DNA from: a candidate division WOR-3 bacterium
GTDB lineage: Bacteria > Hydrothermota > Tepidihabitantia > Tepidihabitantales > Tepidihabitantaceae
Direction of reading: 5' to 3'
Length of the DNA stretch: 64,000 nt
Assembly (NCBI GenBank): GCA_965649205.1
Contig: CBFGJV010000001.1
Location: 19,285-83,284, forward strand
Part shown: one piece after another, positions 1 to 64,000 of the stretch
Layout of the letters: each line of letters begins with the position of its first letter
Numbering within the stretch: position 1 is the first letter of the stretch
Made by a program: the position numbers and the translations under genes
Notes under the pieces: generated by a model
What the model saw: the letters and a program-made list of their open reading frames with translations, nothing else
The model's database searches: none
What the model was told of the DNA's origin: nothing

Positions 1-414
1 ATCGCCCGTAAGCGAGAAAATCAGCCAGAAATTCCTACAGCGTCAACGGCGGACGTAGCGTTTCTGCTCATAATTTTCTTCATGGTTTCTACGGTTTTTC
101 GGCAGTCAAGAGGCTTGAAAGTTACACTTCCCCAGGCGGAGGCGACAGAGCGAATCTTGAAGCGGCGGAATGTGGTGAGCATCTGGATGGACAGCACCGG
201 GAAAACGACTCTGGACGACAATCTGGTGACCCCGGCGATTGTGACTACTGTAATGACGGAGAAAATAATAGAAAATCCTGACTTGGTAGTGACGGTTCAA
301 GCCGACAGGGACGTGAGTTATGGCTATGTTACAGATTTGCTGGAGGCGTTGAAGGATGCCAGGGCACTCAAGGTAACATTTGCGACAGAATACAAGCTGG
401 GTCAGGGAGGTTAG
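1..414 (+). CDS. exbD: ExbD/TolR biopolymer transport protein (5'-partial, continues upstream of window)
   Basis: Frame 1 is open from nt 1. Translation gives an N-terminal TM helix (VAFLLIIFFMVS) followed by the ExbD-like periplasmic region (ADRDVSYGYVTDLLEALKDA). The gene is immediately followed by tonB. Confidence 0.75.
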   Translation: MARKRENQPEIPTASTADVAFLLIIFFMVSTVFRQSRGLKVTLPQAEATERILKRRNVVSIWMDSTGKTTLDDNLVTPAIVTTVMTEKIIENPDLVVTVQADRDVSYGYVTDLLEALKDARALKVTFATEYKLGQGG

Positions 415-415
415 G

Positions 416-1042
416 GTGAGAAGTACGGCGAGGATTGAGTCGTTGGAGTGGGAAAGTCGCTACTATGCCATCGCTATTCGAGTAGCCACGGTGGTGGCTA
501 TTGTTCTGTTACTTGCCGCTTTTCTGTTTCTGCCTCGGGAATTTACGGTAAAACCTTATCAGCTGCGCGGTAGTGTAGAAACGGTGATGGAGGCTCTGCC
601 GCCGGAACTAGAGAAAGTGGCCGAACCTCCTAAAGTGGAGAAGCCGCAGATGCCCGTAGCTGCGGCCAGTGAAGAGGAAGTGGAAGCTAAGACTATAGAG
701 GCCACCACGTTTTCCGAGATAGTTAAACGGCCCGAGGAAACGGATATTCCTATAGTGCCCTTCTGGAAGGTAGAGGTAAAGCCTCAGCCTGTCAGTATAC
801 CAACACCTGTTTACCCCGAGATGGCTCGAAATGCGGGCATAGAAGGTCAGGTGGTTGTAAAAGCACTGGTGGACGTTACAGGAGATGTCATAGAGGCCGA
901 AGTAATGAAGAGTTCGGGTAATCAAACTCTGGACGCTGCGGCTGTGGAGGCGGCGTATAAGGCCAAGTTTACCCCTGCCAAACAGCGTGATCAGCCGGTA
1001 CGGGTCTATGTGTCTATACCTTATCGCTTTACGCTGCAGTAG
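416..1042 (+). CDS. tonB: energy transducer TonB (C-terminal TonB domain)
   Basis: TM helix, Pro/Glu-rich linker (PPELEKVAEPPKVEKPQMP) and a C-terminal TonB fold (PVYPEMARNAGIEGQVVVKALVDVTGDV...YKAKFTP). The likely start is GTG at 416, with GGGAGG 7 nt upstream; the ORF track starts at TTG 380. Confidence 0.75.
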   Translation: MRSTARIESLEWESRYYAIAIRVATVVAIVLLLAAFLFLPREFTVKPYQLRGSVETVMEALPPELEKVAEPPKVEKPQMPVAAASEEEVEAKTIEATTFSEIVKRPEETDIPIVPFWKVEVKPQPVSIPTPVYPEMARNAGIEGQVVVKALVDVTGDVIEAEVMKSSGNQTLDAAAVEAAYKAKFTPAKQRDQPVRVYVSIPYRFTLQ

Positions 1043-1112
1043 GGACAGGTTAAAAGAATGCTAAGGGCCGCGATGAGTGATGTTGGTCAAACCTAAACAA
1101 AGGAGGAGTCTG

Positions 1113-2852
1113 ATGAAAAACGTCCTAGTAGTGATGCTCCTAGTGCCGATAATGGTGCTGGCGAGCTCCAATCTAAAGCCCGTGACTGTGCTTGATGCCG
1201 GAGACCGGGCAGTATCCCTGCCTGTTGAAACAGGGGGAGGTGCAACTGAGCCTTCCACCATGACCGTTTTGGTGGGCACCATAGATACAATCGGTGGTAC
1301 TACGTATGACTGGCAGACTAACGGTCCGGCCTATCAGAATGTGTTACATTCGCCCGGGCAGGGCTTGCACACTTTGTTCATGTTCTCGGCGGATCAGGCG
1401 GGAAGTTTTCCGGACAGGAATATGCGCTATAACTTCTTCGACTACAGCTCAAATTCCTGGACGTGGAAGGACCCGGACTTTATGCAGTCCGGTGTGAGCG
1501 TTTACACCTCCCGGGTTGGTTTTGGTAATCTGGGTGCGGACGTGACCACTGGGGCGGCATATACTTCGGCTCACGGTGGCTCGCCCATTAAGGTGATCGC
1601 TGCCAGAGATATGGCTCCGGGTGTGGGTATTTTCGAGTATACCAATGGTCCCGACGGGTACCTGTGGGGTTGCATTCAAGCCGGCAGACCGGGTAAATTG
1701 CATGTGGCCATGGCTGATGATGCGACAAGAGAAAAGGTGTTCTATTCGAGAGTGAATCCGTGGGCTACCTGGTCAACGCCTCAAGATATGGCTCCGCCTA
1801 AACCCGATCCGACTTTCCCTGATTATAACATCGCCGCTTCCAAAGTCAGCGAGAAGGTATGCGTTACTTGGGTGGACGTAAATTCAACGCCCAGCCCGGG
1901 CTTCTATCGGATTTCTACGGATGGCGGCGTGACTTGGGGTGACCCTACGGAGCTTCCCGGACCAAACGCTTTTGGTGGCGATACCGCGGCTTCCTTTTAC
2001 ATAACTTCTTTGTTCCCCTATTATGATGCGAATGATAAGCTTCATATTGTAGCCGACGTGACTCCCGTTGTTGGTGGGGAACAGTATATAACGCCAGCAC
2101 AGATATGGCACTGGTGTCCAGATAATACGCCTAACTGGTCTCGAATTGCCACAGCCAAGTTTGCTGATCTGCCAGCACCGGTGGGGAGCAATGCACTTCT
2201 GGCCTGCAGACCAAGCATGGGGCAGGATTCTCTAGGTAACCTGTACGTGGCTTGGGAACAGTTTGATTCTGCGAACGTTGAACCTGGACCGCCTGACAGG
2301 CTCAGGGCCGATATATTTGTAGCTGGTTCCAGCACCAACGGTCGAACTTGGGGCGCTCCAGTAAAGATCACGAATGCAGGCAACACCTCCTGTCGTTATC
2401 CCTCCATTGTAGACCAGGCCTATGCCGGCAAGTTGGCTGTTATCTATATGATTGACCAGAAGGCCGGTTCCTTTGTGCAGGGTGAGGGTACAGTGAGCAA
2501 TAACCCGGTGGTATGCCATTGGCTGCCTACTAACGCGATACCGGGCGTAGCCGAGTCCCCACAAGCCAGAATGCCGGTGCGTACTGAGGTTACAGCTCGG
2601 CCCAACCCGTTTGAGCGGGGAACCCTAATTTCGTATGCTCTCCCTATAGCGGGAAATGTATCCGTTACAGTTTATGACGCAGCAGGCAGACCGATCAGGA
2701 TGCTGGAGAACGGCTATCGTCAGGCTGGACGTTATGCCGTGGCCTGGGATGGCCGTGCGGATAACGGTACACTGGTTCCCGCGGGTATATATTTCTACAC
2801 ACTGAGCACGGACCAGACATCTTTGTCCGAGAAGCTCGTTGTAGTCCGTTAA
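1113..2852 (+). CDS. secreted BNR/Asp-box repeat protein (sialidase-like fold) with T9SS C-terminal sorting domain
   Basis: ATG at 1113 with AGGAGG 6 nt upstream and a signal peptide MKNVLVVMLLVPIMVLA. Asp-box motifs STDGGVTWGD and SSTNGRTWGAP. The C-terminus (RPNPFERGTLISYALP...GIYFYTLSTDQTSLSEKLVVVR) matches the Por/T9SS CTD pattern. Confidence 0.7.
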   Translation: MKNVLVVMLLVPIMVLASSNLKPVTVLDAGDRAVSLPVETGGGATEPSTMTVLVGTIDTIGGTTYDWQTNGPAYQNVLHSPGQGLHTLFMFSADQAGSFPDRNMRYNFFDYSSNSWTWKDPDFMQSGVSVYTSRVGFGNLGADVTTGAAYTSAHGGSPIKVIAARDMAPGVGIFEYTNGPDGYLWGCIQAGRPGKLHVAMADDATREKVFYSRVNPWATWSTPQDMAPPKPDPTFPDYNIAASKVSEKVCVTWVDVNSTPSPGFYRISTDGGVTWGDPTELPGPNAFGGDTAASFYITSLFPYYDANDKLHIVADVTPVVGGEQYITPAQIWHWCPDNTPNWSRIATAKFADLPAPVGSNALLACRPSMGQDSLGNLYVAWEQFDSANVEPGPPDRLRADIFVAGSSTNGRTWGAPVKITNAGNTSCRYPSIVDQAYAGKLAVIYMIDQKAGSFVQGEGTVSNNPVVCHWLPTNAIPGVAESPQARMPVRTEVTARPNPFERGTLISYALPIAGNVSVTVYDAAGRPIRMLENGYRQAGRYAVAWDGRADNGTLVPAGIYFYTLSTDQTSLSEKLVVVR

Positions 2853-2862
2853 CTTTTGAAGA

Positions 2863-2890
2863 GGCGGCGGGCCTTTACGGGCCCGCCGCC
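2863..2890 (+). terminator. GC-rich hairpin (ggcggcgggcc-tttacg-ggcccgccgcc) downstream of the BNR gene; putative intrinsic terminator
   Basis: Perfect 11-bp inverted repeat located 11 nt after the stop codon. No clear U-tract follows it. Confidence 0.5.
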
Positions 2891-2997
2891 TTACATGCGT
2901 GATGCCAATTTATCGCATCCGCTCTCTGCATATACAAGCTGTAATTGTATCACTTCACAAAAATGCCAGGTAACATTTCGTTGAGGAGGAGGCTATA

Positions 2998-4080
2998 GTG
3001 CGACGATATATGTCTAGGTCCGGACTTTTTCTGCCCCTTTTCTTTTCCTTTGGCGGCCTGGTGGGTGCCTTTCTGTTTGTGTTCTCTGGGTGTGGTACCG
3101 AGCCGCCGCCGCCGTGGCCTTGGTGGACAACACAGGATTCAACCGCTGTAGAGACGGAATTGGCCGGCTGGAAAGATGTGTTGGATCCAACAGCGGGAAT
3201 CGCCGGGTTGGTGGCTGATACTTGGCGGGGACAGATTCGGCTGGCAGACAGTACCTCTGAGAAGGGGGACACGCTATACAAATTTGCCCGTCTGCTTTCC
3301 GTAGAGATAGAGGTGGAGAGTGCTGGTCACGCTAACGTGATGCAGTTTGGTGTGACTGTGGATACGTTGCCGATGAAGGATACCTTCTGCGAAGTAACCT
3401 ATCGGGACTCCTCGCTGCTGACCAGAGCTCGCTTTACCTATGATAGTCTCTGGGTGATAGGCTTTAGACCTGATACGCAGATTTCCGGTTCTCCACCGGA
3501 GACCACCATAATCTACAGGCCGAGCTATACGGAGCGACGCGGATTCGCCATACCGCAGACAGCGGTGAAGACATTTGCTTGGACCGCCATGCGTAAGGTA
3601 TTCCTGGTGCGGGATACCCTGAAGGACACGCTGTTCTATACCCTGCGGAAACTGACGGGGGTGGCTGCTTATGTTCCGTCGGCGACTGACGCCCCGAACA
3701 TTAACCGGGTAATTTTCTCCCGCCTTGGCGGAATAGATACTGTTTTCTATGCCCCGCGCCAGGACGGTAGGGGCCTTTACAATCTGAAGGAGCCAGCCTC
3801 CCTGTATACCGTAGCGGCCGGCGAACGGGTAACCGTAGCCGTGACTACTACAACGCCGGTGGATACCGCGGTCGATAAGAATCGGTTTTTCCTGATTGTC
3901 TCAGGGAGAGCAAAGGATATAACGCTTAACGCACGCAGAGGGGAAGGTTCTTTTGCCTTCGCGGATACCGGTCTGCAGCATGTGTATGTCAGGGTTGTTC
4001 CTTTGTCGAATTTGCTCTATCCCACCGTCAAATACACAGGTACCTTCTGGGCGATACCCGTGCGTGTAGTCAACCAGTGA
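2998..4080 (+). CDS. hypothetical lipoprotein (signal peptide + FSGCG lipobox)
   Basis: GAGGAGGAGG RBS upstream. Hydrophobic N-terminus ending in a Cys lipobox. No recognisable catalytic motifs. Confidence 0.5.
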   Translation: MRRYMSRSGLFLPLFFSFGGLVGAFLFVFSGCGTEPPPPWPWWTTQDSTAVETELAGWKDVLDPTAGIAGLVADTWRGQIRLADSTSEKGDTLYKFARLLSVEIEVESAGHANVMQFGVTVDTLPMKDTFCEVTYRDSSLLTRARFTYDSLWVIGFRPDTQISGSPPETTIIYRPSYTERRGFAIPQTAVKTFAWTAMRKVFLVRDTLKDTLFYTLRKLTGVAAYVPSATDAPNINRVIFSRLGGIDTVFYAPRQDGRGLYNLKEPASLYTVAAGERVTVAVTTTTPVDTAVDKNRFFLIVSGRAKDITLNARRGEGSFAFADTGLQHVYVRVVPLSNLLYPTVKYTGTFWAIPVRVVNQ

Positions 4081-4090
4081 GGAGGCGACA

Positions 4091-6901
4091 ATGACTAGAA
4101 AGTTCAAAATCAGAGATAGGAATTCAGAACTTTGGCCCGTGGTGTTGCTGTTCTTTGCGGTTTCGTCCGCTCTGGCGCAAACCGGGAGGATCCGGGGCAG
4201 GGTTACGGACGCTGAGACTGGTGAACCATTGGTGGGGGCCAATGTTATTATTCAAGGGACTCTCTTGGGTTCGGCCACAGATGCAAATGGCGAGTACCTG
4301 ATCAGCAACGTACCTGTGGGGAAACAGACGATAGAAGTTTCCTACATAGGGTATCAAACCTTGGTGCGCAAGGACGTGCTGGTAATACTCGACCAGACTA
4401 TTACTGAGGACTTCAAGTTGAAGCCCGGGGCGGCATTGCGTGTAGAGGAAGTGGTCGTAGCCGGCACGAGAGCGAAGATAGTGCGAACCGACCCGACTAC
4501 AAGCCGGTATATGACAACGGAAGAGTTTGACAAGATGCCGGTGCAGAGTTTGGCTGACATCGTCAGGCTTCAGGCGGGAATTGTTACCAGTCCGGCTTAT
4601 GGTCAGCACTTGCGCGGCGGCCGACCGGATGAGGTGGCTTACTTTGTTGACGGTGTGGCTACCCGCGACCCTCTATATGGCTATCAGGCGGCACAGGTGA
4701 ATCCAGAGGCAGCGGCTGAGGTGGTAGTAATTTCTGGCGGGTTTGACGCGGAGTATGGCGAGGCGATGTCAGGCGTGATACAGGTCATTACCAAGGAGGG
4801 TAAGCCGGTTACACAGGGCAGAGCTAAATATGTCACGGACGAAGTATTCCCCGGCCCCTTGAATTTTGGCGACAACCGCTATGAGGTATCAGTGGGTGGG
4901 CCATTTCCCGGTTTACGCAAATTGCGCTATTTTGTTTCGGGAGAGCTGTACTTCACAGATGACTACGCGCCTTGCCGGCACAAGCTTCCTCATCAACGTC
5001 GGCAGGACTATAACGCCACGGCGAAGTTGACCTATTCCTTGCCTTTGAATCAGGGGCTCAAGTTCACGGCCAGTGGACTTCTCTCGCGAGTACAATACGA
5101 AATGTATCCCAGCGACAGAGAAAGCGAGAATCATCTTGGGTTTAAGTACAACCTTGATCACTATCTTTCTCGTCGGGAGCGCGTAAGAACGCTTGACCTC
5201 TCGGCCAACCACATGCTTACGGAGAAGACCTTTTACACCGTGAGACTGGGTTATTTCTATAACCACCGTACGCAGGCGGTACGGGATCTGGAGCGGGAAG
5301 CCAAGGAGCGTAATTTTGCCGTACGCTTCTGGGAGGACTACATATTCAAGGCTGAGGATTCGGTGTTGGCTGACTCTGCGACTTTGTTCCGTCCCTTGCC
5401 CGGATATGAGGCCCAGACGAATGCCAATTCCAACAATCCCTGGGGCGTTTTCGGCTTATTCTACGGCAAGGGTGATTACCGACTGTTCCTTACTCACTGG
5501 TCGGATGTTGTAAACTTTTCGGGTAATATCACTCACAACATCGGTAAAGTGCACGAACTGAAAACCGGTATTGAGATAAAACGGAGTAACCTGCACCGGC
5601 GCTACAATTCCTTACCTACGGACTGGAACCCATTTGTGGATTACTATGACTTTCAGCCTACTAATGTGGCGGCTTTTGTGCAGGACCGTATGGACTTCGA
5701 GGACCTGGTGGTACGCGCAGGACTCAGACTGGATTATTTGGACCCGAATGCCTACAAGCGGTTTGACCCGACCAACATAGGCAATGACTCTATGATCCCA
5801 GCCAGTGTCAAATACAAGTTGTCGCCACGTCTGGGAATTTCCTTCCCCATAACCGTGCGCACCAAGTTCCGTTTCAGTTACGGCCATTTCTACCAGACCC
5901 CAGCTTACCGCTACCTGTATGACAATATATCGTCAGCTGCCTACAGCAGGGGTAACCAGATAATCGGCAACCCTGACCTGAAAGCGCAGCAGACGATTGC
6001 TTACGAGTTGGGCCTGGAGCAGCAGCTATCGGATGTTACTCTGGTCGATTTTACTGCCTACTATAAGGACATATTTGACCTGATGGGCACGCGTTTCCAG
6101 CCCGCTGTTCCTCTGGGTTACTTCCCGCTGGTAAACGAAGAATACGGCAGCGTGCGCGGCTTTGAGGTAGGTTTTGTGAAGTCCCTTGCTGACTACTGGA
6201 ATGGCAGGATTTCCTATGGACTTTCCGCAGCGCGGGGCACGGCTTCGTATACATACGAGTGGTACTATGAGCGGTATCGGTATGGCGTAGACCCGGTGAC
6301 AGGACAGGAAATGGAGCCGCCGCGTCGCGACTATGCGCTGGATTTTGATGAGACCCACAACGCCAAGTTGAGTCTGGGCTGCGATTTCCCCAAAGACTTT
6401 GCCTTTGCTCCGTTGCGGGAATTCACCGCCTCGGCTCTGGCTAACTTTGGGTCCGGTCTTCCTTATTCACCGCGCGAGGTGCGACGTCTGAATGCGGGAC
6501 GGCTCACGGCGGAGCGTAACTCGGCCCGCATGCCGCCTAGGTTCACCACAGACCTGAATCTGGGTAAGCATGTAACCCTCGGAGGAATACGTATCGGCCT
6601 TACCTGTGTCGTTACGAATCTTTTCAATGCCCGTGTGGTGCAATGGGTATACGGCGCAACCGGACTACCCAATGACGACGGATACATCTGGACCTATTCT
6701 CCGGCTAATTGGGCCAATACGCTAGATGCGACTCTGCTCTCTGGGACCTATCATCCGGCCCGAGACCGCAACCACGATGGCTACATTACGGACGAGGAAG
6801 AGTATGTGGCTTATCGTTGCGCTTATCTGGACTTTGTGGACAATCCGGTAAACTACGGGCCGCCAAGGCAGATAAAAGTTGGCATCAATATCGAGTTCTG
6901 A
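4091..6901 (+). CDS. TonB-dependent outer-membrane receptor, SusC/RagA-like, with N-terminal carboxypeptidase-regulatory-like domain
   Basis: ATG with GAGGAGG RBS and a signal peptide. CarbD_reg-like motif RGRVTDAETGEPLVGANVII...DANGEYLISNVPVGKQTIEVSYIGY. Plug region, a long beta-barrel, and a terminal aromatic residue (...GINIEF). Confidence 0.85.
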   Translation: MTRKFKIRDRNSELWPVVLLFFAVSSALAQTGRIRGRVTDAETGEPLVGANVIIQGTLLGSATDANGEYLISNVPVGKQTIEVSYIGYQTLVRKDVLVILDQTITEDFKLKPGAALRVEEVVVAGTRAKIVRTDPTTSRYMTTEEFDKMPVQSLADIVRLQAGIVTSPAYGQHLRGGRPDEVAYFVDGVATRDPLYGYQAAQVNPEAAAEVVVISGGFDAEYGEAMSGVIQVITKEGKPVTQGRAKYVTDEVFPGPLNFGDNRYEVSVGGPFPGLRKLRYFVSGELYFTDDYAPCRHKLPHQRRQDYNATAKLTYSLPLNQGLKFTASGLLSRVQYEMYPSDRESENHLGFKYNLDHYLSRRERVRTLDLSANHMLTEKTFYTVRLGYFYNHRTQAVRDLEREAKERNFAVRFWEDYIFKAEDSVLADSATLFRPLPGYEAQTNANSNNPWGVFGLFYGKGDYRLFLTHWSDVVNFSGNITHNIGKVHELKTGIEIKRSNLHRRYNSLPTDWNPFVDYYDFQPTNVAAFVQDRMDFEDLVVRAGLRLDYLDPNAYKRFDPTNIGNDSMIPASVKYKLSPRLGISFPITVRTKFRFSYGHFYQTPAYRYLYDNISSAAYSRGNQIIGNPDLKAQQTIAYELGLEQQLSDVTLVDFTAYYKDIFDLMGTRFQPAVPLGYFPLVNEEYGSVRGFEVGFVKSLADYWNGRISYGLSAARGTASYTYEWYYERYRYGVDPVTGQEMEPPRRDYALDFDETHNAKLSLGCDFPKDFAFAPLREFTASALANFGSGLPYSPREVRRLNAGRLTAERNSARMPPRFTTDLNLGKHVTLGGIRIGLTCVVTNLFNARVVQWVYGATGLPNDDGYIWTYSPANWANTLDATLLSGTYHPARDRNHDGYITDEEEYVAYRCAYLDFVDNPVNYGPPRQIKVGINIEF

Positions 6902-6914
6902 TAAGGAGGAGAGC

Positions 6915-9900
6915 ATGCGAATACAGAACAGACAGGAAATACGGTTGTTTTTCGGCAACCGCACACTGTTTGCTGCGCTGGTTTTGCTCGTAGCAGTTTC
7001 TTCCGGCTGGGCAAGGACAGCAGGCAAAGCCTGGCGGCCACCGCGTATATTTGACTTCAGATGGTACCAGAAGAACCAGTGGCGTCTGCCCATAACCAAC
7101 TACGCTACTTTTGGATATGGCATTGGTCGTTCGGGTGGTGAGTGGCCCGCAGGTTCTGGCGATATGTACATCTATGGCGCGGGCATCTGGATCGGCTGCA
7201 TCAGACGCGGTCCGGGAGGAAAGGATACGCTGGTATCATGTGGTTATAACCCGAACTCGGGCAAGTCAGAGATGACTCCGGGCGCGTATGACAACGCTAC
7301 AGGCGGTTATGCTGACCGAGGATTTGAGCGAGTTTATGTTTACCCTGGAGACTGGCCGCCGAAGGAATCAGACTTCCCGCCTTCCATGTGGGGCGGTGTT
7401 GAAACTCCTCTGCGCATTAAGGGTGACCCGACTTTCCGAGACACTTTCTATTATGTGCCTCGTAAAGCCACTTCTCTCGGCGATGCCTGGGCGGTGTTCA
7501 ATGATCGGGACCCGGCCCAGCACGTAGCCGGTAAGACGCCCAGGCCTATCGGAGTAGAAGTATATCAGGAGACCTACTCCTGGACCTTGCCGTGGAACAA
7601 GGACATAGTGTTTTTCAAGCTCAATGTGCGCAATCGGACGCAGGATACATTGCGGGATGTGTATCTGGGTATGGCTTGTGATGCTGACGTAGGAAATGCG
7701 GCTGACGACTGGTGCGGTCTGGCGCTGTCCAAGTACATATACAGCCCAGACGGCAGAGATTCGGTCTTTGTGGACAACATGGGTTATGTGTGGAGCAATG
7801 ATGGCGTACCTTCCGGCTTTGTGGGCTTTGACTTCCTCCAGAGTCCTTTCTGGAAAGATGCCAATGGCAAGATGCGTGAAGTAGCACCGGCTCCGGGTCA
7901 GGATTCTATTTACCCGAACGGTTACGACGACAACAACAACGGGCTCATAGACGAACCGGCGGAAGGCAGACAGTTGGGAATGACCGCGTACAAGATATTC
8001 ACCTTGACTGACGCTGACCCCAAAGACGATGTAGAACAATTCCTGGCTCTGGCTGGCTATGACTACTGGGACCCGCAGAGGCCATATAACCCCTACGATT
8101 CTTCTGACCAGGCTGCGGCTGATAAGCGTTTCCTGCAATCCACTGGACCGTTCAATCTGGCGCCGGATGAGATAGCCACAGTAACCATAGGTCTGATTGC
8201 CGCGGACCGGGCAAGAGGCGGACCGCCCGGAACAATGGTTTACAACTTGGCTTTGGCATCCCGTGCTGCGCAAGCCGCCTACGACAACAACTGGATTATG
8301 CCCGAACCCCCGCCCAGCCCGAATGTGACTACTATTCCGGGCGACGGGCGGGTTACGATTGTATGGGACAATCTACCAGAGAACGCCAAAGACCGTTTCT
8401 ATCCGGTTGCGCCGGCCCTGAAGAATCCCTTCTATACGGAGAAAGACTTTCAGGGATACAAGATATACCGCAGCCGTACCGGTCAGCCCGGAGACTGGAA
8501 GCTGCTGGCGCAGTGTGACAAGATAGATGGCATCAAGTACGAAGATAAGAGCGCGCCGGAGTCGCTACGCACCAAAGCCACAGATGCCGGACTATTCTAC
8601 AGTTATGTAGATTCTTCAAACTTGCGACTGGGGTTTCCTTACTACTACGCAGTAACAGCATTCGACGTCAATTACCTGGGAGACACGACAGGCGGCCAGA
8701 AACTGGATACGATGTCGCTGGAGTCGGGCATTACTGCGGTGAGGGCTGTGCCTCGTACTCAACCTTCGAACTATACAGCTCCCGGTGACAGCTGGTGGCA
8801 GGTGGCTGGCAATCCCAAACTTCGGTTAAAGATAAACCCTCTAGCGGTGAGTCCCCATGCAGTAAAAGACCAGACCTATCGTATACAATTCGGGCCTCCC
8901 AGATATGACCCTGTGGCACGAGAACCGGTGTACAGTTTTGTGGTGACAGACGAGGCCGGAGACACGGTGGCAGGCCCCACGAGCTTCGTTGCCGCCATCA
9001 GCCGCACCACCGATACCTTCCGGCTGGTTCCCACAGTGTTTGACTCGGTAATTACACGCATAGCCCGGGTGCGCTCTCCTTCGGGTGACACGGTTATAGA
9101 TACTACCAAAGCCTGGCTGCCGGTAGCGCAGATGGCATTCACTCTGCAGATGGACTCAGTACCGCTACAGTTCTTCCAGAAGATAAGTCTGGTAAAGAAC
9201 GCAGCAGGATACCCGGCGGAATCGCTGGCTTTTCCCGTGCCTACGCAGAATCGGGCTCTCTGGGCTTACCGAGGGTCAACCTATCGGATTGCCTGGAAAA
9301 CGCATCCATCTGGTCGTCTGACCTGCGAGGTTTACGACCTAGAAAACCAGCTGCCTGTACCTTACCGCTACTTCAGTCCGCGCGCAGCCACGCCGGACTC
9401 GGCAGACGGCTGGTGCTTCCGGGATATACGCGATGCGGCAGATACTTTCTCAGTAGGCAAGACCTGGTTTATGTATCTGTGCGGCAGCACGTTCCAGTTC
9501 AACCCAACAGGCGCAGCGGCGTTCTCGCCCGCTGACGGCGATACCTGGCTTGTGTACTCGCGGCCGCTGGCTCCGGCGCCTGTGTTCTCCGCCTTCAATG
9601 TGCGCTTCACCGCGGCCAGATTTGCTAGCAGCAGCGATACGGGCAAGCTTAACGTCAAAGTGGTGCCCAATCCATATCTGGTGCGCAACGAGTGGGAACG
9701 GCACAAGGACTTCCGCAAACTCAAATTCATAAACCTTCCTTCCAAATGCACCATACGCATCTACAACCTTGCGGGCGACCTGGTACGGACGCTTACGCAC
9801 GACGAGACCAATCCTCGGGCTGGCGGTTTGCCCAACCAGTACGGCGGAGATGAAGACTGGGACCTGCTGAACGAGAACAGCCAGAAACCGGCGCCTGGGT

Positions 9901-9968
9901 TGTACCTGTTCCATGTGGATGCCGGGGAGCTGGGCACGCAGGTAGGCAAGTTCGTCATCGTATACTAG
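6915..9968 (+). CDS. large secreted protein (~1017 aa) with T9SS C-terminal sorting domain; possible PorU-like or T9SS cargo
   Basis: ATG at 6915 after an AGGAGGAG RBS, with signal peptide LFAALVLLVAVSSGWA. C-terminal VVPNPYLV...GLYLFHVDAGELGTQVGKFVIVY matches the T9SS CTD. It lies directly upstream of a PorV/FadL-like beta-barrel gene, which is the porU-porV synteny seen in Bacteroidetes. Confidence 0.6.
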   Translation: MRIQNRQEIRLFFGNRTLFAALVLLVAVSSGWARTAGKAWRPPRIFDFRWYQKNQWRLPITNYATFGYGIGRSGGEWPAGSGDMYIYGAGIWIGCIRRGPGGKDTLVSCGYNPNSGKSEMTPGAYDNATGGYADRGFERVYVYPGDWPPKESDFPPSMWGGVETPLRIKGDPTFRDTFYYVPRKATSLGDAWAVFNDRDPAQHVAGKTPRPIGVEVYQETYSWTLPWNKDIVFFKLNVRNRTQDTLRDVYLGMACDADVGNAADDWCGLALSKYIYSPDGRDSVFVDNMGYVWSNDGVPSGFVGFDFLQSPFWKDANGKMREVAPAPGQDSIYPNGYDDNNNGLIDEPAEGRQLGMTAYKIFTLTDADPKDDVEQFLALAGYDYWDPQRPYNPYDSSDQAAADKRFLQSTGPFNLAPDEIATVTIGLIAADRARGGPPGTMVYNLALASRAAQAAYDNNWIMPEPPPSPNVTTIPGDGRVTIVWDNLPENAKDRFYPVAPALKNPFYTEKDFQGYKIYRSRTGQPGDWKLLAQCDKIDGIKYEDKSAPESLRTKATDAGLFYSYVDSSNLRLGFPYYYAVTAFDVNYLGDTTGGQKLDTMSLESGITAVRAVPRTQPSNYTAPGDSWWQVAGNPKLRLKINPLAVSPHAVKDQTYRIQFGPPRYDPVAREPVYSFVVTDEAGDTVAGPTSFVAAISRTTDTFRLVPTVFDSVITRIARVRSPSGDTVIDTTKAWLPVAQMAFTLQMDSVPLQFFQKISLVKNAAGYPAESLAFPVPTQNRALWAYRGSTYRIAWKTHPSGRLTCEVYDLENQLPVPYRYFSPRAATPDSADGWCFRDIRDAADTFSVGKTWFMYLCGSTFQFNPTGAAAFSPADGDTWLVYSRPLAPAPVFSAFNVRFTAARFASSSDTGKLNVKVVPNPYLVRNEWERHKDFRKLKFINLPSKCTIRIYNLAGDLVRTLTHDETNPRAGGLPNQYGGDEDWDLLNENSQKPAPGLYLFHVDAGELGTQVGKFVIVY

Positions 9969-9977
9969 GAGGCGGAC

Positions 9978-11027
9978 ATGAAAAGGTTCAGCAAAGCGAC
10001 AAGAATAATCAGAATTGCGTTTCTGTGTGTTTTGGTGCTGGGAACATTCGCCAGTTCTCAGGCGGCGTTTGCCAAGATAGGCATGGCCGGACTCACCTTC
10101 CTGAAGATAGGAGTGGGGCGCAGCACAGGAATGGGAGATGCCTTCGTCGCTGTGGCGGATGACGCCACAGCTGCGTATTGGAATCCGGCCGGGCTGGCCC
10201 TAGTTTCGGGCAGGCAAGCGCTGGTAAACCACATAGATTGGATAGCGGACGTCAGCCACGAATACGTGGCAGTCGTACTACCCGCAGGGCAGGGAAATCT
10301 GGGCATAAATGTCACCGCGCTATCAATGGGCAAGATGGAAGAGACCACCCTGGAGCGCTATCAGGGCACTGGTACTTTCTTCACGGGCACAGACCTGGCC
10401 CTGGGCGTGTCTTATGCCCGGATGGTAACGGAGAAACTGTGCTTTGGACTGACTGCCAAAGTTCTATCTGAAAGAATCTGGGACGTTGGTGCAACCGGCG
10501 CAGCATTCGACCTGGGAGTACACTACAATACCGGCTGGCGGAACTTGCGCCTGGCGATGGCTATTGCCAACTTCGGGCCAGACCTCTCCTTCCACGGCAG
10601 CCAGTTGAACTTCATGCACGACCCCGACTGGGAATGGCCTTGGACGCGGGAACCCATACCCGGCACCTATCTTACCGAGAACTTCTCTCTCCCCGTGATA
10701 TTCCGCTTCGGCGTGGCATATGACTTCATCAACGACGAAAACTCACGACTCACCGGCGCCGCGGACCTCAATCACTACAACGACGTAAACGAGAAAGTCA
10801 ACCTCGGGCTGGAATATGTTTACCGCATTCTCTCTCTCCGGGGTGGTTACATAGTGAACACCGATGCCAGCTATGCCTCAGACTTGGGCATTCGGGCCGG
10901 TCTTTCGGCAGGGATGGGTCTGAAACTAAAGCCGGCGGAGAATCTGGGGTTAACTCTGGACTACAGCTATCGTGACCTGGCGCGACTTGGGGGTTCGCAC
11001 AGATTCACGCTGCTGGTTGATTTCTAA
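9978..11027 (+). CDS. FadL/TodX/PorV-superfamily outer-membrane beta-barrel protein (PorV/PorQ-like)
   Basis: Signal peptide, then the N-terminal motif GMGDAFVAVADDATAAYWNPAGLA that is typical of the FadL/PorV superfamily. Ends in an aromatic residue (LLVDF). Lies 10 bp downstream of a CTD protein. Confidence 0.55.
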   Translation: MKRFSKATRIIRIAFLCVLVLGTFASSQAAFAKIGMAGLTFLKIGVGRSTGMGDAFVAVADDATAAYWNPAGLALVSGRQALVNHIDWIADVSHEYVAVVLPAGQGNLGINVTALSMGKMEETTLERYQGTGTFFTGTDLALGVSYARMVTEKLCFGLTAKVLSERIWDVGATGAAFDLGVHYNTGWRNLRLAMAIANFGPDLSFHGSQLNFMHDPDWEWPWTREPIPGTYLTENFSLPVIFRFGVAYDFINDENSRLTGAADLNHYNDVNEKVNLGLEYVYRILSLRGGYIVNTDASYASDLGIRAGLSAGMGLKLKPAENLGLTLDYSYRDLARLGGSHRFTLLVDF

Positions 11028-11098
11028 ACCAATCCGAACGCTTTATGACCAGCTCGGGATTCCCCGGGCCGGTCTCGTTTTATATGGCAACCGCACTT

Positions 11099-11273
11099 GT
11101 CGGTAGGTGAGATTCGGAATGTCAACTGCTACTGTCAAGCGTAAGAACAAAACTTCCCGACTACGTGGTGTCGGTAGGTGAGATTCGGAATGTCAACTGC
11201 TACTTGGCACGACTCGGCAAAGCATTGCAGGCAGTGGGTGTCGGTAGGTGAGATTCGGAATGTCAACTGCTAC
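11099..11273 (+). CRISPR. CRISPR mini-array: 3 direct repeats of 34 bp (GTCGGTAGGTGAGATTCGGAATGTCAACTGCTAC) separated by 2 spacers (37 and 36 bp)
   Basis: Identical repeats at 11099-11132, 11170-11203 and 11240-11273. Spacers are 11133-11169 and 11204-11239. The repeat starts 5'-GTCGG and ends ...CTAC like Cas12b repeats (e.g. Alicyclobacillus GTCGG...GGCAC). It is adjacent to cas2-cas1-cas4-cas12b. Confidence 0.85.
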
Positions 11274-11339
11274 AGCGCGTGACCGAGGTTGTTGTTCCAT
11301 GCGAACTTGGAATGCATTTTGCGAGAATCTGCAGGAGGT

Positions 11340-11490
11340 GCGCCGCAAACTTTCAGTTTTGCAGGTATGCCTACTGACTAACTTCAGTTAGTAGCAAATC
11401 TTATTCTTCTGCGAGCATCCCTTGACCCCCGTTGCACCACCTGCATGCTCGCACTCCAGATTGTCAGAGAGCAGTTGACTTTCCTATTAT
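11340..11490 (+). ncRNA. candidate tracrRNA between array and cas2: two hairpins plus 3'-proximal anti-repeat
   Basis: Hairpin 11371-11394 (ctactgact...agttagtag, 9 bp with one G-U pair). Hairpin 11410-11418/11445-11453 (tgcgagcat/atgctcgca). Anti-repeat AGCAGTTGACtTTCC at 11470-11484 is complementary in 14 of 15 nt to the repeat segment GGAATGTCAACTGCT. Strand and exact ends are not resolved. Confidence 0.5.
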
Positions 11491-11619
11491 CTACCACTCG
11501 GTGCCAAGGCCGTTGAAGGCGACGACACGTTCCGAGTATTCTGCACCCCTCTAGGATGCGGTTTAAGTATATGTGCCGAAAGGAAATCGTCAAGTGTATC
11601 CGGAGTCGAGCTTCGGAGG

Positions 11620-11910
11620 TTAGACTATGATAGTGCGTTCTTCACCTTCCGGTAAGGGCTGTCCGAGATTCGTGGCAGCCTGGCGCGCCGCAGCTTCGTC
11701 CGCGCCGAGGTCTATAATCAGTGCCTGGTCTTCTTTGAGGTTCATGGCTTCCTCCAGGGCAGACTGCATACGTACGCGGTCAATCTCTTTTAGAGTGCAG
11801 AAGAAGACCGAGTACTGCCAGTGTTCTCCGTAGCCTTTCATTATCTTGAAGACCCGGCGCCAGCGCGCCGGGCTGGAGATGTCGTAACAGACAAGATAGG
11901 AGCGACGCAT
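11620..11910 (-). CDS. cas2: CRISPR-associated endoribonuclease Cas2
   Basis: MRRSYLVCYDISSPARWRRVFKIMKGYGEHWQYSVF matches the Cas2 fold signature. The ATG start overlaps the cas1 TAA stop (TAATG). Confidence 0.85.
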   Translation of the reverse strand: MRRSYLVCYDISSPARWRRVFKIMKGYGEHWQYSVFFCTLKEIDRVRMQSALEEAMNLKEDQALIIDLGADEAAARQAATNLGQPLPEGEERTIIV

Positions 11911-12896
11911 TAGCGAGTAGTCAGGAAGGAGAGAGTGGAGATTTCTCCTGTGAGCCACGCGGCGATCATCTTAGCGTGGAGATAAAGCATTCGGCGATAG
12001 CTCAAACGGTAGTCGAATACCGGATGAGTGACAATTGTATCCATTCTGCGCGCAAAGGCTTTGAAGAATGCTTTGCGGCCAGCTTCGGTGAAATTGCAGC
12101 CAGCCACAGTGTCGAGGAAGTGACCGCCGGTAAGTTCTTCTTTGTTGAATGCGGTGATGGCGATTGAGTCGGCGATGATGGGCCGAAATGGTTCCATCAG
12201 GTCTAGCGCCAGGGCGGGACGGCCGGGACGAGACACATGGAAACCACCGATGGAAGGTTCCAGCCGGGCCATTCTGAGCGCAGCGGCGCATTCAAGACAT
12301 AGCATTGAGTACGCCATCGAAAGGCAGGAGTTTACCGGATCAGGTGGTGGTCGGCGGGAGCGGCCGTTGGCGTCAAAGCGTGACGCTTCCGGCCCCTTGA
12401 GCATTCCGGCGAAATGCTGAAAGTACAGCGCAGCAGCCTGACCTTCGTGACTGCGCAGATTGTCAAGGGATTCGGCGACCCGGGCTTTTTCTACTTCCTG
12501 CGCCATTTGGGCCAGGACGGATGCAGGCAGAGAAGGATGGTTGCGCATCAGGACTGTGCGCTGATTCTGAATTTTGGCGGTGATGAGTGCGCGGGCGAGT
12601 TCCAGGCACTTTTCCGGACGGTCAAGTTGGCGCACTTGTTCCCGGCGCATCTTGGCACTGACCGAGTCCATAGGGTCGATCATTGCCACAAGCCTGCCAG
12701 CTGCGGAAAGATACGCTACTGGTACACATTGGTCGGCTAATGCATGAAGAGCCTGGGTAGAGACCTGCACCGGTCCGACAACAACAAGTCCTTCGAGCCC
12801 GGCGAGTGGAATCTGGCGTTGAGTTACACCCTTGCGGTCTATTACTTCAAGTGCCATCCCGGTGATGCCAATTCTCGTTCCTTGGGACAGTGCCAC
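11910..12896 (-). CDS. cas1: CRISPR-associated integrase Cas1
   Basis: Conserved C-terminal Cas1 block GRSRRPPPDPVNSCLSMAYSML...LDLMEPFRP. GTG start overlapping the cas4 TAG stop. 328 aa. Confidence 0.9.
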   Translation of the reverse strand: MALSQGTRIGITGMALEVIDRKGVTQRQIPLAGLEGLVVVGPVQVSTQALHALADQCVPVAYLSAAGRLVAMIDPMDSVSAKMRREQVRQLDRPEKCLELARALITAKIQNQRTVLMRNHPSLPASVLAQMAQEVEKARVAESLDNLRSHEGQAAALYFQHFAGMLKGPEASRFDANGRSRRPPPDPVNSCLSMAYSMLCLECAAALRMARLEPSIGGFHVSRPGRPALALDLMEPFRPIIADSIAITAFNKEELTGGHFLDTVAGCNFTEAGRKAFFKAFARRMDTIVTHPVFDYRLSYRRMLYLHAKMIAAWLTGEISTLSFLTTR

Positions 12897-13639
12897 TAGC
12901 TGAATACCCTCGTCACGGGGCGGCCACAGCTTGCGGGGTGTGGTTTGTTCAGTTTCGGTTTGGCCGCGCTGGAAGTTGATTTCGTCCGGCAGGCAGATGG
13001 GGAGAAGTGAACACCGGGGCAGCGCGGGTCATTGACGAGAGGGAGAGGGCGGGGGCCTTCGGCGCACTTCTTAGCCGCCTCAAGTATAGTCAGCGCTTCG
13101 TTGCGCAACTGCTGGTCAACCGGAATAGTGAGCTTGCGCTTTTCCTCAGCATAGTACAGCACCGCTTCATTCACTGTGTATCCAGCTTCTTCCAACAGAA
13201 GTGCCTGCAGTCCTACTTGAATCCGATCCGCAGGCCAAGGCGCAACTACCGTCAATGGTGGTGAATCTGCTTCTTCAGTCTCCTCGGGTGGTGGGGCGAT
13301 GGAAAGGTGTTTTGGCGCGCCTTTGCGGTATTCTACTGGTGTGGCCGTGTTACCAAAGATTTCAGCCAAGTCAAGAACGGCGCTGATCCCGAGCCGGGTA
13401 CTGGAAAGAGCGAGGGAACGGATGGATTTCGGTCTGTCCGGGTCTTCGTCAGATTCGGTCTCTTCTTTCCTGTCAGACGGAGCGCAGCTCGGTCGGTCAA
13501 CCCAGCGGTGGACCGCACAACCTTGCTCGGTGTCGGGTGAGGGCAGAAAGATGCCCTCAACTGCCATATAGTAGAATAGACGCGGGCAGTAGGCGTACTC
13601 GGCGACGTTGCGGCAGCCCCAGAGTTCAGACTCGCTCAC
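12896..13639 (-). CDS. cas4: Cas4 RecB-like exonuclease with Fe-S cluster
   Basis: N-terminal YCPR motif (AEYAYCPRLFYY), plus three C-terminal Cys (KKCAEG, RCPG, SACR) that complete a 4-Cys cluster. The gene sits between cas12b and cas1. Confidence 0.8.
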   Translation of the reverse strand: MSESELWGCRNVAEYAYCPRLFYYMAVEGIFLPSPDTEQGCAVHRWVDRPSCAPSDRKEETESDEDPDRPKSIRSLALSSTRLGISAVLDLAEIFGNTATPVEYRKGAPKHLSIAPPPEETEEADSPPLTVVAPWPADRIQVGLQALLLEEAGYTVNEAVLYYAEEKRKLTIPVDQQLRNEALTILEAAKKCAEGPRPLPLVNDPRCPGVHFSPSACRTKSTSSAAKPKLNKPHPASCGRPVTRVFS

Positions 13640-13642
13640 AGA

Positions 13643-16600
13643 CTACAGACCGGCCCACTCACGCAGGCGTTCAATAACCCGGAATTTCACCTTATTCCAG
13701 TACTCGATGGAGCTCTGCCAACTGTCGGATTCAATTGCTGCGGCTGACACATCGCGCCAGGCGTTGACCACGTCTTTGTCAACGGTTTCACTGAGTAGTT
13801 GCCCATTCAGGTCGAATGCCTTCGTACCCTTACACCTGTCCTTTGCCGGCTTGCCGTTCCTGCCGCAGGGGATCCACCACCACCTACCTGGCCAGTCCGG
13901 GTCCAGGAGCGCGCGCAGGCCGATGTTGGCGGCAGCATTGAGGTCGGCCTGGATGCCTTTGGACGCGGGCGAGTTTCTGTCCGCCGAGACGAAAAGTTCA
14001 CCTGAGCGGTCAAGAATCCGTACCAACTTTGTGTTGTCGGTGCAGCCGTCCCACTTCGCCTTGAGTGCTTCGAGGTACTCGTTTTCTGCTCCCGCGGCGT
14101 TTTTGACCAGCCGTTCGTAGCGCCTCAGGAATTCCGGCACAGGCAGGTCTGTGCATCTTGCGCCCGGCGCGCCGGTGCGGGAATCCTGCCGGGAGGTGTA
14201 ATTGGGTATTACTTGGCGGAGGTGCAGGCCATTCAATTCGCAGGCTTCTTTCAGATACCTGAGAACTTTTACCGCTGACCACTGCATCAATTGACGGTTC
14301 TCGCGGCGGGTGCGGATCTGCTCAGGTCGATAGGAATCCAGATTTTCAACCACAACGGCATGGCAGGGTTTAAAGCGAGGTTCGACGATTGGTTTCTGAG
14401 GCCGCTTACCCCCTTCCCAATGTTTCTTGTCTTCGGAACCGATGCCCAGCGCGGCTTCCACAATTCTGGAAGCCAGTTGTTTCACCCGGTTCTCGCGCAG
14501 ATGTTCTAGTGTATTAAGGACTCGCTGGCCGTAGTTATCCAATCGTATGTCCCCTTTTTCGGGTGTGTTTCTGCGAATGTCTTCCGGCTCCGGTCTTGTC
14601 GTGTACGCTTTCATGGCTTGCCACAATTCGCGGATGTTTGCGAGTCGGTCCAATGACAGGCCACCTACGTGTCGGATAGAGGCATCGGATTTCGGTCTGC
14701 CGCGGGGCAGTAGCCAGTTACGAAGCCAGCGAAGATGACCTTTCCATTGTTTGTCATCTTCGCGCCAACGTGTGGCCCAGATAGTGTGTAGCTTCATCCG
14801 TAACTGGGGATTGCCGGCTAGTTTCGCCGCATAGTCAGTCAGTAGTTTGCGAAGATTCCTATTGTAAGTCTTGAGGTCGGCTTGCGTTGCGTCTTCGCCT
14901 GGCGCGGGTGGAAGTTCCGCCTGCACGTATGTGTGCCACATTTCCTTGGCCCAGTCGTCGCGCCAGCGGGGGCTTTGGAACAGACTCTGCCAGAGTATCA
15001 GGGTGTCTTCTAGGAACTCTCGGCGCCTGTCCGAGGTCAATTCTTCCCAGCGGTCGCCTGGTAGCGGCTTCCGGTCGGTTTTCAGGTTAAAAGCAATTCG
15101 AGCTCGATCGCCATGGCGGCGAAGTCCGAGCCGGGCGGTGTGGACCGCATCAGCCATCAGGCTGACTATGTTGTGAGGCAGAGGGTTGTCTTTCGTTCGG
15201 ATGCGACCGAGCCAGGCTTCGAACTGCTGCACTGCTGCATATTCATCAGGCGATGCCTTCCGGCCGGTTTCATTTTCGCCCTGCAGTTTGATAAGGAATT
15301 GCCGGTCGAGTCTTGCCCACATATCCGGGCCGGTACGACGGTAAATTGTCCTAAGTCTCTTACCGTTTTGACTGAGGAGCAGATGCAGGGCAAGGTCACC
15401 GGGTTTCGGCGGCTTTCGCCCGGCCTCTACGCAGAGGCGGGTCATCTGCTCTTCGGTAAGGGTCTCCCAGACCGCACAGGCTGCCGCGTAGCGGTGGCCG
15501 AGGTCCAGTGATAGCACACGAAAGCCCGGGAATACGGCATAGCATAAGAGTGGCATGCCCTTTCCGTCCTTTATTGTCTTCAGCGTGCGGCCAGGCTTGC
15601 GGGTCCTCGTCCAGGTTGAGTCTGCGGGCCAAGGTTGCCCAAGGGCCGGCTTCCTGTGTCTGCAGGCGGCCAGAGAAGGTGATGAACCAGTTCAGGCCGT
15701 TGCGCATTTTAACAGCTTTTGCATCCCAGCCATGCTTCTGCACGCGTCTGGCTAGCCGGTCGAGCTGGGCGCGGGGCGCCTGCAGGCGGCCGTTCCAGTC
15801 CTTCTCGACGAATACATTTAGGACAAGCACAGCTGTTTCGCTGCCGATGCCGGCTGCGGCGCGGCTGAGTCGGTCGGCGCGGCTAACCCGGACACCATCC
15901 GGAGCCTGTTCTAACATTAGATCAGCAACAAGCCGCTTGGACTGCCAGAGCATTGCGGTTCTGCCAAGCGATGAGCCTGTTACGGTACGTAGCGTAAGCC
16001 GCCGGTCGGACAGGGCGGCGCGGAATCGCGCGCGGGCTTTTTCAAGTTGTTTCTGTGCCCTGAGTAGCTGGGTGGGCATTTTTTCACCAGTGGTTTCGCC
16101 ACAATACGCGAGAGACTGTTTTAATCCGTCCACTTTCAAAACCGCTTTCAGGCAGGAGTTCGCAGCTTTGTGTACGGCAAAAGAAATTGCCCAGCGAGAC
16201 TTGCCGTAGTCGCAGAACACCGGATGAGATAATGGATGAGGATGACGATAGGCCGGGACTTTGAAGCGGCGCATCTTCGCCTGGGCGTCGCGTGCGTTAA
16301 CATAGTCAAGGAGCGGCTGCGGGTCGGGTCTGCCGTTGCGCAACCAGACGATGCTGGCGCCTTCTGCAGACAATGCCTCGAACAGAGTTATGTCGCCGAA
16401 CTTCTCGATTTCGTCCTGCAGTTCTCTGGCCGCAGCCTTGCGGTCTTCGGCGGTGCGGCAGTCTCTTGCAGACCAGGCTTTCACAATTTCTTCCCAACTT
16501 TCTACCGCCCGGGGCTGAATTTGGAGCGGGCCGACCGCACCAGTCAGGCGGCCACGTTCTTCCAAGAATTCGTCCAGCCATTGTTCCACATCGGTCGGAA

Positions 16601-17816
16601 CCTGCTTTTGGGCCTGTTCCGCTAACTTCTGGCGGTTGGCTTCGGCCCGTTTTTGCCAGGAGTGGGCGGAGGAAACCCTCCTGAGTGCGAGATCCAGCAT
16701 TACCGAGTACTCGTCTGTCAGGTTCCGGCCACAGACAAAGGGTAGGCCGGTGGCTTTCTCGACGCGGGCGCGCAATGTCTCGGCCCATTTGGGCACGTTT
16801 CTAGCACCCTTTTTTATTTTCTCCATTTTCTCGTCGGCCTCGGCTGCCAGTTTGGCCTGCATAGTTGAGATCGTATCCGATGTTAGTACCGGCATGGCGT
16901 AAACTTTCTCAATAGCCAGTTTTCCCTGCGAGGGGCGACCTTTCCATCCGATGGCTTTGTAGATGCTGCTGAGCAAGTCTCCCTTTTCCGTCGCCTGAAG
17001 AAGTGTCAGAAGGTGGCTAGCCAAGGCAGAGCCGGACTGACCCTCGTAGTGGCTCAGGTCCGCAGTAGCAAGCGTGCGCAGCTTTTCTGCTATTCGCTCC
17101 AGGTCGCTTTTTTCTCCAGTTCCCCAACAGTTCACGATCCAGCTGCGAGCCTTCTCTCGAAATTTTGTTTCGTGCGCGGCCGCCGCGGTTGATCCGGATT
17201 CTGGTAGCTTGAGGAATTCGTCTAAGTCCCCAAATAACTCTCTAATCGCCGACTGCGCTTGTTCCCTGGTAAGGGTCTTATCGTTCTGCGCTTCCACGTC
17301 GAATGCCTTGGCGCGGTTGACCCAGACCGCGTCTTCTCGAATGGCGGCACAGAGCGAATCTTTGCAGTCGGCAACCCAGGTCTCGATTTCCTCCTTGGTC
17401 AGACCACGTGAGGCGAGAACTTCCTAGAGCGCGGCAACGATTTTGCACTTGCGGTCGGGCGCGGCGTCTTTGCCGGTGGCCACGATGTACTCGGCCGGAG
17501 CACCGTCGGCGGATTCAACCGAGAGCCAGGAAAGTGCGAGCATTATACGACGGTGACGAGTTTCTTGGTCGTCGGGACGGCGTTCGGTTTTCTTCTGGCC
17601 TTTTCCTTCGGTTACCGATAGCTCTGTAAGACGGTGGTCCAGACCACCGCGGAGGGTGAGGAGCCAGTCAGCGAAGACCTTGGTTCCCTTGTTGATTGTC
17701 TCGTGCGTACGCCATAGTGCCTCGCGCCAAGCCTCATCTTCGCTTCCTTCTCTGCCCGGTATGCCGCGCAGGCGCAGCGTGTAGGCCCGTTGGGTAATTG
17801 TCGCAGACGTCGTCAC
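13643..17816 (-). pseudogene. cas12b: cas12b (C2c1) type V-B effector, ~1390 codons, interrupted by an in-frame TAG (17424-17426) and a 1-nt frameshift near 15556-15563
   Basis: Three co-linear ORFs: 17816-17424, 17297-15396 and 15556-13643. The N-terminus LWRTHETINKGTKVFADWLLTLR resembles Cas12b LWKLHKEVNAGVRYYTEWLSLLR. RuvC-I is FRVLSLDLGHRYAAA, RuvC-II is AVVVENLDSYRP...RENRQLMQWS, and the Nuc/RuvC-III region is RCTDLP...WDGC...ADLNAAANIGLRAL; all three match Cas12b. The first and second ORFs share a frame, separated only by TAG. The second and third differ by +1, with the frames diverging at the homopolymer ccc/ttt (15558-15563). Confidence 0.85.
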
Positions 17817-17849
17817 CTCCTGTCGTTGCGCGGTATGCAGAAAGCTTAG

Positions 17850-18230
17850 GTGGGAAAATTGGATTTGTCAAGAGAGCGGCGGGAGGGTAGCAAGGTAGGC
17901 GGTTCGGGGAGCAGGAAGGGGATTACTCCACCAGGCGGCGGGCGGGGCGCATCAGAGGGCAGGAAGGATAGTAGGTCGCTGCATGGGAGAGTGGGCGGGT
18001 CGGTGAGGGACTCGGCGGGCGGGTGGGCTATTGGACGGGGGAGTTGCCGGGTCTGCGGCCGGGAGGACTACGGGGGATACGGACCGGTGGGCAGGTGGTG
18101 GAGTGGCTCAGGGAGCGGCGGAGCGGGCAGGAGACCGGGTTATCCGGAGAGCCACGGAGGGAGCCGCTGGGGGAGCTGGGGAGGGGGGTAACGGAGGATT
18201 TCAGGTATCAGATTGTGGTGCAAGGAGTTA
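17850..18230. repeat. G/A-rich, C-poor low-complexity tract (GGGNGGG, GGCGGGCGGG runs) in the divergent cas12b / HTH intergenic region
   Basis: The plus strand is dominated by G runs, i.e. the cas12b-sense strand is C-rich. The ORF-track protein here is Gly-rich nonsense. On the cas12b-sense strand the tract shares CCGCCCGCC/CCCACCC motifs with the 45.6-kb C-rich tract. Confidence 0.6.
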
Positions 18231-18255
18231 GGTCGCTAAGAAGCCTTGCGGACCG

Positions 18256-18273
18256 TAATACTAATGAGTATTA
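18256..18273. promoter_or_regulatory. near-palindromic operator TAATACTAATGAGTATTA 10 bp upstream of the XRE regulator start
   Basis: 9+9 inverted repeat with one mismatch. A perfect version, TAATACTCATGAGTATTA, recurs at 62189-62206. Confidence 0.6.
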
Positions 18274-18283
18274 TCAAGTCTGT

Positions 18284-18646
18284 ATGGGCCGCAGGTATGT
18301 GCAGGATTCTTTCTACTTCCCGCAGGCGCTGGGCGAGCGGCTGCGGGAGCTTAGGCTGCGGGCGGGCCTGACCCAGAAGGAGCTGGCAAGTATGGCCGGG
18401 CGGGAGTTTCGGGGCGGGCAGGCCATGGTGAGCAGGCTGGAAAGAGGCCGCATTCGGAGCCCTTCTTTGCGGTTGGTGGCGGATTTTCTGCGGGCCTGTC
18501 GAGCGAGTTTTGACGACATCCGCGATGTCCTGCACGCCTACACGGCGCAGCCATTGGTGGCGGAGAAGCGGGCAAGAAGGGCGGTGCAGAGACTGGTGGA
18601 GGTTTTGCCGGAGGGTGTGGCGGGAAGGTGGATAAGTACGATGTGA
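18284..18646 (+). CDS. XRE-family helix-turn-helix transcriptional regulator
   Basis: HTH_XRE signature LRELRLRAGLTQKELASMAG...VSRLERG. ATG at 18284. The upstream part of the ORF-track frame is G-rich non-coding. Confidence 0.75.
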   Translation: MGRRYVQDSFYFPQALGERLRELRLRAGLTQKELASMAGREFRGGQAMVSRLERGRIRSPSLRLVADFLRACRASFDDIRDVLHAYTAQPLVAEKRARRAVQRLVEVLPEGVAGRWISTM

Positions 18647-19425
18647 AGACGGCAGTGTGGCGTCGGCACCAGGGAGATTTGCCGGAGGCAGAGGCGGCAC
18701 GGTTGGAGAGAGTGAGGGGAATGGCTCAGCAGTTGCTTTTGCGGCAGAAGTTGGAGGAGAGGTTGCATATTGCCCTGAATCATATCGGCGCCAGGCGGGG
18801 CGGGCCGGCAAGAAAGGCGCTGGCCGATTTTGGTCGCAAGGTTTGGGCTATTTTGCGCCGAACGCGGGCGCAGCCAAAGAAGAGGGCGTACCTTTTGTCT
18901 GAGGCGGGCGAGAAGCTGAGGCAGGAACGGGTGGTGACAGACGAGGCCATACGTTATATCGAAACCGTGACGTGCGAGCTTTTTGCGGAGCTGGAGCAGA
19001 AGGGCGAGTTGGATCGCTTGCCGAGCGTAGAGGTCACAGAGGGGCTGCTGGCCAAAAGGGCGGGGGAGCGAGTTATGCGAGATGAGCAGATGTGCGCGGA
19101 GGAGTGGAGAAAGCAGTTGCGGGAGTACGAGCAGGCGCGGGAGCGAATGCTGAGACAGGTGCTGGACGAAGCGAGACCGTTGTTTGCGGAGAAGGGAAAG
19201 CAGGAGGAGGTATTCTATATTGGCGTGGTAAGAGGTTGTTTGTATGCGGCGCAACGGACGCGGGCGGGGAGTAAAGAGCGGGAGCAGGCAACAGAGGAAG
19301 CGTTGCAAGTGGTACGCAGGAAAGGGCTGGATGTAGAGTTGGCGCGACAGGTGGCCGAGTTTGCCTTGCGCAGGTTTGACGAGTTGCTGCGTTTTCTCCC
19401 GCCGAATCCCCGGACGCAGCTCTGA
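18628..19425 (+). CDS. hypothetical Arg/Glu-rich alpha-helical protein (265 aa), operonic with the HTH regulator
   Basis: GTG start overlapping the HTH gene end by 19 nt in another frame. Highly charged, coiled-coil-like composition with no recognisable motif. Confidence 0.45.
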   Translation: MDKYDVKTAVWRRHQGDLPEAEAARLERVRGMAQQLLLRQKLEERLHIALNHIGARRGGPARKALADFGRKVWAILRRTRAQPKKRAYLLSEAGEKLRQERVVTDEAIRYIETVTCELFAELEQKGELDRLPSVEVTEGLLAKRAGERVMRDEQMCAEEWRKQLREYEQARERMLRQVLDEARPLFAEKGKQEEVFYIGVVRGCLYAAQRTRAGSKEREQATEEALQVVRRKGLDVELARQVAEFALRRFDELLRFLPPNPRTQL

Positions 19426-19483
19426 GCGAAGCGCGGAAATGACATTTGTTTGACGGCGGTGGAGTTTCTCTTACACTTGGGCT

Positions 19484-20149
19484 ATGAGTGAAATTTTGCG
19501 TCGAATTGCCCGAGCAGTGGAGTCAGGTCACAGCGATGCTGCATCGCCGTATCCGCCAGATATGGTGGGTGAGCCTGGCGTAGATGAACTGACTCGGCAG
19601 GCTTTGGCAGAAGGCATACAGGTAAGGCGGTTGTTGTATGAGGGTCTGGTGGCGGGAATGAAGGCTATTGGCGAGAGGTTCAGCGAGGGGAGTGCGTTTC
19701 TGCCCGAGGTTCTGATGGCGGCGCGGGCTTTGGCTGCGGGCTTTACACATCTGCAGCCGTACTTTTCGTCTGGCGCAGTGAAGCATAAGGGGACGGTGAT
19801 TCTGGGTACAGTACAGGGCGACTTGCACGATATCGGCAAGAAGATTGTGGGTCTGTTTTTTAACGGGGCAGGGTGGAGAGTGGTGGATTTGGGCGTGGAT
19901 GTGCCGCTGGAACGGTTTCTGGCCGCAATCGAGGAGCACAAGCCGCAGGCAGTGGGCTTGAGCACGCTCTTGACTACGACTATGCCGAGCATGGCAAAGA
20001 TTACGGCTGGCATAAAATCCCGGTATCCAGAGTTGAAGGTGGTGGTAGGGGGTGCGCCTTTGACTGCTGAGTTTGCCGCCAGCATAGGGGCGGACTTTTA
20101 TGGCGCGGACCCGCAGATGGCCTTAGACTATCTGGACGGTGCGGTATGA
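19484..20149 (+). CDS. corrinoid (cobalamin-binding) protein, MttC/MtbC-like
   Basis: B12-binding DxHxxG motif (QGDLHDIGKKIV) and a Rossmann B12 domain. ~220 aa, typical of methyltransferase cognate corrinoid proteins. Confidence 0.85.
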   Translation: MSEILRRIARAVESGHSDAASPYPPDMVGEPGVDELTRQALAEGIQVRRLLYEGLVAGMKAIGERFSEGSAFLPEVLMAARALAAGFTHLQPYFSSGAVKHKGTVILGTVQGDLHDIGKKIVGLFFNGAGWRVVDLGVDVPLERFLAAIEEHKPQAVGLSTLLTTTMPSMAKITAGIKSRYPELKVVVGGAPLTAEFAASIGADFYGADPQMALDYLDGAV

Positions 20150-21231
20150 CGAGCAGGGAAGTTATTACCGCGTTGGTGAGGGATAAGGAATGTCCCGAAC
20201 GAGTGGGGCATCAGGAGAGTTTTTGGGAGGACTTGCGACCGGCCTGGGAAGAGCAGGGGTTGCCGCGCGAGGGCCGCATGCAGGAGATTCTGGACTTGGA
20301 TATTATTCCCATAAACGAAGAGTGGACCAGCACCGAGGCGCGAGTGGGCTACAGGCGAATTCTGGAGGAGACAGAAACAACCTATGTGGAAGAGAACGGT
20401 TGGGGTTCGGTGATGCGTTATTGGAAAGGAAAGTCTGGCACCCCAGAGCATCTGTCCTTTGCCCTGACCGACGAGAAGGTATGGAAGGAGAAGTACCGGG
20501 ACCTTTTGACGAGTTTTGATATCCGCCGTCTGGGAGACCTGGAAAGATTGAAGAAGAGGTATCGCGAGCTGGAGTCTTCGGACAAGTTCCGGGTTTACGA
20601 GGTGCTGCAGATATTTGAGATAATGCGGCAGGCGATGGGCGATGTGATAATGCTGGAGGCGATGTGTTTGAATCCGGCCTGGATAACGGATTTCTGCACG
20701 GTAATGACCGATAACATCATTATGCACCTGGAGTATGAGATACGGGAGGTTGGCCTGCCGGACGGTATCTGGTTCTATGAGGACCTGGGTTATCGGCATC
20801 TGCCTTTTGTCTCGCCGCAGATGTATAGAGACCTTCTGCTGCCGCATCACCGTCGGTTTGTGGATTTCTGTCACAGTTATGGTCTGCCGGTGATAATGCA
20901 TACCTGCGGCAATATCGCTCCTCTCTTTCCTTATCTTCTGGAAACGGGTATAGATTGTTTGCAGCCGCTGGAAGCCAAGACCGGGCAGAATTTTATCAAG
21001 ATGGCCGAACTGGCTTCCCGGCGCATAGCTTATATGGGGAATATGGATATCCGGGCGTTTGAGACTAATGACCCGCAGGCCTTGGCGGCAGAAATTTTGC
21101 CCAAGCTGCAGGCGGCGATAGAGAAACGGATACCTTACATTTTCCATTCCGACCACAGTATTCCCCGTACGGTCAAGCTGGCCACCTATCGCTACGCCCG
21201 AGCGTTGGTTGATGAGTACGGTCGTTACTGA
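20146..21231 (+). CDS. uroporphyrinogen-decarboxylase-family methylcorrinoid methyltransferase (MtaA/MtbA/MtgA-like)
   Basis: 361 aa with URO-D fold features. The context between a corrinoid protein and an MttB-family gene indicates a corrinoid:acceptor methyltransferase. Confidence 0.65.
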   Translation: MTSREVITALVRDKECPERVGHQESFWEDLRPAWEEQGLPREGRMQEILDLDIIPINEEWTSTEARVGYRRILEETETTYVEENGWGSVMRYWKGKSGTPEHLSFALTDEKVWKEKYRDLLTSFDIRRLGDLERLKKRYRELESSDKFRVYEVLQIFEIMRQAMGDVIMLEAMCLNPAWITDFCTVMTDNIIMHLEYEIREVGLPDGIWFYEDLGYRHLPFVSPQMYRDLLLPHHRRFVDFCHSYGLPVIMHTCGNIAPLFPYLLETGIDCLQPLEAKTGQNFIKMAELASRRIAYMGNMDIRAFETNDPQALAAEILPKLQAAIEKRIPYIFHSDHSIPRTVKLATYRYARALVDEYGRY

Positions 21232-21246
21232 AACTGAGGGGGAAAA

Positions 21247-22707
21247 ATGAGACCAAAGTTGAAGCTGCTTAGCGAGGGACTTGTTGAGCAGATTGTAGCC
21301 GAGGCACTGGACCTGCTGGCCGTGTTGGGAGTAGAAATAAACAACCCCGGGCTGGTTGAACTGCTGTTGGCCCAGGGCGCAGAATGGGATACCGAGAAGA
21401 AAAGGTTGCTGTTGCCCGAGTCCATGGTGAGGCAGGCTTTGGCTGCTGCTCCGTGTTCGTTCCGGTTGTATGATGTGCGAGGGGAGATGACAAATGAACT
21501 GGGGGGTGATAATGTGTATTTCACCCCGGGTTCTGCGGCGTTGAACATTCTGGATGCAGATACCGGCGAGATGAGACGACCACAGACGCGTGATTACGTG
21601 CAGTATGCCAAGCTGGTGTCGCGTTTAGAACACATTGCGGCCCAGTCCACAGCCCTGATACCGGCAGATGTGCCGGAGAAGATTTCGGACAGCTATCGGT
21701 TGTATCTGTCGTTGCTGTTCTGTGAGAAGCCGGTGGTTACCGGCTGTTTTACGATAGAGTCCTTTCGAGTAATGAAGGAAATGCAGGTGGCGGTGCGGGG
21801 TTCTGAAGAGGAGCTTGTCGCCCGGCCCCTGACCATTTTTTCCTGCTGTCCGACCGCGCCTCTGAAGTGGAGCGAGGTGACTTCGCAGAATGTGGTGGAT
21901 TGTGCGCGGGCCGGTATCCCGGTGGAGTTTATCTCCATGCCTTTGTCCGGCTTTGTGGCGCCTGTCACCCTGGTGGGCACTTTGATTCAGCATACGGCGG
22001 AGACCCTGTCGGGTGTGGTTATCAGTCAAACAGTCGCGCCGGGTTCGCCGATTCTTTATGGCGGTTCGCCGGCGATTTTTGATGTGCGCCGAGAAACTAC
22101 CCCGATGGGCGCCATAGAGACGATGATGATTGACTGTGCCAGTGCAGAAATAGGTAAGTACCTGGGTTTGCCCACGCAGGCTTACATCGGTCTTTCCGAC
22201 GCGAAGCTGCTGGACGCACAAGCCGGGCTGGAAACAGGCATCGGCGCAGTTCTGGCCGCCTTGGCAGGCGTGAACAGCGTGTCTGGTCCGGGCATGCTGG
22301 ATTTTGAGAGTTGTCAGAGTCTGGAGAAGCTGGTGCTGGATAATGAGATATGCGGCATGGCGCTGCGGCTGGTGCGGGGTATTGAGCCGCACGAGGACTT
22401 TCCGGCCTTGAATCTTTTCACCGAACTGTTGAGTGAGAAACATTTGCTTATCAGTCCGCATACCAGGCGCTGGCTGAAGACAGAGCACTACTTTCCCGGG
22501 CCGGTGATAGACCGGGCAAACAGAGGACGCTGGCAGGCTGCCGGTAGTCCTACTCTTTTGGCACGGGCGCGCCGGGAAAAGGAGCGCTTGATCGCCAGCT
22601 GGCAGCCGTCCCGTCTGGCAGAAGAGACAAAAAAGGAACTTACCCGGCTGATGACCACAGAGGCCCGGCGCTGGGGGATGGAACAGCTGCCAGAACTGCC
22701 CGCATGA
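21247..22707 (+). CDS. MttB-superfamily (non-pyrrolysine) quaternary-amine:corrinoid methyltransferase (MtgB/MtqB-like)
   Basis: 486 aa, the length and architecture of the trimethylamine methyltransferase family. Uninterrupted ORF with no in-frame amber codon. GGGAAAAATG RBS. Confidence 0.75.
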   Translation: MRPKLKLLSEGLVEQIVAEALDLLAVLGVEINNPGLVELLLAQGAEWDTEKKRLLLPESMVRQALAAAPCSFRLYDVRGEMTNELGGDNVYFTPGSAALNILDADTGEMRRPQTRDYVQYAKLVSRLEHIAAQSTALIPADVPEKISDSYRLYLSLLFCEKPVVTGCFTIESFRVMKEMQVAVRGSEEELVARPLTIFSCCPTAPLKWSEVTSQNVVDCARAGIPVEFISMPLSGFVAPVTLVGTLIQHTAETLSGVVISQTVAPGSPILYGGSPAIFDVRRETTPMGAIETMMIDCASAEIGKYLGLPTQAYIGLSDAKLLDAQAGLETGIGAVLAALAGVNSVSGPGMLDFESCQSLEKLVLDNEICGMALRLVRGIEPHEDFPALNLFTELLSEKHLLISPHTRRWLKTEHYFPGPVIDRANRGRWQAAGSPTLLARARREKERLIASWQPSRLAEETKKELTRLMTTEARRWGMEQLPELPA

Positions 22708-23432
22708 GACGAGTATTGCGTTTTGCCGCACAGGACTGCAGACCGAGCGAGGAGATGATACTTGCAGGAGAGGGAATGCCCGGCCGGGCTGGAGCGCAAC
22801 CCGAAACCTTGCGGCTGGTGGTTGAAGCCGGGGAATTGTACGAGAGGCTGGCTGCACCGGTGGCCGTGTACGCCAAGATCAGTCGCGAGGAATTCGGCAG
22901 GGTCTTTGTCGGCGAAGGTCGTAATGCGCCAGATGCAGTGCTGGGCAGGATTTATCCCCAGGCGGTCCGTTTGGCTCTTTTTGCCTGTACGGTGGGGAAG
23001 GCTTTGACAGACGAAATCACGCGGCGTTTTGAGCAGCACGATTATGCTCTGGGCTATGTGCTGGATGCTGTGGCTTCGGCTGGAGTGGAAAAATTGGCTG
23101 CACTGGTGGAGGCTGAATACTGCAGGGAAAACAGAGAACAGAAGTCTGGCGGGGAGGATTCGAAAACGGTGCTGAGGTATAGTCCGGGTTACTGCGGCTG
23201 GCATGTGAGCGGCCAGCGCAAGCTGTTTGAGTTTCTCCATCCGGAGGAGATTGGCATTACTCTGCGCGAGAGCTTTCTGATGGAGCCTTTGAAGTCGGTC
23301 TCGGGCGTGTTTGTGGCCGGGCCGGCCGCAATCCACCGTTTTCAGCCGGCTACATTCGTCTTTTGCGCAGAGTGTCGTCAACCGAGCTGCACAGAACGGT
23401 TGGCAGAACTAGAACAACGAACTGGGAGGTGA
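22704..23432 (+). CDS. methionine-synthase activation (AdoMet reactivation) domain protein
   Basis: LRYSPGYCGW...LRESFLMEPLKSVSGVFVAGP aligns to the MetH C-terminal block RPAPGYPACPE...LTESFAMWPGASVSGWYFSHP. Confidence 0.7.
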   Translation: MRRVLRFAAQDCRPSEEMILAGEGMPGRAGAQPETLRLVVEAGELYERLAAPVAVYAKISREEFGRVFVGEGRNAPDAVLGRIYPQAVRLALFACTVGKALTDEITRRFEQHDYALGYVLDAVASAGVEKLAALVEAEYCRENREQKSGGEDSKTVLRYSPGYCGWHVSGQRKLFEFLHPEEIGITLRESFLMEPLKSVSGVFVAGPAAIHRFQPATFVFCAECRQPSCTERLAELEQRTGR

Positions 23433-23436
23433 CAGA

Positions 23437-24075
23437 GTGGAATTGCTGCAGCAGATAGCAGACAGTCTGTGCGCAGGAGAATCAGAACGGGTAGCGCAGC
23501 TGACCCGTCGGGCACTGGATGCCGGCCTTGCGGGCCGCGAGGTCCTGGACAAAGGGTTGCTTGCCGGTATGGACCGGGTAGGCAGGTTGTTTCAAGAGGA
23601 AGAAGTGTTCCTGCCGGATGTGTTGCTTGCGGCCAAGGCGATGTATGCCGGGTTGGAGGTGCTGAAGCCTTTGTTGGAGCAGCAGGGGACAGGCGCGGCC
23701 GCCGGCAAGGTGGTTATCGGGACTGTGCAGGGTGATTTGCACGACATAGGCAAGAATCTGGTGACTATCATGCTGCGGGGCGCAGGGTTTGAGGTGATTG
23801 ACTTGGGCAATGACGTGGCACCGGAGAAATTCATTCAGGTGGCGTGCGAGCAGAATTGTCAGATTATAGGCATGTCCGCACTTCTGACTACTACGATGCC
23901 CGTAATGGGAGAGGTATGCGAGTTGCTGAGAGAAAAAAATCTTGCCGGCAGGATAAAGACGATAATCGGCGGTGCACCGGTGAGCGAGGCTTTTGCCCGC
24001 GAGATAGGGGCGGATGCTTACTGTTATGACGCAGCAGCGGCGGTTGCAACTGTCAAACGTCTTCTTTCTCAGTGA
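23437..24075 (+). CDS. second corrinoid (B12-binding) protein, MetH B12-domain-like
   Basis: DxHxxG motif QGDLHDIGKNLV. 212 aa. Located between the activation-domain and Hcy-domain genes. Confidence 0.85.
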   Translation: MELLQQIADSLCAGESERVAQLTRRALDAGLAGREVLDKGLLAGMDRVGRLFQEEEVFLPDVLLAAKAMYAGLEVLKPLLEQQGTGAAAGKVVIGTVQGDLHDIGKNLVTIMLRGAGFEVIDLGNDVAPEKFIQVACEQNCQIIGMSALLTTTMPVMGEVCELLREKNLAGRIKTIIGGAPVSEAFAREIGADAYCYDAAAAVATVKRLLSQ

Positions 24076-25013
24076 AAACAGACGAACAGGGAGGTAAGAC
24101 GTTGTCCAGACGGGAAAGGCTGTGGGAACGGGTGAGGTCTGGTCAGGTTCTCCTTGCCGATGGCGCACTGGGTTCTTTGCTGCTGGCGAAGGGTTTGAAA
24201 CCCGGGCAGGCACCTGAAGAATTGTGTCTTTCTCGGCCGGAAGTTCTGGCTGAGATTGTACGTCTTTACCAGGAGGCGGGCGCAGAGGTTTTTCAGGCGA
24301 ATACCTTTGGTGCGTCGCCTCTGAAGCTGGAGCAGCACGGTTTGGCCGAAAAAATGGAGGAGATAAACCGGCAGGCGGTAAGAATCGTGCGGGAAGTGGT
24401 GGGGGAGGAGGGGTATGTATGGGCTTCGGTAGGTCCTTCCGGTCGTCTACTGGAACCGTACGGAGATGTCTCAGCCGAAAGGATGTATGAGAATTTTGCC
24501 CGGCAGACAACCGTGTTGGCAGAAGCCGGTGCGGACATTATCGCCATTGAGACTATGACCGATCTGGCCGAGGCAAAGCTGGCGCTGGCAGCCGCCGTGG
24601 ATACTGGCAGAGCCAGCGGGGCGGTGATTACGGTTTCCCTGACTTTCGAAAAGCGGCGCCGAGGGTTCTTTACGGTCATGGGCAACTCCATCGCTGATGC
24701 CGTTGCCGCTTTGGCTGACGCAGACATGATTGGCTCTAACTGCGGCAATGGTATGGATAATATGGTGGAGATTGCCCGAGAGTTCCGCCGGCTGACGGAT
24801 AAGCTGCTGGTAATCAGACCGAATGCCGGTCTGCCTGAAATTCGCAACGGTGCGGTTGTGTATCCGGAGACGCCAGAGTTTATGGCCGAGCGGATTCCGG
24901 CACTTCTGGAATGCAAGCTGGGTATTCTGGGAGGTTGTTGTGGCACGACGCCTGAGCATATACGTGCCTTCCGGCGGGTACTGGAGAAAGAACAGAGCAG
25001 ACGGTCGGGTTAG
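24072..25013 (+). CDS. homocysteine S-methyltransferase domain protein (MetH N-terminal Hcy-binding domain-like)
   Basis: ADGALGSLLL (compare MetH LDGGMGT) and the zinc-binding GGCCGTTPEHI motif near the C-terminus. Confidence 0.8.
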   Translation: MKTDEQGGKTLSRRERLWERVRSGQVLLADGALGSLLLAKGLKPGQAPEELCLSRPEVLAEIVRLYQEAGAEVFQANTFGASPLKLEQHGLAEKMEEINRQAVRIVREVVGEEGYVWASVGPSGRLLEPYGDVSAERMYENFARQTTVLAEAGADIIAIETMTDLAEAKLALAAAVDTGRASGAVITVSLTFEKRRRGFFTVMGNSIADAVAALADADMIGSNCGNGMDNMVEIAREFRRLTDKLLVIRPNAGLPEIRNGAVVYPETPEFMAERIPALLECKLGILGGCCGTTPEHIRAFRRVLEKEQSRRSG

Positions 25014-25918
25014 CGGATGCGAATCTCTATCTTGGAGAATTTGGGTTTCAGCCCAGGGATGAAGCGGGGAACCACCTGTAGGGCTTTCGCTGGCAGCACC
25101 ATGCGTTTGGTGAGTTCTGTCTGGAGAGCTGCACAACGGGCAGTGGAGAGTTTTTCCTGTTCGGTGTACACATATACTACGAGGTCTTTGCGGAACTGCT
25201 TTTTGATAACATTGGCTACTTCGTCCAAACGCCGGCCGGCCTGATCCAGCAGTTCGGCGCTACCTGAAGCAAAGATCAGGTCTGCCGCCAGAGATACAAC
25301 CCATTCGTCTTGTTCTTTGTACACGATTCCATTTATGCGCTGCGGTGAGACCGGTGTGCGGGTCTGGTTGCCATGCGCGTCGTAGGCGCTGAAGGTAAAG
25401 CTGTATATTTCGCCCGGAGAAATCATTTCGCCGTTGTCCATGCGTCCGTCCCAGGTAATCATAGCCGGTGGCCTGCCTTTGCGGCTCAAACGGCGGACAG
25501 TTTCGCCCAGGGAATTAGCTACTACCAATTCCCAAGAAACGACTTGCTCTTGGAAGTCGGGCATAAAGATGATTACGTCGCCGTAAATAAGGTCGCGCTC
25601 CACCGGTATGCGCAGATAGGAGGAGTGGATAAACTGATGAGGTATGGTCAGAGAGTCAATGGTGCGAAGCAGAGGGGGATCGAATATGTAACTCTGCGAA
25701 ATAAACAGGCTGTCAACTGGAGAGAACGGGTCGAAGCTGGGACTGAGAAACAGTTTGCGGTCTTCGACTTTTATCTCGGCCTGGCCGGTAATTACCTCTT
25801 CGCCTAGGCCGTGTTCAGCGGGCGGCTGGGCGGTAGCCGGTTTTGCAGAGTCGGGTGTGGCAGTTGCAGGCCCAGGGCCTGTCTGGGCTACAAGCAGGGC
25901 CAGTAGCAAATGAAGCAT
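25010..25918 (-). CDS. secreted protein with C-terminal OmpA-like peptidoglycan-binding domain
   Basis: Signal peptide and a Pro/Ala-rich linker. C-terminal FASGSAELLDQAGRRLDEVANVIKK...VYVYTEQEKLSTARCAALQTEL resembles the OmpA C-terminal domain. Last gene of the Ton operon. Confidence 0.55.
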   Translation of the reverse strand: MLHLLLALLVAQTGPGPATATPDSAKPATAQPPAEHGLGEEVITGQAEIKVEDRKLFLSPSFDPFSPVDSLFISQSYIFDPPLLRTIDSLTIPHQFIHSSYLRIPVERDLIYGDVIIFMPDFQEQVVSWELVVANSLGETVRRLSRKGRPPAMITWDGRMDNGEMISPGEIYSFTFSAYDAHGNQTRTPVSPQRINGIVYKEQDEWVVSLAADLIFASGSAELLDQAGRRLDEVANVIKKQFRKDLVVYVYTEQEKLSTARCAALQTELTKRMVLPAKALQVVPRFIPGLKPKFSKIEIRIR

Positions 25919-25919
25919 G

Positions 25920-26861
25920 TTAGGAGAGAGTAAAGCGGAAAGTAATTAGGCCCCACTGTTCTTCTGCTTTTACATTCGGATCCAGCGGAGCAAATTCCCA
26001 GTTCTTGAGCGCATTGACGACTACCTGATCAAGGTCCGGGTAGCCGGAACTCACCTCTACGGTGGGCGTGCCTTTGACTTTGCCGCTAGGCAGCACCCAT
26101 ATCCGGACTGTCACGCTTCCGGAGATGCGACGCTGCAGGGCCCAGGCCGGGTACTTGGGAACCTGTTTGCTGAGTATGGGTCGCTGGGAAATAGGGCCAG
26201 CTACCTCAAACCGGGTCCCAGATGTTACCGGAGCGGATACTTCCGGGACAGTTTGCGTGGGTAACGGCTCGGGAAGCGTGCGGGCAGGCGTCTTCGCCAA
26301 AGGACGGTGCTCAATAGTCAACTGAGGTTCCTGGCGTGGTACCCCCGGTAGTCCTCTGGCTGGGCCGGACGAACCGGAGCTAGCACGAGTGAGAGCTATA
26401 GCCGGCTGAGACAGGATTTCCTCTGTGGACTGAGAACTGCCTTGGCCTCCTAAATACACCACATCCATGGCGCCGGAGCGATCCAGTTCGTAGCGGTTGA
26501 GGTCTATCTTAGCCTGAGAAGGGTTCCGCTCCAGGGCGGTTTTCAGGTCTATGGTGGGACCTTCGGCGGGCGCGGAAGGTGTGTAGCTAAGTTGATCGGT
26601 TCCGGTTGGACCGAAGCCGCCTCCACCTGTGAGCTCCTGTTTGGGGACCACCTTGGCAACTTCTGGACGTCTGGTGATGTCGTAGACGCTTACCTGGATC
26701 AGTTCCTCGGCCGACCGGTGCGCAGCAGGTCTGAAAGCGGATATAAGAATCATCGTTCCCAGATGCAGGATGGCGGAGATAGCTACCGTCAGCCACAGGG
26801 TGCGCGAGCGACGTTTCTCTTCGAACAGAACAATGTGCCGGATAGCTACTTCTTTGTTCAA
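25920..26861 (-). CDS. tonB: energy transducer TonB (second copy)
   Basis: C-terminal TonB domain (KYPAWALQRRISGSVTVRIWVLPSGKV...WEFAP) and TM helix TLWLTVAISAILHLG. Probable TTG start at 26861, abutting the exbD stop. The ORF-track start at 26963 overlaps exbD. Confidence 0.7.
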   Translation of the reverse strand: MNKEVAIRHIVLFEEKRRSRTLWLTVAISAILHLGTMILISAFRPAAHRSAEELIQVSVYDITRRPEVAKVVPKQELTGGGGFGPTGTDQLSYTPSAPAEGPTIDLKTALERNPSQAKIDLNRYELDRSGAMDVVYLGGQGSSQSTEEILSQPAIALTRASSGSSGPARGLPGVPRQEPQLTIEHRPLAKTPARTLPEPLPTQTVPEVSAPVTSGTRFEVAGPISQRPILSKQVPKYPAWALQRRISGSVTVRIWVLPSGKVKGTPTVEVSSGYPDLDQVVVNALKNWEFAPLDPNVKAEEQWGLITFRFTLS

Positions 26862-26863
26862 AC

Positions 26864-27286
26864 CTAGCCTCCGCCAGTCAGTTTTTTGGTGGCACAGACA
26901 ATCCGTTGCGCGCCTGCGGCTTTGGCTGCGGCCAAAATGTCCAGCACCTGATTGCCCCGACATTCTCTGTCAGCCCTTACTACTACCAGGATATACGGGT
27001 CGGAAAGCACTGCCTGTCGTACCAGCTCTTGCACCTGTTGCAGGTTGGCAACCGGCTCGTCGTTGAAGTAGTACTCGCCGGAGCTGGTAAGCACGATGCT
27101 CACATCGTTTTGCACCTCACGTTGGCCGGTATTGGCTTCGGGCACGGCAACAGGCGTGCGAGCGTGGCTGATGACCATGGGAGAAATCATCATCATTATG
27201 AGTACAAGTATGAGGCCGACAGCAGCCATGGGAAGGATGTCCAGGTTGGGAGCAGGCTTCACTGCATCCTCCTGGTGCGCAACCAC
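26864..27286 (-). CDS. exbD: ExbD/TolR
   Basis: PNLDILPMAAVGLILVLIMMMI matches the ExbD N-terminal TM motif, and a periplasmic domain follows. Confidence 0.8.
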   Translation of the reverse strand: MVAHQEDAVKPAPNLDILPMAAVGLILVLIMMMISPMVISHARTPVAVPEANTGQREVQNDVSIVLTSSGEYYFNDEPVANLQQVQELVRQAVLSDPYILVVVRADRECRGNQVLDILAAAKAAGAQRIVCATKKLTGGG

Positions 27287-27678
27287 GCTACGTCTGCTGC
27301 CCCCATCTGTTTTGCCAAATCCATTACCTGGATGACTCGGTCGTAGCGCACCAGGTCCTCGTTGGAGATAATCACGCGGCGCTCCACCGAACGATCAAGC
27401 AGGTGGGGAAGAAGAAGACGGAGACTGTCCAGAGTTACAGGTGCCTCGTTGAGCATAATGCGGCCGTCATTGGCAAGGAAGATGTTGGCCTTGATGTCGG
27501 AGCCGGCCGGAACAGTTCCGCCTGCCTGAGCAACGCCGGGAGCCGAAACAAAGATGCCGTTTTCGAAAAATATGGGCATCGACACCATAAAGCCAATGAC
27601 CAGGGATAGGGCAATGTCCACAAGCGAGTTGACTATCAGTCCTTCGTTCTTGCGTCGCTCTACGTGTCGTCGGCGCAT
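27259..27678 (-). CDS. exbD: ExbD/TolR (second paralog)
   Basis: LIVNSLVDIALSLVIGFMV TM motif plus the ExbD periplasmic domain. Its start overlaps the exbB stop. Confidence 0.8.
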   Translation of the reverse strand: MRRRHVERRKNEGLIVNSLVDIALSLVIGFMVSMPIFFENGIFVSAPGVAQAGGTVPAGSDIKANIFLANDGRIMLNEAPVTLDSLRLLLPHLLDRSVERRVIISNEDLVRYDRVIQVMDLAKQMGAADVAWLRTRRMQ

Positions 27679-28376
27679 CAGAATCTCCAGGCAGAATCGT
27701 CGGCCCGGGTTTGGGCAGGAGTTGCCTGAGGCTGGCTGGCAGTCGCCGTTTGACTGCTGCGGGCTTTGTCCAGCATGACGATTACGCGGTCGGCCGCGGC
27801 CTCAAGTTGCATAGCCAAGTCGCTTGATTTCTTACTGAAGTAATTATAGGCAAAAAGGGTAGGAATGCCTATACCCAGTCCCCAGGCGGTGGTGAGCAGA
27901 GCCACAGCAATGCCTCCTGCGACCACGTCCGGGCCGGCCTGTTTGGTAATGCTTATCTGATTAAAGGACTTGATCAGGCCTGTTACAGTGCCAAAGAGAC
28001 CGAGCAGGGTGGCGGCGTTAGCCAGAGTGCCCATGCCGCCAAGCAGGTGCTCAAACTTGATACGTTCGTCTACGATATGGCTGTAACTCAGGTCTGCCAG
28101 GTCTTCGGCACTGAGGGTGGCGTTTTCCAGAATTAACGTAACCATTCTGCCCATGGGATTATTCTGGCTGCGGGCCCATTCCAGACCGGCAGTAATACCG
28201 CCGGAGTTGAGTCTGCGTCGTAGTTCCAGTATGTCGCGACCGGTATTACAGCGGTTACGGCGAAAGTAGAGAAACCGATCCAGTATCAGGGCGAGAGCGG
28301 CGATGGAAGCCGCCAGAAGGGTAAGCATTACCGGATCAAGAAGTACGCTGAACAGGTTTCTTCCCATTATGGTCAT
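27678..28376 (-). CDS. exbB: MotA/TolQ/ExbB proton channel
   Basis: Three TM segments and the conserved TolQ/ExbB block LLGLFGTVTGLIKSF...GIAVALLTTAWGLGIGIP. Confidence 0.85.
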   Translation of the reverse strand: MTIMGRNLFSVLLDPVMLTLLAASIAALALILDRFLYFRRNRCNTGRDILELRRRLNSGGITAGLEWARSQNNPMGRMVTLILENATLSAEDLADLSYSHIVDERIKFEHLLGGMGTLANAATLLGLFGTVTGLIKSFNQISITKQAGPDVVAGGIAVALLTTAWGLGIGIPTLFAYNYFSKKSSDLAMQLEAAADRVIVMLDKARSSQTATASQPQATPAQTRADDSAWRF

Positions 28377-30898
28377 GGCTGATTGTCTCCTTTATTTGGG
28401 GTAGGAATTGCTTCCGACTCGGCGCCGGATGGAGCAGATGTTTGTCCGGCTCCCAGTTTTCGCCGACAGATGTCAATGTTCTGTCGGGCGCTGGTCACGA
28501 ATTCTGACTGGGGAAAGGAATCCACTACGGTCTGAAAGGCGGCGAGGCTGCCTTGGTAGTCTCCTAGGTTAAAAAGTGCGATTCCCAAATTGAAGTAGCC
28601 GCCATCCCGTCGTTCGTGCTGAGGAAAATAGTCCAGGTATTTACGATAGGCTCGACTGGCTTCTTCCCATTTTTTAAGCTGAGAATAGCTCTCTGCTGTC
28701 AGCAGCTGCGCATCGGCTGCAATGGCTGAACCCGGAAAGTTGACCACCGCCTTCTGCAGCTCCAGGGCGGCTTCTGCGTAGCGTCCTGCGTCGTAGAGAG
28801 AACGGCCTTTCTGATACTGACCTTCGGCTGCCATGTCCGAACTGCCGAAGCGGCGGAGAAATTCGGCCATGACCGCCTCGTCCTCAGTACCGGCGAGGTA
28901 GTAGCTGGTTTCCAGACTTTTGCGCACGCTGGGACCCTGGGGGTCAGAAGGGTACAGGTCAAGAAACTTCTGGTATTCTCGAACCGCGTCCAGATAAAGC
29001 CGACGGTTGTAATATGACTGGGCAATGAGAGCCTGGGCAGGTGGAGCAAATTCACTGTCCGGATGCCGTTCCACCAAGAATTTGAACATGGCGACAGCTT
29101 TATCATATTCCAATGCCTTGAAATAAGTGTCGCCGGTGCGGAAGGCTGCCTCGGCTACTTTGGGGTTGCCTTCCGGATATTTGTTTACCAAGTTGGTCCA
29201 GGCATCCACTGCCTGTCCGTAGTAGCCGGTCTGGTAGTAGCAGTAGCCCGCGTAAAACCAGCCCGGCACTGCCGCTTGGCTGATGTCGGGGAACGTGTTT
29301 GCCAGAGCTTCAAATATGTCGAGGGCTTTGAGGTATTCTTTCTGGTTGAAAAGGCTGTAGCCATAGCCTAGGTAGGCGGCAATGGTGAAAAGCGTGTCTT
29401 CGGGGCGTGCAGAAAGCAAAGTTTGGAAACTATTTGCCGCTTCTGTGAGGCGTCCCAGGTGGTATAGGCAGTAAGAGCGACCCAGGCGGGCATACGGCCC
29501 TATGTCCGAGGCCGGCTGGGCATACGCCTGCTGGTAGTATACATCTGCTTCATTGTATTTGTCGTAGTAGTAGAAAGCGTCGGCCAGAGCATACAGCAGG
29601 CGCGCCCGCCATTCTCCTGTTTCTTGCGGATAGTCTGCCAGGTACTTGGTGCCTACTGCTATGCTCTTTTCGTATTTGCCCGCAGCATTCAGCGTGAAAA
29701 GGAGCATGGCCGCGGCCGGTTCCCGCAGGGCAGTTTTCGCGTAGTCGGTAATTACCTGCTCGAATTGCTTTTCTGCTCGTTCCAACTGACCTTGCTGGTA
29801 GCTGATAACACCTGAGAGGTAATTCCCGGTTCCGGAGATTTCGCCGGTGCGAAACATTGTTGCCAGTTGGCTGGTGGTGAGCAAAGTCTGGGTGGTGTCC
29901 GCGTTAGCCAGCAGGGCCTGGGTGAGCTGCAGGTTGGCGTAGCTCGCAATCTTGGTATTGGGGTAGTTGGCTCGTACTTTCTGGAATCGTTCTATTGCTT
30001 CAGCCGGTCGGCCCAGAGCGTTGTAGGCATAGCCCATGAAGTAATTGGCATGGGCAGCAAGGAAGTTGTTGGGGTGCCGGGTAAGAGGTAGCAACTGTTC
30101 TAAGGCCAGGTTGTATTCCTTCTGGGCGATGAGCGCACAGCCCAGAAAGTATCGGGCATAGTCAGCTAGGTGGGAGTGAGGATAGTTGTCCAGAAAGAAT
30201 TGAAACTTGGCCCTGGCACCGTCGTAGTCCTGGTTCATAAACAGAGCCTGCCCGGCGGCGAAGTGGGCGAGGATGGCTAACCGGGTATTGGGAAATTCGG
30301 TGGTTATCTCTTTGAGACTCAGGAGTGCAGGCAAAGGTCGGCCTGTAGCGGCATAGCTCTTCGCTAGATAGTATTTTGCTTCGGGCAGAGAAACGCGAGA
30401 CAATCTGGTTATGGCTTGCTCGTAGTTGCGTTCAAAGTAGTCCAGAACACCCAGAGCAAACGCGGTACGTTCGTGGTCTTCGTAACCCTGGGTTTTGGCC
30501 AGATTCTCCAGTTCTGCGCGTGCCTGACGGAGTTGACCGAGCATTATAGAGGACAGCGCGAGACCGTACAGGGCCTCAGGTTTCAAGTAGGCGGAACGCG
30601 CCTTTGTGGCTAAATGCCGAAAGATGACCTGAGCCTGGGCATACTGTCCCAAGTTGAAGTGGGTCTCCGCCAAGGCATAGCGAAGCTCGTCTCCGAACTC
30701 ACTGCCGCCGTAGTCGCGCACAAGGCTAAACAGTTCAACCGCCGCTTTGTTGTAATCGTGCTCGGCCAGCCATGATTGAGTCTTGTTGTAGCGTTCCACA
30801 AGCAAACGCAGTTTCTCCGGGGATAGACCCCGTTCCGCTGCCATTACGGGTTCGGCCAAGAGCATAATAAAGCAGAGGAAACGACAACTGGAAGACAA
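28373..30898 (-). CDS. tetratricopeptide-repeat protein (secreted, ~840 aa)
   Basis: Signal peptide and many TPR-like repeats (A..Y.LG..Y...G.Y..A). First gene of the exbB-exbD-exbD-tonB operon. Confidence 0.8.
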   Translation of the reverse strand: MSSSCRFLCFIMLLAEPVMAAERGLSPEKLRLLVERYNKTQSWLAEHDYNKAAVELFSLVRDYGGSEFGDELRYALAETHFNLGQYAQAQVIFRHLATKARSAYLKPEALYGLALSSIMLGQLRQARAELENLAKTQGYEDHERTAFALGVLDYFERNYEQAITRLSRVSLPEAKYYLAKSYAATGRPLPALLSLKEITTEFPNTRLAILAHFAAGQALFMNQDYDGARAKFQFFLDNYPHSHLADYARYFLGCALIAQKEYNLALEQLLPLTRHPNNFLAAHANYFMGYAYNALGRPAEAIERFQKVRANYPNTKIASYANLQLTQALLANADTTQTLLTTSQLATMFRTGEISGTGNYLSGVISYQQGQLERAEKQFEQVITDYAKTALREPAAAMLLFTLNAAGKYEKSIAVGTKYLADYPQETGEWRARLLYALADAFYYYDKYNEADVYYQQAYAQPASDIGPYARLGRSYCLYHLGRLTEAANSFQTLLSARPEDTLFTIAAYLGYGYSLFNQKEYLKALDIFEALANTFPDISQAAVPGWFYAGYCYYQTGYYGQAVDAWTNLVNKYPEGNPKVAEAAFRTGDTYFKALEYDKAVAMFKFLVERHPDSEFAPPAQALIAQSYYNRRLYLDAVREYQKFLDLYPSDPQGPSVRKSLETSYYLAGTEDEAVMAEFLRRFGSSDMAAEGQYQKGRSLYDAGRYAEAALELQKAVVNFPGSAIAADAQLLTAESYSQLKKWEEASRAYRKYLDYFPQHERRDGGYFNLGIALFNLGDYQGSLAAFQTVVDSFPQSEFVTSARQNIDICRRKLGAGQTSAPSGAESEAIPTPNKGDNQP

Positions 30899-30901
30899 GG
30901 C

Positions 30902-32224
30902 TTATTCCCCGGGCTTTATTTCTACTTTACCCCTAGGGCCGCGAGTAAGTATTTCCGTGAGCAACCCGGAACACTCCAGGGAGTTGTTGCGCACATCAAT
31001 GACGACTATGTTGTAGTAGTACCGTCCGTCAGCCACAAGTCGGCCGGAATCATCCAGACCGTCCCAGCTGATGCGCAATGGCGGGTTGTCCCACCCCTGA
31101 AAAGTGCGTACTAGCTCGCCGTAGCTGTTCTTTATGAGAATCTGCCAGCGTTTAGGTCGGGCTCGCGGCTGAAGCCGCACGTCCATCCAGAGGACGTTTC
31201 TGTCGTTGTCTGGTGTGGGTCTGAACACGGCCGGGGTAGCCTCTATCCAGACGCGGAAGCCAGAAAATCCAAGGTAGAGCCCGGCTTTATGGGTAGGGGC
31301 TAGGCGATAGCGGGATTGGTGATGAAGCAGAACGGCGTAATCAACGCCTATAGACATCCTGCCCCAAGACTTGTGAATACCCAATCCTAGACTCAGGTCA
31401 TTGGGGTCCATGCCGATCCGTTGATAGAGTACATCGGGCACGAGTTCGATTTCTGCCCCTCCTCGCAGCGCAAAGCGCGGAGTAAAGTTGCGCGTGGGGT
31501 TACCTAGTTCATCCCGGTTATAGAGCAGAGGCAGGGAAACGTCTGCAGTAAGAAGAGCGCGGCCACCGAGTAGGTGTACTGCGGTTCCAGCACGCAGGAT
31601 ACGTGGATAGTTTTCCGGCAAAGTAGCTAGCTGCAATCGAGGCTGGAGCACATTTTGAAAGCAGAGGCCGAAGCTCAGAGGCGAAGGTCTAGTGAGGAGA
31701 ATGCCCAAATCTGCTCCCAGGCCGACGGCAGAATACTGCGCCATGTTTTTGGAAACGAGCTTGCCTGTCATTCCTAGTCCGAGGAAGTTAGTAGGGTTGT
31801 AGCAGTACGACATCAGGTAAGAATTCTCCAAATAAAAGAAATTTTGGTAGGGATAGTTGTCAGGGGTACGCGACTGCAGTCCACCGGCCCAGTAACTGGC
31901 TAGGTTCACGCCGAAGGTACCCCAGTCTCGGGTAGGAAGAGCGTAGGCGATGTATTCCATCTGCGCGCCGTAGAGCTGAGAGTGGGCGAGTACCACTTCG
32001 TTGGCGTTCAGCTGAAACAGACCACCAGGGTTGAAGTAGACTGCCTGTACGTCGTCAGCCAGAGCGGTGAAAGCCTTACCCAGGGCCAGACTGCGGGGTG
32101 ACGGAGCGTAGGAGAGCATGGCACCGGGCAGACCACCTTCTGCGTAGAGCAGAGTAAAGAGACAGAAAAAACAAGTCAGACAGAGGCCAACGTGTGTGTG
32201 GGTACTCCTTGCCTGTCTTACCAT
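30902..32224 (-). CDS. FadL/PorV-superfamily outer-membrane beta-barrel protein with C-terminal FlgD/Ig-like domain
   Basis: ATG at 32224 immediately after the upstream gene stop, and a signal peptide. Motif LGKAFTALADDVQAVYFNPGGL parallels the YWNPAGL motif of the other barrel. C-terminal ISWDGLDDSGRLVADGRYYY resembles an Ig-like fold. Confidence 0.5.
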   Translation of the reverse strand: MVRQARSTHTHVGLCLTCFFCLFTLLYAEGGLPGAMLSYAPSPRSLALGKAFTALADDVQAVYFNPGGLFQLNANEVVLAHSQLYGAQMEYIAYALPTRDWGTFGVNLASYWAGGLQSRTPDNYPYQNFFYLENSYLMSYCYNPTNFLGLGMTGKLVSKNMAQYSAVGLGADLGILLTRPSPLSFGLCFQNVLQPRLQLATLPENYPRILRAGTAVHLLGGRALLTADVSLPLLYNRDELGNPTRNFTPRFALRGGAEIELVPDVLYQRIGMDPNDLSLGLGIHKSWGRMSIGVDYAVLLHHQSRYRLAPTHKAGLYLGFSGFRVWIEATPAVFRPTPDNDRNVLWMDVRLQPRARPKRWQILIKNSYGELVRTFQGWDNPPLRISWDGLDDSGRLVADGRYYYNIVVIDVRNNSLECSGLLTEILTRGPRGKVEIKPGE

Positions 32225-33972
32225 AGTACTCCTACCCGGCAGGTACCGCGGAAAGCAATACCGGTATGCATTTCGCTTACCACCTGAATGAGGTAGATAC
32301 CATTCGCCACTCGCCTGTTCTGGTTGTTGCGACCGTCCCACTGTATGTAGTTTATGCCGCTGCGGCCGTAGGCGCTGCCGGGAGGACCGTGCCAGGTTCT
32401 GACTTCGTTGCCGAAGGGGTCGTATATTCTTACCCAAGTTTCTGCTGCACCGGGTAGATAATAATAGATGGTGGCAGATTCACGGTTGAAACCGAAAGGG
32501 TTGGGATATACGCCGACGGTGGAGCTATCCGGTCGGTCTACAAAGATGGAAACGAACGTATCTGCCGCAGCAGTTATCTTGATGGTGTCACGTTCCGGTC
32601 CTCGAGCGGCTGAGGAGAGAAAACGAGCGGTAACCCGGCCCAGGGTGTCAGAAAGAACCAAGGAATCTAGCATTCTGCCTTTTCCGGCAATTACCGTGAA
32701 ACGGCAGGGAGCAGCTACTACCGGTGTATAGTTGTCGTCTTTTAAGATTACGTGTATATAGGCGGTTTCTCCTGCTCGTACGGTGTCGGGTGCGGAAATC
32801 TCAAAGCGAGTAGCCAGCGCTCGAACATCGAGCCAGCTGGTGTAGGTTATGAGATTCCGGCTAGGGGTCGCCGCCCGTATGTTCTGACTGGCTCCGGCTC
32901 GCAGGAAACGGGCCTGAAAGACTGCTTCTCTTCCGAGTCGAGCGCGTTGGGGCTGGACGACAAAGGGAAAGTCTGAATACAGGCTTACGCTCTCGGCCGG
33001 GGCTTCCACTCGATTCCAGCATAGGTCGCATGCATACACCTTTACCTCAAAGTCCCGTCCTACATACTGTGCCTGCGGTGTCCCTGCTTTGCCTGGTGTG
33101 TTCCATTCGTCAGTGGTGGTGTCTCCGGGCAAAAACGTCTCTCCAGGCAGTAACAACAGTAATTGCGCCGGAGCTTGGGGGTCTACAGGACATAGAGAAG
33201 AAACGCCCGCCCGTACTGGAGAGTTCCGAGAAGGGGTGACGGTTATGCGTTGAGAGTCGCCCGCGGCGCGCAGAACAACAGAGAATACCGCGGAACCATT
33301 CGCAAGACGTCCGCCACGGGGAAGGACAGAAAAGCTGTCAGTAGAGGAAAAATAGACGCTGTCATTACGGTTAGGCACCCGGTTGTGCCATGCGTCAGTA
33401 ACATACACCTCCGTGTCAAAGCCGATGCCAGCTTTCTGTCGGGCCGGGCTGCCCAAACGCCCTTGGAGAGAACCCGGGACATAGGTTTCACCAGGAAGGA
33501 CAAGAAGGAACTGAACCGGCGGGCCGTTTTCTACTCTTATCTGGTTGCTTGTGCCCCAGGCAGTGCGTTGCAGGTTACTGCAGCGTAAGGTGAGGGTTTC
33601 GGCCAGGGTTACATAGACGAAACCCTCCCAGAGGCCTGAGCTGAAGGAGACAATATTATCTCCGCGGGTGGTATAGATGAAACGGGCCGCGCCATCCCGG
33701 CTGGTCATGAGTTCTGCCGGACCATTGTAGGGAAATAGATTACCGGCCGCGTCTCTGGCTGATATGCTTATATGAAAGGAGTCGCCCGCTCGTTGCTGGG
33801 TCGGTATGTACTCAAACCGAAACGAGCTTAGCTGGCCGAGGAGTGCAAAGACCAGAACTGTATGTGTCACAAGACAATATATTCTAGAATAGTGAAAGAA
33901 GGTGTCAATTCCGTTCCGGAGTTGGACAGTCTGCCTGCAGATCGGTGTATTGACCCGCTGTTGAATGAGCAT
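32218..33972 (-). CDS. secreted protein with T9SS C-terminal sorting domain (start uncertain)
   Basis: C-terminus GVYPNPFGFNRESATIYYYLP...GIYLIQVVSEMHTGIAFRGTCRVGVLW matches the T9SS CTD. The ORF-track start at 34062 would collide with the divergent S8 gene, so an internal ATG around 33972 is assumed here. Confidence 0.55.
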   Translation of the reverse strand: MLIQQRVNTPICRQTVQLRNGIDTFFHYSRIYCLVTHTVLVFALLGQLSSFRFEYIPTQQRAGDSFHISISARDAAGNLFPYNGPAELMTSRDGAARFIYTTRGDNIVSFSSGLWEGFVYVTLAETLTLRCSNLQRTAWGTSNQIRVENGPPVQFLLVLPGETYVPGSLQGRLGSPARQKAGIGFDTEVYVTDAWHNRVPNRNDSVYFSSTDSFSVLPRGGRLANGSAVFSVVLRAAGDSQRITVTPSRNSPVRAGVSSLCPVDPQAPAQLLLLLPGETFLPGDTTTDEWNTPGKAGTPQAQYVGRDFEVKVYACDLCWNRVEAPAESVSLYSDFPFVVQPQRARLGREAVFQARFLRAGASQNIRAATPSRNLITYTSWLDVRALATRFEISAPDTVRAGETAYIHVILKDDNYTPVVAAPCRFTVIAGKGRMLDSLVLSDTLGRVTARFLSSAARGPERDTIKITAAADTFVSIFVDRPDSSTVGVYPNPFGFNRESATIYYYLPGAAETWVRIYDPFGNEVRTWHGPPGSAYGRSGINYIQWDGRNNQNRRVANGIYLIQVVSEMHTGIAFRGTCRVGVLW

Positions 33973-34060
33973 AGACTTGGGACAAGGTGAAAAAGGAGGG
34001 TGTTCCGTGGGGATAGATGAAAAGCGAAGAAGTAGTAGCACATCAAACAGGAGGCTGGCC

Positions 34061-37000
34061 ATGAAGTTCTCTCTGATACTGCTGCTGGCTGGGGTCGTGT
34101 TCGCCGAACCGGTAATGTTGTCAGGTTATTCCGGAGCATTTGAGCCGGAGATATTGCCCGAATACGATTCGGTAGCCATCGCCGGATACAGGTTTGCTCC
34201 CAAGTCAGGAGTACCCGAGTTTCCGCCTGAGTGGCGTGCCGTATCAGACTACTGCCTGATACAGCTGAGAGGGCCGGTGTATGAGTATATGCACAGGACG
34301 CTTTCCAGTTATGGCATCAGAATTATTCAATATGTTCCTTTCAATACCTTCGTCTGCAGGGCAAATCCGGCAGAGCGAGCTGCGGTTGCGGAGCTTGATT
34401 TTGTAAGCTGGGTGGGTAACTACGAACCCGCGTACAAGATCAGCGCAGACCTGAGGAGTGCGTCGGATAGATTCCGGGAGGGAAGGCTTGACCTGCTGGT
34501 GATGCTATTTCTTGACGAGAGTATGGAGCAGGCAGTAAGACGATTCTCTACGCTCGGTACAGTGCGAGAGATTTCAGAAAGCGACGCCTTCAAGGTTGTC
34601 AGGCTGGAAATAGATGCTTCGCGTCTGGCCGAGTTGGCCCGGCTTACAGAGGTAGCCTGGATTGAACCTTGGCCGGAGGTGGTGCACTGTAATGAGAATG
34701 CTCAGTGGGTAACCCAGACTTGGCGCCAGGGTATTCGTCGCATATGGGCAAAAGGAGTAAGAGGAGAAACCCAGGTGGTGAATACTGCTGATACTGGCAT
34801 TCTTATGGGGTCAGTTACTCACAACATGGTCCGCGATCCGGCAGTTCCGATTACAAACTGGGGTGACTTTCCGACCCATCGCAAGGTTATAGCGTATCGG
34901 ACCTGGTCCGGCTCCTCGGCCGCATTTGGCGACAACTCAGCCGGCGGTTGGCACGGCACCCATACGGCTGGCACCATCTGTGGTGACGACAGTCATGTCG
35001 GAGGTCAGAGTGATGCCGACGGCATGGCCGTCAAAGCCAAGATGTATTTCATGGACATCGGTACTTCGTCCGGTTCTTTGTCTGTGCCGGGTGATCTGAC
35101 GAATCTTTACACTTTGCCTTACACCGGAAATGCAGGGGGTGCTGCTCGTATTTCTTCTCATTCCTGGGGCTCAACCACGGGTGCGGGTACTTACACAGCC
35201 TACTGCCAACAGACAGACAGGTTCATGTGGGATCGCAAGGATTTTCTGCTTGTTTATGCAGCAGGTAACAGCGGGCCACAGGCATCCACGGTTGTTCCGC
35301 CCGGAACGTCTAAGAACATCATTACCGCCGGTGCGACCGCTAATGGCACATCTGCCCGTCTGATGGCCGATTTTTCCTCCCGGGGTCCTTGTAATGATAC
35401 CCGCTATAAACCTACGGTTACGGCACCCGGTCAGACAATGCTTTCGGCCGTCGGGCCGAATGCCAACAGCTATGGTTACATGCAGGGTACCTCCATGGCA
35501 ACTCCCTGCGTAGCCGGCAGCGCGGCACTCGTGCGCGATTACTTCGCGAAAGGATTCTACCCGAGCGGTGAATCGGTACCGGCCAACCGGATGAGCTACA
35601 TTTCGGCTGCCTTAGTTAAGGCCTGCATAATCAATTCGGCGGCTGCTGACATCATTGGTTCCACTATCCCGGATAACAATACTGGTTGGGGTCGTGTGAA
35701 TCTGGATGACGTACTCTATTTCAAGGATGATGTGCGCCGGCTTCTGATTGTTGATGATACAGCAGGTATTGCCACCGGTCAGTTTCGCGAGTATACGGTT
35801 TCAGTTAACAATCAGGCAGAGCCGCTGAAGATAACTCTGGTCTGGACCGACTATCCGGCCAGCGCTGGCGCGAATCCGGCTATTGTCAATAACCTTGATT
35901 TGCAGGTGACCGGGCCGAATGGGGTGGTGTATCGCGGTAATCAATACTCTGGTGGAGAGTCGCAGCCAAATCCAACAAGCTGGGACAATCGTAATGTGGA
36001 GGAATGTGTTCGACGCCATATACCGGAGATTGGCCGCTGGACTATTAGGGTGAACGGTACCAATGTACCTCAGGGCACTAGACAGCCATTTGCTCTGGTG
36101 GTGACCGGAGGCTTGGGTGAAGAGACTGTTCCGGCCCTGGTTCTTTCCGGGTTCAAGCTGGATGACCCCGCGCCGGGCAACAACAACGGAAGGTTAGACC
36201 CTGGCGAGACTGTCTTTCTGACTGATACAATACGCAATCAATCGGCCCAACCGGCATTTAGTGTTTTGGGCCGTCTGCGGCTGGTAACTCCTAGTCCCCA
36301 TATTACTCTGCTGGATACCGTGGGATATTTCGGAGATGTCCCGGTGGGAGCGAGCGCGCACAATGGCGAAACCCGCTTTAGTCTTTCTGCCTCCAGCCTG
36401 ACTCCGGCCGGTACCGTAGTGGAATTCATTCTGGCTTTGGAAGGGACAGGCTTCACTCAAAACATTCCCTTCCAGTTGAAGGTGGGCAGCAGCGGTTTTG
36501 AGGTCATATGGGGCCCTAAACCTCTGCCCAGCTTTCCCAGTTCCGGTTTTCCCTACGGATTGGCCTATTGTTCATTGAATGACCGTCTGTATGTGATGAA
36601 CGCCTATTCCCGTAAGATATATATGTATTCGAGTGATTCTAATCTGACATACTTAGGTACCATTCCTGCACCTGATACTCTGGGAACTGATATCAAGTAT
36701 TGCTCCTACGATACGACGTTCTGGGTGGCGGCGAATTTCAATGTCGGCGGCAGAAGAGTGTACAAAATTTTACCCGATGGAACTGTTCTTTGGCAGTTTG
36801 CCAATCCGGCTAATGACTATCCGACTGGGCTTGCCTGGGTGGAGGCTGAGGGGCTTTTGTACTTAGCCGACCGCAGAACGGCGCTGAATACATTTCCTCA
36901 GTACGTATATGTTGCAGACACTTTGGGCAGACAACTGCGCCGGATGGATGTACCTTTGCGTGCGGCCTACGGGGCGCGATGTCTAGCCTATGAGCCGCGC

Positions 37001-37558
37001 GGACCGGGGAATGGTTCCCTTTTGATGCTTTATACAGCCTTCAATGCGGAGGGCACGGCCATTGATTCCTGCGGCGTTTACGAGTTCAGTCGTTCTGACC
37101 TGTCCCTCATCCAGCGTGTGCTTCTACCAGGGTGGAACTGTCGCGGCATTGAGTACGACCCGCGTGACGGTAACTATTGGATAGCGATGCCTCAGTCACC
37201 CGATCGCTCCTTGGCTAAGATCTCCGGGTTCTATGGCCCGCCCACCGGACTCGGTCAGGGTGCAAGAGCAGCTCTTGGGCGAGGTGTATATCTGTGTCCC
37301 CCCAGTCCCTGTGTGTTCCGCAATCAGGTGAAGTTGACCTATCATTTACCTGTAGGAGGACACGTACGGCTTGTCATCTGTGACCTTAGCGGCAGAGTGA
37401 AGACCGTGTTGGTTGACGGATTCGTTGGGCCCGGAGAAAACACTCTGATTTGGAATGGTAGGACAACGGATGGAATACAATTGTCAACGGGTGTCTATTT
37501 CATAAGGCTGGAAGCTTTAGGTGAGATGCGCGTCAAACGAGCAGTAATGGTGCGTTAG
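34061..37558 (+). CDS. subtilisin-like serine peptidase (S8 family) with T9SS C-terminal domain
   Basis: Signal peptide MKFSLILLLAGVVFA. Catalytic-triad motifs DTGI, HGTHTAGTICGDD and GTSMATPCVAGSAALVRDY. C-terminal CTD ...GVYFIRLEALGEMRVKRAVMVR. Confidence 0.85.
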   Translation: MKFSLILLLAGVVFAEPVMLSGYSGAFEPEILPEYDSVAIAGYRFAPKSGVPEFPPEWRAVSDYCLIQLRGPVYEYMHRTLSSYGIRIIQYVPFNTFVCRANPAERAAVAELDFVSWVGNYEPAYKISADLRSASDRFREGRLDLLVMLFLDESMEQAVRRFSTLGTVREISESDAFKVVRLEIDASRLAELARLTEVAWIEPWPEVVHCNENAQWVTQTWRQGIRRIWAKGVRGETQVVNTADTGILMGSVTHNMVRDPAVPITNWGDFPTHRKVIAYRTWSGSSAAFGDNSAGGWHGTHTAGTICGDDSHVGGQSDADGMAVKAKMYFMDIGTSSGSLSVPGDLTNLYTLPYTGNAGGAARISSHSWGSTTGAGTYTAYCQQTDRFMWDRKDFLLVYAAGNSGPQASTVVPPGTSKNIITAGATANGTSARLMADFSSRGPCNDTRYKPTVTAPGQTMLSAVGPNANSYGYMQGTSMATPCVAGSAALVRDYFAKGFYPSGESVPANRMSYISAALVKACIINSAAADIIGSTIPDNNTGWGRVNLDDVLYFKDDVRRLLIVDDTAGIATGQFREYTVSVNNQAEPLKITLVWTDYPASAGANPAIVNNLDLQVTGPNGVVYRGNQYSGGESQPNPTSWDNRNVEECVRRHIPEIGRWTIRVNGTNVPQGTRQPFALVVTGGLGEETVPALVLSGFKLDDPAPGNNNGRLDPGETVFLTDTIRNQSAQPAFSVLGRLRLVTPSPHITLLDTVGYFGDVPVGASAHNGETRFSLSASSLTPAGTVVEFILALEGTGFTQNIPFQLKVGSSGFEVIWGPKPLPSFPSSGFPYGLAYCSLNDRLYVMNAYSRKIYMYSSDSNLTYLGTIPAPDTLGTDIKYCSYDTTFWVAANFNVGGRRVYKILPDGTVLWQFANPANDYPTGLAWVEAEGLLYLADRRTALNTFPQYVYVADTLGRQLRRMDVPLRAAYGARCLAYEPRGPGNGSLLMLYTAFNAEGTAIDSCGVYEFSRSDLSLIQRVLLPGWNCRGIEYDPRDGNYWIAMPQSPDRSLAKISGFYGPPTGLGQGARAALGRGVYLCPPSPCVFRNQVKLTYHLPVGGHVRLVICDLSGRVKTVLVDGFVGPGENTLIWNGRTTDGIQLSTGVYFIRLEALGEMRVKRAVMVR

Positions 37559-37695
37559 AAACAGACAAGATTTTGCCAGAAATTGTCCGCGGATAGTTTC
37601 GTTCTACGTGCAGAGAGTCTCTCAGTGGTTTAGCAGTACTATCTGTAAATCTTCGGTTTGCCTCTTCGGCGTGCGTTTTTAGCATAATATCATCG

Positions 37696-40665
37696 ATGTC
37701 AGCCGTCAGAGACCTGTTTTCCCTTCATCCTGTTTGGGAAGAGGTTGTTACCAGAATTCAACGGGAGGAGCCAGTTTTCCTCAGTCATGTCCCCGGTTCG
37801 GCTCGCATACTGGTAATTTCTGAACTGGCAAAGAGGCTCAAGCGAAGGGCGTTACTGGTTCTACGCGACCCCGATGAAGTTGAGCTTCTGGTTGCAGACG
37901 GTCAAGTTCTTGTCGGGCATACTGACGTAAACCTGTGGCCTCATCCTGCCGGGCTGGAACAGAAGGCTGCTGTTCTGGTTTCCAGCGAAAAGAACTTGTC
38001 TCAGCCTGCGCTGGAACCGCTCCCACCGGAAAAGGCAAGTTTACGCCTAGAAGAAGGGGGGAGATGGGAGCGCGAGGAAGTGGTACAATGGTTGGAGGAA
38101 GCAGGTTATGAGAGGGTGGATCTGGTAGCCGAACCAGGCGAGTACAGCGTCCGTGGTGGCATCGTGGATGTTTTTCCCGAAGAAGCAGAGGAGCCAATCC
38201 GTGCCGAATTTGGTGACCAGGCCCTTCTGTCTTTGCGCAGGTTTGACCCGCTGACGCAGCGTTCGGTGGGAGTTTTGCATGCAGTTGTTATAACGACTAG
38301 GAGACAACCTGCGCTTTCCAGCAGGTTGGTGGTTGAGACGGTACCTCCAGAATGGTTGGTTGCGAGTGAAGTTGAAACCCCGGGCTTGAAGCCACTGGTG
38401 TTCCTAGCCGAATCGGAGGAAATACTGCCCAGCCTCGCTAATACCTCCACTGTTTCTTTGGTTGCCAAATTTGATGTCTGTTGTCTCCCGGCACCTAAGT
38501 ATTCCGGGAATATCGGATTGCTGATGGGCGATTTGGTAGGTGCGTATGAGAGGGTATTTGTTGCTTTGGGTTCTTTGGAGCGTCAGAAGAGATTGGCCCG
38601 TCTTTTGCCGCAGAAGGTGGAATACATTCTTGGTAATGTGAGTGCGGGATTCATCTGTCCGACCGGTTTTGTGCTTCTTACCGAGCGTGAGTTGTATGGA
38701 TTCACTATACCAAAACGGCGACGCAAACGCTTTCGCGGCGTACCAGTTGAGAACTTGACCATGTTACGCCCTGGGGACTTAGTGGTGCACGCTCATCATG
38801 GCATAGGTCGTTTTGAAGGCACGCGGCGGCTGGTTCATGCGGGGACAGAGAAGGATTACCTGACCGTCCGTTACGCAGGAAACGACAGGCTATATGTGCC
38901 GGTGGAAAATCTGGCCGCAATCGATCGCTACATAGGCGCAGAGGATACGCAAGTTCAGCTTGACCGCCTTGGGGGTCGGTCGTGGTTACTGGCAAAAGCC
39001 CGAGCAGCGCGCGCTAGTGCTCAGTATGCTGAAGAACTGCTGGAACTGGAAGCCCGTCGCAGCCTGACTCGTGGCTTTGCCTTCGGCCCAGATACAGAGT
39101 GGCAGTTGCAGCTGGAAGCAGCCTTTCCCTACGAAGAAACTGAAGACCAACTGCGAGTTGTTGAACAGGTGAAGCGTGACATGGAGAGCGGACGGCCTAT
39201 GGAGCGATTGGTGTGCGGAGAAGTGGGATATGGCAAAACCGAGGTCGCACTGCGTGCCGCATGCAAAGCGGTCTGCGCCTGCAAGCAGGTCGCGCTGTTA
39301 GCTCCGACTACCATTCTTGCCTGCCAGCACTTTGAAACCTTCTGTCGGCGCCTTGAGTCTTTCCCGGTGCGCGTGGAGATGCTTTCCCGTTTCGTTCCGC
39401 TGTCCAAGCGCAGGCAGATAATTGCAGACATTGCTGATGGGAAGGTGGACATTGTCATTGGTACCCACAGTCTGCTGGGAGAGGAAGTACGGTTTCGGGA
39501 TTTGGGACTGCTGATCATAGACGAAGAACAGAAATTTGGTGTCCGACAGAAAGAAAAGTTGAAGAAGCTCTATGTGCACGTAGACATTCTCAGTCTGACG
39601 GCGACGCCGGTGCCGCGGACGCTTTATCTGGCACTTGCGGGACTGCGGGACATATCGAACATCAACACGCCTCCTCCCGGGAGGAGGGAGGTTTTGACGG
39701 AGGTGGCAGAGTGGAGCGATGATTTGGTTGTGCGCTACGTGGAGCGGGAGCTGGCCCGAGATGGACAGGTATTCTTCGTGCACAACCGTATTGCGAGCCT
39801 GCCTCTGGTGGCACGCAGGCTGGAAAAGCTGTTTCCGGGACTGGATATCGCGGTTGCCCATGGGCAGATGTCTGCGCGGCGGTTACAGGACCTGTATCTG
39901 AATTTTGCGGCTGGGAAATATAAGATGCTGCTGTCTACGGCTATTATTGAATCAGGACTGGATTTGCCCAATGTGAATACCATCATTGTGGACCGGGCAG
40001 ACAGCTTTGGTCTTGCTGATTTGCACCAGTTGCGCGGTCGCGTGGGGCGTTCGGGCCGGCAGGCATACGCTCTTTTCCTGGTTCCCGCGACGATGCGGCA
40101 GTCAGGGATTACGCCTGAAGCCCGCAAACGGCTTTCTGCCTTGCTTGCCTATACTCGTCTCGGGTCGGGTTTCCGTCTGGCGATGCGCGACCTGGAGATA
40201 CGGGGGGCGGGTGAACTTCTCGGTACTCGTCAGCACGGACATATAGCCCGTGTGGGTCTCAATCTTTATGCCTCGATGCTCAGGGAGGCTGCGGCCCGCC
40301 TGAAGGGTGAGGCGCTTCCGGTTGAACCAGAGCTTGCTCTGGAAGTCACCGCTTTTTTCCCGGAGGAGTATGTGCCGGACAGTTTTGAACGCGTGGCTCT
40401 TTATCGTCGTCTGCTCACGGTGCGAGATGAAACTGAGCTGAACGAATTCCGCGCAGAGCTAGTGGACCGGTTCGGTCGCTACCCTTCTGTAGTCGAAAAT
40501 CTGTTTCTGGTTGCTCAAGTGCGTCTGATTGCGCGTCAGAAGCAGCTGCTGCGCGTAGAACTGAAATCGGGACGGGCGCGATTGGTCGGGCACCACGGAA
40601 GTAAGGAGTTTACGGCCGATTTAGAGGAACTGGTCGCGCGTCTGCAACAGATGGAACCAATGTAA
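37696..40665 (+). CDS. mfd: transcription-repair coupling factor
   Basis: 989 aa. RecG-like SF2 helicase motifs (GDVGYGKTEVALRAA, DEEQKFGVRQKEKLK, SATPVPRTL) and a TRCF C-terminal domain. Confidence 0.95.
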   Translation: MSAVRDLFSLHPVWEEVVTRIQREEPVFLSHVPGSARILVISELAKRLKRRALLVLRDPDEVELLVADGQVLVGHTDVNLWPHPAGLEQKAAVLVSSEKNLSQPALEPLPPEKASLRLEEGGRWEREEVVQWLEEAGYERVDLVAEPGEYSVRGGIVDVFPEEAEEPIRAEFGDQALLSLRRFDPLTQRSVGVLHAVVITTRRQPALSSRLVVETVPPEWLVASEVETPGLKPLVFLAESEEILPSLANTSTVSLVAKFDVCCLPAPKYSGNIGLLMGDLVGAYERVFVALGSLERQKRLARLLPQKVEYILGNVSAGFICPTGFVLLTERELYGFTIPKRRRKRFRGVPVENLTMLRPGDLVVHAHHGIGRFEGTRRLVHAGTEKDYLTVRYAGNDRLYVPVENLAAIDRYIGAEDTQVQLDRLGGRSWLLAKARAARASAQYAEELLELEARRSLTRGFAFGPDTEWQLQLEAAFPYEETEDQLRVVEQVKRDMESGRPMERLVCGEVGYGKTEVALRAACKAVCACKQVALLAPTTILACQHFETFCRRLESFPVRVEMLSRFVPLSKRRQIIADIADGKVDIVIGTHSLLGEEVRFRDLGLLIIDEEQKFGVRQKEKLKKLYVHVDILSLTATPVPRTLYLALAGLRDISNINTPPPGRREVLTEVAEWSDDLVVRYVERELARDGQVFFVHNRIASLPLVARRLEKLFPGLDIAVAHGQMSARRLQDLYLNFAAGKYKMLLSTAIIESGLDLPNVNTIIVDRADSFGLADLHQLRGRVGRSGRQAYALFLVPATMRQSGITPEARKRLSALLAYTRLGSGFRLAMRDLEIRGAGELLGTRQHGHIARVGLNLYASMLREAAARLKGEALPVEPELALEVTAFFPEEYVPDSFERVALYRRLLTVRDETELNEFRAELVDRFGRYPSVVENLFLVAQVRLIARQKQLLRVELKSGRARLVGHHGSKEFTADLEELVARLQQMEPM

Positions 40666-40785
40666 CCGCCGGCTTACCCAATTTTGCTACTCGACATAGG
40701 ATACTTAAGGTTGTTTGCGGTTTAGCTTCGCTTTCTGTAAGGAAAATACTGATGACCAAGACTTTGGCGGTCTGGCAGTGTTGAG

Positions 40786-41211
40786 TTAGGTCTGTGTTTT
40801 TTCCGGAAGAGGACCGAGGGCTATTATGGTCTCTGTGAATTTTGTCACCGCGTCGGCAAAACGTTGACCCTCGGAGGCTGAAATCCATTCCAGATGAAGC
40901 CTTTGAGGTTCTATTCCCAGTCCCCTTAGAAGAGACTGTAGCAGCATTATTCTTTTCTGGGTCTTGTAGTTACCCGAAACGTAGTGGCAGTCACCCGGGT
41001 GGCACCCACCGATAAAAACCCCGTCCGCTCCGTCCCGGAATGCTTTGAGGATAAACTGAGGGTCTATGCGGCCAGTGCACATTACCCGTATAATGCGAAT
41101 GTTAGCGGGGTATCTGAGCCTGGCTGTTCCGGCCAAGTCGGCACCTGCGTAACAGCACCAGTTGCAGGCGAATCCTACGATGCGAGGTTGAAAGCCAGGG
41201 GAAGAACTCAT
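40786..41211 (-). CDS. mvhD: MvhD-like (methyl-viologen-reducing hydrogenase delta / FlpD-type) iron-sulfur electron-transfer subunit
   Basis: [10 protein letters not shown] motif characteristic of MvhD. The ATG overlaps the hdrA TGA stop (ATGA). Confidence 0.75.
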
Positions 41212-43205
41212 GTTGTTTCGTTTGTACACACGAGCAGTGCGTCCAACTGGGCGTCTATTTGTGTGGTTGTGAAATTGCGCAGAGAGATGGCTCCCGAAGG
41301 GCATGCTGCCGGACACACACCGCAGCCTTTACACAGTACCTGATTTACTGTCATCACATCGCGCATGGGGTCGTAGACAAGTGCGCCATAAGGACACAGT
41401 GCTTCGCATATATGACAGGCAGAGCAGGCATCGGGATTGACTTCTGCTACAAGCGATTCTACTACCACCTTGCCGCGATTAAGAAGGGCAATGGCCGAGG
41501 CAGCGGCCGCTTTGGCCTGGGCCACAGTGTCGGGAATGTCCTTAGGGCCTTGGCAGCATCCAGCCAGGTAAACCCCGTCCGTATTCGTGTCTACCGGTCT
41601 TAGCTTGGGATGCGCTTCCAGGTAGAAGCGATCGGAGGAAAGAGATAGTTTCAGCATCTGAGCCAGTTCTTTGTAGCCGGGACTTGGCTCTAATCCAATA
41701 CCTAGCACTACCAGGTCTGTTTCGTGTTCAATGACCTGACCAAGAAGAGTGTCTTCTACCCGCACTACTAGTTTGTCCTTGCGTTTGAAGATTTCTGAGG
41801 GTTTACCGCGTCTGAAGAATACTCCTTCCGCACGCACGCGATCGTAGAACTCCTCAAATCCCTTTCCGTACGCGCGGATGTCCATATAGTAGCTGGTAAC
41901 CTTCGCCTCCGGCAGCCTGTCTTTGACCATATGTGCCTGTTTGATGATGAACATGCAGCATACGCGCGAGCAGTATTCGTTGCCTACGGCTTTGTCTCGC
42001 GAACCTACGCAGTGGATAAACACTACATCGCGGGGCGGTCGGCCGTCCGATAGCCTTATGAGTTTGCCACCAGTCGGCCCGCCCGCAGAAAGCAGTCGTT
42101 CAAATTCCAGAGCGGTAAGGACATCCTGGTATTTGCCGTATCCAAACTCGGGACTGCGCGTCGCGTCGTATACCTCCATGCCCGTTGCCAGCACCACGGC
42201 ACCCACCTGTAGTTCTATGTCTCTGTCTTCTTCATCATAATTGATGCATTTCTTCTGGCATGCCTGCAGACATTTCTCGCAGGCACGGGGAAGACGACCC
42301 AGACAGTCCTGCGGGTTTAGGACAAAAGCTGCCGGTACCGCTTGGGGGAAAGGCTGGTAGATTGCTCTTCGTGTAGTGAGACCCAGGTTAAATTCGTCTG
42401 GCAGCATCTGCGGACAGACAGGTACGCAGTCGCCGCAAGCAGTACATTCACTCAAGCTGACGTACCTTGCCTTCTGGTGCACCTTCACTTTGAAGTTGCC
42501 GACGAAACCACTAACTTCCTTCACTTCCGCTAGAGTAAGAAGCTCGATGTTCGGATGTCGAGAGACGTCCACCATTTTAGGAGTAAGAATACAGGCGGAG
42601 CAGTCGAGGGTAGGAAATGTCTTGTCCAGCTGCGCCATGTGTCCGCCAATAGAGGCTTCTCGTTCTACCAGATATACCTTGTATCCGGCTTCCGCTATGT
42701 CCAGAGCTGCCTGAATTCCTGCTATTCCGCCTCCCACGACTAGACACGCTTTGGTTACATCGGCGTAGTGTTCTTGAACCTCCTCTAGTAGTCTAGCGCG
42801 GGCTACTGCGCTTCTCACTAAATCTTTGGCTTTTCGGGTAGCTTCTTCTCTATCCGGATGCACCCAAGAACATTGCTCACGAATATTTGCCATTTCAAAA
42901 AGGTAGCGGTTCATTCCTGCTCCGAAAACTGCGCCGCGGAAAGTGGGTTCGTGCATCCTTGGCGAGCAGGCCGCTACAACAACACGAGTCAGGCGTGCCT
43001 CTTTGATGTCGCGTTTAATTAGGTCCTGCCCTGGGTCGGAACACATGTACATATAGTCTTTTGCGAGAACTACATCGGGAAGCGTGGCTGCGTACTGGAC
43101 TACCGCTTTCACGTCCACGGTCTGGGCGATGTTTGTGCCGCAGTGGCAGACATATACCCCGACGCGTGGTCGCACACCTGTAGCAGATCCCGGGACGGAA
43201 GTCAT
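41208..43205 (-). CDS. hdrA: heterodisulfide reductase subunit A-like flavoprotein (HdrA)
   Basis: 665 aa. FAD-binding [19 protein letters not shown], several Cys clusters (CxxCxxC...CP ferredoxin motifs) and an N-terminal CHC cluster. Typical HdrA architecture. Confidence 0.85.
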
Positions 43206-43297
43206 AGTTTTAGCTTAGAGTCTTGGCGATGTTGTCGGCTAATACTGTCTCGGTGAAGCATCCTAATGCTCTGTTTCTTTTGGGTGAGCTAGCAGCA

Positions 43298-44269
43298 TTA
43301 TCTTGCTTCCGCCAGTTTTGCTTTCAGTGCCGGCACAACCTTATGCATATCGTCGACTATGCCGTAGTGGGCGATTGAGAATATTGGTGCGTTCGGGTCT
43401 TTATTAACCGCAATTATCGTTTCTGCTGCTCTCATGCCGGCGACGTGCTGGAACGTGCCGGAAATACCTAACGCCAGATAGAGCTTGGGTTTGACTGTTC
43501 TGCCGGAGGAACCTACCTGGCATTCTTTGGGAAGCCAGCCGGCGTCAATAACCGGTCTGGAGCCAGCCAGAACTCCGCCCAAGGCATCAGCCAGTTCTTT
43601 CACCGCCGGCAGATTAGCCGGATCCTTCAGCCCGCGTCCAACGACAACAATGACGGAAGCTTTAGTTATGTCTATGCCCGTTACGGGGATTTCTTCCCAA
43701 GCTATGAATTTTGTGGCGAATTGCCTGGTCAAAGCATCTGCCGGATTCCAGTTCTCAAAGGTTGATACAAGGCTAGCAGATGTCGGCTTGAAATGCGACT
43801 GTCTAACCATTACTATCGCCGGCTTGGTCTTAATAAGTCGCTCTGCGCATAGCTTACTCGCATACATTCCGCGGGTGACAACTAGGCCTGCGGGGGTCCA
43901 GCTAAAGCCGGCGGCATCCGACACCAGACCAAGTCCCAACTCAGCAGCCAGGCTAGGAGCAAGGTCCGTACCGAAAGCGGAGTGACCAATCATAAGAATA
44001 GAAAACGGGCGTTCGGAGAGCAGTCTTGCCAGCACGCACTGGTAAACTTCGTAATTGTAGTCAGAGAGAAGGCGATGTTCGGCTACTATTATGACATCCG
44101 CATGACCTTTCAGTTGTTCCAGCAGAGAAGAGCACTCGTGCCCGAGCAGGATAGCTTGAACCTTACCTCCAGTCTGCTTGGCGAGGTCGCGCGCGGCCGC
44201 CAGCATCTCAAAACTGATGTCCCGTACGGTCCCCAGTCTGTGTTCTACCAATACGGCTATGTCGCTCAT
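43298..44269 (-). CDS. etfA: electron transfer flavoprotein alpha subunit (EtfA/FixB)
   Basis: C-terminal FAD-binding block PKLYLALGISGTFQHVAGM...IIAVNKDPNAPIF. Confidence 0.9.
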   Translation of the reverse strand: MSDIAVLVEHRLGTVRDISFEMLAAARDLAKQTGGKVQAILLGHECSSLLEQLKGHADVIIVAEHRLLSDYNYEVYQCVLARLLSERPFSILMIGHSAFGTDLAPSLAAELGLGLVSDAAGFSWTPAGLVVTRGMYASKLCAERLIKTKPAIVMVRQSHFKPTSASLVSTFENWNPADALTRQFATKFIAWEEIPVTGIDITKASVIVVVGRGLKDPANLPAVKELADALGGVLAGSRPVIDAGWLPKECQVGSSGRTVKPKLYLALGISGTFQHVAGMRAAETIIAVNKDPNAPIFSIAHYGIVDDMHKVVPALKAKLAEAR

Positions 44270-45045
44270 ACCAGTCTCTTCTCCTTGAGAATCTCGACTA
44301 CACGTTGTGCCTTGGCTGGTATTTCACCTACTATAATCTCTGCTGCAGAGGTCACTTCGGGTTTGAACAGTCGTAACAATTCTGTCTTCGGCTCTTCTTT
44401 CTCAAGTTCGAAGCCCAGCTCGTTGCTTCCTTTCTCAACTATTGGTTTAGTGCCTGCTCTTTTGATTCCGAGGATGGATGCATACCTCGGAGTATTTCCC
44501 CCTGTCTGGACCGACAGTACACAAGGCAAAGGTATTTCTTTTACCTCGAGATAGCCTCCCTCCAGTTCTCGTTTTACCGACATCTTTTCTCCCGCAAGTG
44601 TAAGTTTGATGCAGTAGGCCGCGTGGGGCAGACCGAGGAGTTGAGCAAGCGCGGGGCCTACCTGTGAATCCTCTACATCCTGAGCGACACACCCCGTCAG
44701 GATTAGGTCGAAACTCTCTTTGCGAAAGTACGCTGCCAGCACTTGTGCCAACATTAGTCCATCAGCTTGCTGGAGGCCGGTATCGTCTATTCTTACGGCT
44801 GTCTCGGCGCCCTTGGCCAGAGCCATACGTAGTACTTCTGTCGCCTCCTTGCTGCCTACCGTGACTACCGTCACCTGGGCCCCGGAAGTTTCCTTCAAAA
44901 GAAGCGCCTCCTCCAAAGCGTAGTTGTCCGACTCGTTAATCGTGTAGACCAGCTTATCCTTTACGATGTCCCTGCCTGTTTCATCTACCTGCACCGTGGC
45001 TTCGGAAACATCCGGTACTCGTCGCAAACAGACTGCTATCTTCAT
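44266..45045 (-). CDS. etfB: electron transfer flavoprotein beta subunit (EtfB/FixA)
   Basis: MKIAVCLRRVPD...VNESDNYALEEALLLKE is typical of the EtfB N-terminus. Overlaps the etfA start. Confidence 0.9.
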   Translation of the reverse strand: MKIAVCLRRVPDVSEATVQVDETGRDIVKDKLVYTINESDNYALEEALLLKETSGAQVTVVTVGSKEATEVLRMALAKGAETAVRIDDTGLQQADGLMLAQVLAAYFRKESFDLILTGCVAQDVEDSQVGPALAQLLGLPHAAYCIKLTLAGEKMSVKRELEGGYLEVKEIPLPCVLSVQTGGNTPRYASILGIKRAGTKPIVEKGSNELGFELEKEEPKTELLRLFKPEVTSAAEIIVGEIPAKAQRVVEILKEKRLV

Positions 45046-45190
45046 GGTTTTGGTCTCCAGTTCTCGAACCGTGCTTGATTTTTGCGTCTAAGAGAACCAA
45101 TCATGGTGAAAAAGGTGGAAGTAAGATACAGCAAAACCTTTATGCGTCAAGCCAGGAAAGACAAGAGGGCGGCGTGGAACCGCCCTCTGA

Positions 45191-45265
45191 TAGCCCCATG
45201 GGGATTTGAACCCCAGTCTTCTGGCTGAGAACCAGATGTCCTAGGCCGGACTAGACGATGGGGCC
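45191..45265 (-). tRNA. tRNA-Glu (anticodon CUC)
   Basis: The reverse complement gives GGCCCCATCGTCTAGTCCGGCCTAGGACATCTGGTTCTCAGCCAGAAGACTGGGGTTCAAATCCCCATGGGGCTA, a 75-nt cloverleaf. The 7-bp acceptor stem starts with a G-U pair. The anticodon loop is TTCTCAG (CUC). The D-arm resembles bacterial tRNA-Glu. No CCA is encoded. Confidence 0.9.
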
Positions 45266-45559
45266 ACAGACATTCGTCTATTGGCCAATAATAGCTTTGG
45301 AATTGAAGGTGTCAATGTCAAGGTTTTCGCTAGAAGCGCCAGCCAAGGCCCAGCGTAAGCTCCTGTCTCGGACTGGCGCGTTTCCTATGAGAGCTGCAGC
45401 GCCGGCAACTCGTCAGGGTCAGGCACAGGCAATGGGAAAATGCTCTTGCCCGCCTGCGGCACAACCCGCTTCAGTATCCCACGCCCTTTAGACTCTTGAT
45501 GTCGGTTCCTCTTGGTGTTTGCTAAAAAGCACTTGACCTTATTACCTACCAAAGTACCC

Positions 45560-45960
45560 GCGCCTACCGTTATGCGGCCAGACAGCTTCCTCAACTGCTC
45601 CCTGACCAGCCTGGCCGGCAACTCACAGACCGGCCTACTCAGCCGCCCGCCAAGCGACCAGCTAAGCCACTCACCCAGCCGCCCCTCTGACAACTCTCCC
45701 TCCCATTCTCCCTTCTGCCTGCCAACCTGCCCTCTAAACAGCTCTCCAGACCACCCACCAGCCAGCCTACTCCCCGACCCCCCTCCCGACCCGGCTAACT
45801 ACTCGCCAAACCACCCGCCTCACCGCCCGGTATTCTGCTCCCAGAACAACCCGCCAGACCGCCCACCCAGCAGTCTCCCCAGCGACCCCCCTACGAAAAA
45901 GCTTCACTTACAACACTGATCCGCCGCCCTTACAGCCGTACCGCCTCTCTACCGCACACA
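45560..45960. repeat. C/A-rich, G-depleted low-complexity tract with degenerate CCAGNCCGCCCACCCAGC-like units, inside a ~940-bp gene-free region
   Basis: The plus strand is almost devoid of G. Motifs CCGCCCGCC, CCCACCC and CTCCC recur. The only ORF here is a Pro-rich compositional artefact. Confidence 0.6.
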
Positions 45961-46209
45961 CATTTACGAAATTTCCTCCCCGCGGCATATAAAACTATAG
46001 AGGCGAAAAATGAAAAACATCCCCCTCCGGTCCGAAACCAGACAACTCCACGCCCGCATCCGCTCTTAGGAATACATAAATACGTCTTGCATGTTGGTGC
46101 TGAGAGACTACAATCTGGCGTGAGATGTGTTGGCAGGTTCCCGGCTCGGGGCAGAAAGAGCGGTACAAGAAGTTAAGGAACGTGCCCGGCTTTGCGTGAC
46201 GAGGTATAG

Positions 46210-46881
46210 ATGGCTCGGTCAGTGAAACTAGCCACGTCTGGGGGGTGGCGTTGCTTCTACTGCAACACATTTGTTAACAGAGAGATGGAAAAGTGTCCGA
46301 GCTGTGGGTGTGAGTTTGTTCAAACAGGCAGGGATGAGGGTGGGGTCAAAGAGCCTGAGGCCGAGAACTCGTCTGGCCGTTCTGTGCGCCTCCAGCAATC
46401 ATTTAGGGTTCGCAGACAGAGTTACACAATTCCTTTGATAGTACTGGCGATCTGCTCGTTCCTGCTGGCCGTTCTGCTCAGGCCAAAACCCCGCCATGGT
46501 GTACTTCTGTCTGAGCCAGGCACGCCTCGGCCAAGCTACAGGATTCTGGAAATGCGGCAGCTCCCTTTGCAAGGTATCAACAGGATTAGTTTAGTCGGGC
46601 TAGCGAGACCAGAGCTTCCCGATGAGAGCTTCAAAGCCGTGCTGGACTGGATGTTGTACAATACCCTATACAGCGAGAATCATCTGCGGCGCCAAGCCGT
46701 ACGAGTAGTATGGGCATATGTCCTTACCGATTCTCTCGCTCCCAGATCGCATTGGAGGGCTATGGCAATCTGGACGGATTCGTTACTACCCAAACCTCTG
46801 CGTCCGGCCGGAATCGGAGGCGATGCTATCAGGCAAGGCCAGGTTGAGTACGACGTTACCAATCCGCTGTTGCAACGCTAG
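46210..46881 (+). CDS. hypothetical membrane protein with N-terminal zinc-ribbon (CxxC..CxxC)
   Basis: CFYCNTFVNREMEKCPSCGC, one TM helix (IPLIVLAICSFLLAVLL), and a C-terminal domain of unknown function. Confidence 0.45.
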   Translation: MARSVKLATSGGWRCFYCNTFVNREMEKCPSCGCEFVQTGRDEGGVKEPEAENSSGRSVRLQQSFRVRRQSYTIPLIVLAICSFLLAVLLRPKPRHGVLLSEPGTPRPSYRILEMRQLPLQGINRISLVGLARPELPDESFKAVLDWMLYNTLYSENHLRRQAVRVVWAYVLTDSLAPRSHWRAMAIWTDSLLPKPLRPAGIGGDAIRQGQVEYDVTNPLLQR

Positions 46882-46939
46882 TTTTTGAGTATGCGGAAGA
46901 TAAGATGTCGGGCTGGCGTCGGAGCTTTCGAGAAAACCT

Positions 46940-47539
46940 GTGAACAATCATAGGGATACAGGCAACCATCCGACCTGCTGGACGTCAAAACTTAATGAGA
47001 ACTCGGTGCGCGGTAGCGCCGAAACGGCAGGAAAAAAGAAGCCGCAGGACAAAGATGAGCGGTTTGAGCAATTATACCGAGAAAATAAAGCCAAAGTGAT
47101 GTCTACTGCTTACCGCCTGCTGGGAAATCGCGCGGACGCCGAAGATGTGACCCAAGATGTGTTTATCAAAGTCTACAAGCATATAGACTCTTTTCGAGGG
47201 GAATCAGCGGTGACTACCTGGATTTACAGGATAACCGTGAATGCCTGTTATGACCTTCTGCGGAAACGCAGGCGCGAGCAGACGATATCACTGGAGGATT
47301 GTACCGAACTCAGTACGGAATCTAGGTCACTGAAAGAACTGATTGAGTCTATGGTTGCAAGGCTGCCAGAAACCTACCGCAGTGTTTTTACTCTTCATGA
47401 CATACAAGGTCTAAAACATACGGAAATAGCTAAGGTGCTCGGAATTACTGTGGGGACCAGTAAATCGCTGCTACACAGGGCGAGGGCCCAGTTGCGGAAA
47501 AAACTGAGCCCTTATATAAAGAGATGGATAAGTCTTTAG
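46940..47539 (+). CDS. RNA polymerase ECF-type sigma-70 factor
   Basis: Region 2 is AEDVTQDVFIKVYKHIDSF...WIYRITVNACYDLLRKRRR. Region 4 HTH is HDIQGLKHTEIAKVLGITVGTSKSLLHRARAQLRKKL. Confidence 0.85.
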   Translation: MNNHRDTGNHPTCWTSKLNENSVRGSAETAGKKKPQDKDERFEQLYRENKAKVMSTAYRLLGNRADAEDVTQDVFIKVYKHIDSFRGESAVTTWIYRITVNACYDLLRKRRREQTISLEDCTELSTESRSLKELIESMVARLPETYRSVFTLHDIQGLKHTEIAKVLGITVGTSKSLLHRARAQLRKKLSPYIKRWISL

Positions 47540-47558
47540 AAAGGACATACCGGACCAT

Positions 47559-48128
47559 GTGCGCCGAGAGGAGGTATGCACGGATAAACACCCTGTTGAT
47601 GAGAAATTAAGTGCCTATCTTGAAGGTGAATTAAGCCAGACAGAAAGTGACGAGATAGAGCGGCATCTAGGCATGTGCTTAGAGTGCCGTTCGGTCTTGT
47701 CGGAGTTGCGCGCAATACGCGAGGCGGCTGCGGGGCTTGAGGAGATTCAGCCGTCGCCGACCGTCTGGTTGGCAGTCAGAGACAGGATAGGCACGGCGAG
47801 ACCAAGGACAGACACAGTTCTCAGTCGAGCCTGGCCAGCTGTTGCCGCTGGCATCATACTTGTGATAGCAGTGCTGTTGCTGCGCTCTGGAATAACAAAC
47901 GGAGGCAGGAAAGGGGTTATTGCGTCAACAGCCTGGTCGCATAAGGCAGCAGGTGTAGAAGCGGTCGAGTGCGAAGAGTATATAAATGCTCTGGACGAAG
48001 CGATAGAAGAATGCGAGGCAGCCCTAGCCGAGAATCCCCAGAGTTTTAGGGTGCAGTATACATATCTTTCCCTTGTCTCCAGCCAGCTCAGCATGGTCAA
48101 TAGACTATCTCCGCGAGGCGGGCGATGA
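47559..48128 (+). CDS. zinc-finger anti-sigma factor (HxxxCxxC) with one TM helix
   Basis: ERHLGMCLECR zf-HC2-like motif, TM helix VAAGIILVIAVLLL, and a position immediately downstream of the ECF sigma gene. Confidence 0.6.
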   Translation: MRREEVCTDKHPVDEKLSAYLEGELSQTESDEIERHLGMCLECRSVLSELRAIREAAAGLEEIQPSPTVWLAVRDRIGTARPRTDTVLSRAWPAVAAGIILVIAVLLLRSGITNGGRKGVIASTAWSHKAAGVEAVECEEYINALDEAIEECEAALAENPQSFRVQYTYLSLVSSQLSMVNRLSPRGGR

Positions 48129-49099
48129 ATGTGGCCATTCTGGCGCTAACTTGGGTAGTTGCGGTCCCGAGCACGTCCGTAAGAAACTTGTATCGCACTA
48201 TGGAATGGCAGCCGGGGACCACCGTTGTGATATTGCATCGGTTCGGAGACGTGTCAGTTGAGGGAAGGGGGCGTAACCGTATTGAAGTGAAAGGCAGGGT
48301 CAAAGCCATAGCTTCCTCTCCCAGTCGGGCTGCGGCTTTGACCAGATTGGTTCGTCTGCAGACCAGGCGACTGGACGATACTGTGGCGGTCAGCATTTCC
48401 GTGCCATCGGAGGCACCGCTCAGCCAAGAGGAAGGCTGGGAGACAAGTCTGACGCTGGTGGTGCCGGCAGGTGCCCGAGTTGTGGTAAGAAACAGTTTCG
48501 GCAATGTGATGGTAACGGACGTAGTCGGGGGTGGGGAGATTGTCAACCGTTTTGGGAACGTCAGTCTTGTTCGGTGCCGGAACTTCGAAGTGGCCAATCG
48601 CTTTGGAGACGTCTCTGTCTGTCGGGTATCTGGTCCGTTGCTAATATGCAACCGGTTCGGTAGCGTTTCTCTCGACAGCGTATGGCAGCAGGTGGAAGTA
48701 AACAATCGCTACGGTGAGGTACGGGCGCAGCATCTGGATGGAAGTGCTTCTCTCAGTAACCGGGGAGGGGTGATAACCTGTCGTCGTAGTTCGGGGGTCG
48801 TGTCTATAGAAAATCATCTAGGAGATGTTTTGGCTTGGGTGCAGGAGGACAGGTTGAAGGAAATTGAGATTGCCGCCGAGCTGGGAAGTGTCTGTTTGAA
48901 CCTTGAACGTTCGCTCTCTTTCCAATTGGACGCGGCCACGTTTGCGGGCCGCATCTGTTCGTCCCTGCCTCTCGTGCTAGAAAATCAGGGCCAGCACAAG
49001 TTTGCGTCCGGTGGCTTTGGTAGAGGAGGCCCTGTGATAAGGTTGTCTGGTATGCATGCGGATTTCGTGATAGCACACGATTCGCTAGAAAGAAGGTAA
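48125..49099 (+). CDS. DUF4097-like repeat (putative adhesin / beta-helix) protein
   Basis: Tandem ~20-aa units NRFGNVSLVR / NRFGDVSVCR / NRFGSVSLDS / NRYGEVRAQ, typical of the DUF4097 proteins that follow ECF sigma/anti-sigma pairs. Confidence 0.5.
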   Translation: MNVAILALTWVVAVPSTSVRNLYRTMEWQPGTTVVILHRFGDVSVEGRGRNRIEVKGRVKAIASSPSRAAALTRLVRLQTRRLDDTVAVSISVPSEAPLSQEEGWETSLTLVVPAGARVVVRNSFGNVMVTDVVGGGEIVNRFGNVSLVRCRNFEVANRFGDVSVCRVSGPLLICNRFGSVSLDSVWQQVEVNNRYGEVRAQHLDGSASLSNRGGVITCRRSSGVVSIENHLGDVLAWVQEDRLKEIEIAAELGSVCLNLERSLSFQLDAATFAGRICSSLPLVLENQGQHKFASGGFGRGGPVIRLSGMHADFVIAHDSLERR

Positions 49100-49105
49100 C
49101 CAACG

Positions 49106-49681
49106 ATGCGACAAGGAAGTACGAGGAGCATAGGTTTAGTACATACTGGTGCGCTCTGCTCAGCGGCAATTTTCCTTTGGCTGCTGCCGACCTTGGTGAC
49201 GGCTGGTCCGGATAGTACAGCCGCTGGTCAGGGGTGGTTGGGAGTCTACACTGACAATCTTACGGAACCAATGCTGGTAGCTCTCAATCTAACGCACGGG
49301 GTGCTGGTAACCGAAGTTCTCGAAGGTTCGCCCGCAAGCAAGGCGGGACTGCAAATGGGAGACGTGATTACCGAAATTGAGGGAGAGGCAGTTTACAATG
49401 GTCAAAAACTGCGCAGTGTGGTACGGACGCGGCCTGGGCGTAAAGTGCAGATTCGGATTCGCCGTCGGGGGCAGGAAAAAACCTTAGAAGCAGTCCTGCA
49501 GGCGCGGACACGAGATAGACGTTGGCGTGGGTACTTTCCTGATTTTCCAGATCCCAGAACTACGAAGCGACCTCTAGAGGAGAAAATAGAGCGACATATC
49601 CCACTACTGGATTCTTTGCGTAAAGAAATAGAAGCTCTGCGGGAGAACCTAAGGCAACTGCAGGAGAGACTCAGACAATAG
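49106..49681 (+). CDS. PDZ-domain protein with C-terminal coiled coil
   Basis: Signal/TM region, then PDZ fold GVLVTEVLEGSPASKAGLQMGDVITEIEGEAV, then a Leu/Glu heptad tail. Confidence 0.7.
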   Translation: MRQGSTRSIGLVHTGALCSAAIFLWLLPTLVTAGPDSTAAGQGWLGVYTDNLTEPMLVALNLTHGVLVTEVLEGSPASKAGLQMGDVITEIEGEAVYNGQKLRSVVRTRPGRKVQIRIRRRGQEKTLEAVLQARTRDRRWRGYFPDFPDPRTTKRPLEEKIERHIPLLDSLRKEIEALRENLRQLQERLRQ

Positions 49682-49803
49682 CGTATCGTTACGGGAGTCT
49701 GTCTGACCGGGTTTGACAGGGCTGGTTGCCGGCCTAGAATAATTTTTAGACTATCTAGGACCGTAGGTTGCATAAACAAATTAAGAAGAAAGGAAGAAAG
49801 TAC

Positions 49804-52053
49804 ATGTATAGTGTCAGGTTCTGGCGGTCGTTTCTTTTTTTTGTACTGGCGTTGGTTCCTGTTTTGGCCAGCGCTGGCCAGGTGGTGGTGCGAGTTTATG
49901 CTAAGGACTATTGGGAGCTGTACGAGCGGGTGCCCTTTAAGGGTACTTCTATCGAAATCGCCGGAGCAGACTTGGGTAAATCTTATGACCTGGTCTGTAA
50001 CCGAGCTGATCTGCCGCTAATTACCAATTGCGGTCTGCGCAATGAGATAATCATTGACGATTTGGATACCCGACGCCTAGAAGCGGCGGAGTTTGGTTTC
50101 TACTGTTCCTATGACTCAATGAAAAGCATACTGCGGAACCTGGCTTTGTCTTATCCATTCATATGCCGTCTGGACAGTTTTGGGCCTACCCACGAAGGAC
50201 GGTTTATATTGGGTCTGAAAATCTCCGACAATCCTTATGTGGATGAGGACGAGCCTGAAGTTCTGTTTATGGGCCAGGTCCACGCCCGCGAATGGGCAGC
50301 AGGTCAGGTCTGCAGGCACATTGCTGATACGCTGATTCGCAACTATGCAACCAACTCCAGTTTTCGCGACCTTATAGATAACCGTGAAATATGGGTTTTT
50401 CCCATTGTGAACGCAGACGGCTTTGCCTACGACTACCCTGGGCAACGTTCTTGGCGCAAGAACCGGCAGCCGTTTAGTAATTTCACCCCGCCTGGTTGCG
50501 ATGACAATCGCGATTTCAACGGCGTATGCAATGGTAACCGGATGGCTGACTGGGGTTCACTGGTGCGTGGTTCCCGTACTACTCACCTGCCTACTGATGA
50601 AACATTTTTTGGAGCCAAGGGAGCGTGGGCAAAGGAGATAGACGCTCTGTGCAACTGGTTTCGGCAGAGGACGATTGTCGCCTGTATAGAGTTTCACTCC
50701 TACTCAGAGCTTATTCTCTGGCCATACGGGCATGGCGAGAATACACCCGATAGTGCTTTCTACTCGGAGCTGGGTCGTCAGGTTGCCAGTCGCATCGGAA
50801 AACTTTCCGGTGGCACCTACACGCCCCAGCGCTCAGACCAGCTTTATCCCACAAATGGAGGCTCGGATGACTGGTTCTACGGCTGGGCCAGAACCATAGG
50901 GGGGTTCCCCTGTATGTCGTTCTGTTGCGAACTGGGCACCAGTTTCTACCAAAGCACGACGGACCTGAACAAGATACAGACCGAGGCTTTCAAGGGTTCC
51001 TTCTACCTTGCCCAGCAGGCAGACAACATTATCGCGACTCTAGAAGGTACGGTACCGCGTCCAATACTGGCGCCCATGGATTCCAGTTCTGGCTCTTTTA
51101 CTGTGAGTTGGAGCCCTATCCGGCCCGATCAGAATCACCCATTGAAATGGGAACTGGAAGAACTCAGCGATCTTACTGTGCTAGAGGACAATATGGAATC
51201 AGGAACTGACCTCTGGGTCCTGCAAGGTGCATCCCGTTCTACTACCCAGAGGCGTTCTGGTAGCTACAGCATATACCTCGGTACAGGGAACAATATATCT
51301 AACTACATGATGACCAAGGATCCGTACCCGGTTCGACAGGGAGACAGTCTGCGTTACTGGATTTGGTATAACACTGAAGCGAACTACGACGTCACGGTTG
51401 CGGAAGTTTCTCTGGAGGGCAAGGAATGGTTCCAGCTTCATGAGCGTTATACTGGCAACTCTTCAGGTTGGATTCGCAGAGCGTTCTCTCTGGAGCCTTG
51501 GGTTGGCAAATCTGTATTTATTCGCTTCCGCTATATGACTGACGACGGCACTTTAAACCCGGGTGTCTACGTAGACGATGTGTGGCCGGTTCCTTCCTTT
51601 GGGCAGCGCATGGTCATATCTGACAGCATCACCGACACAAGCTTCGTAATTACAGGCAAGCAGGTTGGGACTTATTACTACCGTGTTCGGGGTTACAACG
51701 CGGCCTGGGGCTGGGGTGACAAGGGGCCGCTGGAGGATATTGTAGTGACTGGCACTGACGTTAGAGAATCAGACAAGGGCGCTTCCACTGTTTCTGTCCA
51801 CCTCGAGCCCAATCCGTTCCGTGATAGGCTGGTTATCAGATTGACTCCGCGTGCGAAGCCTTCCTCTCCGGTAAGTATTTACGACGCAACAGGACGCGAG
51901 GTTGCAGTTTTGCACGTCTCATCCGACTCAAAAGGGCAGGAGCTGATTTGGAACGGAAAAGACAGGTCTGGCAGGCAGGTTCCTGCTGGTGTGTATTATG
52001 TGCGTACGCGAGGCAGCAACGCGTTGCAGTTTCGGGTGACTTGTCTCAGGTAA
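49804..52053 (+). CDS. M14-family zinc carboxypeptidase with T9SS C-terminal domain
   Basis: Signal peptide, zinc ligand block GQVHAREWAAG, conserved EFHSYSELILWPYGH, and CTD LEPNPFRDRLVIRL...GVYYVRTRGSNALQFRVTCLR. Confidence 0.85.
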   Translation: MYSVRFWRSFLFFVLALVPVLASAGQVVVRVYAKDYWELYERVPFKGTSIEIAGADLGKSYDLVCNRADLPLITNCGLRNEIIIDDLDTRRLEAAEFGFYCSYDSMKSILRNLALSYPFICRLDSFGPTHEGRFILGLKISDNPYVDEDEPEVLFMGQVHAREWAAGQVCRHIADTLIRNYATNSSFRDLIDNREIWVFPIVNADGFAYDYPGQRSWRKNRQPFSNFTPPGCDDNRDFNGVCNGNRMADWGSLVRGSRTTHLPTDETFFGAKGAWAKEIDALCNWFRQRTIVACIEFHSYSELILWPYGHGENTPDSAFYSELGRQVASRIGKLSGGTYTPQRSDQLYPTNGGSDDWFYGWARTIGGFPCMSFCCELGTSFYQSTTDLNKIQTEAFKGSFYLAQQADNIIATLEGTVPRPILAPMDSSSGSFTVSWSPIRPDQNHPLKWELEELSDLTVLEDNMESGTDLWVLQGASRSTTQRRSGSYSIYLGTGNNISNYMMTKDPYPVRQGDSLRYWIWYNTEANYDVTVAEVSLEGKEWFQLHERYTGNSSGWIRRAFSLEPWVGKSVFIRFRYMTDDGTLNPGVYVDDVWPVPSFGQRMVISDSITDTSFVITGKQVGTYYYRVRGYNAAWGWGDKGPLEDIVVTGTDVRESDKGASTVSVHLEPNPFRDRLVIRLTPRAKPSSPVSIYDATGREVAVLHVSSDSKGQELIWNGKDRSGRQVPAGVYYVRTRGSNALQFRVTCLR

Positions 52054-52127
52054 GGTCCGTCCGCGGGAACGCAGCATACCAGCATGTTCGCTCCTGCGGG
52101 TGTGGTCTATTCTAGGAAGCTAGCAAC

Positions 52128-53792
52128 ATGACAGACGCAGAGATAGCGCGCACCGTAAAACTCAAGTCAATATACGAGATAGTGGATGCACTTGGTATTA
52201 CTGACAGAGACTTGGTGCTTCCCAACGGCAATTACAAGGCAAAACTATCGCTGAGACTTCTGGACAGGCTACGGGACATGCCTGTCGGCAAGCTTATCCT
52301 TGTTACCGCTATTACCCCCACCAAGTATGGAGAGGGAAAGACCACTGTGTCAGTGGGGCTCTCTATGGCTCTAAACCGTCTCGGGAAAAAATCTATTGTC
52401 GTCCTGCGTCAACCTTCATTGGGACCGGTATTTGGGATTAAAGGGGGAGCTACTGGTGGTGGTCGTGCGCAGGTACTGCCGATCGATGATATCAACCTGC
52501 ACTTTACTGGCGACATTCATGCGGTTACTGCCGCACACAACCTGCTGGCGGCTATGCTGGACAGTTCAATCCATTTTGGCAATCCGTTGCGTATAGATGA
52601 GAGAGAGATATTCTTCCCGCGGGCCATAGATATGAACGACCGGGTGCTGCGTTCCATGGTAGTAGGTCTGGGCGGTCGGGCTAACGGGCCCGCCCGGGAG
52701 GACAGTTGTGTGATTACGGCTGCTTCCGAAGTTATGGCCATACTGGCTCTGTCAGCTTCGCGTACCGAGCTGAAAGAAAGGCTGGGCAAAATTCTGGTGG
52801 CGCTCAGCTACGACGACCGGGCTGTAACGGCCAACGACTTGGGTGCAACTGGCGCCATGGCAGTCTTGCTCAAGGATGCACTGAAACCCAATCTGGTACA
52901 GACTAGCGAGCATACGCCGGCATTTGTGCATGCCGGTCCGTTCGCCAACATTGCCCACGGGACGGCCAGTATAGTGGCTACGAACATGGCCTTGAGACTG
53001 GCAGAATATGTGGTAATAGAGGCGGGATTTGGCTCTGACCTTGGGGCGGAGAAGTTCGTTGACATCGTGGCGCCGCTGACAGGCTGGCAGGTCAGCGGAT
53101 GCGTGCTCGTGGCTACAGTGCGCGCGCTGCGGCACCAGGGCGGGGCTAAGGATGGGGCCAAGGGCAAATTGCGAGACCTCTGGGCAGGAATGGAAAATCT
53201 ACGTCGTCACATTGAGAATTGTCGGACGCTGGGACTGGAGCCGGTGGTGGCACTGAACCGGTTTGATACGGACAGCGACGATGACCTGCAGCTGGTGGCG
53301 AAGTACTGCTTAGAACTGGGAGTGGCTTGTGCTATCACTACCGGGTTTGTCCACGGTGGTAGAGGGTGCGAGGAGCTGGCCCAGTCCGTGATGCAGACCA
53401 TCCAGTCTAAACCGGGCCGGAATAAGCCACTCTACAGTTATGAGGCAAGAGTGGAGGAAAAGATTGAAACTGTGGCGCAGAAGATATATGGTGCAGAAAG
53501 GGTGGTGTACGCCCCCAGGGCGGAGAGAGACCTGAAAAGGATATACGCTCTGGGGTTTGACAAGCTGCCTGTCTGTATGGCCAAGACGCCGCTTTCTCTA
53601 TCTGACGATCCGGAATGTCTGGGTGCCTGTACAGGATTTAAGATAACAATTTCTGCTGTGCATATTCGAGCTGGCGCCGGATTTCTGGTACCGGTAGCCG
53701 GGGAAATGGAACTTTTGCCTGGTCTGGCCAAGCGTCCCAACGCCTTGAGGATAGACATTGCAGAAGACGGGACCATAACGGGTCTGGCGTGA
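52128..53792 (+). CDS. fhs: formate--tetrahydrofolate ligase
   Basis: 554 aa. N-terminal ITPTKYGEGKTTVSVGL P-loop-like block and overall Fhs architecture. Confidence 0.95.
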   Translation: MTDAEIARTVKLKSIYEIVDALGITDRDLVLPNGNYKAKLSLRLLDRLRDMPVGKLILVTAITPTKYGEGKTTVSVGLSMALNRLGKKSIVVLRQPSLGPVFGIKGGATGGGRAQVLPIDDINLHFTGDIHAVTAAHNLLAAMLDSSIHFGNPLRIDEREIFFPRAIDMNDRVLRSMVVGLGGRANGPAREDSCVITAASEVMAILALSASRTELKERLGKILVALSYDDRAVTANDLGATGAMAVLLKDALKPNLVQTSEHTPAFVHAGPFANIAHGTASIVATNMALRLAEYVVIEAGFGSDLGAEKFVDIVAPLTGWQVSGCVLVATVRALRHQGGAKDGAKGKLRDLWAGMENLRRHIENCRTLGLEPVVALNRFDTDSDDDLQLVAKYCLELGVACAITTGFVHGGRGCEELAQSVMQTIQSKPGRNKPLYSYEARVEEKIETVAQKIYGAERVVYAPRAERDLKRIYALGFDKLPVCMAKTPLSLSDDPECLGACTGFKITISAVHIRAGAGFLVPVAGEMELLPGLAKRPNALRIDIAEDGTITGLA

Positions 53793-53876
53793 TCCTCTGC
53801 ACTTTGTAGCCGGTTGACACTTTCCTAGATTCTCTCTATTCTATTTCGCTACAAGAAGACGGAGGTGCAACGTTAT

Positions 53877-54161
53877 ATGCCAGTCTATGAATTCAAGTGT
53901 GAAGACTGCGGCCGGCATTTCGATGTAGTAGCCAGCCTGGCTGAATTTGATGCCGGTCTGAAACCTGTTTGCCCTGGCTGTGCTGGGAGGACTTGTCGCC
54001 AGGTCATTGGTCGTGTTACCCTGCTGACGTCTTCAAAATCAGAGGATGACTTGGGGGACTTGGAAGACGACATAGGCGCAGATGACCTTGACAGCACCGA
54101 AGAAGATTATGATACGGAAGGATTCGGTTCCGAGGAAGACGAACTGGATTTTGACTACTAG
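53877..54161 (+). CDS. FmdB-family zinc-ribbon protein with poly-acidic C-terminal tail
   Basis: MPVYEFKCEDCGRHF...CPGCAG (CxxC..CxxC), followed by a D/E-rich tail. Confidence 0.6.
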   Translation: MPVYEFKCEDCGRHFDVVASLAEFDAGLKPVCPGCAGRTCRQVIGRVTLLTSSKSEDDLGDLEDDIGADDLDSTEEDYDTEGFGSEEDELDFDY

Positions 54162-54163
54162 GA

Positions 54164-54676
54164 GTGCTTTTGTACTGGTTTGACTGGGCAGCATTAGCCA
54201 TTGTTCTTGTCGTGGCAATTACGCAGACGGTACGCGGAATAAAAGCAGGAGGTATGGGGCTACCTTTGTTTGAGGCTGCAGGTCTGGTAGTTGCGGCCGT
54301 AGCCGCGACTAATCTGGCGGGCGGTATCAGTCAGTCCTTGCGTATAGCCAAACCCGTTGTGCTGATTGCCACTTTTGTCTTCTTGGCCATTTGGGCGTTC
54401 ATACTGGGCCGGTGGCTTTTTACGCTTACCGGTTTTTCCTTTGAGTCCCTGGACGGTTTTTTCAGTTTTGTCTTCGGGGTAGTAGCTGGCTGGACCCTGG
54501 CGCATATGTTCTTGCGGGTGATATTGGAATTCCAAGGGCCCTCCGGTCCTGTGGCGGGAGTCCTGCCTAATGCGCTCATAGCCAGAGAAATATATCTGTT
54601 CCGTGGCTGGAATTGGCTGGTGCAACTTTTGTTCCGCGCCAGGCTTGCACCCGAGTTTGACCCGGACGTAGGCTAG
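54164..54676 (+). CDS. CvpA-family (colicin V production) membrane protein
   Basis: N-terminal FDWAALAIVLVVAITQTVRGIKAGGM and four TM helices match the CvpA pattern. Confidence 0.55.
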   Translation: MLLYWFDWAALAIVLVVAITQTVRGIKAGGMGLPLFEAAGLVVAAVAATNLAGGISQSLRIAKPVVLIATFVFLAIWAFILGRWLFTLTGFSFESLDGFFSFVFGVVAGWTLAHMFLRVILEFQGPSGPVAGVLPNALIAREIYLFRGWNWLVQLLFRARLAPEFDPDVG

Positions 54677-54780
54677 AATCCTGGGTCCTGTTTGTAGCTT
54701 GACATCATAATTGTTTCGGGTGTAATCTATACGCGTGCATACCGGAAACAGACCCGACAGAGTAAGTAGGGGAGACCATC

Positions 54781-55350
54781 TTGAATCCGCCCAATAAGAC
54801 AAGACGACCAGACCTGACTGCGACGCGTTCTCCCTTGCGAGAGAAGCGCAGGAGTGCCGGAATCAGTCGTAACTTCATTCTGCTTCTTGCTCTGATTGTT
54901 GTGGTCGGGATTGCAGGAGTGGTAATTGCCACGAGCAGAAAACCGGGGCAGAGGGCAAAGCAGGGAACGAAGGCGGTCGGCGAGGCGGTGGAGGGAACCG
55001 TCGGGTCCAAGCGGGGGCAGCGACGACTTACGACTGCCAGGGCAGCGGGCGAACGGATCCGCAGACCAAAGGAAAAAAGAAAAAGAAGAGAGCGGAAAGA
55101 AAGGGTTTCTCGCAAAGGACGGAGGAAGGGTGGGGGAAGTATTGCCCGTACCCGGCGAGCTCTGCCTCGACAACTGCAGATGATAGTAACCGGGGTCGGT
55201 GGCGAGCGCCTGGCTGTTGTGGACAACAAACAGTACAAAACCGGGGACGAGGTGGAAGGTCGAAGACTCATGCAGGTGGGGCCTGACCAGGTAGTAGTAG
55301 AATACAAGGGCAAGACGTACACCGTCCGTGTTGGTCAGCAGCTTTATTAA
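54781..55350 (+). CDS. hypothetical single-pass membrane protein with highly basic (K/R) linker and C-terminal beta domain
   Basis: TM helix ILLLALIVVVGIAGVVIA, then a RKRRERKER low-complexity stretch, then a conserved-looking C-terminus. Function unknown. Confidence 0.4.
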   Translation: MNPPNKTRRPDLTATRSPLREKRRSAGISRNFILLLALIVVVGIAGVVIATSRKPGQRAKQGTKAVGEAVEGTVGSKRGQRRLTTARAAGERIRRPKEKRKRRERKERVSRKGRRKGGGSIARTRRALPRQLQMIVTGVGGERLAVVDNKQYKTGDEVEGRRLMQVGPDQVVVEYKGKTYTVRVGQQLY

Positions 55351-55495
55351 TGTCCCCTGCTGGCAGAATTGCTCCTTCGTGAATAAAGAGACTTTTTCTT
55401 TTGTGCTGTCTGCAGCATAGGAAGTACAGGCTTTGCATGGCCTCAAGCATCCCTTCCTGTCCGGTGCAGCGAAAAAGACAAAACGGAGGTTGGTT

Positions 55496-58400
55496 ATGAG
55501 AAACAGACTCCTTTTGTTGGTCGCAGGGCTGTCAGGTTTCGCCATGGCGCAGCAGGCATGGTTGTCAGTTGCAAATGACACAGGCCGGCCAAAGGTAAAG
55601 ATCAAAGAACAAAGCGCCCTCAGAACCGTCTTTGAAGTCATAGTGCCGGGTGTGAATATAGAGCAGATAGAAGCTGAGGGCGAAACTTTTGTGCGTCTTT
55701 CGCTTCCAGGTGAAGTCATGGCGGTGCTGGAAGAGGGAAGGCCCCAAGTGCCAAAGGTGTCAGTGTTGTTGGGAATTCCCACAGGAGCGCGGGTTTCCAC
55801 GGAGGTACTAAGCAAAAAGACCAGAACTTTTGCTGTCGGGACTGTCTATCCTCTGCAGCCTCCGCTAACTGACAAGCAGCAACAGGGTACTCTCGCCTAT
55901 GACCGCCGATTCTATACGCAGGATGTCTATTTCCCGGGTTATGACCACCGGCTGATAGAAACAGGCATCTGGCGTGACTTGGCCGTAGCCAATATTCAGG
56001 TCTATCCAGTCCAGGTGAATCCGGTTCGCGGCACTGTTGAAATAGCGTCACATATCCTCATAGAGGTCAACTACTCGGGTGGATTTTACCCCAAAAATGT
56101 TGCGGAATGGATGCTTCCACAATACGCCCGGTACGTGGACAATTTTGCCGAATTAGGCTTGCAGCCGATAGACACCTATACATCCGGGGTCCGCTATCTG
56201 GTCATAAGCCATGCGTCTTATGCCTCAGAATCGTATCTGCTGGACTCATTGCTGGGTTGGGTGAAAAAACGGGGATACGAAACCAGAGTGATAGCCAAAA
56301 CTTCCTTTACTGCCCAGGAAATAAAAGATTCTATCCGGGCTGAATATCTGCGCAACAATCCCAAAGCCCTGCGCTGGGTGCTGCTAGTCGGCGAGTATGC
56401 GCAGATACCGCAGGGTTCTTATTCGGGGGTGACGCGGTCTGACTTCTGGTATTCAGACCTGGAGCCCTGGCCAGCCGGCGATAACTATCCGGAGATAGGT
56501 ATATGCCGGCTTTCACCCTCTTCTAATGCTGACCTGATCAATCAGATAAAAAAGATTCTTCAGTACCAGAAGAGCCCGCCCTCAACTGGCAACTGGTTGG
56601 ACAAGATTGCCCTGCCAGCGCACAGAGAGCAATATCCTGGTAAGTACTCTGGGTGCACGCGCGGTATTTACTTTATGCCCAAGCCCTACTGGAACCCTTC
56701 CCTAGTGGAGACGATAATGGGTCAATTCACGGGCAACGCCGCAGTCACCGCCGCCATAAACCAGGGTCGAAACATCGTGGCTTATCGGGGACACGGTGAC
56801 TATACGGAATGGTCTTCTTGGGGAACCGAAGGTTCGTGGTACAATTCTCACGTTGATGCTCTGGCCAATGGCAGTATGACTCCGGTATTGTACAACGTCG
56901 CCTGCAACTGCGGCGATATTTATCAGAGCGAATGTCTTTCCGAGAAGTGGATGCGCAAATTCCCGGGTGGAGCCGTAGCCAGTCTGGGCGCAACTCAGCC
57001 TTCTTACACACTTCCCAACCACGGCATCTGTTCCACTCTGGTACGAGCCACTTCTGATACCTGGACTATTGCCGGTGCGCGCAATTACGGGCCCACAGTA
57101 TACAACCTCGCTGATATTAAATGTTATGGCGTAGATGCCTATGTGGCGAAGTATTGGCCGAGCAGTCCTTATCCCTACAACATATGGATGTATCTGATGC
57201 TGGGAGACCCGGCAATGCCGGTTTGGTGCGGCGGGATGCCCCAGATTGCTACTGTAGATGTCCCGGCCACGATACCCCTGGGTCCTTATGAGTTGTCTGT
57301 GAGCGTAAGCCTCGGCACCAGGCCAGTTGAAGGTGCACTGGTCTGCGCCTGGAAAGAGCCCGATTTCTACGTATCGGGCCGGACCGATGCCACAGGTCAA
57401 GTTACGCTCCCCGTGAACGCAGTTGATCCGGGCGAGGTGTTGGTTACTGTAAGCGAGGGACATGCGCAGAGGTCCGTACCGGGCGTAGTACACACGCCGA
57501 TATTGCCTTATGAGACTACGATTCGGGCCGGCGGTGCGCCCGTACCCAATCTGGTCTATGTATCCAGTCGCATTCTGGATGTGCCCCCCGGAGGGAACAA
57601 CAACGGACGGCTCGACCCCGGGGAAACCGCCAGACTGGAGATAACACTGCGCAATGCAGGCGGAGCAGACTGCTACAACACGCGGGGTATATTCCGTTCG
57701 ACCGATGCCCGGCTTCAGGCAACTGACCCGCATGGAAGCTGGGGAAACATAATCCGTGGCGGAAGCGCGAGCAACACCGAGGACCCGTTCGAGGTCAGAG
57801 CCGACATTTCAATCCTGCCTGGAACTGTAATTCCGTGTACCCTATCGCTGACAGGAGATGGGGCATACTACGAGAAAAAGCTTGGTATCTCCTTGACAGT
57901 GGGTCAGCCGCCTAATCCTCCTGGAAATCGGTTGTGGGGGCCGAAGACAGGTGCGGGTTTGCCGCAAACTGCGGGTCTGCAGGGCATTGCCTATAACCCG
58001 ACTGACGACAACATCTACTGCTGCCATTATCTCAGTCCCTACATCTACAAATACTCCTCGGATAGCATGCTGGTGAGTCGGGGAACTATTCCGGCTCCGG
58101 CGGATTCTTGTACTGACCTAGCCTACTGCTCCTACGACAATACCTTCTGGGTACTGGCTAATGCCAAGAAGAGGATATACAAGATAACTCCTGACGGCAC
58201 AGTATTGCGGTCGTTCTCCGTAGCTATTGCTTCCTATCCTACCGGGATTGCAGAAGAAGAGAATTCTCACGTACTCTATCTGATTGACCGCAGATTGAAC
58301 AGAGAAGCTCCGGCTTACATATATATGCTGGACACTCTGGGGAATGTGCTGGGGGCTCTGGACCATCCTCTTGCGGGCAACCTGGGACCGCGCGGCCTGG

Positions 58401-58957
58401 CTCTTGACGCTGGCAACCCGGTACTGCCTCCTTCCCTTGTAAATATATACACCTGGTATGATTCAACCGGCACCAGACTGGACAGCGCAGGTATGTGCGA
58501 ATTAGAGCGTGGTTCGGGTACGCTCCTGCGCAGGTTCAAGTTTTCCGACCCGGCCTGGCATGCTCAGGGTATCGAATACGACCCGCGCGATGGCAGTTAC
58601 TGGGTAACTCTGATGCATAACGGCACTGTCCGAGATCAAATAGTTAAGGTATCCGGATTCAACCTACCGGTGGGCACGAAAGAGTACAATTCCGTGTCCG
58701 GAGCTGTCCCGCGCCTGCTGGAGGTGAAGCCCAATCCGTTCAGCTACTCAGTAACACTGCACTCCAATGTACCTGGCGGTATGGAGCTGTTTGTCTACGA
58801 CGCGAGCGGCAGGCAGGTGGATCTGATTACTCTTCAGACCGACGCTGGCAAAGGCCATTTTGTCTGGCAGCCGAGACATTTGGTTCCCGGGATTTACTTT
58901 CTCAGGGCCAGGGGTCAGGACGCAGAATCAGTTGTCAGAGTGGTTATTCTGAAATAG
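55496..58957 (+). CDS. gingipain-like cysteine peptidase (C25 family) with T9SS C-terminal domain
   Basis: Signal peptide. Peptidase_C25-like block YLVISHASYASE...LRWVLLVGEYAQIPQG. His/Cys region AYRGHGDYTEW...YNVACNCGD. CTD ...GIYFLRARGQDAESVVRVVILK. Confidence 0.7.
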   Translation: MRNRLLLLVAGLSGFAMAQQAWLSVANDTGRPKVKIKEQSALRTVFEVIVPGVNIEQIEAEGETFVRLSLPGEVMAVLEEGRPQVPKVSVLLGIPTGARVSTEVLSKKTRTFAVGTVYPLQPPLTDKQQQGTLAYDRRFYTQDVYFPGYDHRLIETGIWRDLAVANIQVYPVQVNPVRGTVEIASHILIEVNYSGGFYPKNVAEWMLPQYARYVDNFAELGLQPIDTYTSGVRYLVISHASYASESYLLDSLLGWVKKRGYETRVIAKTSFTAQEIKDSIRAEYLRNNPKALRWVLLVGEYAQIPQGSYSGVTRSDFWYSDLEPWPAGDNYPEIGICRLSPSSNADLINQIKKILQYQKSPPSTGNWLDKIALPAHREQYPGKYSGCTRGIYFMPKPYWNPSLVETIMGQFTGNAAVTAAINQGRNIVAYRGHGDYTEWSSWGTEGSWYNSHVDALANGSMTPVLYNVACNCGDIYQSECLSEKWMRKFPGGAVASLGATQPSYTLPNHGICSTLVRATSDTWTIAGARNYGPTVYNLADIKCYGVDAYVAKYWPSSPYPYNIWMYLMLGDPAMPVWCGGMPQIATVDVPATIPLGPYELSVSVSLGTRPVEGALVCAWKEPDFYVSGRTDATGQVTLPVNAVDPGEVLVTVSEGHAQRSVPGVVHTPILPYETTIRAGGAPVPNLVYVSSRILDVPPGGNNNGRLDPGETARLEITLRNAGGADCYNTRGIFRSTDARLQATDPHGSWGNIIRGGSASNTEDPFEVRADISILPGTVIPCTLSLTGDGAYYEKKLGISLTVGQPPNPPGNRLWGPKTGAGLPQTAGLQGIAYNPTDDNIYCCHYLSPYIYKYSSDSMLVSRGTIPAPADSCTDLAYCSYDNTFWVLANAKKRIYKITPDGTVLRSFSVAIASYPTGIAEEENSHVLYLIDRRLNREAPAYIYMLDTLGNVLGALDHPLAGNLGPRGLALDAGNPVLPPSLVNIYTWYDSTGTRLDSAGMCELERGSGTLLRRFKFSDPAWHAQGIEYDPRDGSYWVTLMHNGTVRDQIVKVSGFNLPVGTKEYNSVSGAVPRLLEVKPNPFSYSVTLHSNVPGGMELFVYDASGRQVDLITLQTDAGKGHFVWQPRHLVPGIYFLRARGQDAESVVRVVILK

Positions 58958-59005
58958 CCAGTCGCGGCGATCTCGGCACTAGGTTCCTCAACATTGCTGA
59001 CGGTT

Positions 59006-60163
59006 CTACAGTGCAAGAGCCAGCCCCACCGCGGCAGACAGGCCTAAAAGACCGCCGAGCAGAAAAGGAGCAGCCGGACCCAGTATCTTCCATAGAGCCC
59101 CGGCGAGAAGCGAAGCCGGCAGCAGGCCGATACCTACAAGTGTGGCATGCAGACCGATAAAGGTAGCGCGGAGGGGTTCTGGTGCAAGGTCGGCCACCAG
59201 AGCTTTTTCCTGACCTTCGGTCAGAGCGCTGAAAACCCCGTACAGCGCAAAAAGAGGCCAGACAAGCCAGGACCGGTTTGGAGGACCAAGCAAGGCAAAG
59301 CCAAGGTAAACCAGACCATACAGAGCGTAGCCAGCTACCAGCAGTCGTTTGCGACTGTTGGTAGCGTCCGCAATCTTGCCGGCCGGCCAGGAGAGCAGTC
59401 CATAAACTAGGTTGTAAACGAGGTAGGCTAAGAGCGTCGTAGCCACGGAGAAGCCGATAGTTCTGATGCGCAGAATCAAGAACTGATTGGAAGAGTTGCC
59501 CAACGCAAAAAGACCGGTCAGCACGAGAAAGTTACGCAGCTTCTTAGGCATTTTCCTCGGACCTGGCAGTGTTAGTTCACGCATGGTCTGATGGCGAAAA
59601 GTCTCACGTACAAAAAAGAGCATAATGACCCCGAGTACCTGTGGAATCAGGGCGATGAGGAATATGGGAGCGAAATCGGCCCGGCCGGGAGTTGCGGGAA
59701 ACCGCTGGACGAGCAGAATGGCTACGGTTACTCCTACAGCCGCGCCCAGAGTGTCCATGGCTCTGTGCAGACCGAACGCTCCGCTGCGTCGGCCCGGAGG
59801 AATGGAGTCGGCGATGAGAGCGTCGCGGGGAGCGTTGCGAATGCCCTTGCCTATCCGGTCAGCAAGTCGGCCGGCAAACACCAGCCCCCAGCCGCGGGCC
59901 AGATAGAACAAAAGCTTCCCAAGAGTTGAGCCGGCATAACCGATAATGGCAAGAGGCTTGCGCCGCCCCATCCGGTCAGAAATGCGTCCGGAAAAGACTT
60001 TGAGTAAAGACGCGGTACTCTCACTCAGACCCTCAATAAGTCCGAGTGCGGTCCACGGACTGGCCGTGAGTGTGGTGAGAAAAATCGGCAACAGAGGATA
60101 GACCATTTCGGTGGAAAGGTCGGTGAGGAAACTGGCAAGACCCGTAATTATGACGTTGAACAC
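59006..60163 (-). CDS. MFS transporter
   Basis: 12 predicted TM helices and the MFS signature GRISDRMGRRKPL...GRLADRIGKG. Confidence 0.8.
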   Translation of the reverse strand: MFNVIITGLASFLTDLSTEMVYPLLPIFLTTLTASPWTALGLIEGLSESTASLLKVFSGRISDRMGRRKPLAIIGYAGSTLGKLLFYLARGWGLVFAGRLADRIGKGIRNAPRDALIADSIPPGRRSGAFGLHRAMDTLGAAVGVTVAILLVQRFPATPGRADFAPIFLIALIPQVLGVIMLFFVRETFRHQTMRELTLPGPRKMPKKLRNFLVLTGLFALGNSSNQFLILRIRTIGFSVATTLLAYLVYNLVYGLLSWPAGKIADATNSRKRLLVAGYALYGLVYLGFALLGPPNRSWLVWPLFALYGVFSALTEGQEKALVADLAPEPLRATFIGLHATLVGIGLLPASLLAGALWKILGPAAPFLLGGLLGLSAAVGLALAL

Positions 60164-60175
60164 TATCCGTCCCGC

Positions 60176-61891
60176 TCAAGTGCGAAACGGTCGCACCCAG
60201 AGAATCAGCGTCTCCACAATCATCCAGAGCTCAAGGACAAGACAGACGGCGCTGACGAAGAAGAGCAACCAGTTGCCTATACTGGCGTATTGCAGCAGTC
60301 CGCGTGCCAGCGCCCAGCTGGTCATGGTTAGCATAAAAAGGGCCGGCAAGAGTGTTAGCCAGTAGAACCTGCTTCGTGACCTCAGCCAGGCGGTAACAAC
60401 CAGGAGTGCTAGCCCGGCCAGTAACTGATTCAGCGCACCGAATACCGGCCAGAGCGCAAGCGCACCAGCACCGTTTGTGCCGCTGGCAAAAGCTAGGGCT
60501 CCCGCGCTTCCTACGGCTATCGTGGTAGCGACCCAGGGGTTACTGAGAGCGGGTAGACGTACGGTGCGAGCCAGTTCTGAAACCACATAACGCTGAAGGC
60601 GAGTTGCGGTGTCGAGTGTTGTGGCGGCGAAACTGACCACTAGAACTCCCATTATTGCCACGGCTGCCCCCAGAGGAATGCCATAGCTTGAAAGCAAATT
60701 GGCGGCACCGGTGACAAATGCATCCAAGTTGGCGTTCATGCCCGATGCGGTGCCCCAACTGGCATAGTGGTGAGTCCAGGCGGCCACTCCTGTAAGCAGC
60801 GACCCGTCGGTGGCGCGATAGGACATACCGATGCCGGCACAGCAGGCGATGATAACCAGAACCGCCAACGCCGATTCCACGAGCATGGAGCCGTATCCTA
60901 CGAAAAGGGCGTCCGGTTCACGCGCCACCTGCTTGGAAGAGGTGCCAGATGAAACGAGGGCGTGGAACCCGGAAATGGCGCCACAGGCGATGGTTATGAA
61001 GAGAATCGGCCAGACTGGTGGAGCTCCGGGCACGGCCGAACGAAAGGCAGGTGCTACCAGAGGAACTCGGCCGGAAACTCCGGCAACCAGGACTCCTAGG
61101 GTCATTAGAACAAGCGCTATACCCAGTTCCCAAGCATTGATATAGTCGCGGGGCTGCAGTAGGGTAGTCACCGGCAAAACCGAAGCCGCAAAGGCGTATA
61201 TTAGCAGAATGATAGTCCAGACACCAGTAGCGGGAATGCCAAGTACTGGGGGCATAAGCAGGGGAAAACGCCAGCCGATTAGGATTGTCAGATACATAAG
61301 AATCACTGCGGCAATGTCGAAAAGCAGCAAACGATTAGCCAAACCGCGGCGATATACCAACCAGCCCAGAGTGACAGCAATAGGTATTTCTGACCAGACG
61401 GGAATGACTGCAGCGGGAAAGCGGTTGAAGATAAGAGCCATTACCAGACCGAATATGGCGATAACGACCCACAGAATAAGCATAACGATGAGGAAGAAAA
61501 TGATTCGTACGCGGGGGCCAATAAGCTCCCCGGTAATGTCGGCGATGGAACGTCCCTGATTGCGCATGGAGACCACTAGTGCGCCGAAGTCGTGGACGCC
61601 ACCCATCAGAATGGAGCCGAAGAACACCCAGATGAAGGCCGGAACCCAGCCCCAGATGACACCGATCGCCGGACCTACGATAGGGCCGGTACCGGCGATA
61701 GAGGTAAAATGGTGGCCAAAGATGATAATGCGTTTTGTCGGTACGTAGTCGCGGTTGTCGCGGAGCTCACTCGCGGGAACTTTCCTCGTCGGATCCAGCT
61801 TGAAAACGCGCCTGGCCAGAAAACGGCCATAAGTATTGTAGGCAAGAAGGTAGCCGGCGAATGTAGCGAGCATCAACAGGACCGTGGTCAT
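60176..61891 (-). CDS. cstA: carbon starvation protein A (peptide/pyruvate transporter family)
   Basis: N-terminal CstA block YNTYGRFLARRVFKLDP...DYVPTKRIIIFGHHFTSIAGTGPIVGPA. ~16 TM helices. Confidence 0.85.
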   Translation of the reverse strand: MTTVLLMLATFAGYLLAYNTYGRFLARRVFKLDPTRKVPASELRDNRDYVPTKRIIIFGHHFTSIAGTGPIVGPAIGVIWGWVPAFIWVFFGSILMGGVHDFGALVVSMRNQGRSIADITGELIGPRVRIIFFLIVMLILWVVIAIFGLVMALIFNRFPAAVIPVWSEIPIAVTLGWLVYRRGLANRLLLFDIAAVILMYLTILIGWRFPLLMPPVLGIPATGVWTIILLIYAFAASVLPVTTLLQPRDYINAWELGIALVLMTLGVLVAGVSGRVPLVAPAFRSAVPGAPPVWPILFITIACGAISGFHALVSSGTSSKQVAREPDALFVGYGSMLVESALAVLVIIACCAGIGMSYRATDGSLLTGVAAWTHHYASWGTASGMNANLDAFVTGAANLLSSYGIPLGAAVAIMGVLVVSFAATTLDTATRLQRYVVSELARTVRLPALSNPWVATTIAVGSAGALAFASGTNGAGALALWPVFGALNQLLAGLALLVVTAWLRSRSRFYWLTLLPALFMLTMTSWALARGLLQYASIGNWLLFFVSAVCLVLELWMIVETLILWVRPFRT

Positions 61892-62186
61892 GAGTGCTGA
61901 AGTATAAGGAGCGTCTGTTCGCGGTCAAGAAACAAGACAAGGCACTGCCCTCAGGGTAGCGACAGTGACTGTCTGAGACCTTATTTCGTAGCTACCCAAG
62001 TTGGCCGGATTCTTTCTTGCCCGATCATCGTCGCCTGAGACCGCGCCATGTCCTTATGCCACAGAACAGGACACTACTAGATGCTTCCAATACAGACCTG
62101 CTGGGGAAGCTGGTGAGGGGGAGAAGGACATTTTCGGGTATCTCATTGATTGGCCTGATGTTAACAGCGATAACCGCATACCGGCA

Positions 62187-62208
62187 CGTAATACTCATGA
62201 GTATTACG
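62187..62208. promoter_or_regulatory. perfect 22-bp palindrome CGTAATACTCATGAGTATTACG, 44 bp upstream of the 62252 gene
   Basis: Perfect inverted repeat. Its core matches the near-palindrome in front of the XRE regulator at 18256-18273, so it is a putative shared operator. Confidence 0.6.
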
Positions 62209-62251
62209 ACGGGCTTGCTTCCAGGTAGCGGTTTTCTAGAATTGTGTTAGT

Positions 62252-62848
62252 ATGGCGAAGGCGCGCGTCCGCATCTGGAGCGTCAGTTTCGGGTGGAAGC
62301 TGATAGTTATTCTTCTTGCCGCATCTTTGACCCAACAGGCCCGGGCCTGGACCTGCGGCAGCATCGTTGACGCCAGGTTGTTCTTTTCTGGCTATCGTTC
62401 TTTCACAGCTCTCAGATACGGTTTTGGCGCAAAACCGCCGTGGGGGCTGGGAATTGGCGCTGCCTGGTATGAGTGTTTTGGCAACTACGGGCCTCCCTGG
62501 CAGATGCAGAATATTCCTCTTGTCAGCTCCTGGCTGAGATATGTTGGCTGCGTCCTGCCTCATGCCGGAGACGATGTGTCCGGCAATCTGCCTCTTACGC
62601 TGTATTATGTGCCCTTTGTAAGGAAAAACAGCAGAGGAATGGCGCAACTTGTAACTTATGCGTCGCTTACAGCCAACTATTGGTTGGCTGAGCCGGCTTA
62701 CGCATATGCGAGTCTGGGCGCAGGCACAGAGCTAATCAGTTTGGAACTCGGCTGGTTGCGAACAGAATGGAAGGCGGAAGAAAATACGAAGCAGCAGATA
62801 CAGTTCCGCGCGGGGTTGCATATAGGTGTAGGCTGGGTCTTCAGATGA
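62252..62848 (+). CDS. small secreted/outer-membrane beta-barrel-like protein (hypothetical)
   Basis: Signal peptide KLIVILLAASLTQQARA, alternating amphipathic strands, and a C-terminal aromatic residue (GVGWVFR). Confidence 0.45.
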   Translation: MAKARVRIWSVSFGWKLIVILLAASLTQQARAWTCGSIVDARLFFSGYRSFTALRYGFGAKPPWGLGIGAAWYECFGNYGPPWQMQNIPLVSSWLRYVGCVLPHAGDDVSGNLPLTLYYVPFVRKNSRGMAQLVTYASLTANYWLAEPAYAYASLGAGTELISLELGWLRTEWKAEENTKQQIQFRAGLHIGVGWVFR

Positions 62849-62867
62849 GTTTTTCGTGTTGTAACGG

Positions 62868-63854
62868 ATGAAGTACAGAGCCAGATTCTGGAAACCGGAA
62901 GGGACAATGGTCCGCTGCGAGCTATGCCCGAACTTCTGTCTGATTGCCGAAGGTAAGCGCGGCCGTTGCCTCGGACGAATGAATGTCGGTGGCGAACTCT
63001 GGGCCGTAAACTACGGTGAGACTGTTGCCCTGCATATGGACCCCATAGAAAAGAAACCTCTGTACCATTTCCTGCCCGGTTCGGTTGTTCTTTCTGTGGC
63101 AACCTATGGCTGCAATCTTCTTTGTCCATTCTGTCAGAACTGGGAGATATCCCAAAAGATAGCGCCTGCGAACTACATGGCACCAGAGGAACTCGTGGAA
63201 GCAGCGCTGGAGAACCGTTCTCCGGCTGTAGCCTTCACCTACACCGAGCCTTTGATATGGTTTGAGTACCTGATGGATGTCTGTCCCCTGTTACACCGGG
63301 CCGGCGTGAAGAATGTGCTGGTTACCAACGGTATGATAAACCCTGCTCCGCTAGATGAACTGCTGCCTCACATTGACGCTATGAATGTGGACCTCAAATC
63401 GATTCGACCCGAGTTCTACGCAACTTATGTCAAAGGGTCGCTTGCCGCGGTGCAGAATACCCTGCGTCGGGCGGCTAGACGGTGCCATTTGGAGATAACA
63501 AATCTGCTCATACCTGGTCGCAACGACACGGAAGCAGAACTTGCCGAACTGGTGGCGTTTGTAGAGAGCCTGGGCCGTACGGTTCCCCTGCATTTTTCCC
63601 GCTACTTTCCCAGACACAAGTCGAATGAGCCGGCTACGCCTGAGAGCACCTTGTTGGCGGCGGCCGAACTGGCCAGAAGCAGACTGTACTATGTCTATCT
63701 GGGAAATGTGTCTACGCCAGCCCGCTTTCGTGATACCTTCTGTCCAAGCTGTGGTAATCTCCTTGTCGAACGCAGCCATTATCGGGGCAGTGTGAAGGGC
63801 ATAGAGGGGGGCAAATGTACTGTCTGCGACAGACCTGCCGATGTCGTGCTCTGA
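62868..63854 (+). CDS. AmmeMemoRadiSam-system radical SAM enzyme
   Basis: N-terminal VRCELCPNFCLIAEGKRGRC...DPIEKKPLYHFLPGSVVLSVATYGCNLLCPFCQNWEIS, which is the CxxxCxxC radical-SAM cluster plus the family-specific N-terminal Cys motif. Confidence 0.8.
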   Translation: MKYRARFWKPEGTMVRCELCPNFCLIAEGKRGRCLGRMNVGGELWAVNYGETVALHMDPIEKKPLYHFLPGSVVLSVATYGCNLLCPFCQNWEISQKIAPANYMAPEELVEAALENRSPAVAFTYTEPLIWFEYLMDVCPLLHRAGVKNVLVTNGMINPAPLDELLPHIDAMNVDLKSIRPEFYATYVKGSLAAVQNTLRRAARRCHLEITNLLIPGRNDTEAELAELVAFVESLGRTVPLHFSRYFPRHKSNEPATPESTLLAAAELARSRLYYVYLGNVSTPARFRDTFCPSCGNLLVERSHYRGSVKGIEGGKCTVCDRPADVVL

Positions 63855-63921
63855 GAGAATATATCTGCGTAAGATTGGCTTGATTAGCACGAAAGCCATG
63901 TTATTATAGCGGCGCGATATG

Positions 63922-64000
63922 CGCGGGCGCTCACTGCGTGCGGGTGGCCGTTCTGTCGGCCTCTTGGTTCTGGCTGTGCTGATAGCCGGAATAAGCGGCA
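63922..64000 (+). CDS. N-terminal fragment of a membrane/secreted protein (runs off window)
   Basis: ATG, basic N-terminus MRGRSLRAGGRS, then hydrophobic VGLLVLAVLIAGISG. Too short to classify. Confidence 0.3.

Follow-up and report, generated by a model that had tools for sequence, protein, structure and literature searches.

A new, apparently inactivated type V-B CRISPR-Cas locus of the large Cas12b1 clade

Is a CRISPR-Cas locus whose effector gene is broken into three ORFs a working system obscured by errors in a deposited genome, or one that is being lost? The question is raised by positions 11096-17816 of a 64-kb stretch of bacterial DNA (hereafter the window), where cas12b and an adaptation module are accompanied by a tracrRNA gene and a small CRISPR array, all on the minus strand (Table 1). 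Our answer, which we hold to be probable, is that this is a type V-B locus of the large Cas12b1 clade, most likely inactive and decaying, and probably in a WOR-3 host. It would be a new, apparently inactivated representative of a Cas12b clade that has already been described and structurally solved.

Table 1. Features of the type V-B locus, in window coordinates
Feature	Position	Strand	Details
cas12b pseudogene	13643..17816	-	Repaired product 1390 aa; assigned to ChCas12b-like large Cas12b1 clade
Lesion 1, in-frame TAG nonsense codon	17424..17426	-	cas12b codon 131; column variable among homologues (R/A/K/Q/H/E)
Lesion 2, one-base T insertion	15521..15523	-	CTT CGT to CTTTCGT (CTT-T-CGT); +1 frameshift, placed against intact homologues
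RuvC-I catalytic Asp, D771	15503..15505	-	ChCas12b D767; AacCas12b D570
RuvC-II catalytic Glu, E1157	14345..14347	-	ChCas12b E1220; AacCas12b E848
RuvC-III catalytic Asp, D1291	13943..13945	-	ChCas12b D1364; AacCas12b D977
cas4/cas1 fusion pseudogene	11910..13639	-	Repaired product 576 aa; seen as ORFs 12896-13639 and 11910-12896
Lesion 3, one-base deletion in C run	13016..13019	-	C5 to C4; Cas4 cysteine motif DPRCP/RCSLLPICLPDE
cas2	11620..11910	-	96 aa; ATG at 11910; Pfam CRISPR_Cas2 (E=1e-16), TIGR01573
tracrRNA promoter, sigma-70 type (predicted)	11566..11593	-	TTGACG-16-TATACT; 10/12 matches
tracrRNA gene	11470..11560	-	Stems 1 and 2, GUGUC segment, stem 3, bipartite anti-repeat (GGUAG ... 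GUCAACUGCU)
Putative leader region	11274..11469	-	Between tracrRNA and array; sequence conserved in L001-L003
CRISPR array	11096..11273	-	3 repeats, 2 spacers; minus-strand repeat GTAGCAGTTGACATTCCGAATCTCACCTACCGACAC

The three effector ORFs (17816-17424, 17423-15396, and 15556-13643) had been recognized in a first-pass annotation, which also called the gene Cas12b and put it at about 1390 codons; the repaired length matches and the assignment is confirmed. Against NCBIfam NF033949 (Cas12b), the repaired protein scores 828.8 bits (cut-off 150, E=1.1e-248) over profile positions 1-1252 of 1253. PADLOC returns Cas12b at E=4e-217, with Cas12i as the next-best subtype at 1e-8, and Pfam places a C2c1 RuvC-like domain on the protein. 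Intact homologues of 1381-1395 aa align with it end to end. Among solved structures the closest is 9kln_A (ChCas12b; E=7.4e-287, 958 bits, aligned residues 7-1384), those of AacCas12b and BthCas12b being far weaker matches (E about 1e-15 to 1e-20). The motifs singled out in the first pass, LSLDLG (D771), VVVENL (E1157), and ADLNAAANI (D1291), do sit at catalytic positions, and HMMER reproduces the suggested N-terminal pairing by aligning that helix with LWKLHKEVNAGVRYYTEWL of AacCas12b. In the repaired reading frame, and there only, the protein has a single RuvC site with D/E/D at the catalytic positions of solved Cas12b proteins.

Other Cas12 subtypes (Cas12i, Cas12f, and Cas12h) match the effector weakly, as do TnpB-related models, the latter in the RuvC region only (TIGR01766, 26 bits, under its cut-off; guided_TnpB, 18.6 bits with a cut-off of 100), and one could read the gene as one of these subtypes or as a TnpB-like transposon nuclease. 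We rejected this identity, to which we give next to no credence: the profile scores and the closest solved structure rule against it, the Cas12b models, which span the entire protein, being ahead by over 200 orders of magnitude, and the nearest structure being itself a Cas12b. A ChCas12b-type tracrRNA and a Cas4/Cas1-Cas2 module also adjoin the effector gene. Neither a better match to another subtype or TnpB nor a misalignment of the catalytic motifs, both named in the first pass as outcomes that would tell against Cas12b, was seen. On these matches, we class the locus as a genuine type V-B (Cas12b) CRISPR-Cas locus of the ChCas12b-like large Cas12b1 clade.

Two expectations about the effector did not survive the comparison with its relatives. 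It had been described as unusually long and as coming from poorly sampled systems. More than 470 homologues were found, however, with relatives in 131 GTDB species genomes (WOR-3 MAGs included), and the best 120 of these homologues measure 1375-1583 aa (median 1470) and cover 96-100% of the query, so that 1390 aa is among the shorter lengths in the clade; ChCas12b itself has 1496 aa. A description of the large (∼1500 aa) Cas12b1 clade appeared in 2023 (Altae-Tran et al., PNAS; PMC10691335), and cryo-EM structures of ChCas12b, from Candidatus Hydrogenedentes, have been solved (9KLN, 9KLO, 9KLP, and 9KLQ; Li et al., NAR 2025; PMC12204704). The window protein shares the length class of that clade and its Cas12b architecture with added helical subdomains, being homologous over its full length to Cas12b proteins of ∼1400-1580 aa, enlarged helical-I, OBD, and helical-II regions included. 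Judged from this full-length homology, it is a member of the large Cas12b1 clade, within which it falls in a short sub-branch with P0001-P0005 and P0007 (1381-1395 aa), its nearest relatives in the databases being 46-60% identical.

ChCas12b, which cleaves dsDNA with staggered ends at a 5' T-rich PAM (TTN) under the guidance of crRNA and tracrRNA, is the most informative reference. The window protein has its counterpart of the whole ChCas12b catalytic triad (Table 1), and keeps the PAM-cleft glycines G230 and G290. It is, however, ∼106 aa shorter, has ∼36 extra OBD residues (about 553-599) common to P0001-P0007, and lacks ∼40 residues present at ChCas12b 884-938. In the PAM-contacting loop, P289-G290-Y-K292 becomes K-G-R-P, with P289 and K292 replaced; a TTN PAM therefore cannot be assumed. 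The window gene also differs in being interrupted twice. Gene editing with ChCas12b-D496A was reported in earlier work, as cited in the structure paper (ref. 38 in PMC12204704).

The classical C2c1 proteins AacCas12b and BthCas12b (1108-1137 aa; PDB 5U30, 5WQE, and 5WTI) require a tracrRNA. They are of the same subtype by profile, and their RuvC-II, RuvC-III, and Nuc regions align with those of the window protein (E about 1e-14), as does the N-terminal helix LW.TH..N.G; beyond the RuvC half, though, only short, weakly scoring stretches align, and the window protein is ∼260 aa longer. In the ChCas12b structure paper (PMC12204704), the residues that are extra relative to classical Cas12b are placed in helical-Ia/Ib, OBD, RuvC, and helical-II, and the sgRNA topology is reported as unlike that of AacCas12b and BthCas12b.

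The adaptation module called for a correction. The first pass had given the order as cas12b-cas4-cas1-cas2-tracr-array, all on the minus strand; the strand stands for every part, but cas4 and cas1 do not stand as two genes. We read the two ORFs as pieces of one fused gene that a one-base deletion has split. The relatives L001-L003 encode a single intact Cas4-Cas1 protein of 571-585 aa, and the repaired window product matches the Cas4g/Cas1g model NF049935 at 616.6 bits (cut-off 560) over profile positions 3-546 of 546 in one stretch, whereas the separate cas4 and cas1 pieces reach only 164 and 389 bits. The likeness to Cas4g/Cas1g thus rests on a full-model match above the cut-off, with the fusion layout recurring in L001-L003. 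The window gene differs in being frameshifted inside the Cas4 cysteine cluster (a C-x2-C-x5-C motif) and in accompanying a type V effector, not a type I locus. The large Cas12b1 clade likewise encodes an adaptation module (PMC10691335), which here is this fusion, with Cas4g/Cas1g as its best-matching model. The downstream cas2 is intact, has the same length as the Cas2 of relatives, and shares one base with the stop codon of cas4/cas1, an overlap also present in L001.

A tracrRNA with its anti-repeat is predicted to be encoded beside the array. The region aligns with the experimentally used ChCas12b sgRNA scaffold, with which it has stems 1-3 in common, along with the GUGUC:GACAC duplex between repeat and anti-repeat. 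A covariance model (R1) scores 83.5 bits at the window tracrRNA and matches on the cas12b strand in 65 of 83 related loci, across which stems 2 and 3 show 99.5-99.7% pairing and numerous compensatory changes. Both parts of the anti-repeat (GGUAG and GUCAACUGCU) have complementary stretches in the repeat. Upstream, the TTGAC..TAxxCT arrangement recurs in the corresponding position of L001, L002, and L003, and the putative leader carries a conserved GCGAGC...GCUCGC hairpin at about 11405-11445. The array consists of 37-nt repeat units spaced at 70-71, with spacers at 11204-11237 and 11133-11167 and a distal repeat that is degenerate at its 3' end. The repeat ends in GACAC, as does the ChCas12b crRNA handle (...CGACAC), and resembles the L003 repeat GGAGCAATTGACAATCCGAACCTGAACCACCGACAC, of which that locus has at least 31 copies. 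No Rfam repeat family matched it, and a protospacer search with both spacers found none.

What, then, of the lesions? A functional member needs Cas12b encoded as one uninterrupted gene, and here it is broken by a TAG and a +1 insertion. The first pass had spoken of two lesions, simply to be repaired; its count falls short, as the split of cas4/cas1 is a third lesion and the locus therefore carries three. Lesion 2 lies seven codons upstream of the RuvC-I aspartate, where frame 0 (...GRKGHATLMLCRIPGL) and frame +1 (RVLSLDLGHRYAAACAVW) both fit the homologue consensus GHAKLVLSRLPGLRVLSVDLGHRYAAACAVW. At both effector sites, cas12b is uninterrupted in P0001-P0005. Because the lesions hit interference and adaptation alike, degradation is the best reading of the locus: it is most likely a remnant in decay, its nuclease and spacer-acquisition genes disabled. 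Decay appears recent, since the catalytic residues, tracrRNA, promoter, and repeats are still intact apart from the lesions. The array has shrunk to two spacers, compared with at least 31 in L003, and such a tiny array independently suggests decay. The effector also breaks with its family at 13 near-invariant columns out of 251, where the family median is 2; about 7 of the 13 departures are absent from its nearest relatives, all of them within the N-terminal 770 aa. This excess is not decisive, because the intact relatives P0004 (13) and P0005 (10) score alike.

Could the locus instead be functional, the three lesions being errors that arose in the sequencing, assembly, or consensus of the deposited genome? 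Two of the three alter the length of a short homopolymer (T2 to T3 and C5 to C4), everything else, from the catalytic triad to the tracrRNA, promoter, repeats, and cas2, is intact, and the source is probably a metagenome-assembled genome, in which artefacts are likelier at a strain-variable locus. Yet the window holds 676 homopolymer runs of at least 4 bases and no lesion was found in the other genes examined across its 64 kb, 25 ORFs having been checked for profile coverage and the rest for an unbroken reading frame. Of those 25, 21 have a family match, and the strong matches cover the whole profile or domain (e.g., Mfd, formate-THF ligase at 3-556/557, ExbB/ExbD, MvhD, an MttB homologue, and PorV); the remainder of the window is tiled by unbroken ORFs of up to 1197 aa. 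This points to locus-specific decay and not to general sequencing error. All three lesions, moreover, fall within the cas genes, whose 6.2 kb make up 10% of the 61 kb of coding sequence, with a chance of about 0.001 if a uniform spread is assumed; lesion 1 creates a stop by substitution, unlike a typical indel error, and the tiny array speaks for decay on its own account. We consider the error reading unlikely, and take the lesions to be probably biological.

Far less credible still is that the interruptions are tolerated or programmed, whether by read-through and frameshifting or through a split effector made of a REC/OBD part and a 637-aa RuvC/Nuc fragment. An ATG at 15556, 11 codons before the RuvC-I motif and preceded by the purine-rich GGAAAGGG, would start such a fragment, and an MttB-family methyltransferase cluster in the window prompted the idea of pyrrolysine/TAG decoding. 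However, all three sites are uninterrupted in every relative examined (P0001-P0005 and L001-L003), so there is no conserved recoding signal; the purine-rich stretch merely codes for conserved K/R/G residues, and the TAG would still cost residues 1-130, with the conserved N-terminal OBD strand and helix. Nor does the MttB homologue contain an in-frame TAG. TAG serves as the ordinary stop of 12 of the 41 window genes, and no suppressor tRNA or tRNA(CUA) was found in the 64-kb window.

By homology to ChCas12b, an intact version of this locus would express its tracrRNA from a dedicated promoter immediately after cas2, and this RNA would pair with the 3' part of each repeat (GUGUC:GACAC, GGUAG:CUACC, and a further, distal duplex of 10 bp). 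The Cas12b-tracrRNA-crRNA complex would then recognize a 5' PAM and cut both DNA strands with the single RuvC site D771/E1157/D1291, and the Cas4/Cas1 fusion together with Cas2 would acquire new spacers. In its present, decaying state, the TAG would truncate Cas12b after 130 residues, the one-base insertion would part the REC/OBD half from the RuvC/Nuc half, and the one-base deletion would split Cas4/Cas1 inside its Fe-S cysteine motif.

The short sub-branch (P0001-P0005 and P0007) might also be thought a functionally distinct Cas12b variant, on account of the ∼36-residue OBD insertion, which is helical, and the rewritten PAM-reading loop, W-K-G-R-P-S in the window protein, P0002, and P0004 instead of G-P-G-Y-K-S. 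Such a loop might mean a PAM other than TTN. We regard a distinct variant as quite improbable; if there is one, repairing the window gene would yield a new scaffold for editing. Use of the unrepaired fragments as a natural split Cas12b is a prospect more remote again.

As for the host, it is probably a candidate division WOR-3 bacterium: the formate-THF ligase encoded in the window is 75-79% identical to named WOR-3 proteins, and the nearest GTDB Cas12b fragments come from WOR-3 MAGs.

A type V-B CRISPR-Cas locus that appears to be inactivated occupies window positions 11096-17816, with every part on the minus strand. The effector is divided among three consecutive ORFs which, when joined and with the lesions undone in silico (hereafter "repaired"), give a protein of 1390 aa. 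This protein matches NCBIfam NF033949 (Cas12b, equivalog) in one stretch, over profile positions 1-1252 of 1253 (E=1.1e-248; 828.8 bits, the cut-off being 150), and carries the Pfam C2c1 RuvC-like domain. In PADLOC, the Cas12b models top the list at 4e-217 and the best other subtype is Cas12i at 1e-8; TnpB-type models match the RuvC region only, with scores under their cut-offs. In addition, D771 (LSLDLG), E1157 (VVVENL), and D1291 (ADLNAAANI) align with D767, E1220, and D1364 of ChCas12b, residues whose mutation abolishes or weakens cleavage (PMC12204704) and whose AacCas12b counterparts are D570, E848, and D977. Since no better match to another Cas12 subtype or to TnpB was found, and the catalytic motifs align, the effector is a Cas12b, and both the subtype and the RuvC motifs proposed in the first-pass annotation can be retained.

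Features of the type V-B locus (window coordinates)
Feature	Position	Strand	Remarks
CRISPR array	11096-11132, 11167-11203, 11237-11273	minus	three direct repeats, 37 nt each
tracrRNA region	11560-11470	minus	~90 nt; after the promoter; aligns with ChCas12b sgRNA scaffold
tracrRNA promoter	11593-11566	minus	predicted; sigma-70-type, TTGACG-16-TATACT, 10/12 matches; directly downstream of cas2
Cas2 ORF	11620-11958	minus	
Cas1-like ORF	11910-12896	minus	
Cas4-like ORF	12896-13639	minus	
Effector ORFs	17816-17424, 17423-15396, 15556-13643	minus	three consecutive; jointly Cas12b-like; the middle ORF also given as 17297-15396

The novelty that had been claimed for this effector, namely unusual length and poor sampling, does not hold. 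Its top solved-structure match is 9kln_A (E=7.4e-287, residues 7-1384 aligned), and the AacCas12b and BthCas12b structures are matched only at 1e-15 to 1e-20, largely over the RuvC half. Structure 9KLN is ChCas12b from Candidatus Hydrogenedentes, a protein of 1496 aa for which four cryo-EM complexes and a mutational analysis have been published (PMC12204704); the same paper cites, as its ref. 38, earlier work on gene editing with ChCas12b-D496A. In 2023, Altae-Tran et al. had already described large Cas12b1 proteins (~1500 aa) as a clade marked by extra domains and by an adaptation module distinct from others (PMC10691335). Our search for homologous proteins yielded 471 at E<=1e-10; the top 120 have query coverages of 96-100% and lengths of 1375-1583 aa (median 1470). 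In GTDB, 131 species genomes carry relatives, their phyla including Planctomycetota, Hydrogenedentota, Acidobacteriota, Verrucomicrobiota, and WOR-3. The window protein lies at the short end of the clade range, together with its nearest relatives (1381-1395 aa, 46-60% identity). Relative to AacCas12b, ChCas12b has extra residues in helical-Ia/Ib, OBD, RuvC, and helical-II (PMC12204704); compared with ChCas12b, ~36 OBD residues (about 553-599) are added in the window protein and its sub-branch, and ~40 residues near ChCas12b 884-938 are missing from them.

Three lesions interrupt the cas genes. The two in the effector had been recognized beforehand and are both present; the one in cas4/cas1 had been missed. 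The first two effector ORFs share a frame, with a TAG (17424-17426) between them at a column that is variable in homologues (R/A/K/Q/H/E), and the third ORF lies in the +1 frame. Intact homologues fix the site of the frameshift: the reading in frame 0, ...GRKGHATLMLCRIPGL, is taken up in the +1 frame by RVLSLDLGHRY..., and because both match the family consensus across the site, GHAKLVLSRLPGLRVLSVDLGHRY, the lesion is one extra T at 15521-15523 (CTT CGT to CTTTCGT), seven codons upstream of the RuvC-I aspartate. A junction between GRKG and MPLL was rejected, as the homologue alignment places it 11 codons downstream, between PGL and RVLS.

The third lesion changes the gene list itself. In the related loci L001, L002, and L003 there is a single Cas4-Cas1 fusion of 571-585 aa. 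In the window, the Cas4 frame runs to ...NDPRCPG and is nonsense thereafter, and the -1 frame goes on RCSLLPICLPDEIN..., matching DPRCPRCSLLPLCLPDEIN of L001. With one C put back into the run at 13016-13019, the two pieces become a 576-aa ORF that scores 616.6 bits on NF049935 (Cas4g/Cas1g; cut-off 560 bits) over profile positions 3-546 of 546; the unrepaired Cas4 and Cas1 pieces score 164 and 389 bits apart. Given the fusion in the relatives and this score once rejoined, what had been described as separate cas4 and cas1 genes is a single broken fusion gene, and the break falls within the Fe-S cysteine motif. It is therefore worth checking, when annotating this clade, whether neighbouring "cas4" and "cas1" ORFs are a broken fusion. 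The cas2 gene is intact. Its likeliest start is the ATG at 11910, which gives 96 aa and, just as in L001, a one-base overlap with the stop codon of the gene upstream. L001, the closest relative, has a 187-aa ORF (4193-4756 of that locus) between cas12b and cas4/cas1 that weakly matches PF05635, the 23S rRNA intervening-sequence proteins; the window, L002, and L003 lack it.

The RNA components can be located with the help of ChCas12b. Behind the predicted promoter, which is kept in L001-L003, the tracrRNA region shares segments such as cggaacgtgtc..ccttcaa.gg..tggcaccg with the ChCas12b sgRNA scaffold (sequence taken from primers in PMC12204704), and a consensus fold returns ChCas12b stems 2 and 3, compensatory changes included. 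A covariance model made from five sequences gives the window a score of 83.5 bits. Of 83 related loci, 65 contain one match each on the strand of cas12b, located behind cas2 or straight behind cas12b. Across these matches stems 2 and 3 are 99.5-99.7% paired, with 127 double-change cells (shuffles, 30; slid controls, 3-14). It is this covariation that supports a structure; the minimum free energy fold of the tracrRNA region alone is not better than shuffled sequence (z=-0.64). The GUGUC segment is invariant, without covariation, which by analogy fits the pairing role seen in the ChCas12b structure, where GUGUC pairs with the crRNA 3' handle GACAC (PMC12204704). For the anti-repeat, tracrRNA GGUAG and GUCAACUGCU are complementary to CUACC and AGCAGUUGAC of the repeat. 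Neither repeat nor tracrRNA matches an Rfam family, and for most of the clade's loci the covariance model made here picks up the tracrRNA.

Between the anti-repeat and the array leader (11400-11450, minus strand) there is a hairpin, GCGAGC...GCUCGC, found in the same place in L001-L003 and followed by no T-run; it may mark the 3' end of the tracrRNA or belong to the leader. The further related loci (L004-L083) show two architectures by tracrRNA position: in one, shared by the window, the tracrRNA lies ~2.1-2.5 kb after cas12b, behind cas4/cas1-cas2; in the other, adaptation genes do not intervene and the distance from cas12b is just ~50-100 nt. The array, separated from cas2 by 346 nt, has a degenerate distal repeat (11096-11132). 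Its two spacers gave no exact match against viral contigs and have no second copy, and hence no self-targeting, in the rest of the 64-kb window; with no protospacer, they indicate no PAM. Nor is the TTN PAM of ChCas12b simply transferable: G230 and G290 of its PAM cleft are kept in the window protein, but P289 and K292 are not (K-G-R-P versus P-G-Y-K). Such a divergent PAM loop could, speculatively, interest enzyme engineers.

By homology to ChCas12b, an intact locus would supply a tracrRNA and crRNA that assemble with Cas12b into a complex reading a 5' PAM and then forming an R-loop, with a single RuvC site using two metal ions to cut both strands; new spacers would be acquired through Cas4/Cas1 and Cas2. 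In this genome, translation of the effector would end after 130 residues, its REC/OBD and RuvC/Nuc halves would be out of frame, and Cas4/Cas1 would be split, so that interference and adaptation should both be lost.

Genuine, recent pseudogenisation is probably the cause. An assembly artefact could in principle produce all three lesions, yet we consider it unlikely, as the remaining window consists of unbroken ORFs of up to 1197 aa, and long housekeeping genes, e.g., Mfd, formate-THF ligase (3-556/557), and PorV, are full-length against their profiles. Five same-strand ORF pairs or triplets elsewhere looked suspect, but each family-matched ORF among them has its own complete domain (ExbD, ExbD, ExbB, MvhD/FlpD, HdrA-like, MttB); one pair (54263-55334) had no match in the family search. 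Homopolymer runs 4 bases or longer number 676 in the window. Were lesions spread uniformly over the coding sequence (61 kb), all three would land in the cas genes (6.2 kb) with a probability of ~0.001. No relative examined is interrupted at any of the three sites. Metagenome scans with the TAG neighbourhood (codon wildcarded) and with the repeat returned no match, and so favour neither reading.

The array holds two spacers versus >31 in L003. The effector deviates at 13 of 251 near-invariant family columns (family median 2), about seven of the 13 being private to it, all in the N-terminal 770 residues; as two intact relatives score similarly, this count is suggestive, not decisive, of relaxed selection. 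The MttB cluster raised the question of pyrrolysine/TAG recoding, which is unlikely because TAG is the stop of 12 of 41 window genes, a suppressor tRNA is absent within the window, and the MttB-family gene is uninterrupted, with no in-frame TAG. Read as pseudogenisation, the locus exemplifies CRISPR-Cas at an early stage of decay, in which genes for interference and for adaptation have been hit and the RNA genes are intact.

It is one more apparently dead member of a populous Cas12b clade for which a cryo-EM structure, a defined sgRNA, and reported genome editing are already available, and outside annotation its importance is small. It does place ChCas12b-like V-B loci in WOR-3-type bacteria: the window formate-THF ligase shares 75-79% identity with proteins that carry the name candidate division WOR-3, and the nearest GTDB Cas12b fragments come from WOR-3 MAGs. 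The T9SS-bearing lineage suggested earlier agrees with the PorV/PorQ, PorU-like, and T9SS-sorting-domain proteins encoded here.

Several large secreted proteins with T9SS type A sorting or FlgD-Ig-like C-terminal domains, a PorV/PorQ-family gene, and a PorU-like protein lie at 1077-2852, 6879-9968, 9978-11027, 30902-34125, and 55421-58957, the PorV/PorQ-family gene directly adjoining the CRISPR array. Divergent from cas12b, the G-rich plus-strand region 17850-19430 (GC skew +0.34 in 18001-20000) holds an ORF at 18023-18646 that weakly matches an XRE/antitoxin-type HTH, and one of 265 aa with no match in the family search (18628-19425); neither has an equivalent beside cas12b in L003, and a tie to the CRISPR locus is not supported. 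Farther along the plus strand, at 19484-22707, is a methyltransferase cluster of a corrinoid protein (best matched by MtgC of the glycine-betaine type), an MtaA/CmuA-like methyltransferase, and the MttB-family member, which, judged by its reading frame, is of the non-pyrrolysine type. Together with the formate-THF ligase (52128-53792) and HdrA-like/MvhD genes (40786-43214), this cluster hints at methyl-group and C1 metabolism in a WOR-3-like bacterium.

Follow-up and report, generated by a model that had tools for sequence, protein, structure and literature searches.

Guide RNAs of Cas12b contain a long, bulged repeat:anti-repeat duplex and a short duplex of 5 bp beside the guide, which results in a pseudoknot. 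This pseudoknot of long and short repeat:anti-repeat is a hallmark of Cas12b (PMC11246509). The cryo-EM structures of Cas12b of Candidatus Hydrogenedentes (ChCas12b, 1496 aa) with its sgRNA have been reported (PDB 9kln-9klq; PMC12204704). The parts of that sgRNA are stem 1, linker L2, stem 2, R:AR duplex 2, a UUC linker, stem 3 and R:AR duplex 1, of which R:AR duplex 2 is formed by G-60 to C-56 with G-5 to C-1 (PMC12204704). For the comparisons described below, the sequence of the ChCas12b sgRNA was rebuilt from the primers in PMC12204704 and reads GGCUUCUACAGGAGGCGAAAAGACUGCGGAACGUGUCUUCCCCUUCAAUGGGCGUGGCACCGCAGCGUUGUUCAGUCCUGAUCAACGGACAC.

The window, which is the whole stretch of 64,000 nucleotides analyzed in this study, carries a type V-B CRISPR-Cas locus that is entirely on the minus strand (Table 1). 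The effector was taken for a Cas12b in the initial annotation, and our results support this assignment. NCBIfam NF033949 matched all three cas12b pieces, the Pfam C2c1 RuvC-like domain was present in the cas12b product and the best PDB match of the window Cas12b was 9kln (ChCas12b) with an E value of 1.7e-140, whereas the structures of AacCas12b and BthCas12b reached only about 1e-14 to 1e-17. Intact Cas12b homologs were roughly 1400–1550 aa long. The closest named Cas12b relative was from L002, a WOR-3 MAG. Two further regions near the locus were also recorded. On the plus strand, the ORF at 18023–18646, which is divergent from cas12b, contains by eye a sequence similar to the helix-turn-helix of XRE type (…LTQKELASMAG…) and could encode a regulator of the locus. 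Upstream of the array, the plus-strand region 6879–11027 contains an ORF of 1029 aa without any Pfam match and an outer-membrane protein similar to PorV, which would fit an FCB/WOR-3-like host.

The interval between cas2 and the array very probably encodes a tracrRNA of the ChCas12b clade of type V-B, which would be transcribed from the minus strand and co-directionally with cas12b-cas4-cas1-cas2 and the array. The gene has the position proposed initially, with the cas2 stop (11620) on one side and the array (11273) on the other. For comparison, one genome per species was scanned with an alignment of the C-terminal part of Cas12b, from which 80 further loci were obtained. The nearest Cas12b homolog on a long contig was P0006 of locus L001. 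In L001, a conserved block downstream of cas2 aligned with the window solely in the orientation of the cas genes, and a near-consensus sigma-70 promoter was found ahead of this block in L001 and the window alike. When the minus strand of the window from 11620 to 11280 was used as an nhmmer query, more than 40 of the 80 loci were matched. All matches were on the cas12b strand, either after cas2 or directly after cas12b, except for a weak extra one in L075. The alignment on the cas strand began with a TTGACa/TAtAnT promoter, a hairpin with a CUAnAGG loop and an A-rich linker. Next came a stem around the invariant ACGUGUC(G/U)UC plus a small hairpin; a variable region separated this stem from a second conserved block.

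The sigma-70 promoter predicted in the window is 6–7 nt upstream of the tracrRNA. An equivalent promoter scoring at least 9/12 was found in 28 of 34 related loci, compared to 0 of 34 on the reverse complement, and the -10 element of most related promoters ended 4–9 nt before stem 1. From the promoter and the start of the ChCas12b sgRNA, we infer that the 5' end of the tracrRNA is at about 11559.

Table 1. Features of the type V-B locus in the window, with window coordinates.
Feature	Coordinates	Strand	Remarks
cas12b	17816-13643	-	Large ChCas12b clade; about 1390 codons
cas4	13639-12896	-	Pfam PF01930/PF01867 for the cas4-cas1 pair
cas1	12896-11910	-	Pfam search; NF049935 covers both the cas4 and cas1 halves
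cas2	11910-11620	-	Pfam PF09827, E 1.2e-16; NCBIfam TIGR01573
Predicted sigma-70 promoter of tracrRNA	11566-11593	-	Scores 10/12 in promoter scan
-35 and -10 elements	11593-11588 and 11571-11566	-	TTGACG and TATACT; 16-nt spacer
Predicted tracrRNA gene	11466-11559	-	About 94 nt up to the end of the long anti-repeat
Stem 1 hairpin	11543-11559	-	GCAUCC-UAGAG-GGGUGC; covariation, 33 sequences
Stem 2	11496-11537	-	ACUCGG (11537-11532) with CCGAGU (11501-11496)
Short anti-repeat	11528-11524	-	GUGUC; inside stem 2
Stem 3	11520-11518 with 11511-11509	-	GCC/GGC; loop UUCAAC
C-G closing pair	11508/11505	-	Inside stem 2
Long anti-repeat	11470-11495	-	GGUAG, internal loop, then distal part
46-nt conserved leader element	11408-11455	-	GUGCGAGCAU...GGUGGUG...GGGGG...AUGCUCGCAG
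9-bp leader hairpin	11371-11394		Predicted fold; leaders of relatives differ here
Leader motif	11321-11325	-	CUCGC at about -52; weakened copy of the family ryGCTCGC motif
CRISPR array	11097-11273	-	Three 36-nt repeats; repeat on minus strand GTAGCAGTTGACATTCCGAATCTCACCTACCGACAC
Repeats, in minus-strand order	11273->11238, 11203->11168, 11132->11097	-	
Spacers (two)	11204-11237 and 11133-11167		

The covariance model R1 was built from the 5' module of 32 related loci and the published ChCas12b sgRNA, and the window was left out. Stems 1, 2 and 3 and one closing pair were imposed on its alignment as the structure. In this alignment, 93% of the cells were paired and 15 of 15 pairs showed compensatory changes. 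None of 500 shuffles reached the observed pairing, and the register-shifted controls were 37–54% paired. Unfiltered and over both strands of the 64 kb, R1 matched the minus strand at 11564->11485 with 76.9 bits (E 5e-17); no other match was better than E = 4 and none on the plus strand was real. Among the 81 loci, R1 identified the element downstream of cas12b and on the cas12b strand in 67. Moreover, extra R1 matches were found upstream of cas12b and on the opposite strand in three loci (L044:3432-3510, L075:3115-3194 and L071:168-245, all minus), which suggest that some loci have second, divergently oriented tracrRNA or array units.

Similar results were obtained for the individual stems. 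In stem 1, all 5 modeled pairs had compensatory changes and 100% of the cells of the 33 sequences were paired, and its UAnAG loop is loop L1 of the ChCas12b sgRNA. Compensatory changes were also found for 6 of 6 pairs in stem 2 and 3 of 3 pairs in stem 3. The stems contained 28 G.U cells vs 7 A.C cells, of which stem 1 had 12 and 0, respectively; the U.G wobble of stem 1 would become a C.A mismatch if it were read on the plus strand. The GUGUC enclosed by stem 2 was invariant in the alignment, and its complement GACAC forms the 3' end of almost every related repeat listed. As GUGUC and GACAC are both essentially constant across the family, their pairing leaves no covariation to test. The arrangement of stem 2, GUGUC and stem 3 is that of R:AR duplex 2 and stems 2 and 3 in the solved ChCas12b sgRNA. 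The tracrRNA folded freely was not significantly more stable than its shuffles (z = -1.6).

At the level of primary sequence, GCAUCCUAGAGGGGUGCAGAAUACUCGGAACGUGUCGUCGCCUUCAACGGCCUUGGCACCGAGUGGUAG of the window minus strand shared 82% identity with the tracrRNA portion of the ChCas12b sgRNA over 66 aligned nt, with the same order of elements, and the ChCas12b sgRNA also aligned to related loci on the cas12b strand. A cmscan of 10500–18800 against Rfam at E values up to 10 returned no relevant match, and two unrelated weak ones were found elsewhere. Because Rfam has no family for this RNA, its membership is based on model R1 and one published sgRNA. The tracrRNA most likely represents a typical addition to the ChCas12b family of guide RNAs, whose structure has already been solved, and is what a specialist would expect at this place.

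In the initial annotation, a 15-nt segment at 11470–11484 was proposed to be complementary to the repeat. Our analysis confirmed this complementarity at 14 of 15 positions, with one mismatch to the reverse complement of the repeat segment GGAATGTCAACTGCT. In a pattern search allowing up to 2 mismatches, the 15-mer was the sole match in the 64 kb outside the three repeats; 0.13 matches are expected by chance and none of 100 shuffles attained the observed count. The inverted repeat extends to 22 nt, from 11470 to 11491, of which 18 (82%) are complementary to each repeat. The mismatch-limited search was used because an energy-only RNAduplex scan of the whole window was non-discriminating: the GC- or G-rich regions at 45746–45805, 40971–41025 and 21526–21575 had RNAduplex energies similar to that of the true anti-repeat. 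Their pairing was patchy and rich in G.U, and they were judged to be chance matches. A better anti-repeat upstream of cas12b (17817–18280) had been named as a finding that would speak against the proposal. Duplex scan and mismatch-limited search of 17780–18320 revealed no comparable anti-repeat in this region.

The 15-mer is, as proposed, part of the tracrRNA anti-repeat, and in the long repeat:anti-repeat duplex it makes up the distal half. The proximal GGUAG (11495–11491) is complementary to CUACC at repeat nt 27–31 (C27–C31), and the internal loop AUAAUA lies between GGUAG and the distal part. The distal part, GGAAAGUCAACUGCU (11484–11470), faces repeat nt 3–17 (A3–C17) with one A.A mismatch; the region that matches this half of the duplex is left out entirely of the ChCas12b sgRNA. 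The anti-repeat of the window paired with its own repeat at -23.1 kcal/mol, compared to -11.0 +/- 3.1 kcal/mol with the repeats of 28 other loci, so that its own repeat ranked first of 29 as pairing partner. Over the 29 loci, pairs of an anti-repeat with its own repeat averaged -26.4 kcal/mol vs -17.9 kcal/mol for cross pairs. For 22 of the 29 loci, the long duplex had its greater stability on the cas strand (p = 0.004). In the window alone it was about 2 kcal/mol more stable with both RNAs from the plus strand, and the stability of the duplex thus does not discriminate between the strands here.

The orientation of the array was assessed by comparison with about 57 related arrays, nearly all of which had repeats of 36 nt with (N)GACAC at the end when viewed on the cas strand. 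The repeats of the window also measured 36 nt and not 34 nt as given before. They read GTGTCGG...CTAC on the plus strand and GTAGCAG...CCGACAC on the minus strand, and the final base of the distal repeat is A instead of C. When only the arrays lying fully inside their contigs were counted, the distal repeat was more degenerate than the proximal one in 10 loci, and the reverse was seen in 1. The GACAC ends together with this decay of the distal repeats place the leader on the tracrRNA side and indicate a minus-strand orientation of the array. The previously proposed orientation, 5'-GTCGG...CTAC-spacer, disagrees with the related repeats, and the GTCGG taken for the repeat start is merely the reverse complement of CCGAC. 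Likewise, the repeat segment paired with the 15-mer is 3'-proximal only if the array is on the plus strand, with which the comparative evidence disagrees.

Two hairpins had also been assigned to the 5' part of the tracrRNA. When 11340–11490 was folded as a plus-strand RNA, stems were indeed predicted at about 11371–11394 and 11410–11453 (z = -2.1 vs shuffles). The hairpins thus stood as predicted folds, but not as tracrRNA scaffold: that at 11410–11453 is an element of the leader and that at 11371–11394 is not conserved in sequence. No U-tract followed the 11371–11394 hairpin on the minus strand. The two arms of the stem at 11410–11453 are the inverted sequences GCGAGCAU and AUGCUCGC within a 46-nt element, which was present in 53 related leaders. 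The consensus of the element is GCGAGyGyG-GGTGGTG-GGGG-ryGCTCG. The spacing from CGAG to CTCG was 36 nt in 48 of the 53 loci and 35–37 nt in four others. Relative to repeat 1, the element was located at -140 to -144 in 36 loci or at -131 to -134 in 17 loci, and at no position between, whereas its distance to the tracrRNA core varied by about 100 nt. A distance that is fixed to the array and variable to the tracrRNA core assigns the element to the leader and not to the tracrRNA scaffold. Its two variable stem columns contained 37 G.U cells vs 7 A.C cells on the cas strand, so that, if the element forms a hairpin at all, it would be a minus-strand one.

The two distance classes of the 46-nt element differ by about one helical turn. 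Such a fixed and helically phased spacing suggests recognition at the DNA level by the integrase or a host factor. Other motifs of the leaders were also positioned regularly. The ryGCTCGC motif is at -53 in the family, and 40 of 54 leaders had GCTCG within -51 to -54. In part of the leaders, TTGcGAG was observed at about -12, with CGAGC at position -11 or -12 in 9 of the 54. GGCG was noted at the leader-repeat junction of the V-B leader architecture. One possibility is that the conserved Cas4g/Cas1g-Cas2 integrase or a host factor uses these motifs for docking or phasing. With one exception, the loci in which Cas1 was detected had a Cas1 of 54–71% identity. We tentatively propose that a leader architecture with the 46-nt element is common to V-B loci of the ChCas12b clade from many phyla and has apparently not been described; no description of V-B leader motifs was found in the literature searched. 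This rigidly spaced architecture is the only part of our results that may be new.

Within the 135 nt before the array, a sigma-70-like promoter was found in only 2 of 54 leaders. As the leaders lack a sigma-70 promoter of their own, tracrRNA, leader and array could share one transcript, and it may be speculated that the tracrRNA promoter also drives the leader and the array as one primary transcript. Several other readings of the conserved leader sequences were rejected. ATGCTCGC as the start of a small ORF, or GGAGGTG as a ribosome-binding site, was rejected as the ATG is missing in many loci, and the conserved TTGACAA as the -35 element of an array promoter was rejected as no -10 element is present at 16–18 nt. 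Separately, a conserved TCTTTGACAAT motif was observed in many loci between the long anti-repeat and the 46-nt element (11456–11466 of the window, minus strand CTCTGACAAT). It resembles a -35 box, and no -10 follows it.

The cas genes of the window are not intact. cas12b contains an in-frame TAG at 17426–17424 and, within a T-run near 15522–15530, a 1-nt frameshift, at which tblastn with intact homologs changes frame. In relatives, including L001, cas4 and cas1 are one Cas4g/Cas1g fusion, whereas in the window a frameshift near 13010–13020 in a G-run separates the two, and the cas1 frame runs upstream into the C-terminal Cys motif of Cas4. These lesions reflect either decay of the locus or a local mis-assembly, and the stop and frameshift of cas12b and the split of cas4-cas1 mean that the CRISPR system may be inactive in this genome. 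It is conceivable, although we consider it rather unlikely, that the minus-strand tracrRNA is correct but the locus is a non-functional, decaying remnant, in which the RNA is perhaps still made without a working effector. Such a remnant would be in line with the lesions of cas12b and the broken fusion, with an array of only two spacers and with the cas12b of L001, the closest relative, which is likewise annotated as three genes; in addition, the remaining long ORFs of the window appear intact, which speaks against pervasive assembly errors. However, both frameshifts are within homopolymer runs, where frameshifts are a typical artifact of sequencing or assembly. Moreover, the tracrRNA (76.9 bits), its promoter (10/12), the repeats and the leader motifs are all well kept, and the only difference among the three repeats is the last base of the distal one.

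All indirect indicators of strand, namely the promoter, the G.U bias, the GACAC end, the decay of the distal repeat and the identity to the sgRNA, point to the minus strand for both tracrRNA and crRNA. The initial annotation had instead placed a plus-strand tracrRNA at about 11340–11490, with two 5' hairpins, a 3' anti-repeat and a crRNA of the form 5'-GTCGG...CTAC-spacer, transcribed convergently with the cas genes. With this model, the 5' handle of the crRNA would be ...GUCAACUGCUAC. The complementarity on which it was built is symmetric between the strands and, at this locus, slightly more stable on the plus strand, where both hairpins also fold. Nevertheless, we regard a plus-strand tracrRNA as highly improbable. 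The covariance model matched nothing on that strand, no plus-strand promoter was found upstream of 11340, and the only plus-strand promoter-like site, at 11461–11490, overlaps the anti-repeat. Related repeats finish with GACAC on the cas strand. The hairpin at 11410–11453 keeps its distance to the array and not to the tracrRNA core, and on the plus strand its variable pairs would become A.C mismatches in 37 cells over 46 loci. The validated ChCas12b sgRNA also corresponds to the minus strand. The R1 match, the promoter, the G.U bias and the sgRNA identity favor a co-directional transcript over a convergent one. The order of 5' stem-loops and 3' anti-repeat within 11340–11490 is not supported either, because the scaffold is at 11485–11559, across the anti-repeat and mostly outside that interval.

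That the repeat-like segment is a stand-alone degenerate repeat or a regulatory cr-like RNA and not a tracrRNA can be set aside with near certainty, for although such sequences are common in CRISPR loci (PMC10120712), this segment is inverted relative to the array and not direct, is physically continuous with a scaffold whose sequence and covarying structure correspond to those of the ChCas12b tracrRNA, and has neither a spacer-like partner nor a second repeat beside it.

Based on the minus-strand tracrRNA, the following mechanism is proposed. As the comparison shows, the sigma-70 promoter predicted at 11593–11566 precedes the RNA, which would start at about 11559. The RNA folds into stem 1, then into stem 2 enclosing GUGUC and stem 3, and continues with the long anti-repeat. 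By analogy with ChCas12b, AacCas12b and BthCas12b, GUGUC would pair with GACAC (G32–C36), the last five bases of the repeat by the spacer, and form the pseudoknot, while GGUAG is expected to pair with CUACC immediately upstream of GACAC. The distal duplex between the 15-mer and repeat nt 3–17 is probably removed during crRNA maturation and, judging from known guides, dispensable in sgRNAs. The mature crRNA would then carry the 5' handle ...CUACCGACAC. As in known systems, the dual RNA would be bound by Cas12b, and the spacer would direct the cutting of PAM-flanked DNA.

For annotation, these results correct a V-B locus in its strand, boundaries and repeat orientation, which had been reversed by a plausible argument from homology. 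Read as its reverse complement, ...CCGACAC looks like the GTCGG with which well-known Cas12b repeats begin, which is a trap for other loci as well. The minus-strand sequence provides a directly testable sgRNA design for a large nuclease of the ChCas12b clade. In addition, model R1, which covers 67 of 81 loci and has no counterpart in Rfam, could together with the conserved promoter and the leader motifs aid the annotation of V-B loci and studies of adaptation.

Compared with other known systems, the tracrRNA of the window shares with the Cas9 tracrRNA (RF02348) an anti-repeat to the CRISPR repeat, a gene within the cas locus and, presumably, a requirement for guide formation. The Cas9 tracrRNA, however, forms a single duplex without a pseudoknot, and its scaffold hairpins are 3' of the anti-repeat. 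Similar to the tracrRNAs of AacCas12b and BthCas12b/BhCas12b (PDB 5u30, 5wti), that of the window is encoded beside the cas genes and the array, and it is predicted to form the long bulged duplex and the 5-bp short duplex near the guide, with a pseudoknot, that are known from Cas12b (PMC11246509). The stem lengths and linkers of these guide RNAs are different (PMC12204704). AacCas12b and BthCas12b/BhCas12b also belong to a different Cas12b clade from that of the window (about 1e-14 to 1e-17). Their repeats end with GGCAC or AGCAC, and their short anti-repeat is GUGCC or GUGCU, not GUGUC.

The closest solved homolog is ChCas12b, and both effectors are large (about 1390 aa for the window vs 1496 aa). 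The window RNA has its elements in the order of the ChCas12b sgRNA, namely stem 1 and its UAnAG loop, an A-rich linker, stem 2, GUGUC, UC, stem 3 and its UUCAAY loop, CUUGGCA, the closure of stem 2 and the long anti-repeat; the repeats of both also end with GACAC. Different from ChCas12b, stem 3 is GCC/GGC in the window instead of CCC/GGG, the window RNA is encoded as a natural two-part gene whereas the sgRNA is an engineered fusion, and the effector reading frame is broken in the window assembly. Finally, the anti-repeat and the repeat body are unrelated in the two systems (GGUAG...GGAAAGUCAACUGCU in the window vs GUUGAUCAG... in ChCas12b), as expected for co-varying partners.

Follow-up and report, generated by a model that had tools for sequence, protein, structure and literature searches.

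A type V-B CRISPR-Cas locus carrying three small reading-frame lesions in a candidate division WOR-3 bacterium

A cas12b gene with an interrupted reading frame and intact catalytic residues raises the question of whether a defence system was recently lost from the organism, or whether the interruptions were introduced during sequence assembly. We analysed such a locus within a stretch of 64,000 nucleotides (contig CBFGJV010000001.1 of assembly GCA_965649205.1, positions 19,285 to 83,284), hereafter referred to as the window. The initial annotation had proposed either a very recent inactivation or consensus/assembly errors, and both options hold up in the light of the data presented here.

The interrupted cas12b gene

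The effector gene is spread over three minus-strand ORFs (17816-17424, 17297-15396, and 15556-13643), just as initially described. Its features are as follows:

13643..17816, minus strand: cas12b, type V-B effector, disrupted (homolog alignment, PDB 9KLN match, Pfam)
17424..17426, minus strand: lesion 1, in-frame TAG at codon 131 of cas12b (homologs carry a sense codon in this column)
15521..15530, minus strand: lesion 2, one extra base in CCCGGGCTTT (frame switch in the homolog alignment)
15503..15505, minus strand: RuvC-I aspartate D771, intact, codon GAC (invariant in the alignment; equivalent to ChCas12b D767)
14345..14347, minus strand: RuvC-II glutamate E1157, intact, codon GAA (VVVENL, similar to ChCas12b VIIENL with E1220 and also an Aac/Bth motif)
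13943..13945, minus strand: RuvC-III aspartate D1291, intact, codon GAC (GIQADLNAAANIG, similar to ChCas12b GLQADLNAAANIG with D1364)

Repair of both lesions yields a protein of 1390 aa. Intact homologs of 1381-1395 aa can be aligned along its entire length at 56-61% identity, and PDB 9KLN (ChCas12b) matches it in three stretches that span query residues 7-1384 (E=7e-290). The C-terminal ORF scores 84.9 bits against the Pfam model C2c1_RuvC-like (PF22126; cut-off 27). The RuvC catalytic residues had been reported as intact, and D771, E1157, and D1291 indeed align to D767, E1220, and D1364 of ChCas12b, the triad corresponding to D570, E848, and D977 of the Aac enzyme (PMC12204704). The gene order of type V-B systems is present, comprising cas12b, a cas4-cas1 fusion (frameshifted), cas2, and a CRISPR array, while a single uninterrupted effector ORF is missing due to the TAG at codon 131 and the extra base at codon 765/766. 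Judged by its sequence, cas12b is a type V-B (C2c1) effector, a known type, of the long-form ChCas12b-like clade.

ChCas12b from Candidatus Hydrogenedentes (PDB 9KLN-9KLQ; PMC12204704) shares this clade, its motifs DLGHR[YF]AAACAVWE and ADLNAAANIGLRALLDPDWPG being near-identical to those of the window. It differs in length, the window protein being with 1390 aa versus 1496 aa approximately 100 residues shorter, and in representing an active nuclease in vitro, whereas the window gene is interrupted by a stop and a frameshift. The founding type V-B enzymes AacCas12b and BthCas12b (PDB 5U30, 5WQE, 5WTI) have the RuvC-II to RuvC-III region in common with the window (E=1e-14 to 1e-21); however, their sequence similarity is detectable only over the C-terminal ~270 residues, they measure ~1100-1130 aa, and they belong to another clade (PMC12204704). 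Four uncharacterised proteins from metagenome or SRA assemblies (P0001-P0004; L001) show 56-61% identity over the full length at 1381-1394 aa. In contrast to the window gene they are encoded by single uninterrupted ORFs, and none exceeds 61% identity, too far to show the ancestral codon for each lesion. The AacCas12b and BthCas12b loci follow the same order as that in the window, i.e., cas12b, cas4-cas1, cas2, and array.

The ORFs 17816-17424 and 17297-15396 lie in the same phase with only the TAG (17426-17424) between them, and the 126 nt past this codon are open and encode EVLASRGLTKEEIETWVADCKDSLCAAIREDAVWVNRAKAFD, all consistent with the initial description. Within this peptide lies AIR[DE]DAVWVNR, the N-terminal motif that is best conserved across the family. 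All 15 homologs inspected carry a sense codon in the TAG column, which is variable (R, A, K, Q, H, or E), so that a one-base change from CAG, AAG, or GAG suffices to produce the TAG. The top-listed homologs are all called as single proteins of 1375-1583 aa. As written, translation from the GTG at 17816 would end after 130 residues, as deduced from the reading frames.

A second ORF-breaking lesion had likewise been claimed. It stands as a one-base insertion, with the third ORF in a different frame, yet its proposed site at 15558-15563 was wrong and is ruled out by the homolog alignment, the true tract lying ~35 nt downstream. The upstream frame remains homologous for 12 more codons past that site (GHATLMLCRIPGL versus GHAKLVLSRLPGL in P0001, 8/12 identical), and in the downstream frame homology starts only at RVLSLDLG, thereby placing the extra base at 15521-15530. 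The junction peptide suggested earlier, MPLLCYAVFPGF, matches the homolog at only 3/12 positions and had to be discarded. The insertion falls between L765 and R766, five codons ahead of the RuvC-I aspartate, its simplest form being TT to TTT with the third T at 15521-15523 within CCCGGGCTT[T]CGT. Beyond it, the upstream frame continues over 41 out-of-frame codons to a TGA at 15396-15398. A product of read-through or re-initiation would shift frame five codons before the RuvC-I aspartate and end 41 codons on. With the TAG and the frame change combined, the frames would thus not permit any polypeptide containing the RuvC nuclease from the authentic start.

The adaptation genes and the array

Downstream of cas12b, the locus comprises the following features:

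11910..13639, minus strand: cas4-cas1 fusion, frameshift-split (Pfam Cas_Cas4 and Cas_Cas1)
13016..13019, minus strand: lesion 3, one C missing from a C-run (GGGG on the plus strand), in cas4-cas1 (related loci)
11620..11910, minus strand: cas2, intact, 96 aa (ATG overlaps the cas1 stop)
11470..11495, minus strand: candidate tracrRNA anti-repeat, between cas2 and array (local alignment to the repeat)
11096..11273, minus strand: minimal CRISPR array, three 37-nt repeats and two spacers of 34 and 33 nt (distal repeat degenerate)

The frameshift separates the Cas4 part of the fusion (13639-12896) from its Cas1 part (12896-11910). In most of the 40 best related loci, which encode the fusion as a single ORF, one tblastn segment at 59-69% identity spans residues 1-576 of the repaired 576-aa form, and none of 46 near-full-length Cas4-Cas1 matches contains a stop. 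The lesion disrupts the Cas4 motif C-x2-C-x5-C, with DPRCP running into GVHF in the window sequence. Addition of one C yields DPRCPRCSLLPICLPDE, to be compared with ND[PSA]RC[PVL][RK]CSLQPICLPDE or close variants in the relatives shown. Read against these related sequences, this is a third ORF-breaking lesion, overlooked in the initial annotation, which would destroy the C-terminal cysteine motif of Cas4 and uncouple Cas1. For cas2, 52 tblastn matches were found in related loci.

The candidate anti-repeat aligns to the repeat with a score of 26, a value reached by none of 1,000 shuffles. In crRNA sense, the repeat ends in ...CCGACACC, similar to the ...GACAC of relatives, whose arrays extend up to 50 or more repeats versus three here. 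Neither of the two spacers matches elsewhere within the 64-kb window when up to 8 mismatches are allowed; thus, an autoimmunity motive is unsupported here. A search of viral_contigs for protospacers returned no exact match for either spacer.

Decay of the locus and its relatives

Due to the saturation of synonymous sites at ~60% amino-acid identity, dN/dS was unusable and was replaced by relative-rate counts and leave-one-out counts at conserved columns. Compared with its four nearest homologs, the repaired cas12b has no indel of more than 5 residues, and its unique substitutions are balanced versus sister sequences (binomial p=0.11-0.92), showing no significant acceleration. Deviations at near-invariant columns amount to 1/34 in segment 1 and 1/117 in segment 3 (residues 766-1390), and the values for Cas4-Cas1 (1/56 and 3/119) are ordinary. 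Segment 2, located between the lesions (residues 131-765), deviates at 10 of 99 such columns, against an average of 1.16 and at most 5 among 120 homologs. Uniform neutral decay was rejected as the source of this excess, which is absent from segment 3 (Fisher p=0.003). Segment 2 contains no further stop, although 4.2% of the single-base changes there would make one. The asymmetry between segments 2 and 3, defined by a post-hoc split, might stem from a REC lobe that diverged in this lineage or from a mosaic origin, the latter being conceivable because the nearest relative differs by segment. Taken at the sequence level, the lack of large indels and of an overall speed-up, together with the ordinary conservation of segments 1 and 3 and of Cas4-Cas1, supports a recent inactivation of cas12b.

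Broken cas12b genes occur in ~10% of the related metagenome loci, which makes the window case ordinary. Frame changes were found in L048 and L049, a TAG in L004, and the same TAA in L040 and L041, which are two independent assemblies; L077 shows multiple lesions and a large internal deletion, being far more decayed than the window gene. All of these lesions are situated at other positions and consequently represent independent events. Close relatives of cas12b, i.e., above 61% identity, were found neither in the protein database nor among metagenome contigs or genome representatives. A scan of genome contigs with the C-terminal piece gave no match, a metagenome scan with the clade alignment reached 59% identity at best, and an exact-product look-up returned no record of the C-terminal ORF or of the neighbouring MttB. 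Searching for a syntenic locus via the MttB gene led to relatives of at most 72% identity from many phyla.

Origin of the lesions and status of the locus

Considering all lines of evidence, a genuine and recent inactivation of the type V-B locus by three independent small mutations is the probable explanation. A possible but unlikely reading is that the organism carries an intact gene and that all three lesions arose locally as errors of the assembly or consensus, perhaps through low coverage, strain mixing at a variable CRISPR-Cas locus, or long-read base-run errors. Both indels among the three lesions involve one base in a run of only 3-4 nt, a classic site of sequencing errors. Apart from its lesions, the gene retains its full length and its catalytic residues and shows no overall rate acceleration, and the lack of measurable decay suits an error equally well. 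Furthermore, the source is probably an assembly of an uncultured lineage, as the above-mentioned MttB relatives all derive from metagenome-assembled genomes. Against this stands the distribution of the lesions, with three in the 5.9 kb of cas12b and cas4-cas1 but none detected across the remaining 57 kb; of the ~45 other ORFs in the window, none was seen to be broken. This check relied, for ~40 ORFs, on Pfam domains covered over their full length and on normal junctions within operons, whereas ORFs such as 2998-4080, 6879-9968, and 18628-19425 have no Pfam match. Applied to the rest of the window, the cas lesion rate predicts 29 broken positions (P(0)=3e-13), and the probability of all three lesions falling into cas genes is 8e-4; base runs of at least 4 nt number 610 in the rest of the window versus 54 in the cas genes. 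The third lesion in cas4-cas1 and the lack of broken genes elsewhere therefore tilt the balance toward real inactivation over random assembly error. The TAG, being a substitution and not a base-run indel, is left unexplained by a pure base-run error model, and three errors in two adjacent genes need a special local cause, of which there is no sign.

Two further explanations accept the lesions as they are written. The pieces might function alone, e.g., the 637-aa C-terminal ORF as a nuclease with a decaying N-terminal lobe, or slippage in the base runs might serve as a reversible on/off switch; we regard this as very unlikely. The concentration of near-invariant deviations between the lesions, compared with the conserved RuvC/Nuc segment, and the C-terminal ORF having its own ATG (15556) would fit stand-alone pieces. 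However, the C-terminal piece lacks WED and REC1, the guide-RNA- and PAM-binding regions in Cas12b structures (PMC12204704), and the first 12 residues of its ORF are out-of-frame sequence. The segment asymmetry itself comes from the post-hoc split and could be accounted for by REC-lobe divergence or mosaic origin. As to a switch, known phase-variation tracts are far longer than runs of 3-4 nt. The specific version in which the lesions are real and the 637-aa ORF (RuvC-I, helical-II, RuvC-II, Nuc, RuvC-III) is selected as a stand-alone protein while the inter-lesion region decays is highly improbable; if true, it would explain the 10/99 deviations in residues 131-765 versus 1/117 in 766-1390. 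Programmed recoding, with the TAG serving as pyrrolysine or read-through codon and the frame changes being bridged by ribosomal frameshifting, perhaps for expression control, is extremely improbable, in agreement with the initial assessment. A corrinoid methyltransferase operon with an MttB-family gene does lie 3.4 kb away, and the Rfam model PYLIS_3 matches at 22192-22291, but this match is coding-sequence homology and aligns the UAG of the model to CUU (Leu316), which speaks against pyrrolysine recoding. Moreover, the MttB-family gene has no in-frame TAG, and the sole tRNA within the window is a tRNA-Glu, no tRNA-Pyl being present there. TAG acts as an ordinary stop, terminating 12 of 44 long ORFs, including ORF 6879-9968, as already recognized, and cas12b itself, where the homologs end too. 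All 15 aligned homologs carry a sense codon in the TAG column and keep a single frame across the site of lesion 2. Three different kinds of lesion (nonsense, insertion, and deletion) in two genes would demand three separate recoding devices.

Returning to inactivation as the favored reading, the locus most likely represents a defence system that died recently, as is common in bacteria. Its layout is that of cas12b, a cas4-cas1 fusion, cas2, a tracr-like anti-repeat, and a two-spacer array, and apart from the three lesions nothing would have decayed. The minimal size of the array and the recurrence of broken cas12b genes in this clade point the same way. We infer that the lesions exist in the DNA of the organism and that they abolish function: with the reading frames of cas12b and cas4-cas1 broken, interference and spacer acquisition would both be disabled, leaving cas2, the anti-repeat, and the short array as relics. 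The loss may reflect the known cost of CRISPR-Cas systems or autoimmunity pressure on them. Escape from self-targeting or CRISPR cost through mutated cas genes is documented (reviewed in PMC6990116), and there, too, minor changes inactivate these genes and leave the array in place; in contrast to such cases, no self-targeting spacer was found here within the 64-kb window.

Annotations should list the locus as a type V-B system disrupted by three lesions rather than two, with lesion 2 at 15521-15530, and should not credit this organism with active immunity from it. Beyond annotation, its significance is little. The repaired 1390-aa protein represents a divergent member of the ChCas12b-like clade (at most 61% identity), which could be resurrected for enzyme screening via three base fixes, and the ~10% of broken cas12b genes among related metagenome loci provides a small data point on the frequency of class 2 effector loss.

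Reading frames and lesions of cas12b

The type V-B effector gene cas12b is distributed over three ORFs on the minus strand, and the residues aligning to the catalytic triad of ChCas12b, the Cas12b of Candidatus Hydrogenedentes, are located as follows.

Reading frames and RuvC residues of cas12b
17816-17424, minus: ORF 1, 130 aa
17297-15396, minus: ORF 2, 633 aa
15556-13643, minus: ORF 3, 637 aa, in a frame differing from that of ORFs 1 and 2
15505-15503, minus: D771, intact, aligned to ChCas12b D767
14347-14345, minus: E1157, intact, aligned to ChCas12b E1220
13945-13943, minus: D1291, intact, aligned to ChCas12b D1364

According to the initial annotation, ORFs 1 and 2 share one phase and are parted by an in-frame TAG (lesion 1), beyond which 126 nt translate cleanly. 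Our analysis bore this out, with the stop exactly at 17426-17424 as the sole break between the two and the translated stretch including AIREDAVWVNR, the best-conserved N-terminal motif of the family. On ORF 3, Pfam recognized the C2c1 RuvC-like domain (84.9 bits; cut-off 27). For the repair, an X took the place of the TAG and the two frames were merged; hundreds of intact proteins match the resulting 1390-aa sequence along 98-100% of its length. The nearest intact homologs measure 1381-1395 aa at 56-61% identity, and no indel of more than five residues separates the repaired protein from the closest four (P0001-P0004). ChCas12b is the closest solved structure (PDB 9KLN, E=7e-290), whereas similarity to the classical Aac and Bth proteins is confined to the RuvC-II/III region. 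In ChCas12b, D767, E1220, and D1364 are named as catalytic and correspond to Aac D570, E848, and D977 (PMC12204704). The aligned D771, E1157, and D1291 agree with the earlier view that the RuvC residues are intact.

The column hit by lesion 1 varies among homologs (R, A, K, Q, H, or E); thus, a single base change from CAG, AAG, or GAG would have been enough to create the TAG. For lesion 2, the previously described extra base and frame change are present in the sequence, but their placement at 15558-15563 was wrong. The upstream frame keeps its homology up to the end of GHATLMLCRIPGL (P0001 counterpart GHAKLVLSRLPGL, 8/12 identical), while the downstream-frame peptide proposed before, MPLLCYAVFPGF, matches P0001 at just 3/12 positions. 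Because homology passes from one frame to the other between L765 and R766 in the homolog alignment, the extra base is placed in CCCGGGCTT[T]CGT at 15521-15530. Most simply, the inserted base would be the third T at 15521-15523, preferred since the Leu encoded there is invariant among the nearest homologs. Lesion 2 lies five codons ahead of the RuvC-I Asp, and the unshifted frame continues for 41 further codons up to a TGA at 15396-15398.

The cas4-cas1 fusion and the remaining locus

Next to cas12b lies a cas4-cas1 fusion typical of related loci (13639-11910, minus), here split in two.

Further features of the CRISPR locus
13639-12896, minus: Cas4 piece of the split fusion (ORF and Pfam)
12896-11910, minus: Cas1 piece of the split fusion (ORF and Pfam)
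11910-11620, minus: cas2, intact, its ATG overlapping the cas1 stop
11470-11495, cas strand, between cas2 and array: anti-repeat-like sequence, score reached by 0/1000 shuffles
11096-11273: CRISPR array of three 37-nt repeats and two spacers, distal repeat degenerate

The split is caused by a third ORF-breaking lesion, missed before, in which one C is absent from a C4 run (GGGG on the plus strand, 13016-13019). The Cas4 frame reads DPRCP|GVHFSPSAC at this site, the other frame ...RCSLLPICLPDE, running on into Cas1; adding one C brings back DPRCPRCSLLPICLPDE, and most relatives listed have NDxRCPRCSLQPICLPDE at this position. Lesion 3 breaks the Cas4 cysteine motif CPRCSLLPIC and parts Cas4 from Cas1. 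Of the 40 best related loci, most match the repaired 576-aa fusion as one segment over residues 1-576; stops are absent from all 46 near-full-length matches. The locus description therefore needs corrected coordinates for lesion 2 and the addition of lesion 3.

The anti-repeat-like sequence is a candidate tracrRNA. The array of the window holds three repeats, in contrast to related loci, where repeats have similar ...GACAC ends and number up to 50 or more. Neither spacer matches the rest of the window, and no exact match was found in viral contigs. Divergent from cas12b is an XRE-family HTH gene (18023-19425 region, plus strand). A 265-aa ORF without a Pfam match, lying in a different frame, overlaps it by 19 nt, and the two might together be a single frameshifted gene; homologs of either were absent from 79 related cas12b loci.

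Recoding, mis-assembly, or inactivation

Recoding had been considered unlikely, with TAG being an ordinary stop, and our data strengthen this assessment. TAG closes 12 of the 44 long ORFs in the window, cas12b itself ends in TAG where all four nearest homologs end, and all 15 aligned homologs are free of stops and frame changes at the two cas12b lesion sites. The one tRNA encoded in the window is tRNA-Glu. An Rfam PYLIS_3 match at 22192-22291 (39.9 bits; gathering score 38) falls inside an MttB-family gene (21247-22707, plus strand); it was rejected as a pyrrolysine element, with the UAG of the model aligning to CUU (Leu316) and the match reflecting coding homology. This gene has no in-frame TAG and is a non-pyrrolysine MttB homolog. 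Recoding of cas12b is effectively excluded.

The MttB gene belongs to a corrinoid-dependent methyl-transfer operon near cas12b (19484-25013, plus strand), which also encodes two B12-binding proteins, a URO-D/MtaA-like methyltransferase, a Met_synt_B12 activation-domain protein, and a homocysteine S-methyltransferase-like protein; its probable role is the demethylation of a quaternary amine. The window further holds FTHFS (52128-53792) and an HdrA-like/MvhD/ETF cluster (40786-45045). FlgD_ig/CHU_C-type C-terminal domains on several secreted proteins, together with a weak, sub-threshold PorV-like match (1077-2852, 25010-25918, 30902-34062, 49768-52053, and 9978-11027, match included), suggest type IX secretion and an FCB-group-like organism.

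No close relative was found, with nothing above 61% identity to the Cas12b in the protein database, metagenome contigs, or genome representatives. Look-up of the window's own proteins (C-terminal Cas12b ORF and MttB) gave no exact record. The neighbouring MttB gene, used as an anchor, retrieved sequences from many phyla whose identity did not exceed 72%, so the organism is probably of an uncultured lineage. Pfam was therefore searched with ~45 further ORFs of the window, a check covering those with a match. Domain coverage was essentially complete in ~40 of them (e.g., FTHFS 2-555 of 556, CstA 2-560 of 560, S-methyl_trans 1-282 of 283, FlpD 1-123 of 123, MTTB 29-492 of 500), and gene junctions look like ordinary operon junctions.

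Thus, three lesions in 5.9 kb of cas12b and cas4-cas1 stand against none detected in the other 57 kb (Pfam-matching ORFs), where 29 would be expected at the cas density (P of zero = 3e-13); the chance of three random lesions all falling in these two adjacent genes is 8e-4. This distribution speaks against random assembly error, as does the fact that one lesion is no indel but a substitution. With 610 runs of at least 4 nt in the rest of the window vs 54 in the cas genes, errors arising generally in base runs are excluded as the cause. A strictly local artefact, due to poor coverage or to mixed strains at a variable locus, is possible; a locus intact in the organism and locally mis-assembled is the less likely reading compared with inactivation. 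We consider the locus to be probably an ordinary type V-B CRISPR-Cas system that was recently inactivated.

Age of the lesions and breakage in relatives

Relative-rate counts of the window vs its four closest homologs, using three distant outgroups, were calculated for the segments before lesion 1, between lesions 1 and 2, and after lesion 2 (segments 1-3). They were balanced in all three (binomial p of 0.11 or more), with 43 vs 31, 40 vs 26, 35 vs 42, and 49 vs 47 in segment 2 and 31 vs 26, 35 vs 30, 33 vs 32, and 34 vs 34 in segment 3. Deviations at near-invariant columns (conservation of 97% or more across 120 homologs) were ordinary in segments 1 (1/34) and 3 (RuvC/Nuc; 1/117) and in the Cas4-Cas1 fusion (1/56 and 3/119). 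Both observations argue that the lesions in cas12b and cas4-cas1, if real, would be recent.

Segment 2 (residues 131-765, 15524-17423) deviates at 10/99 near-invariant columns, compared with a mean of 1.16 and a maximum of 5 among the 120 homologs, a signal that is weak as the segments were split after the data had been seen. Uniform neutral decay was rejected, with segment 3 lacking the excess (Fisher p=0.003) and segment 2 containing no further stop. The nearest relative changes from P0002 in segment 2 to P0001 in segment 3. Lineage-specific divergence of the REC lobe or a mosaic origin is our preferred source of the excess, partially relaxed selection another possible one.

Among related metagenome loci, cas12b carries a frame change around residues 202-233 in L048 and L049, a TAG inside an insertion in L004, and one shared TAA in L040 (7837) and L041 (5078), two independent assemblies; in L077 it is heavily decayed, being spread over three frames and marked by stops and a large deletion. 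In total, roughly 5-6 lineages of about 60 full-length loci are affected. Breakage of cas12b thus recurs within the Cas12b clade of the window, and escape from the cost of self-targeting, and from self-targeting itself, through disabling cas-gene mutations has been documented (PMC6990116).

Follow-up and report, generated by a model that had tools for sequence, protein, structure and literature searches.

What is the long G-rich stretch that lies beside cas12b in this candidate division WOR-3 bacterium, and does it belong to the cas12b locus? A first-pass annotation of the window, that is, of the whole 64-kb stretch of DNA analysed (64,000 nucleotides), had described positions 17850-18230 as an unusually G-rich, C-depleted cas12b upstream region and had offered for it a G-quadruplex or i-motif element, a C-rich leader or a degenerate repeat family. 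The compositional description stands. Across these 381 nt the plus strand holds A 73, C 63, G 189 and T 56 (50% G, 17% C), which gives a GC skew of +0.50, the second most extreme in the 64 kb when all 381-bp windows are compared (mean 0.087, sd 0.114). All of the strings quoted for it are found, both GGCGGGCGGG and GGGAGGG and the reverse complements CCCACCCGCCCGCCGAG and CCCCGCCCGCCGCC. The tract is directly 5′ of the start of ORF 17816-17424, which encodes the N-terminus of Cas12b, and leftward transcription over it would yield a very C-rich RNA, as had been pointed out. Such a skew is not a generic bias of the intergenic DNA here: the window has 12 intergenic gaps of more than 120 bp, and skew is confined to two of them, 17817-18286 (+0.45) and 45267-46209 (-0.27 overall), with values between -0.03 and +0.19 in the rest. 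The skew maximum of the 64 kb, at 45619-45999 (-0.56), belongs to a twin of the tract; we refer to the two as tract A and tract B (Table 1).

The G-richness of tract A is a by-product of some 25-27 degenerate 12-nt units set in phase. On the G-rich strand these follow the consensus R-G-Y-n-G-n-n-S-G-G-n-G, so that G or a purine occupies about half of the positions in the unit, and it is the conserved G positions that produce both the 50% G and the G-runs. The units stand head to tail at a constant length of 12 nt, all of them different, without a single frame-breaking indel. When the tract is compared with itself, autocorrelation peaks at lags of 4, 8, 12, 24 and 36 and is negative at 6, 18 and 30. 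A period-12 information scan of the 64-kb window rose above threshold only at tract A (score 6.2; window mean 2.3, sd 0.67) and at 45558-45918, and the same scan run at control periods from 9 to 15 returned nothing comparable to period 12. Tandem Repeats Finder (TRF) reported neither tract A nor tract B, because the units are too different from one another. The idea of a degenerate repeat family has thus been borne out in a stronger form than proposed, as a 12-nt array locked in phase, which is accompanied by a twin in the window and by related arrays in other genomes. Since the units all differ, and since related arrays are present in independent assemblies, the tract is not an assembly artefact.

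Table 1. Positions within the window of the two tracts, their neighbouring genes and the candidate promoters
Feature	Position	Strand	Remarks
Tract A	17874..18197	+	27 in-phase 12-nt units; 25 by strict extension (17888-18187)
Tract B	45576..45887	-	26 in-phase units, G-rich on the minus strand
cas12b, first ORF (N-terminal 130 aa)	17424..17816	-	51% identity to residues 11-136 of a relative's Cas12b, E=2e-37
cas12b, continuation	ORFs 17297-15396, 15556-13643	-	C-terminal part with C2c1 RuvC-like domain
Candidate cas12b promoter, sigma-70-like, TTGACA-17-TAAGCT	17843..17871	-	Read from the sequence; below promoter-scan threshold
Candidate XRE-type HTH promoter, TTGCGG-17-TATTAT	18246..18274	+	Read from the sequence; absent from promoter-scan output
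tRNA-Glu(CTC)	45189..45266	-	ARAGORN and Rfam; co-oriented with the G-rich strand of tract B
tRNA-Glu promoter, TTGACA-16-TATTAT	45315-45288	-	11/12 matches
Candidate promoter, TTGCAT-16-TACAAT	46087..46114	+	Tentative; read from the sequence

Tract B, which lies 27 kb away and is inverted relative to tract A, has the consensus G-G-Y-n-G-(T)-(T)-(T)-G-G-n-G. Position 5 is G, position 3 a pyrimidine and position 1 a purine in 26/26 units each, whereas positions 4, 6, 8 and 11 are near random. With composition centred out, the correlation between the two unit profiles is r=0.83, which none of 2000 shuffles attained (maximum 0.68), and every third of each tract chooses the same register when scored with the matrix of the other. 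No register shift occurs over the ~320 nt of either. Both tracts occupy divergent intergenic regions, tract B being placed between tRNA-Glu(CTC) and an ORF upstream of ECF sigma and anti-sigma genes, and in both the G-rich strand is directed to the interior of the 27-kb interval. The possibility that they form the inverted ends of a 27-kb mobile element was rejected, the interior being ordinary chromosome (methyltransferases, TonB/ExbB, proteases, mfd, etf/hdr).

Tract A is not a feature of the cas12b locus, because two related cas12b loci do without it: in the relatives L203 and L204 the cas12b upstream regions are short and ordinary and contain no array. The candidate cas12b promoter abuts the left edge of tract A, between tract and gene, which would put the tract upstream of that promoter and not in a leader; together with the two related loci, this casts doubt on the proposed C-rich cas12b leader. 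The idea of a tracrRNA or CRISPR leader was dropped since the array is not conserved beside cas12b in L203 and L204, and the true CRISPR remnant of the window is found at 11098-11273. To the right of tract A, the XRE-type HTH gene begins with an ATG at 18284 (HTH_31/HTH_3 domains in ORF 18023-18646). Its candidate promoter is overlapped by a perfect inverted repeat, TAATACT-aatg-AGTATTA (18256-18273), which from its sequence is likely to be an operator, and 3′ of the gene follows a corrinoid-protein/MtaA-like/MttB-family methyltransferase operon. A homologue search with the neighbouring 265-aa ORF retrieved only that ORF itself. On the far side of tract B, the rightward candidate promoter would serve ORF 46210-46881 and the downstream ECF sigma/anti-sigma genes.

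Both tracts belong to a family of ~290-325-nt period-12 arrays in the intergenic DNA of WOR-3-type bacteria. The named proteins closest to Cas12b and EtfB of the window come from candidate division WOR-3 MAGs, the nearest EtfB homologue being only 70% identical. Scanning metagenomes with EtfB as the seed brought together ~0.77 Mb of related DNA, which, with codon periodicity corrected for, contained about 15 further period-12 arrays. Counted by period, there were 17 strong segments at 12, with 24, 11 and 14 at its harmonics 4, 8 and 24, and between none and one at each of the periods 9, 10, 11, 13, 15, 17, 19, 22, 23, 25-27 and 29; among periods 9-30, therefore, only 12 is enriched, harmonics and a separate 7-nt class aside, arrays of the latter kind also being present in the genomes of the relatives. 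The period-12 arrays range from 19 to 28 units, 24 being the commonest number, and at L130 two adjacent arrays of 24 units each have differing unit sequences. Unit sequence varies between arrays in general, and a purine/pyrimidine skeleton, R-R-Y-n-R-Y-Y-..-R, is common to most of them and to tracts A and B. They lie in divergent, convergent and tandem intergenic regions, and about 11 independent arrays yielded no significant rule of orientation relative to the neighbouring genes. C>G skew is clear in tracts A and B, in L143 and in the flpD-downstream orthologs described below, and weak or absent in L122, L180, L181 and L140.

In the complete WOR-3 genome CP070680.1 (L122), an intergenic array keeps the register of tracts A and B and lies ~50 bp upstream of a predicted TTGACA-17-GATAAT promoter. 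Its units read RGCTGTCTGSCA, and tract B contains AGCTGTCTGGCC. This array is young, TRF describing it as period 24, 10.8 copies and 92% matches. Its composition is 31% G and 28% C, and its G-rich strand is sense to both neighbouring genes. Four orthologous arrays, from four related genomes, are situated directly after the flpD stop codon and built of a single subfamily of units, RRYSGYTCnGGn. Aligned, they span 288 columns, of which about half vary and none contains a gap, and the substitutions have no 3-nt periodicity (p=0.27 and 0.68). The C-rich strand is here sense to the etfBA-hdrA-flpD operon, the array beginning at the flpD stop, and no intrinsic terminator was found at these arrays on either strand. 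Beyond this lineage, a loose pattern, (RGYNG N7) x7, gave at least 120 matches in a scan of a genome collection, and those listed include Gly-rich repeats within coding sequence as well as exact tandem repeats, from unrelated high-GC genomes; in viral contigs the matches listed for a similar loose pattern were mostly near-identical 12-nt tandem repeats.

What such an array might be is constrained by several tests, beginning with those that show tract A to be neither coding nor a structured RNA nor a member of an Rfam family. Stop codons occur in all six of its frames, those of the C-rich strand included, and the variable unit positions (4, 6, 7, 8 and 11) are not spaced every third base. The ORFs called over it, which had been set aside as artefacts, indeed lack any Pfam match. 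Hardly any credence can be given to a tetrapeptide-repeat gene or pseudogene in which 12 nt would correspond to four codons: open frames do cross arrays in the window (45512-45919, 135 aa) and at L130 (111 and 120 aa), one C-strand frame is open in three orthologs, and such frames have a loose hydrophobic-small-x-Arg/Gly rhythm, but stop-free frames are likely to arise from skewed composition alone, and the aperiodic substitutions between orthologs and the stops in tract A speak against translation. Rfam returned no match at gathering thresholds and chance-level matches only at E<=10. Compared with shuffles, RNA of the G-rich strand gave no fold signal (z=-0.16), and that of the C-rich strand folded no better than its shuffles (MFE -69 kcal/mol for 332 nt, z=-0.91). 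A G-quadruplex on the plus strand, or an i-motif on the cas12b-sense strand, acting as a regulatory structure in the divergent promoter region, would find suitable sequence in this particular copy. Tract A holds 5/8 of the plus-strand canonical G4 motifs of the window (for instance 17985-18027 and 18159-18188) and three G4Hunter segments, among them the top one (1.99), and 2/3 of the minus-strand canonical motifs fall in tract B. The G4-prone runs of the first-pass annotation are therefore real, but a run of four G3 tracts is absent from most of each array, and conservation attaches to single positions in the 12-nt frame and not to G-runs. Because related arrays hold their register without G3 runs, as the units of L122 do (GGCTGTCTGCCA and similar), the structure is unlikely to be what is conserved, and we regard it as a very improbable function.

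A more basic alternative is that the arrays do nothing, each being the decaying remnant of a 12-nt (3 x 4 nt) minisatellite that was expanded by slippage in a repeat-prone lineage. In favour of this, a young, 92%-identical version occurs in L122, 7-nt arrays are found in the same genomes, viral and other genomes commonly contain near-identical 12-nt tandem repeats that fit the loose pattern, and a clear orientation rule is absent. Tract A moreover shares with minisatellites its constant-length, head-to-tail units, but neither their TRF-detectable similarity nor, it appears, their neutral evolution. Decay acting equally on all positions cannot leave some of them at 26/26 beside random ones, and this coexistence of invariant and random positions within one array, seen in tract B, favours selection over a decaying minisatellite. 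So does the lack of any register-breaking indel in tracts A and B and of any gap in the four orthologs, although half of the columns of the latter have been substituted, and so does the tight distribution of array lengths, with period 12 specifically enriched. Conservation of positions within arrays and between orthologs is related weakly in the expected direction (rho=-0.36, p=0.25). We therefore consider a neutral origin quite unlikely. What selection appears to hold constant is the register together with a few positions of the unit, rather than the whole sequence, and that the array is under selection at all is likely but not settled.

The array amounts to a strand-asymmetric track of about 25 loosely specified sites at equal spacing. 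We tentatively propose, with low confidence, that the tract is a strand-specific multivalent landing track on which each factor subunit would take up about 12 nt, and that the factor may be Rho, the one well-documented factor with a ~12-nt step on an unstructured C-rich strand. Spanning adjacent primary-site clefts of Rho requires 12-13 nt of RNA, and the best predictors of rut sites are C>G skew and regularly spaced YC (PMC6144790); rut has also been defined as a 78-nt C>G stretch with one C per 11-13 nt (PMC6407284). The tract has all of the rut sequence features that were tested, namely C>G over 70-80 nt, little structure and regular YC. RNA from the minus strand of tract A would contain C 171 and G 59 in 324 nt (C/G 2.9), and the plus strand of tract B has C 157 and G 49 (C/G 3.2). 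Chains of six YC spaced at exactly 12 nt number 7 in tract A (0.6 expected) and 3 in tract B (0.2 expected), as compared with one in tract A (at 13) and none in tract B for spacings of 9-11 and 13-15 nt.

Leftward transcription over tract A, possibly from divergent or antisense initiation near the HTH/methyltransferase promoter, would on this proposal produce an unstructured RNA of 53% C and 18% G with YC every 12 nt, resembling four to five idealised rut sites back to back. Rho would load on it and halt leftward transcription before the candidate promoter of cas12b, so that the array would act as a one-way insulator. Rightward transcription would be stopped by tract B before the promoter-like site of the ORF46210/ECF-sigma operon, and the flpD-downstream arrays of the relatives would terminate the etfBA-hdrA-flpD operon. 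Both the binding of Rho and the transcription of either strand are steps that we infer. Several observations weaken the case for Rho in particular. The array is about four times longer than a single rut site, and Rho tolerates linkers of 9-13 nt, for which a strict 12-nt register is not obviously needed; nor does Rho obviously require the 4-nt sub-period, the fixed number of ~24 units or the conserved purine in each C-strand unit. L122, L180 and L181 keep the period with little C>G skew, L122 is oriented oppositely, its G-rich strand being the sense strand for both neighbours, and the ~11 arrays follow no significant orientation rule.

The same periodicity could instead be read in duplex DNA, as an iteron track whose 12-bp units are bound cooperatively to give a nucleoprotein filament or solenoid of ~300 bp, serving as a topological or promoter-insulating barrier that separates neighbouring transcription units, or else as a regulatory platform. 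Iteron tracks of 12 bp exist (tubC), and cooperative filaments form on repeats in the cases of ParR on parC, TubR on tubC and omega on its heptads. Such binding would fit an array of directly adjoining, equally long units repeated in one orientation, with few conserved positions and degeneracy at the purine/pyrimidine level, and it would fit the narrow size range with its mode at 24 and the two adjacent 24-unit modules of L130. The occurrence of arrays in divergent, convergent and tandem regions alike fits as well, as does the placing of the arrays of A, B and L122 upstream of predicted promoters and not within leaders. Recognition of duplex DNA, however, needs no strand asymmetry of the kind seen here (G 50% against C 17%), and units that differ between arrays would demand many proteins or a very loose specificity. 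A 12-bp spacing is also out of phase with the 10.5-bp helix, and partition, replication or obvious cognate DNA-binding genes are not consistently adjacent, the neighbours being cas12b, an XRE HTH gene, tRNA-Glu, a zinc-ribbon ORF and an ECF sigma factor. We judge this reading unlikely. Quite unlikely, too, is that the G-rich strand acts as RNA, a C-depleted, SD-like (GGAG-rich) and Rho-resistant untranslated spacer or leader co-oriented with a downstream operon (HTH/methyltransferase for tract A, tRNA-Glu/etfBA for tract B), which could serve as a sponge or standby track by attracting ribosomes or an RNA-binding protein. Tract A has ~14 GGAG motifs, and the G-rich strand is sense to the 3′-side gene in 8/11 independent arrays, a proportion that is not significant (p about 0.11). 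Tract B, L143, L130, L180 and L135 lie in sense orientation within ~2 kb upstream of etfB, and L196, from a more distant lineage, has directly 5′ of etfB a purine-rich, C-poor spacer of 290 nt with repeated CGGAGTG. Against this, the better candidate promoters of the HTH gene, of tRNA-Glu and of the L122 gene are downstream of the arrays, no terminator/promoter pair marks an independent RNA gene, the fold and Rfam searches gave no signal, and the four flpD-downstream orthologs have the G-rich strand antisense to the operon. Other ideas were tried and dropped: tandem sigma-54 promoters (GG-N10-GC matches the units of L122, but in tract B a single unit pair), the Neisseria DNA-uptake sequence and RfaH ops-like elements (both 12-mers that the units resemble by eye, with no support), Chi-site clusters (the two tracts are opposed relative to the replication skew) and DNA curvature (units spaced at 12 bp do not keep the helical phase).

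Setting aside the identity of the factor, the array appears to be a non-coding element, so far undescribed, that selection maintains. A rather doubtful generalisation would be that WOR-3-type bacteria, and some others of the FCB group, possess an undescribed class of intergenic 'punctuation' modules of ~24-27 phase-locked 12-nt units, roughly one per 50 kb. On each of them a lineage-specific factor, which need not be Rho, would form a defined, strand-specific nucleoprotein particle or filament, and the modules would stand in for hairpin terminators or insulators between transcription units. If functional, the arrays would represent a new bacterial genome punctuation whose information lies in a 12-nt register and a few positions, and not in sequence or fold; such an element would for that reason be invisible to repeat finders, RNA-family searches and gene callers. 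Should the landing track prove to be one for Rho, it would be a natural, repeated 'ideal' loading site used as a one-way insulator; should it not, a periodic nucleic-acid-binding factor of an uncultured phylum could still be sought by way of the array. The practical consequence for work on CRISPR is that the tract should not be read as a cas12b leader or tracrRNA region.

A literature search on 12-bp intergenic tandem repeats retrieved nothing relevant, and phase-locked arrays of degenerate 12-nt units are, to our knowledge, undescribed. Several known systems can be compared with them. REP/BIME elements, like the arrays, are intergenic only, present in many copies per genome and possible marks of transcription-unit boundaries, but REPs are hairpin palindromes of ~35 bp and the arrays consist of non-palindromic tandem units with no pairing potential. 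The sponge RNAs CsrB and RsmZ are similar in size (~350 nt) and in having some 20 copies of a short G-rich motif; they present it in hairpin loops and have their own promoter and terminator, unlike the tract with its lack of fold signal, Rfam match and transcript boundaries. Contiguous direct repeats of 7-12 bp are shared with parC of R1, tubC of pBtoxis and the omega heptads, but those iteron and centromere arrays are plasmid-borne sets of 4-10 nearly identical units beside partition or replication genes, whereas the WOR-3-type arrays are chromosomal, have ~25 units and are highly degenerate and strand-asymmetric, with no partition or replication genes nearby. With rut sites the tract shares a C/G of ~3 on its C-rich strand, no stable RNA structure and YC at a regular 12 nt. 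A natural rut site, however, covers ~70-80 nt and is diverse and not visibly repetitive, in contrast to a 300-nt tandem array in strict register that has a 4-nt sub-period, a conserved purine in each unit, a fixed copy number and some relatives without C>G skew. TRAP binds 11 (G/U)AG repeats of the trp leader and HutP binds UAG repeats, and on both tracks an oligomer reads one unit per subunit. The arrays resemble these tracks in their short core at fixed spacing, their free spacer bases and their absence of secondary structure; where TRAP and HutP use 6-11 units at 5-7-nt spacing in one leader, the arrays have 19-28 units at 12 nt, many per genome and in every kind of intergenic context. What they have in common with TRAP/HutP tracks, CsrB sponges and parC/tubC iterons is the logic only.

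The cas12b gene of the window (13643-17816, minus strand) is split. The same two-gene arrangement was found at 573-5071 of L204, a related cas12b locus that lacks an upstream period-12 array, where parts of 843 aa and 619 aa are followed by a cas4/cas1 fusion and cas2. The split point is equivalent in both loci, with the alignment of the L204 C-part beginning at residue 109 of the window ORF, and the majority of the Cas12b homologues found are N-parts of 750-980 aa. A two-piece Cas12b, or alternatively a programmed frameshift, may be a feature of this clade rather than the mark of a pseudogene. The additional break at 17297-17424 may be either a genuine frameshift or an assembly error. Past cas1 and cas4 lies a small CRISPR remnant, which is the real array of the V-B locus and sits on the opposite side of that locus from the G-rich tract, the run of degenerate 12-nt units between cas12b and the HTH gene.

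Features of the window and of related loci (window coordinates unless a locus is named)
Feature	Position	Strand	Remarks
Cas12b N-part, first ORF	17816-17424	minus	
Cas12b N-part, second ORF	17297-15396	minus	
Cas12b C-part	15556-13643	minus	separate ORF, RuvC-containing
CRISPR remnant	11098-11273		period 70, 2.5 copies
Perfect inverted repeat	18256-18273		TAATACT-aatg-AGTATTA; overlaps -10-like TATTAT
265-aa ORF	18628-19425	+	adjoins G-rich tract
Rfam PYLIS_3 hit (pyrrolysine insertion sequence, mttB)	22192-22291	+	score barely over gathering
Period-12 arrays	L130 4668-4955 and 4967-5254		24 units each; 12 nt between them
Degenerate 7-nt arrays	L133 10760-10940; L130 7430-7650; L180 7480-7620		

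On the HTH side of the tract, the inverted repeat lies 10 nt upstream of the ATG of the HTH gene and, judged from its sequence, looks like an autoregulatory operator for a gene that seems leaderless or near-leaderless. The 3′ end of the HTH ORF (18284-18646) is overlapped in a different frame by the 265-aa ORF, whose G-skew of 0.42-0.47 is as strong as that of the tract and whose sole match among the 5.8 billion proteins searched was itself. This 265-aa ORF could represent an orphan gene; alternatively, the two ORFs could be joined by a frameshift. Further along, the PYLIS_3 match falls within the MttB-family gene at 21247-22707, which is free of in-frame stop codons. This gene is probably a non-Pyl MttB homologue, with the match either a relic in its sequence or a coincidence.

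Degenerate 7-nt arrays (CAGAAGY, GAACCCC) are present in related genomes, within the etfB-etfA spacer and adjoining a 12-nt array, and period 7/14/21 is the only enriched period class besides the 12-nt one. The etfB and etfA genes of the window overlap, with no spacer of this kind. Directly 5′ of etfB in L196, from a more distant lineage, a spacer of about 290 nt (9709-10000) is purine-rich and nearly C-free on the sense strand, with recurring CGGAGTG motifs but without a 12-nt register; comparable skew peaks lie just 5′ of etfB in L162, L194, L169 and L173, which hints that a C-depleted sense-strand spacer ahead of this gene is widespread.

The adjacent period-12 arrays of L130 each have a distinct unit consensus, AGGGTGAATCTn and GYnCTGYGTCGn. 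Moderately degenerate 12-nt arrays also occur on some IMG/VR viral contigs (L210, L285, L241, L273, L224); their units (GGCTGCGGAGTC, AGCTGTGAGGCG, GGCAGCTCGGGG) are near to those of the WOR-3 period-12 family of intergenic arrays.
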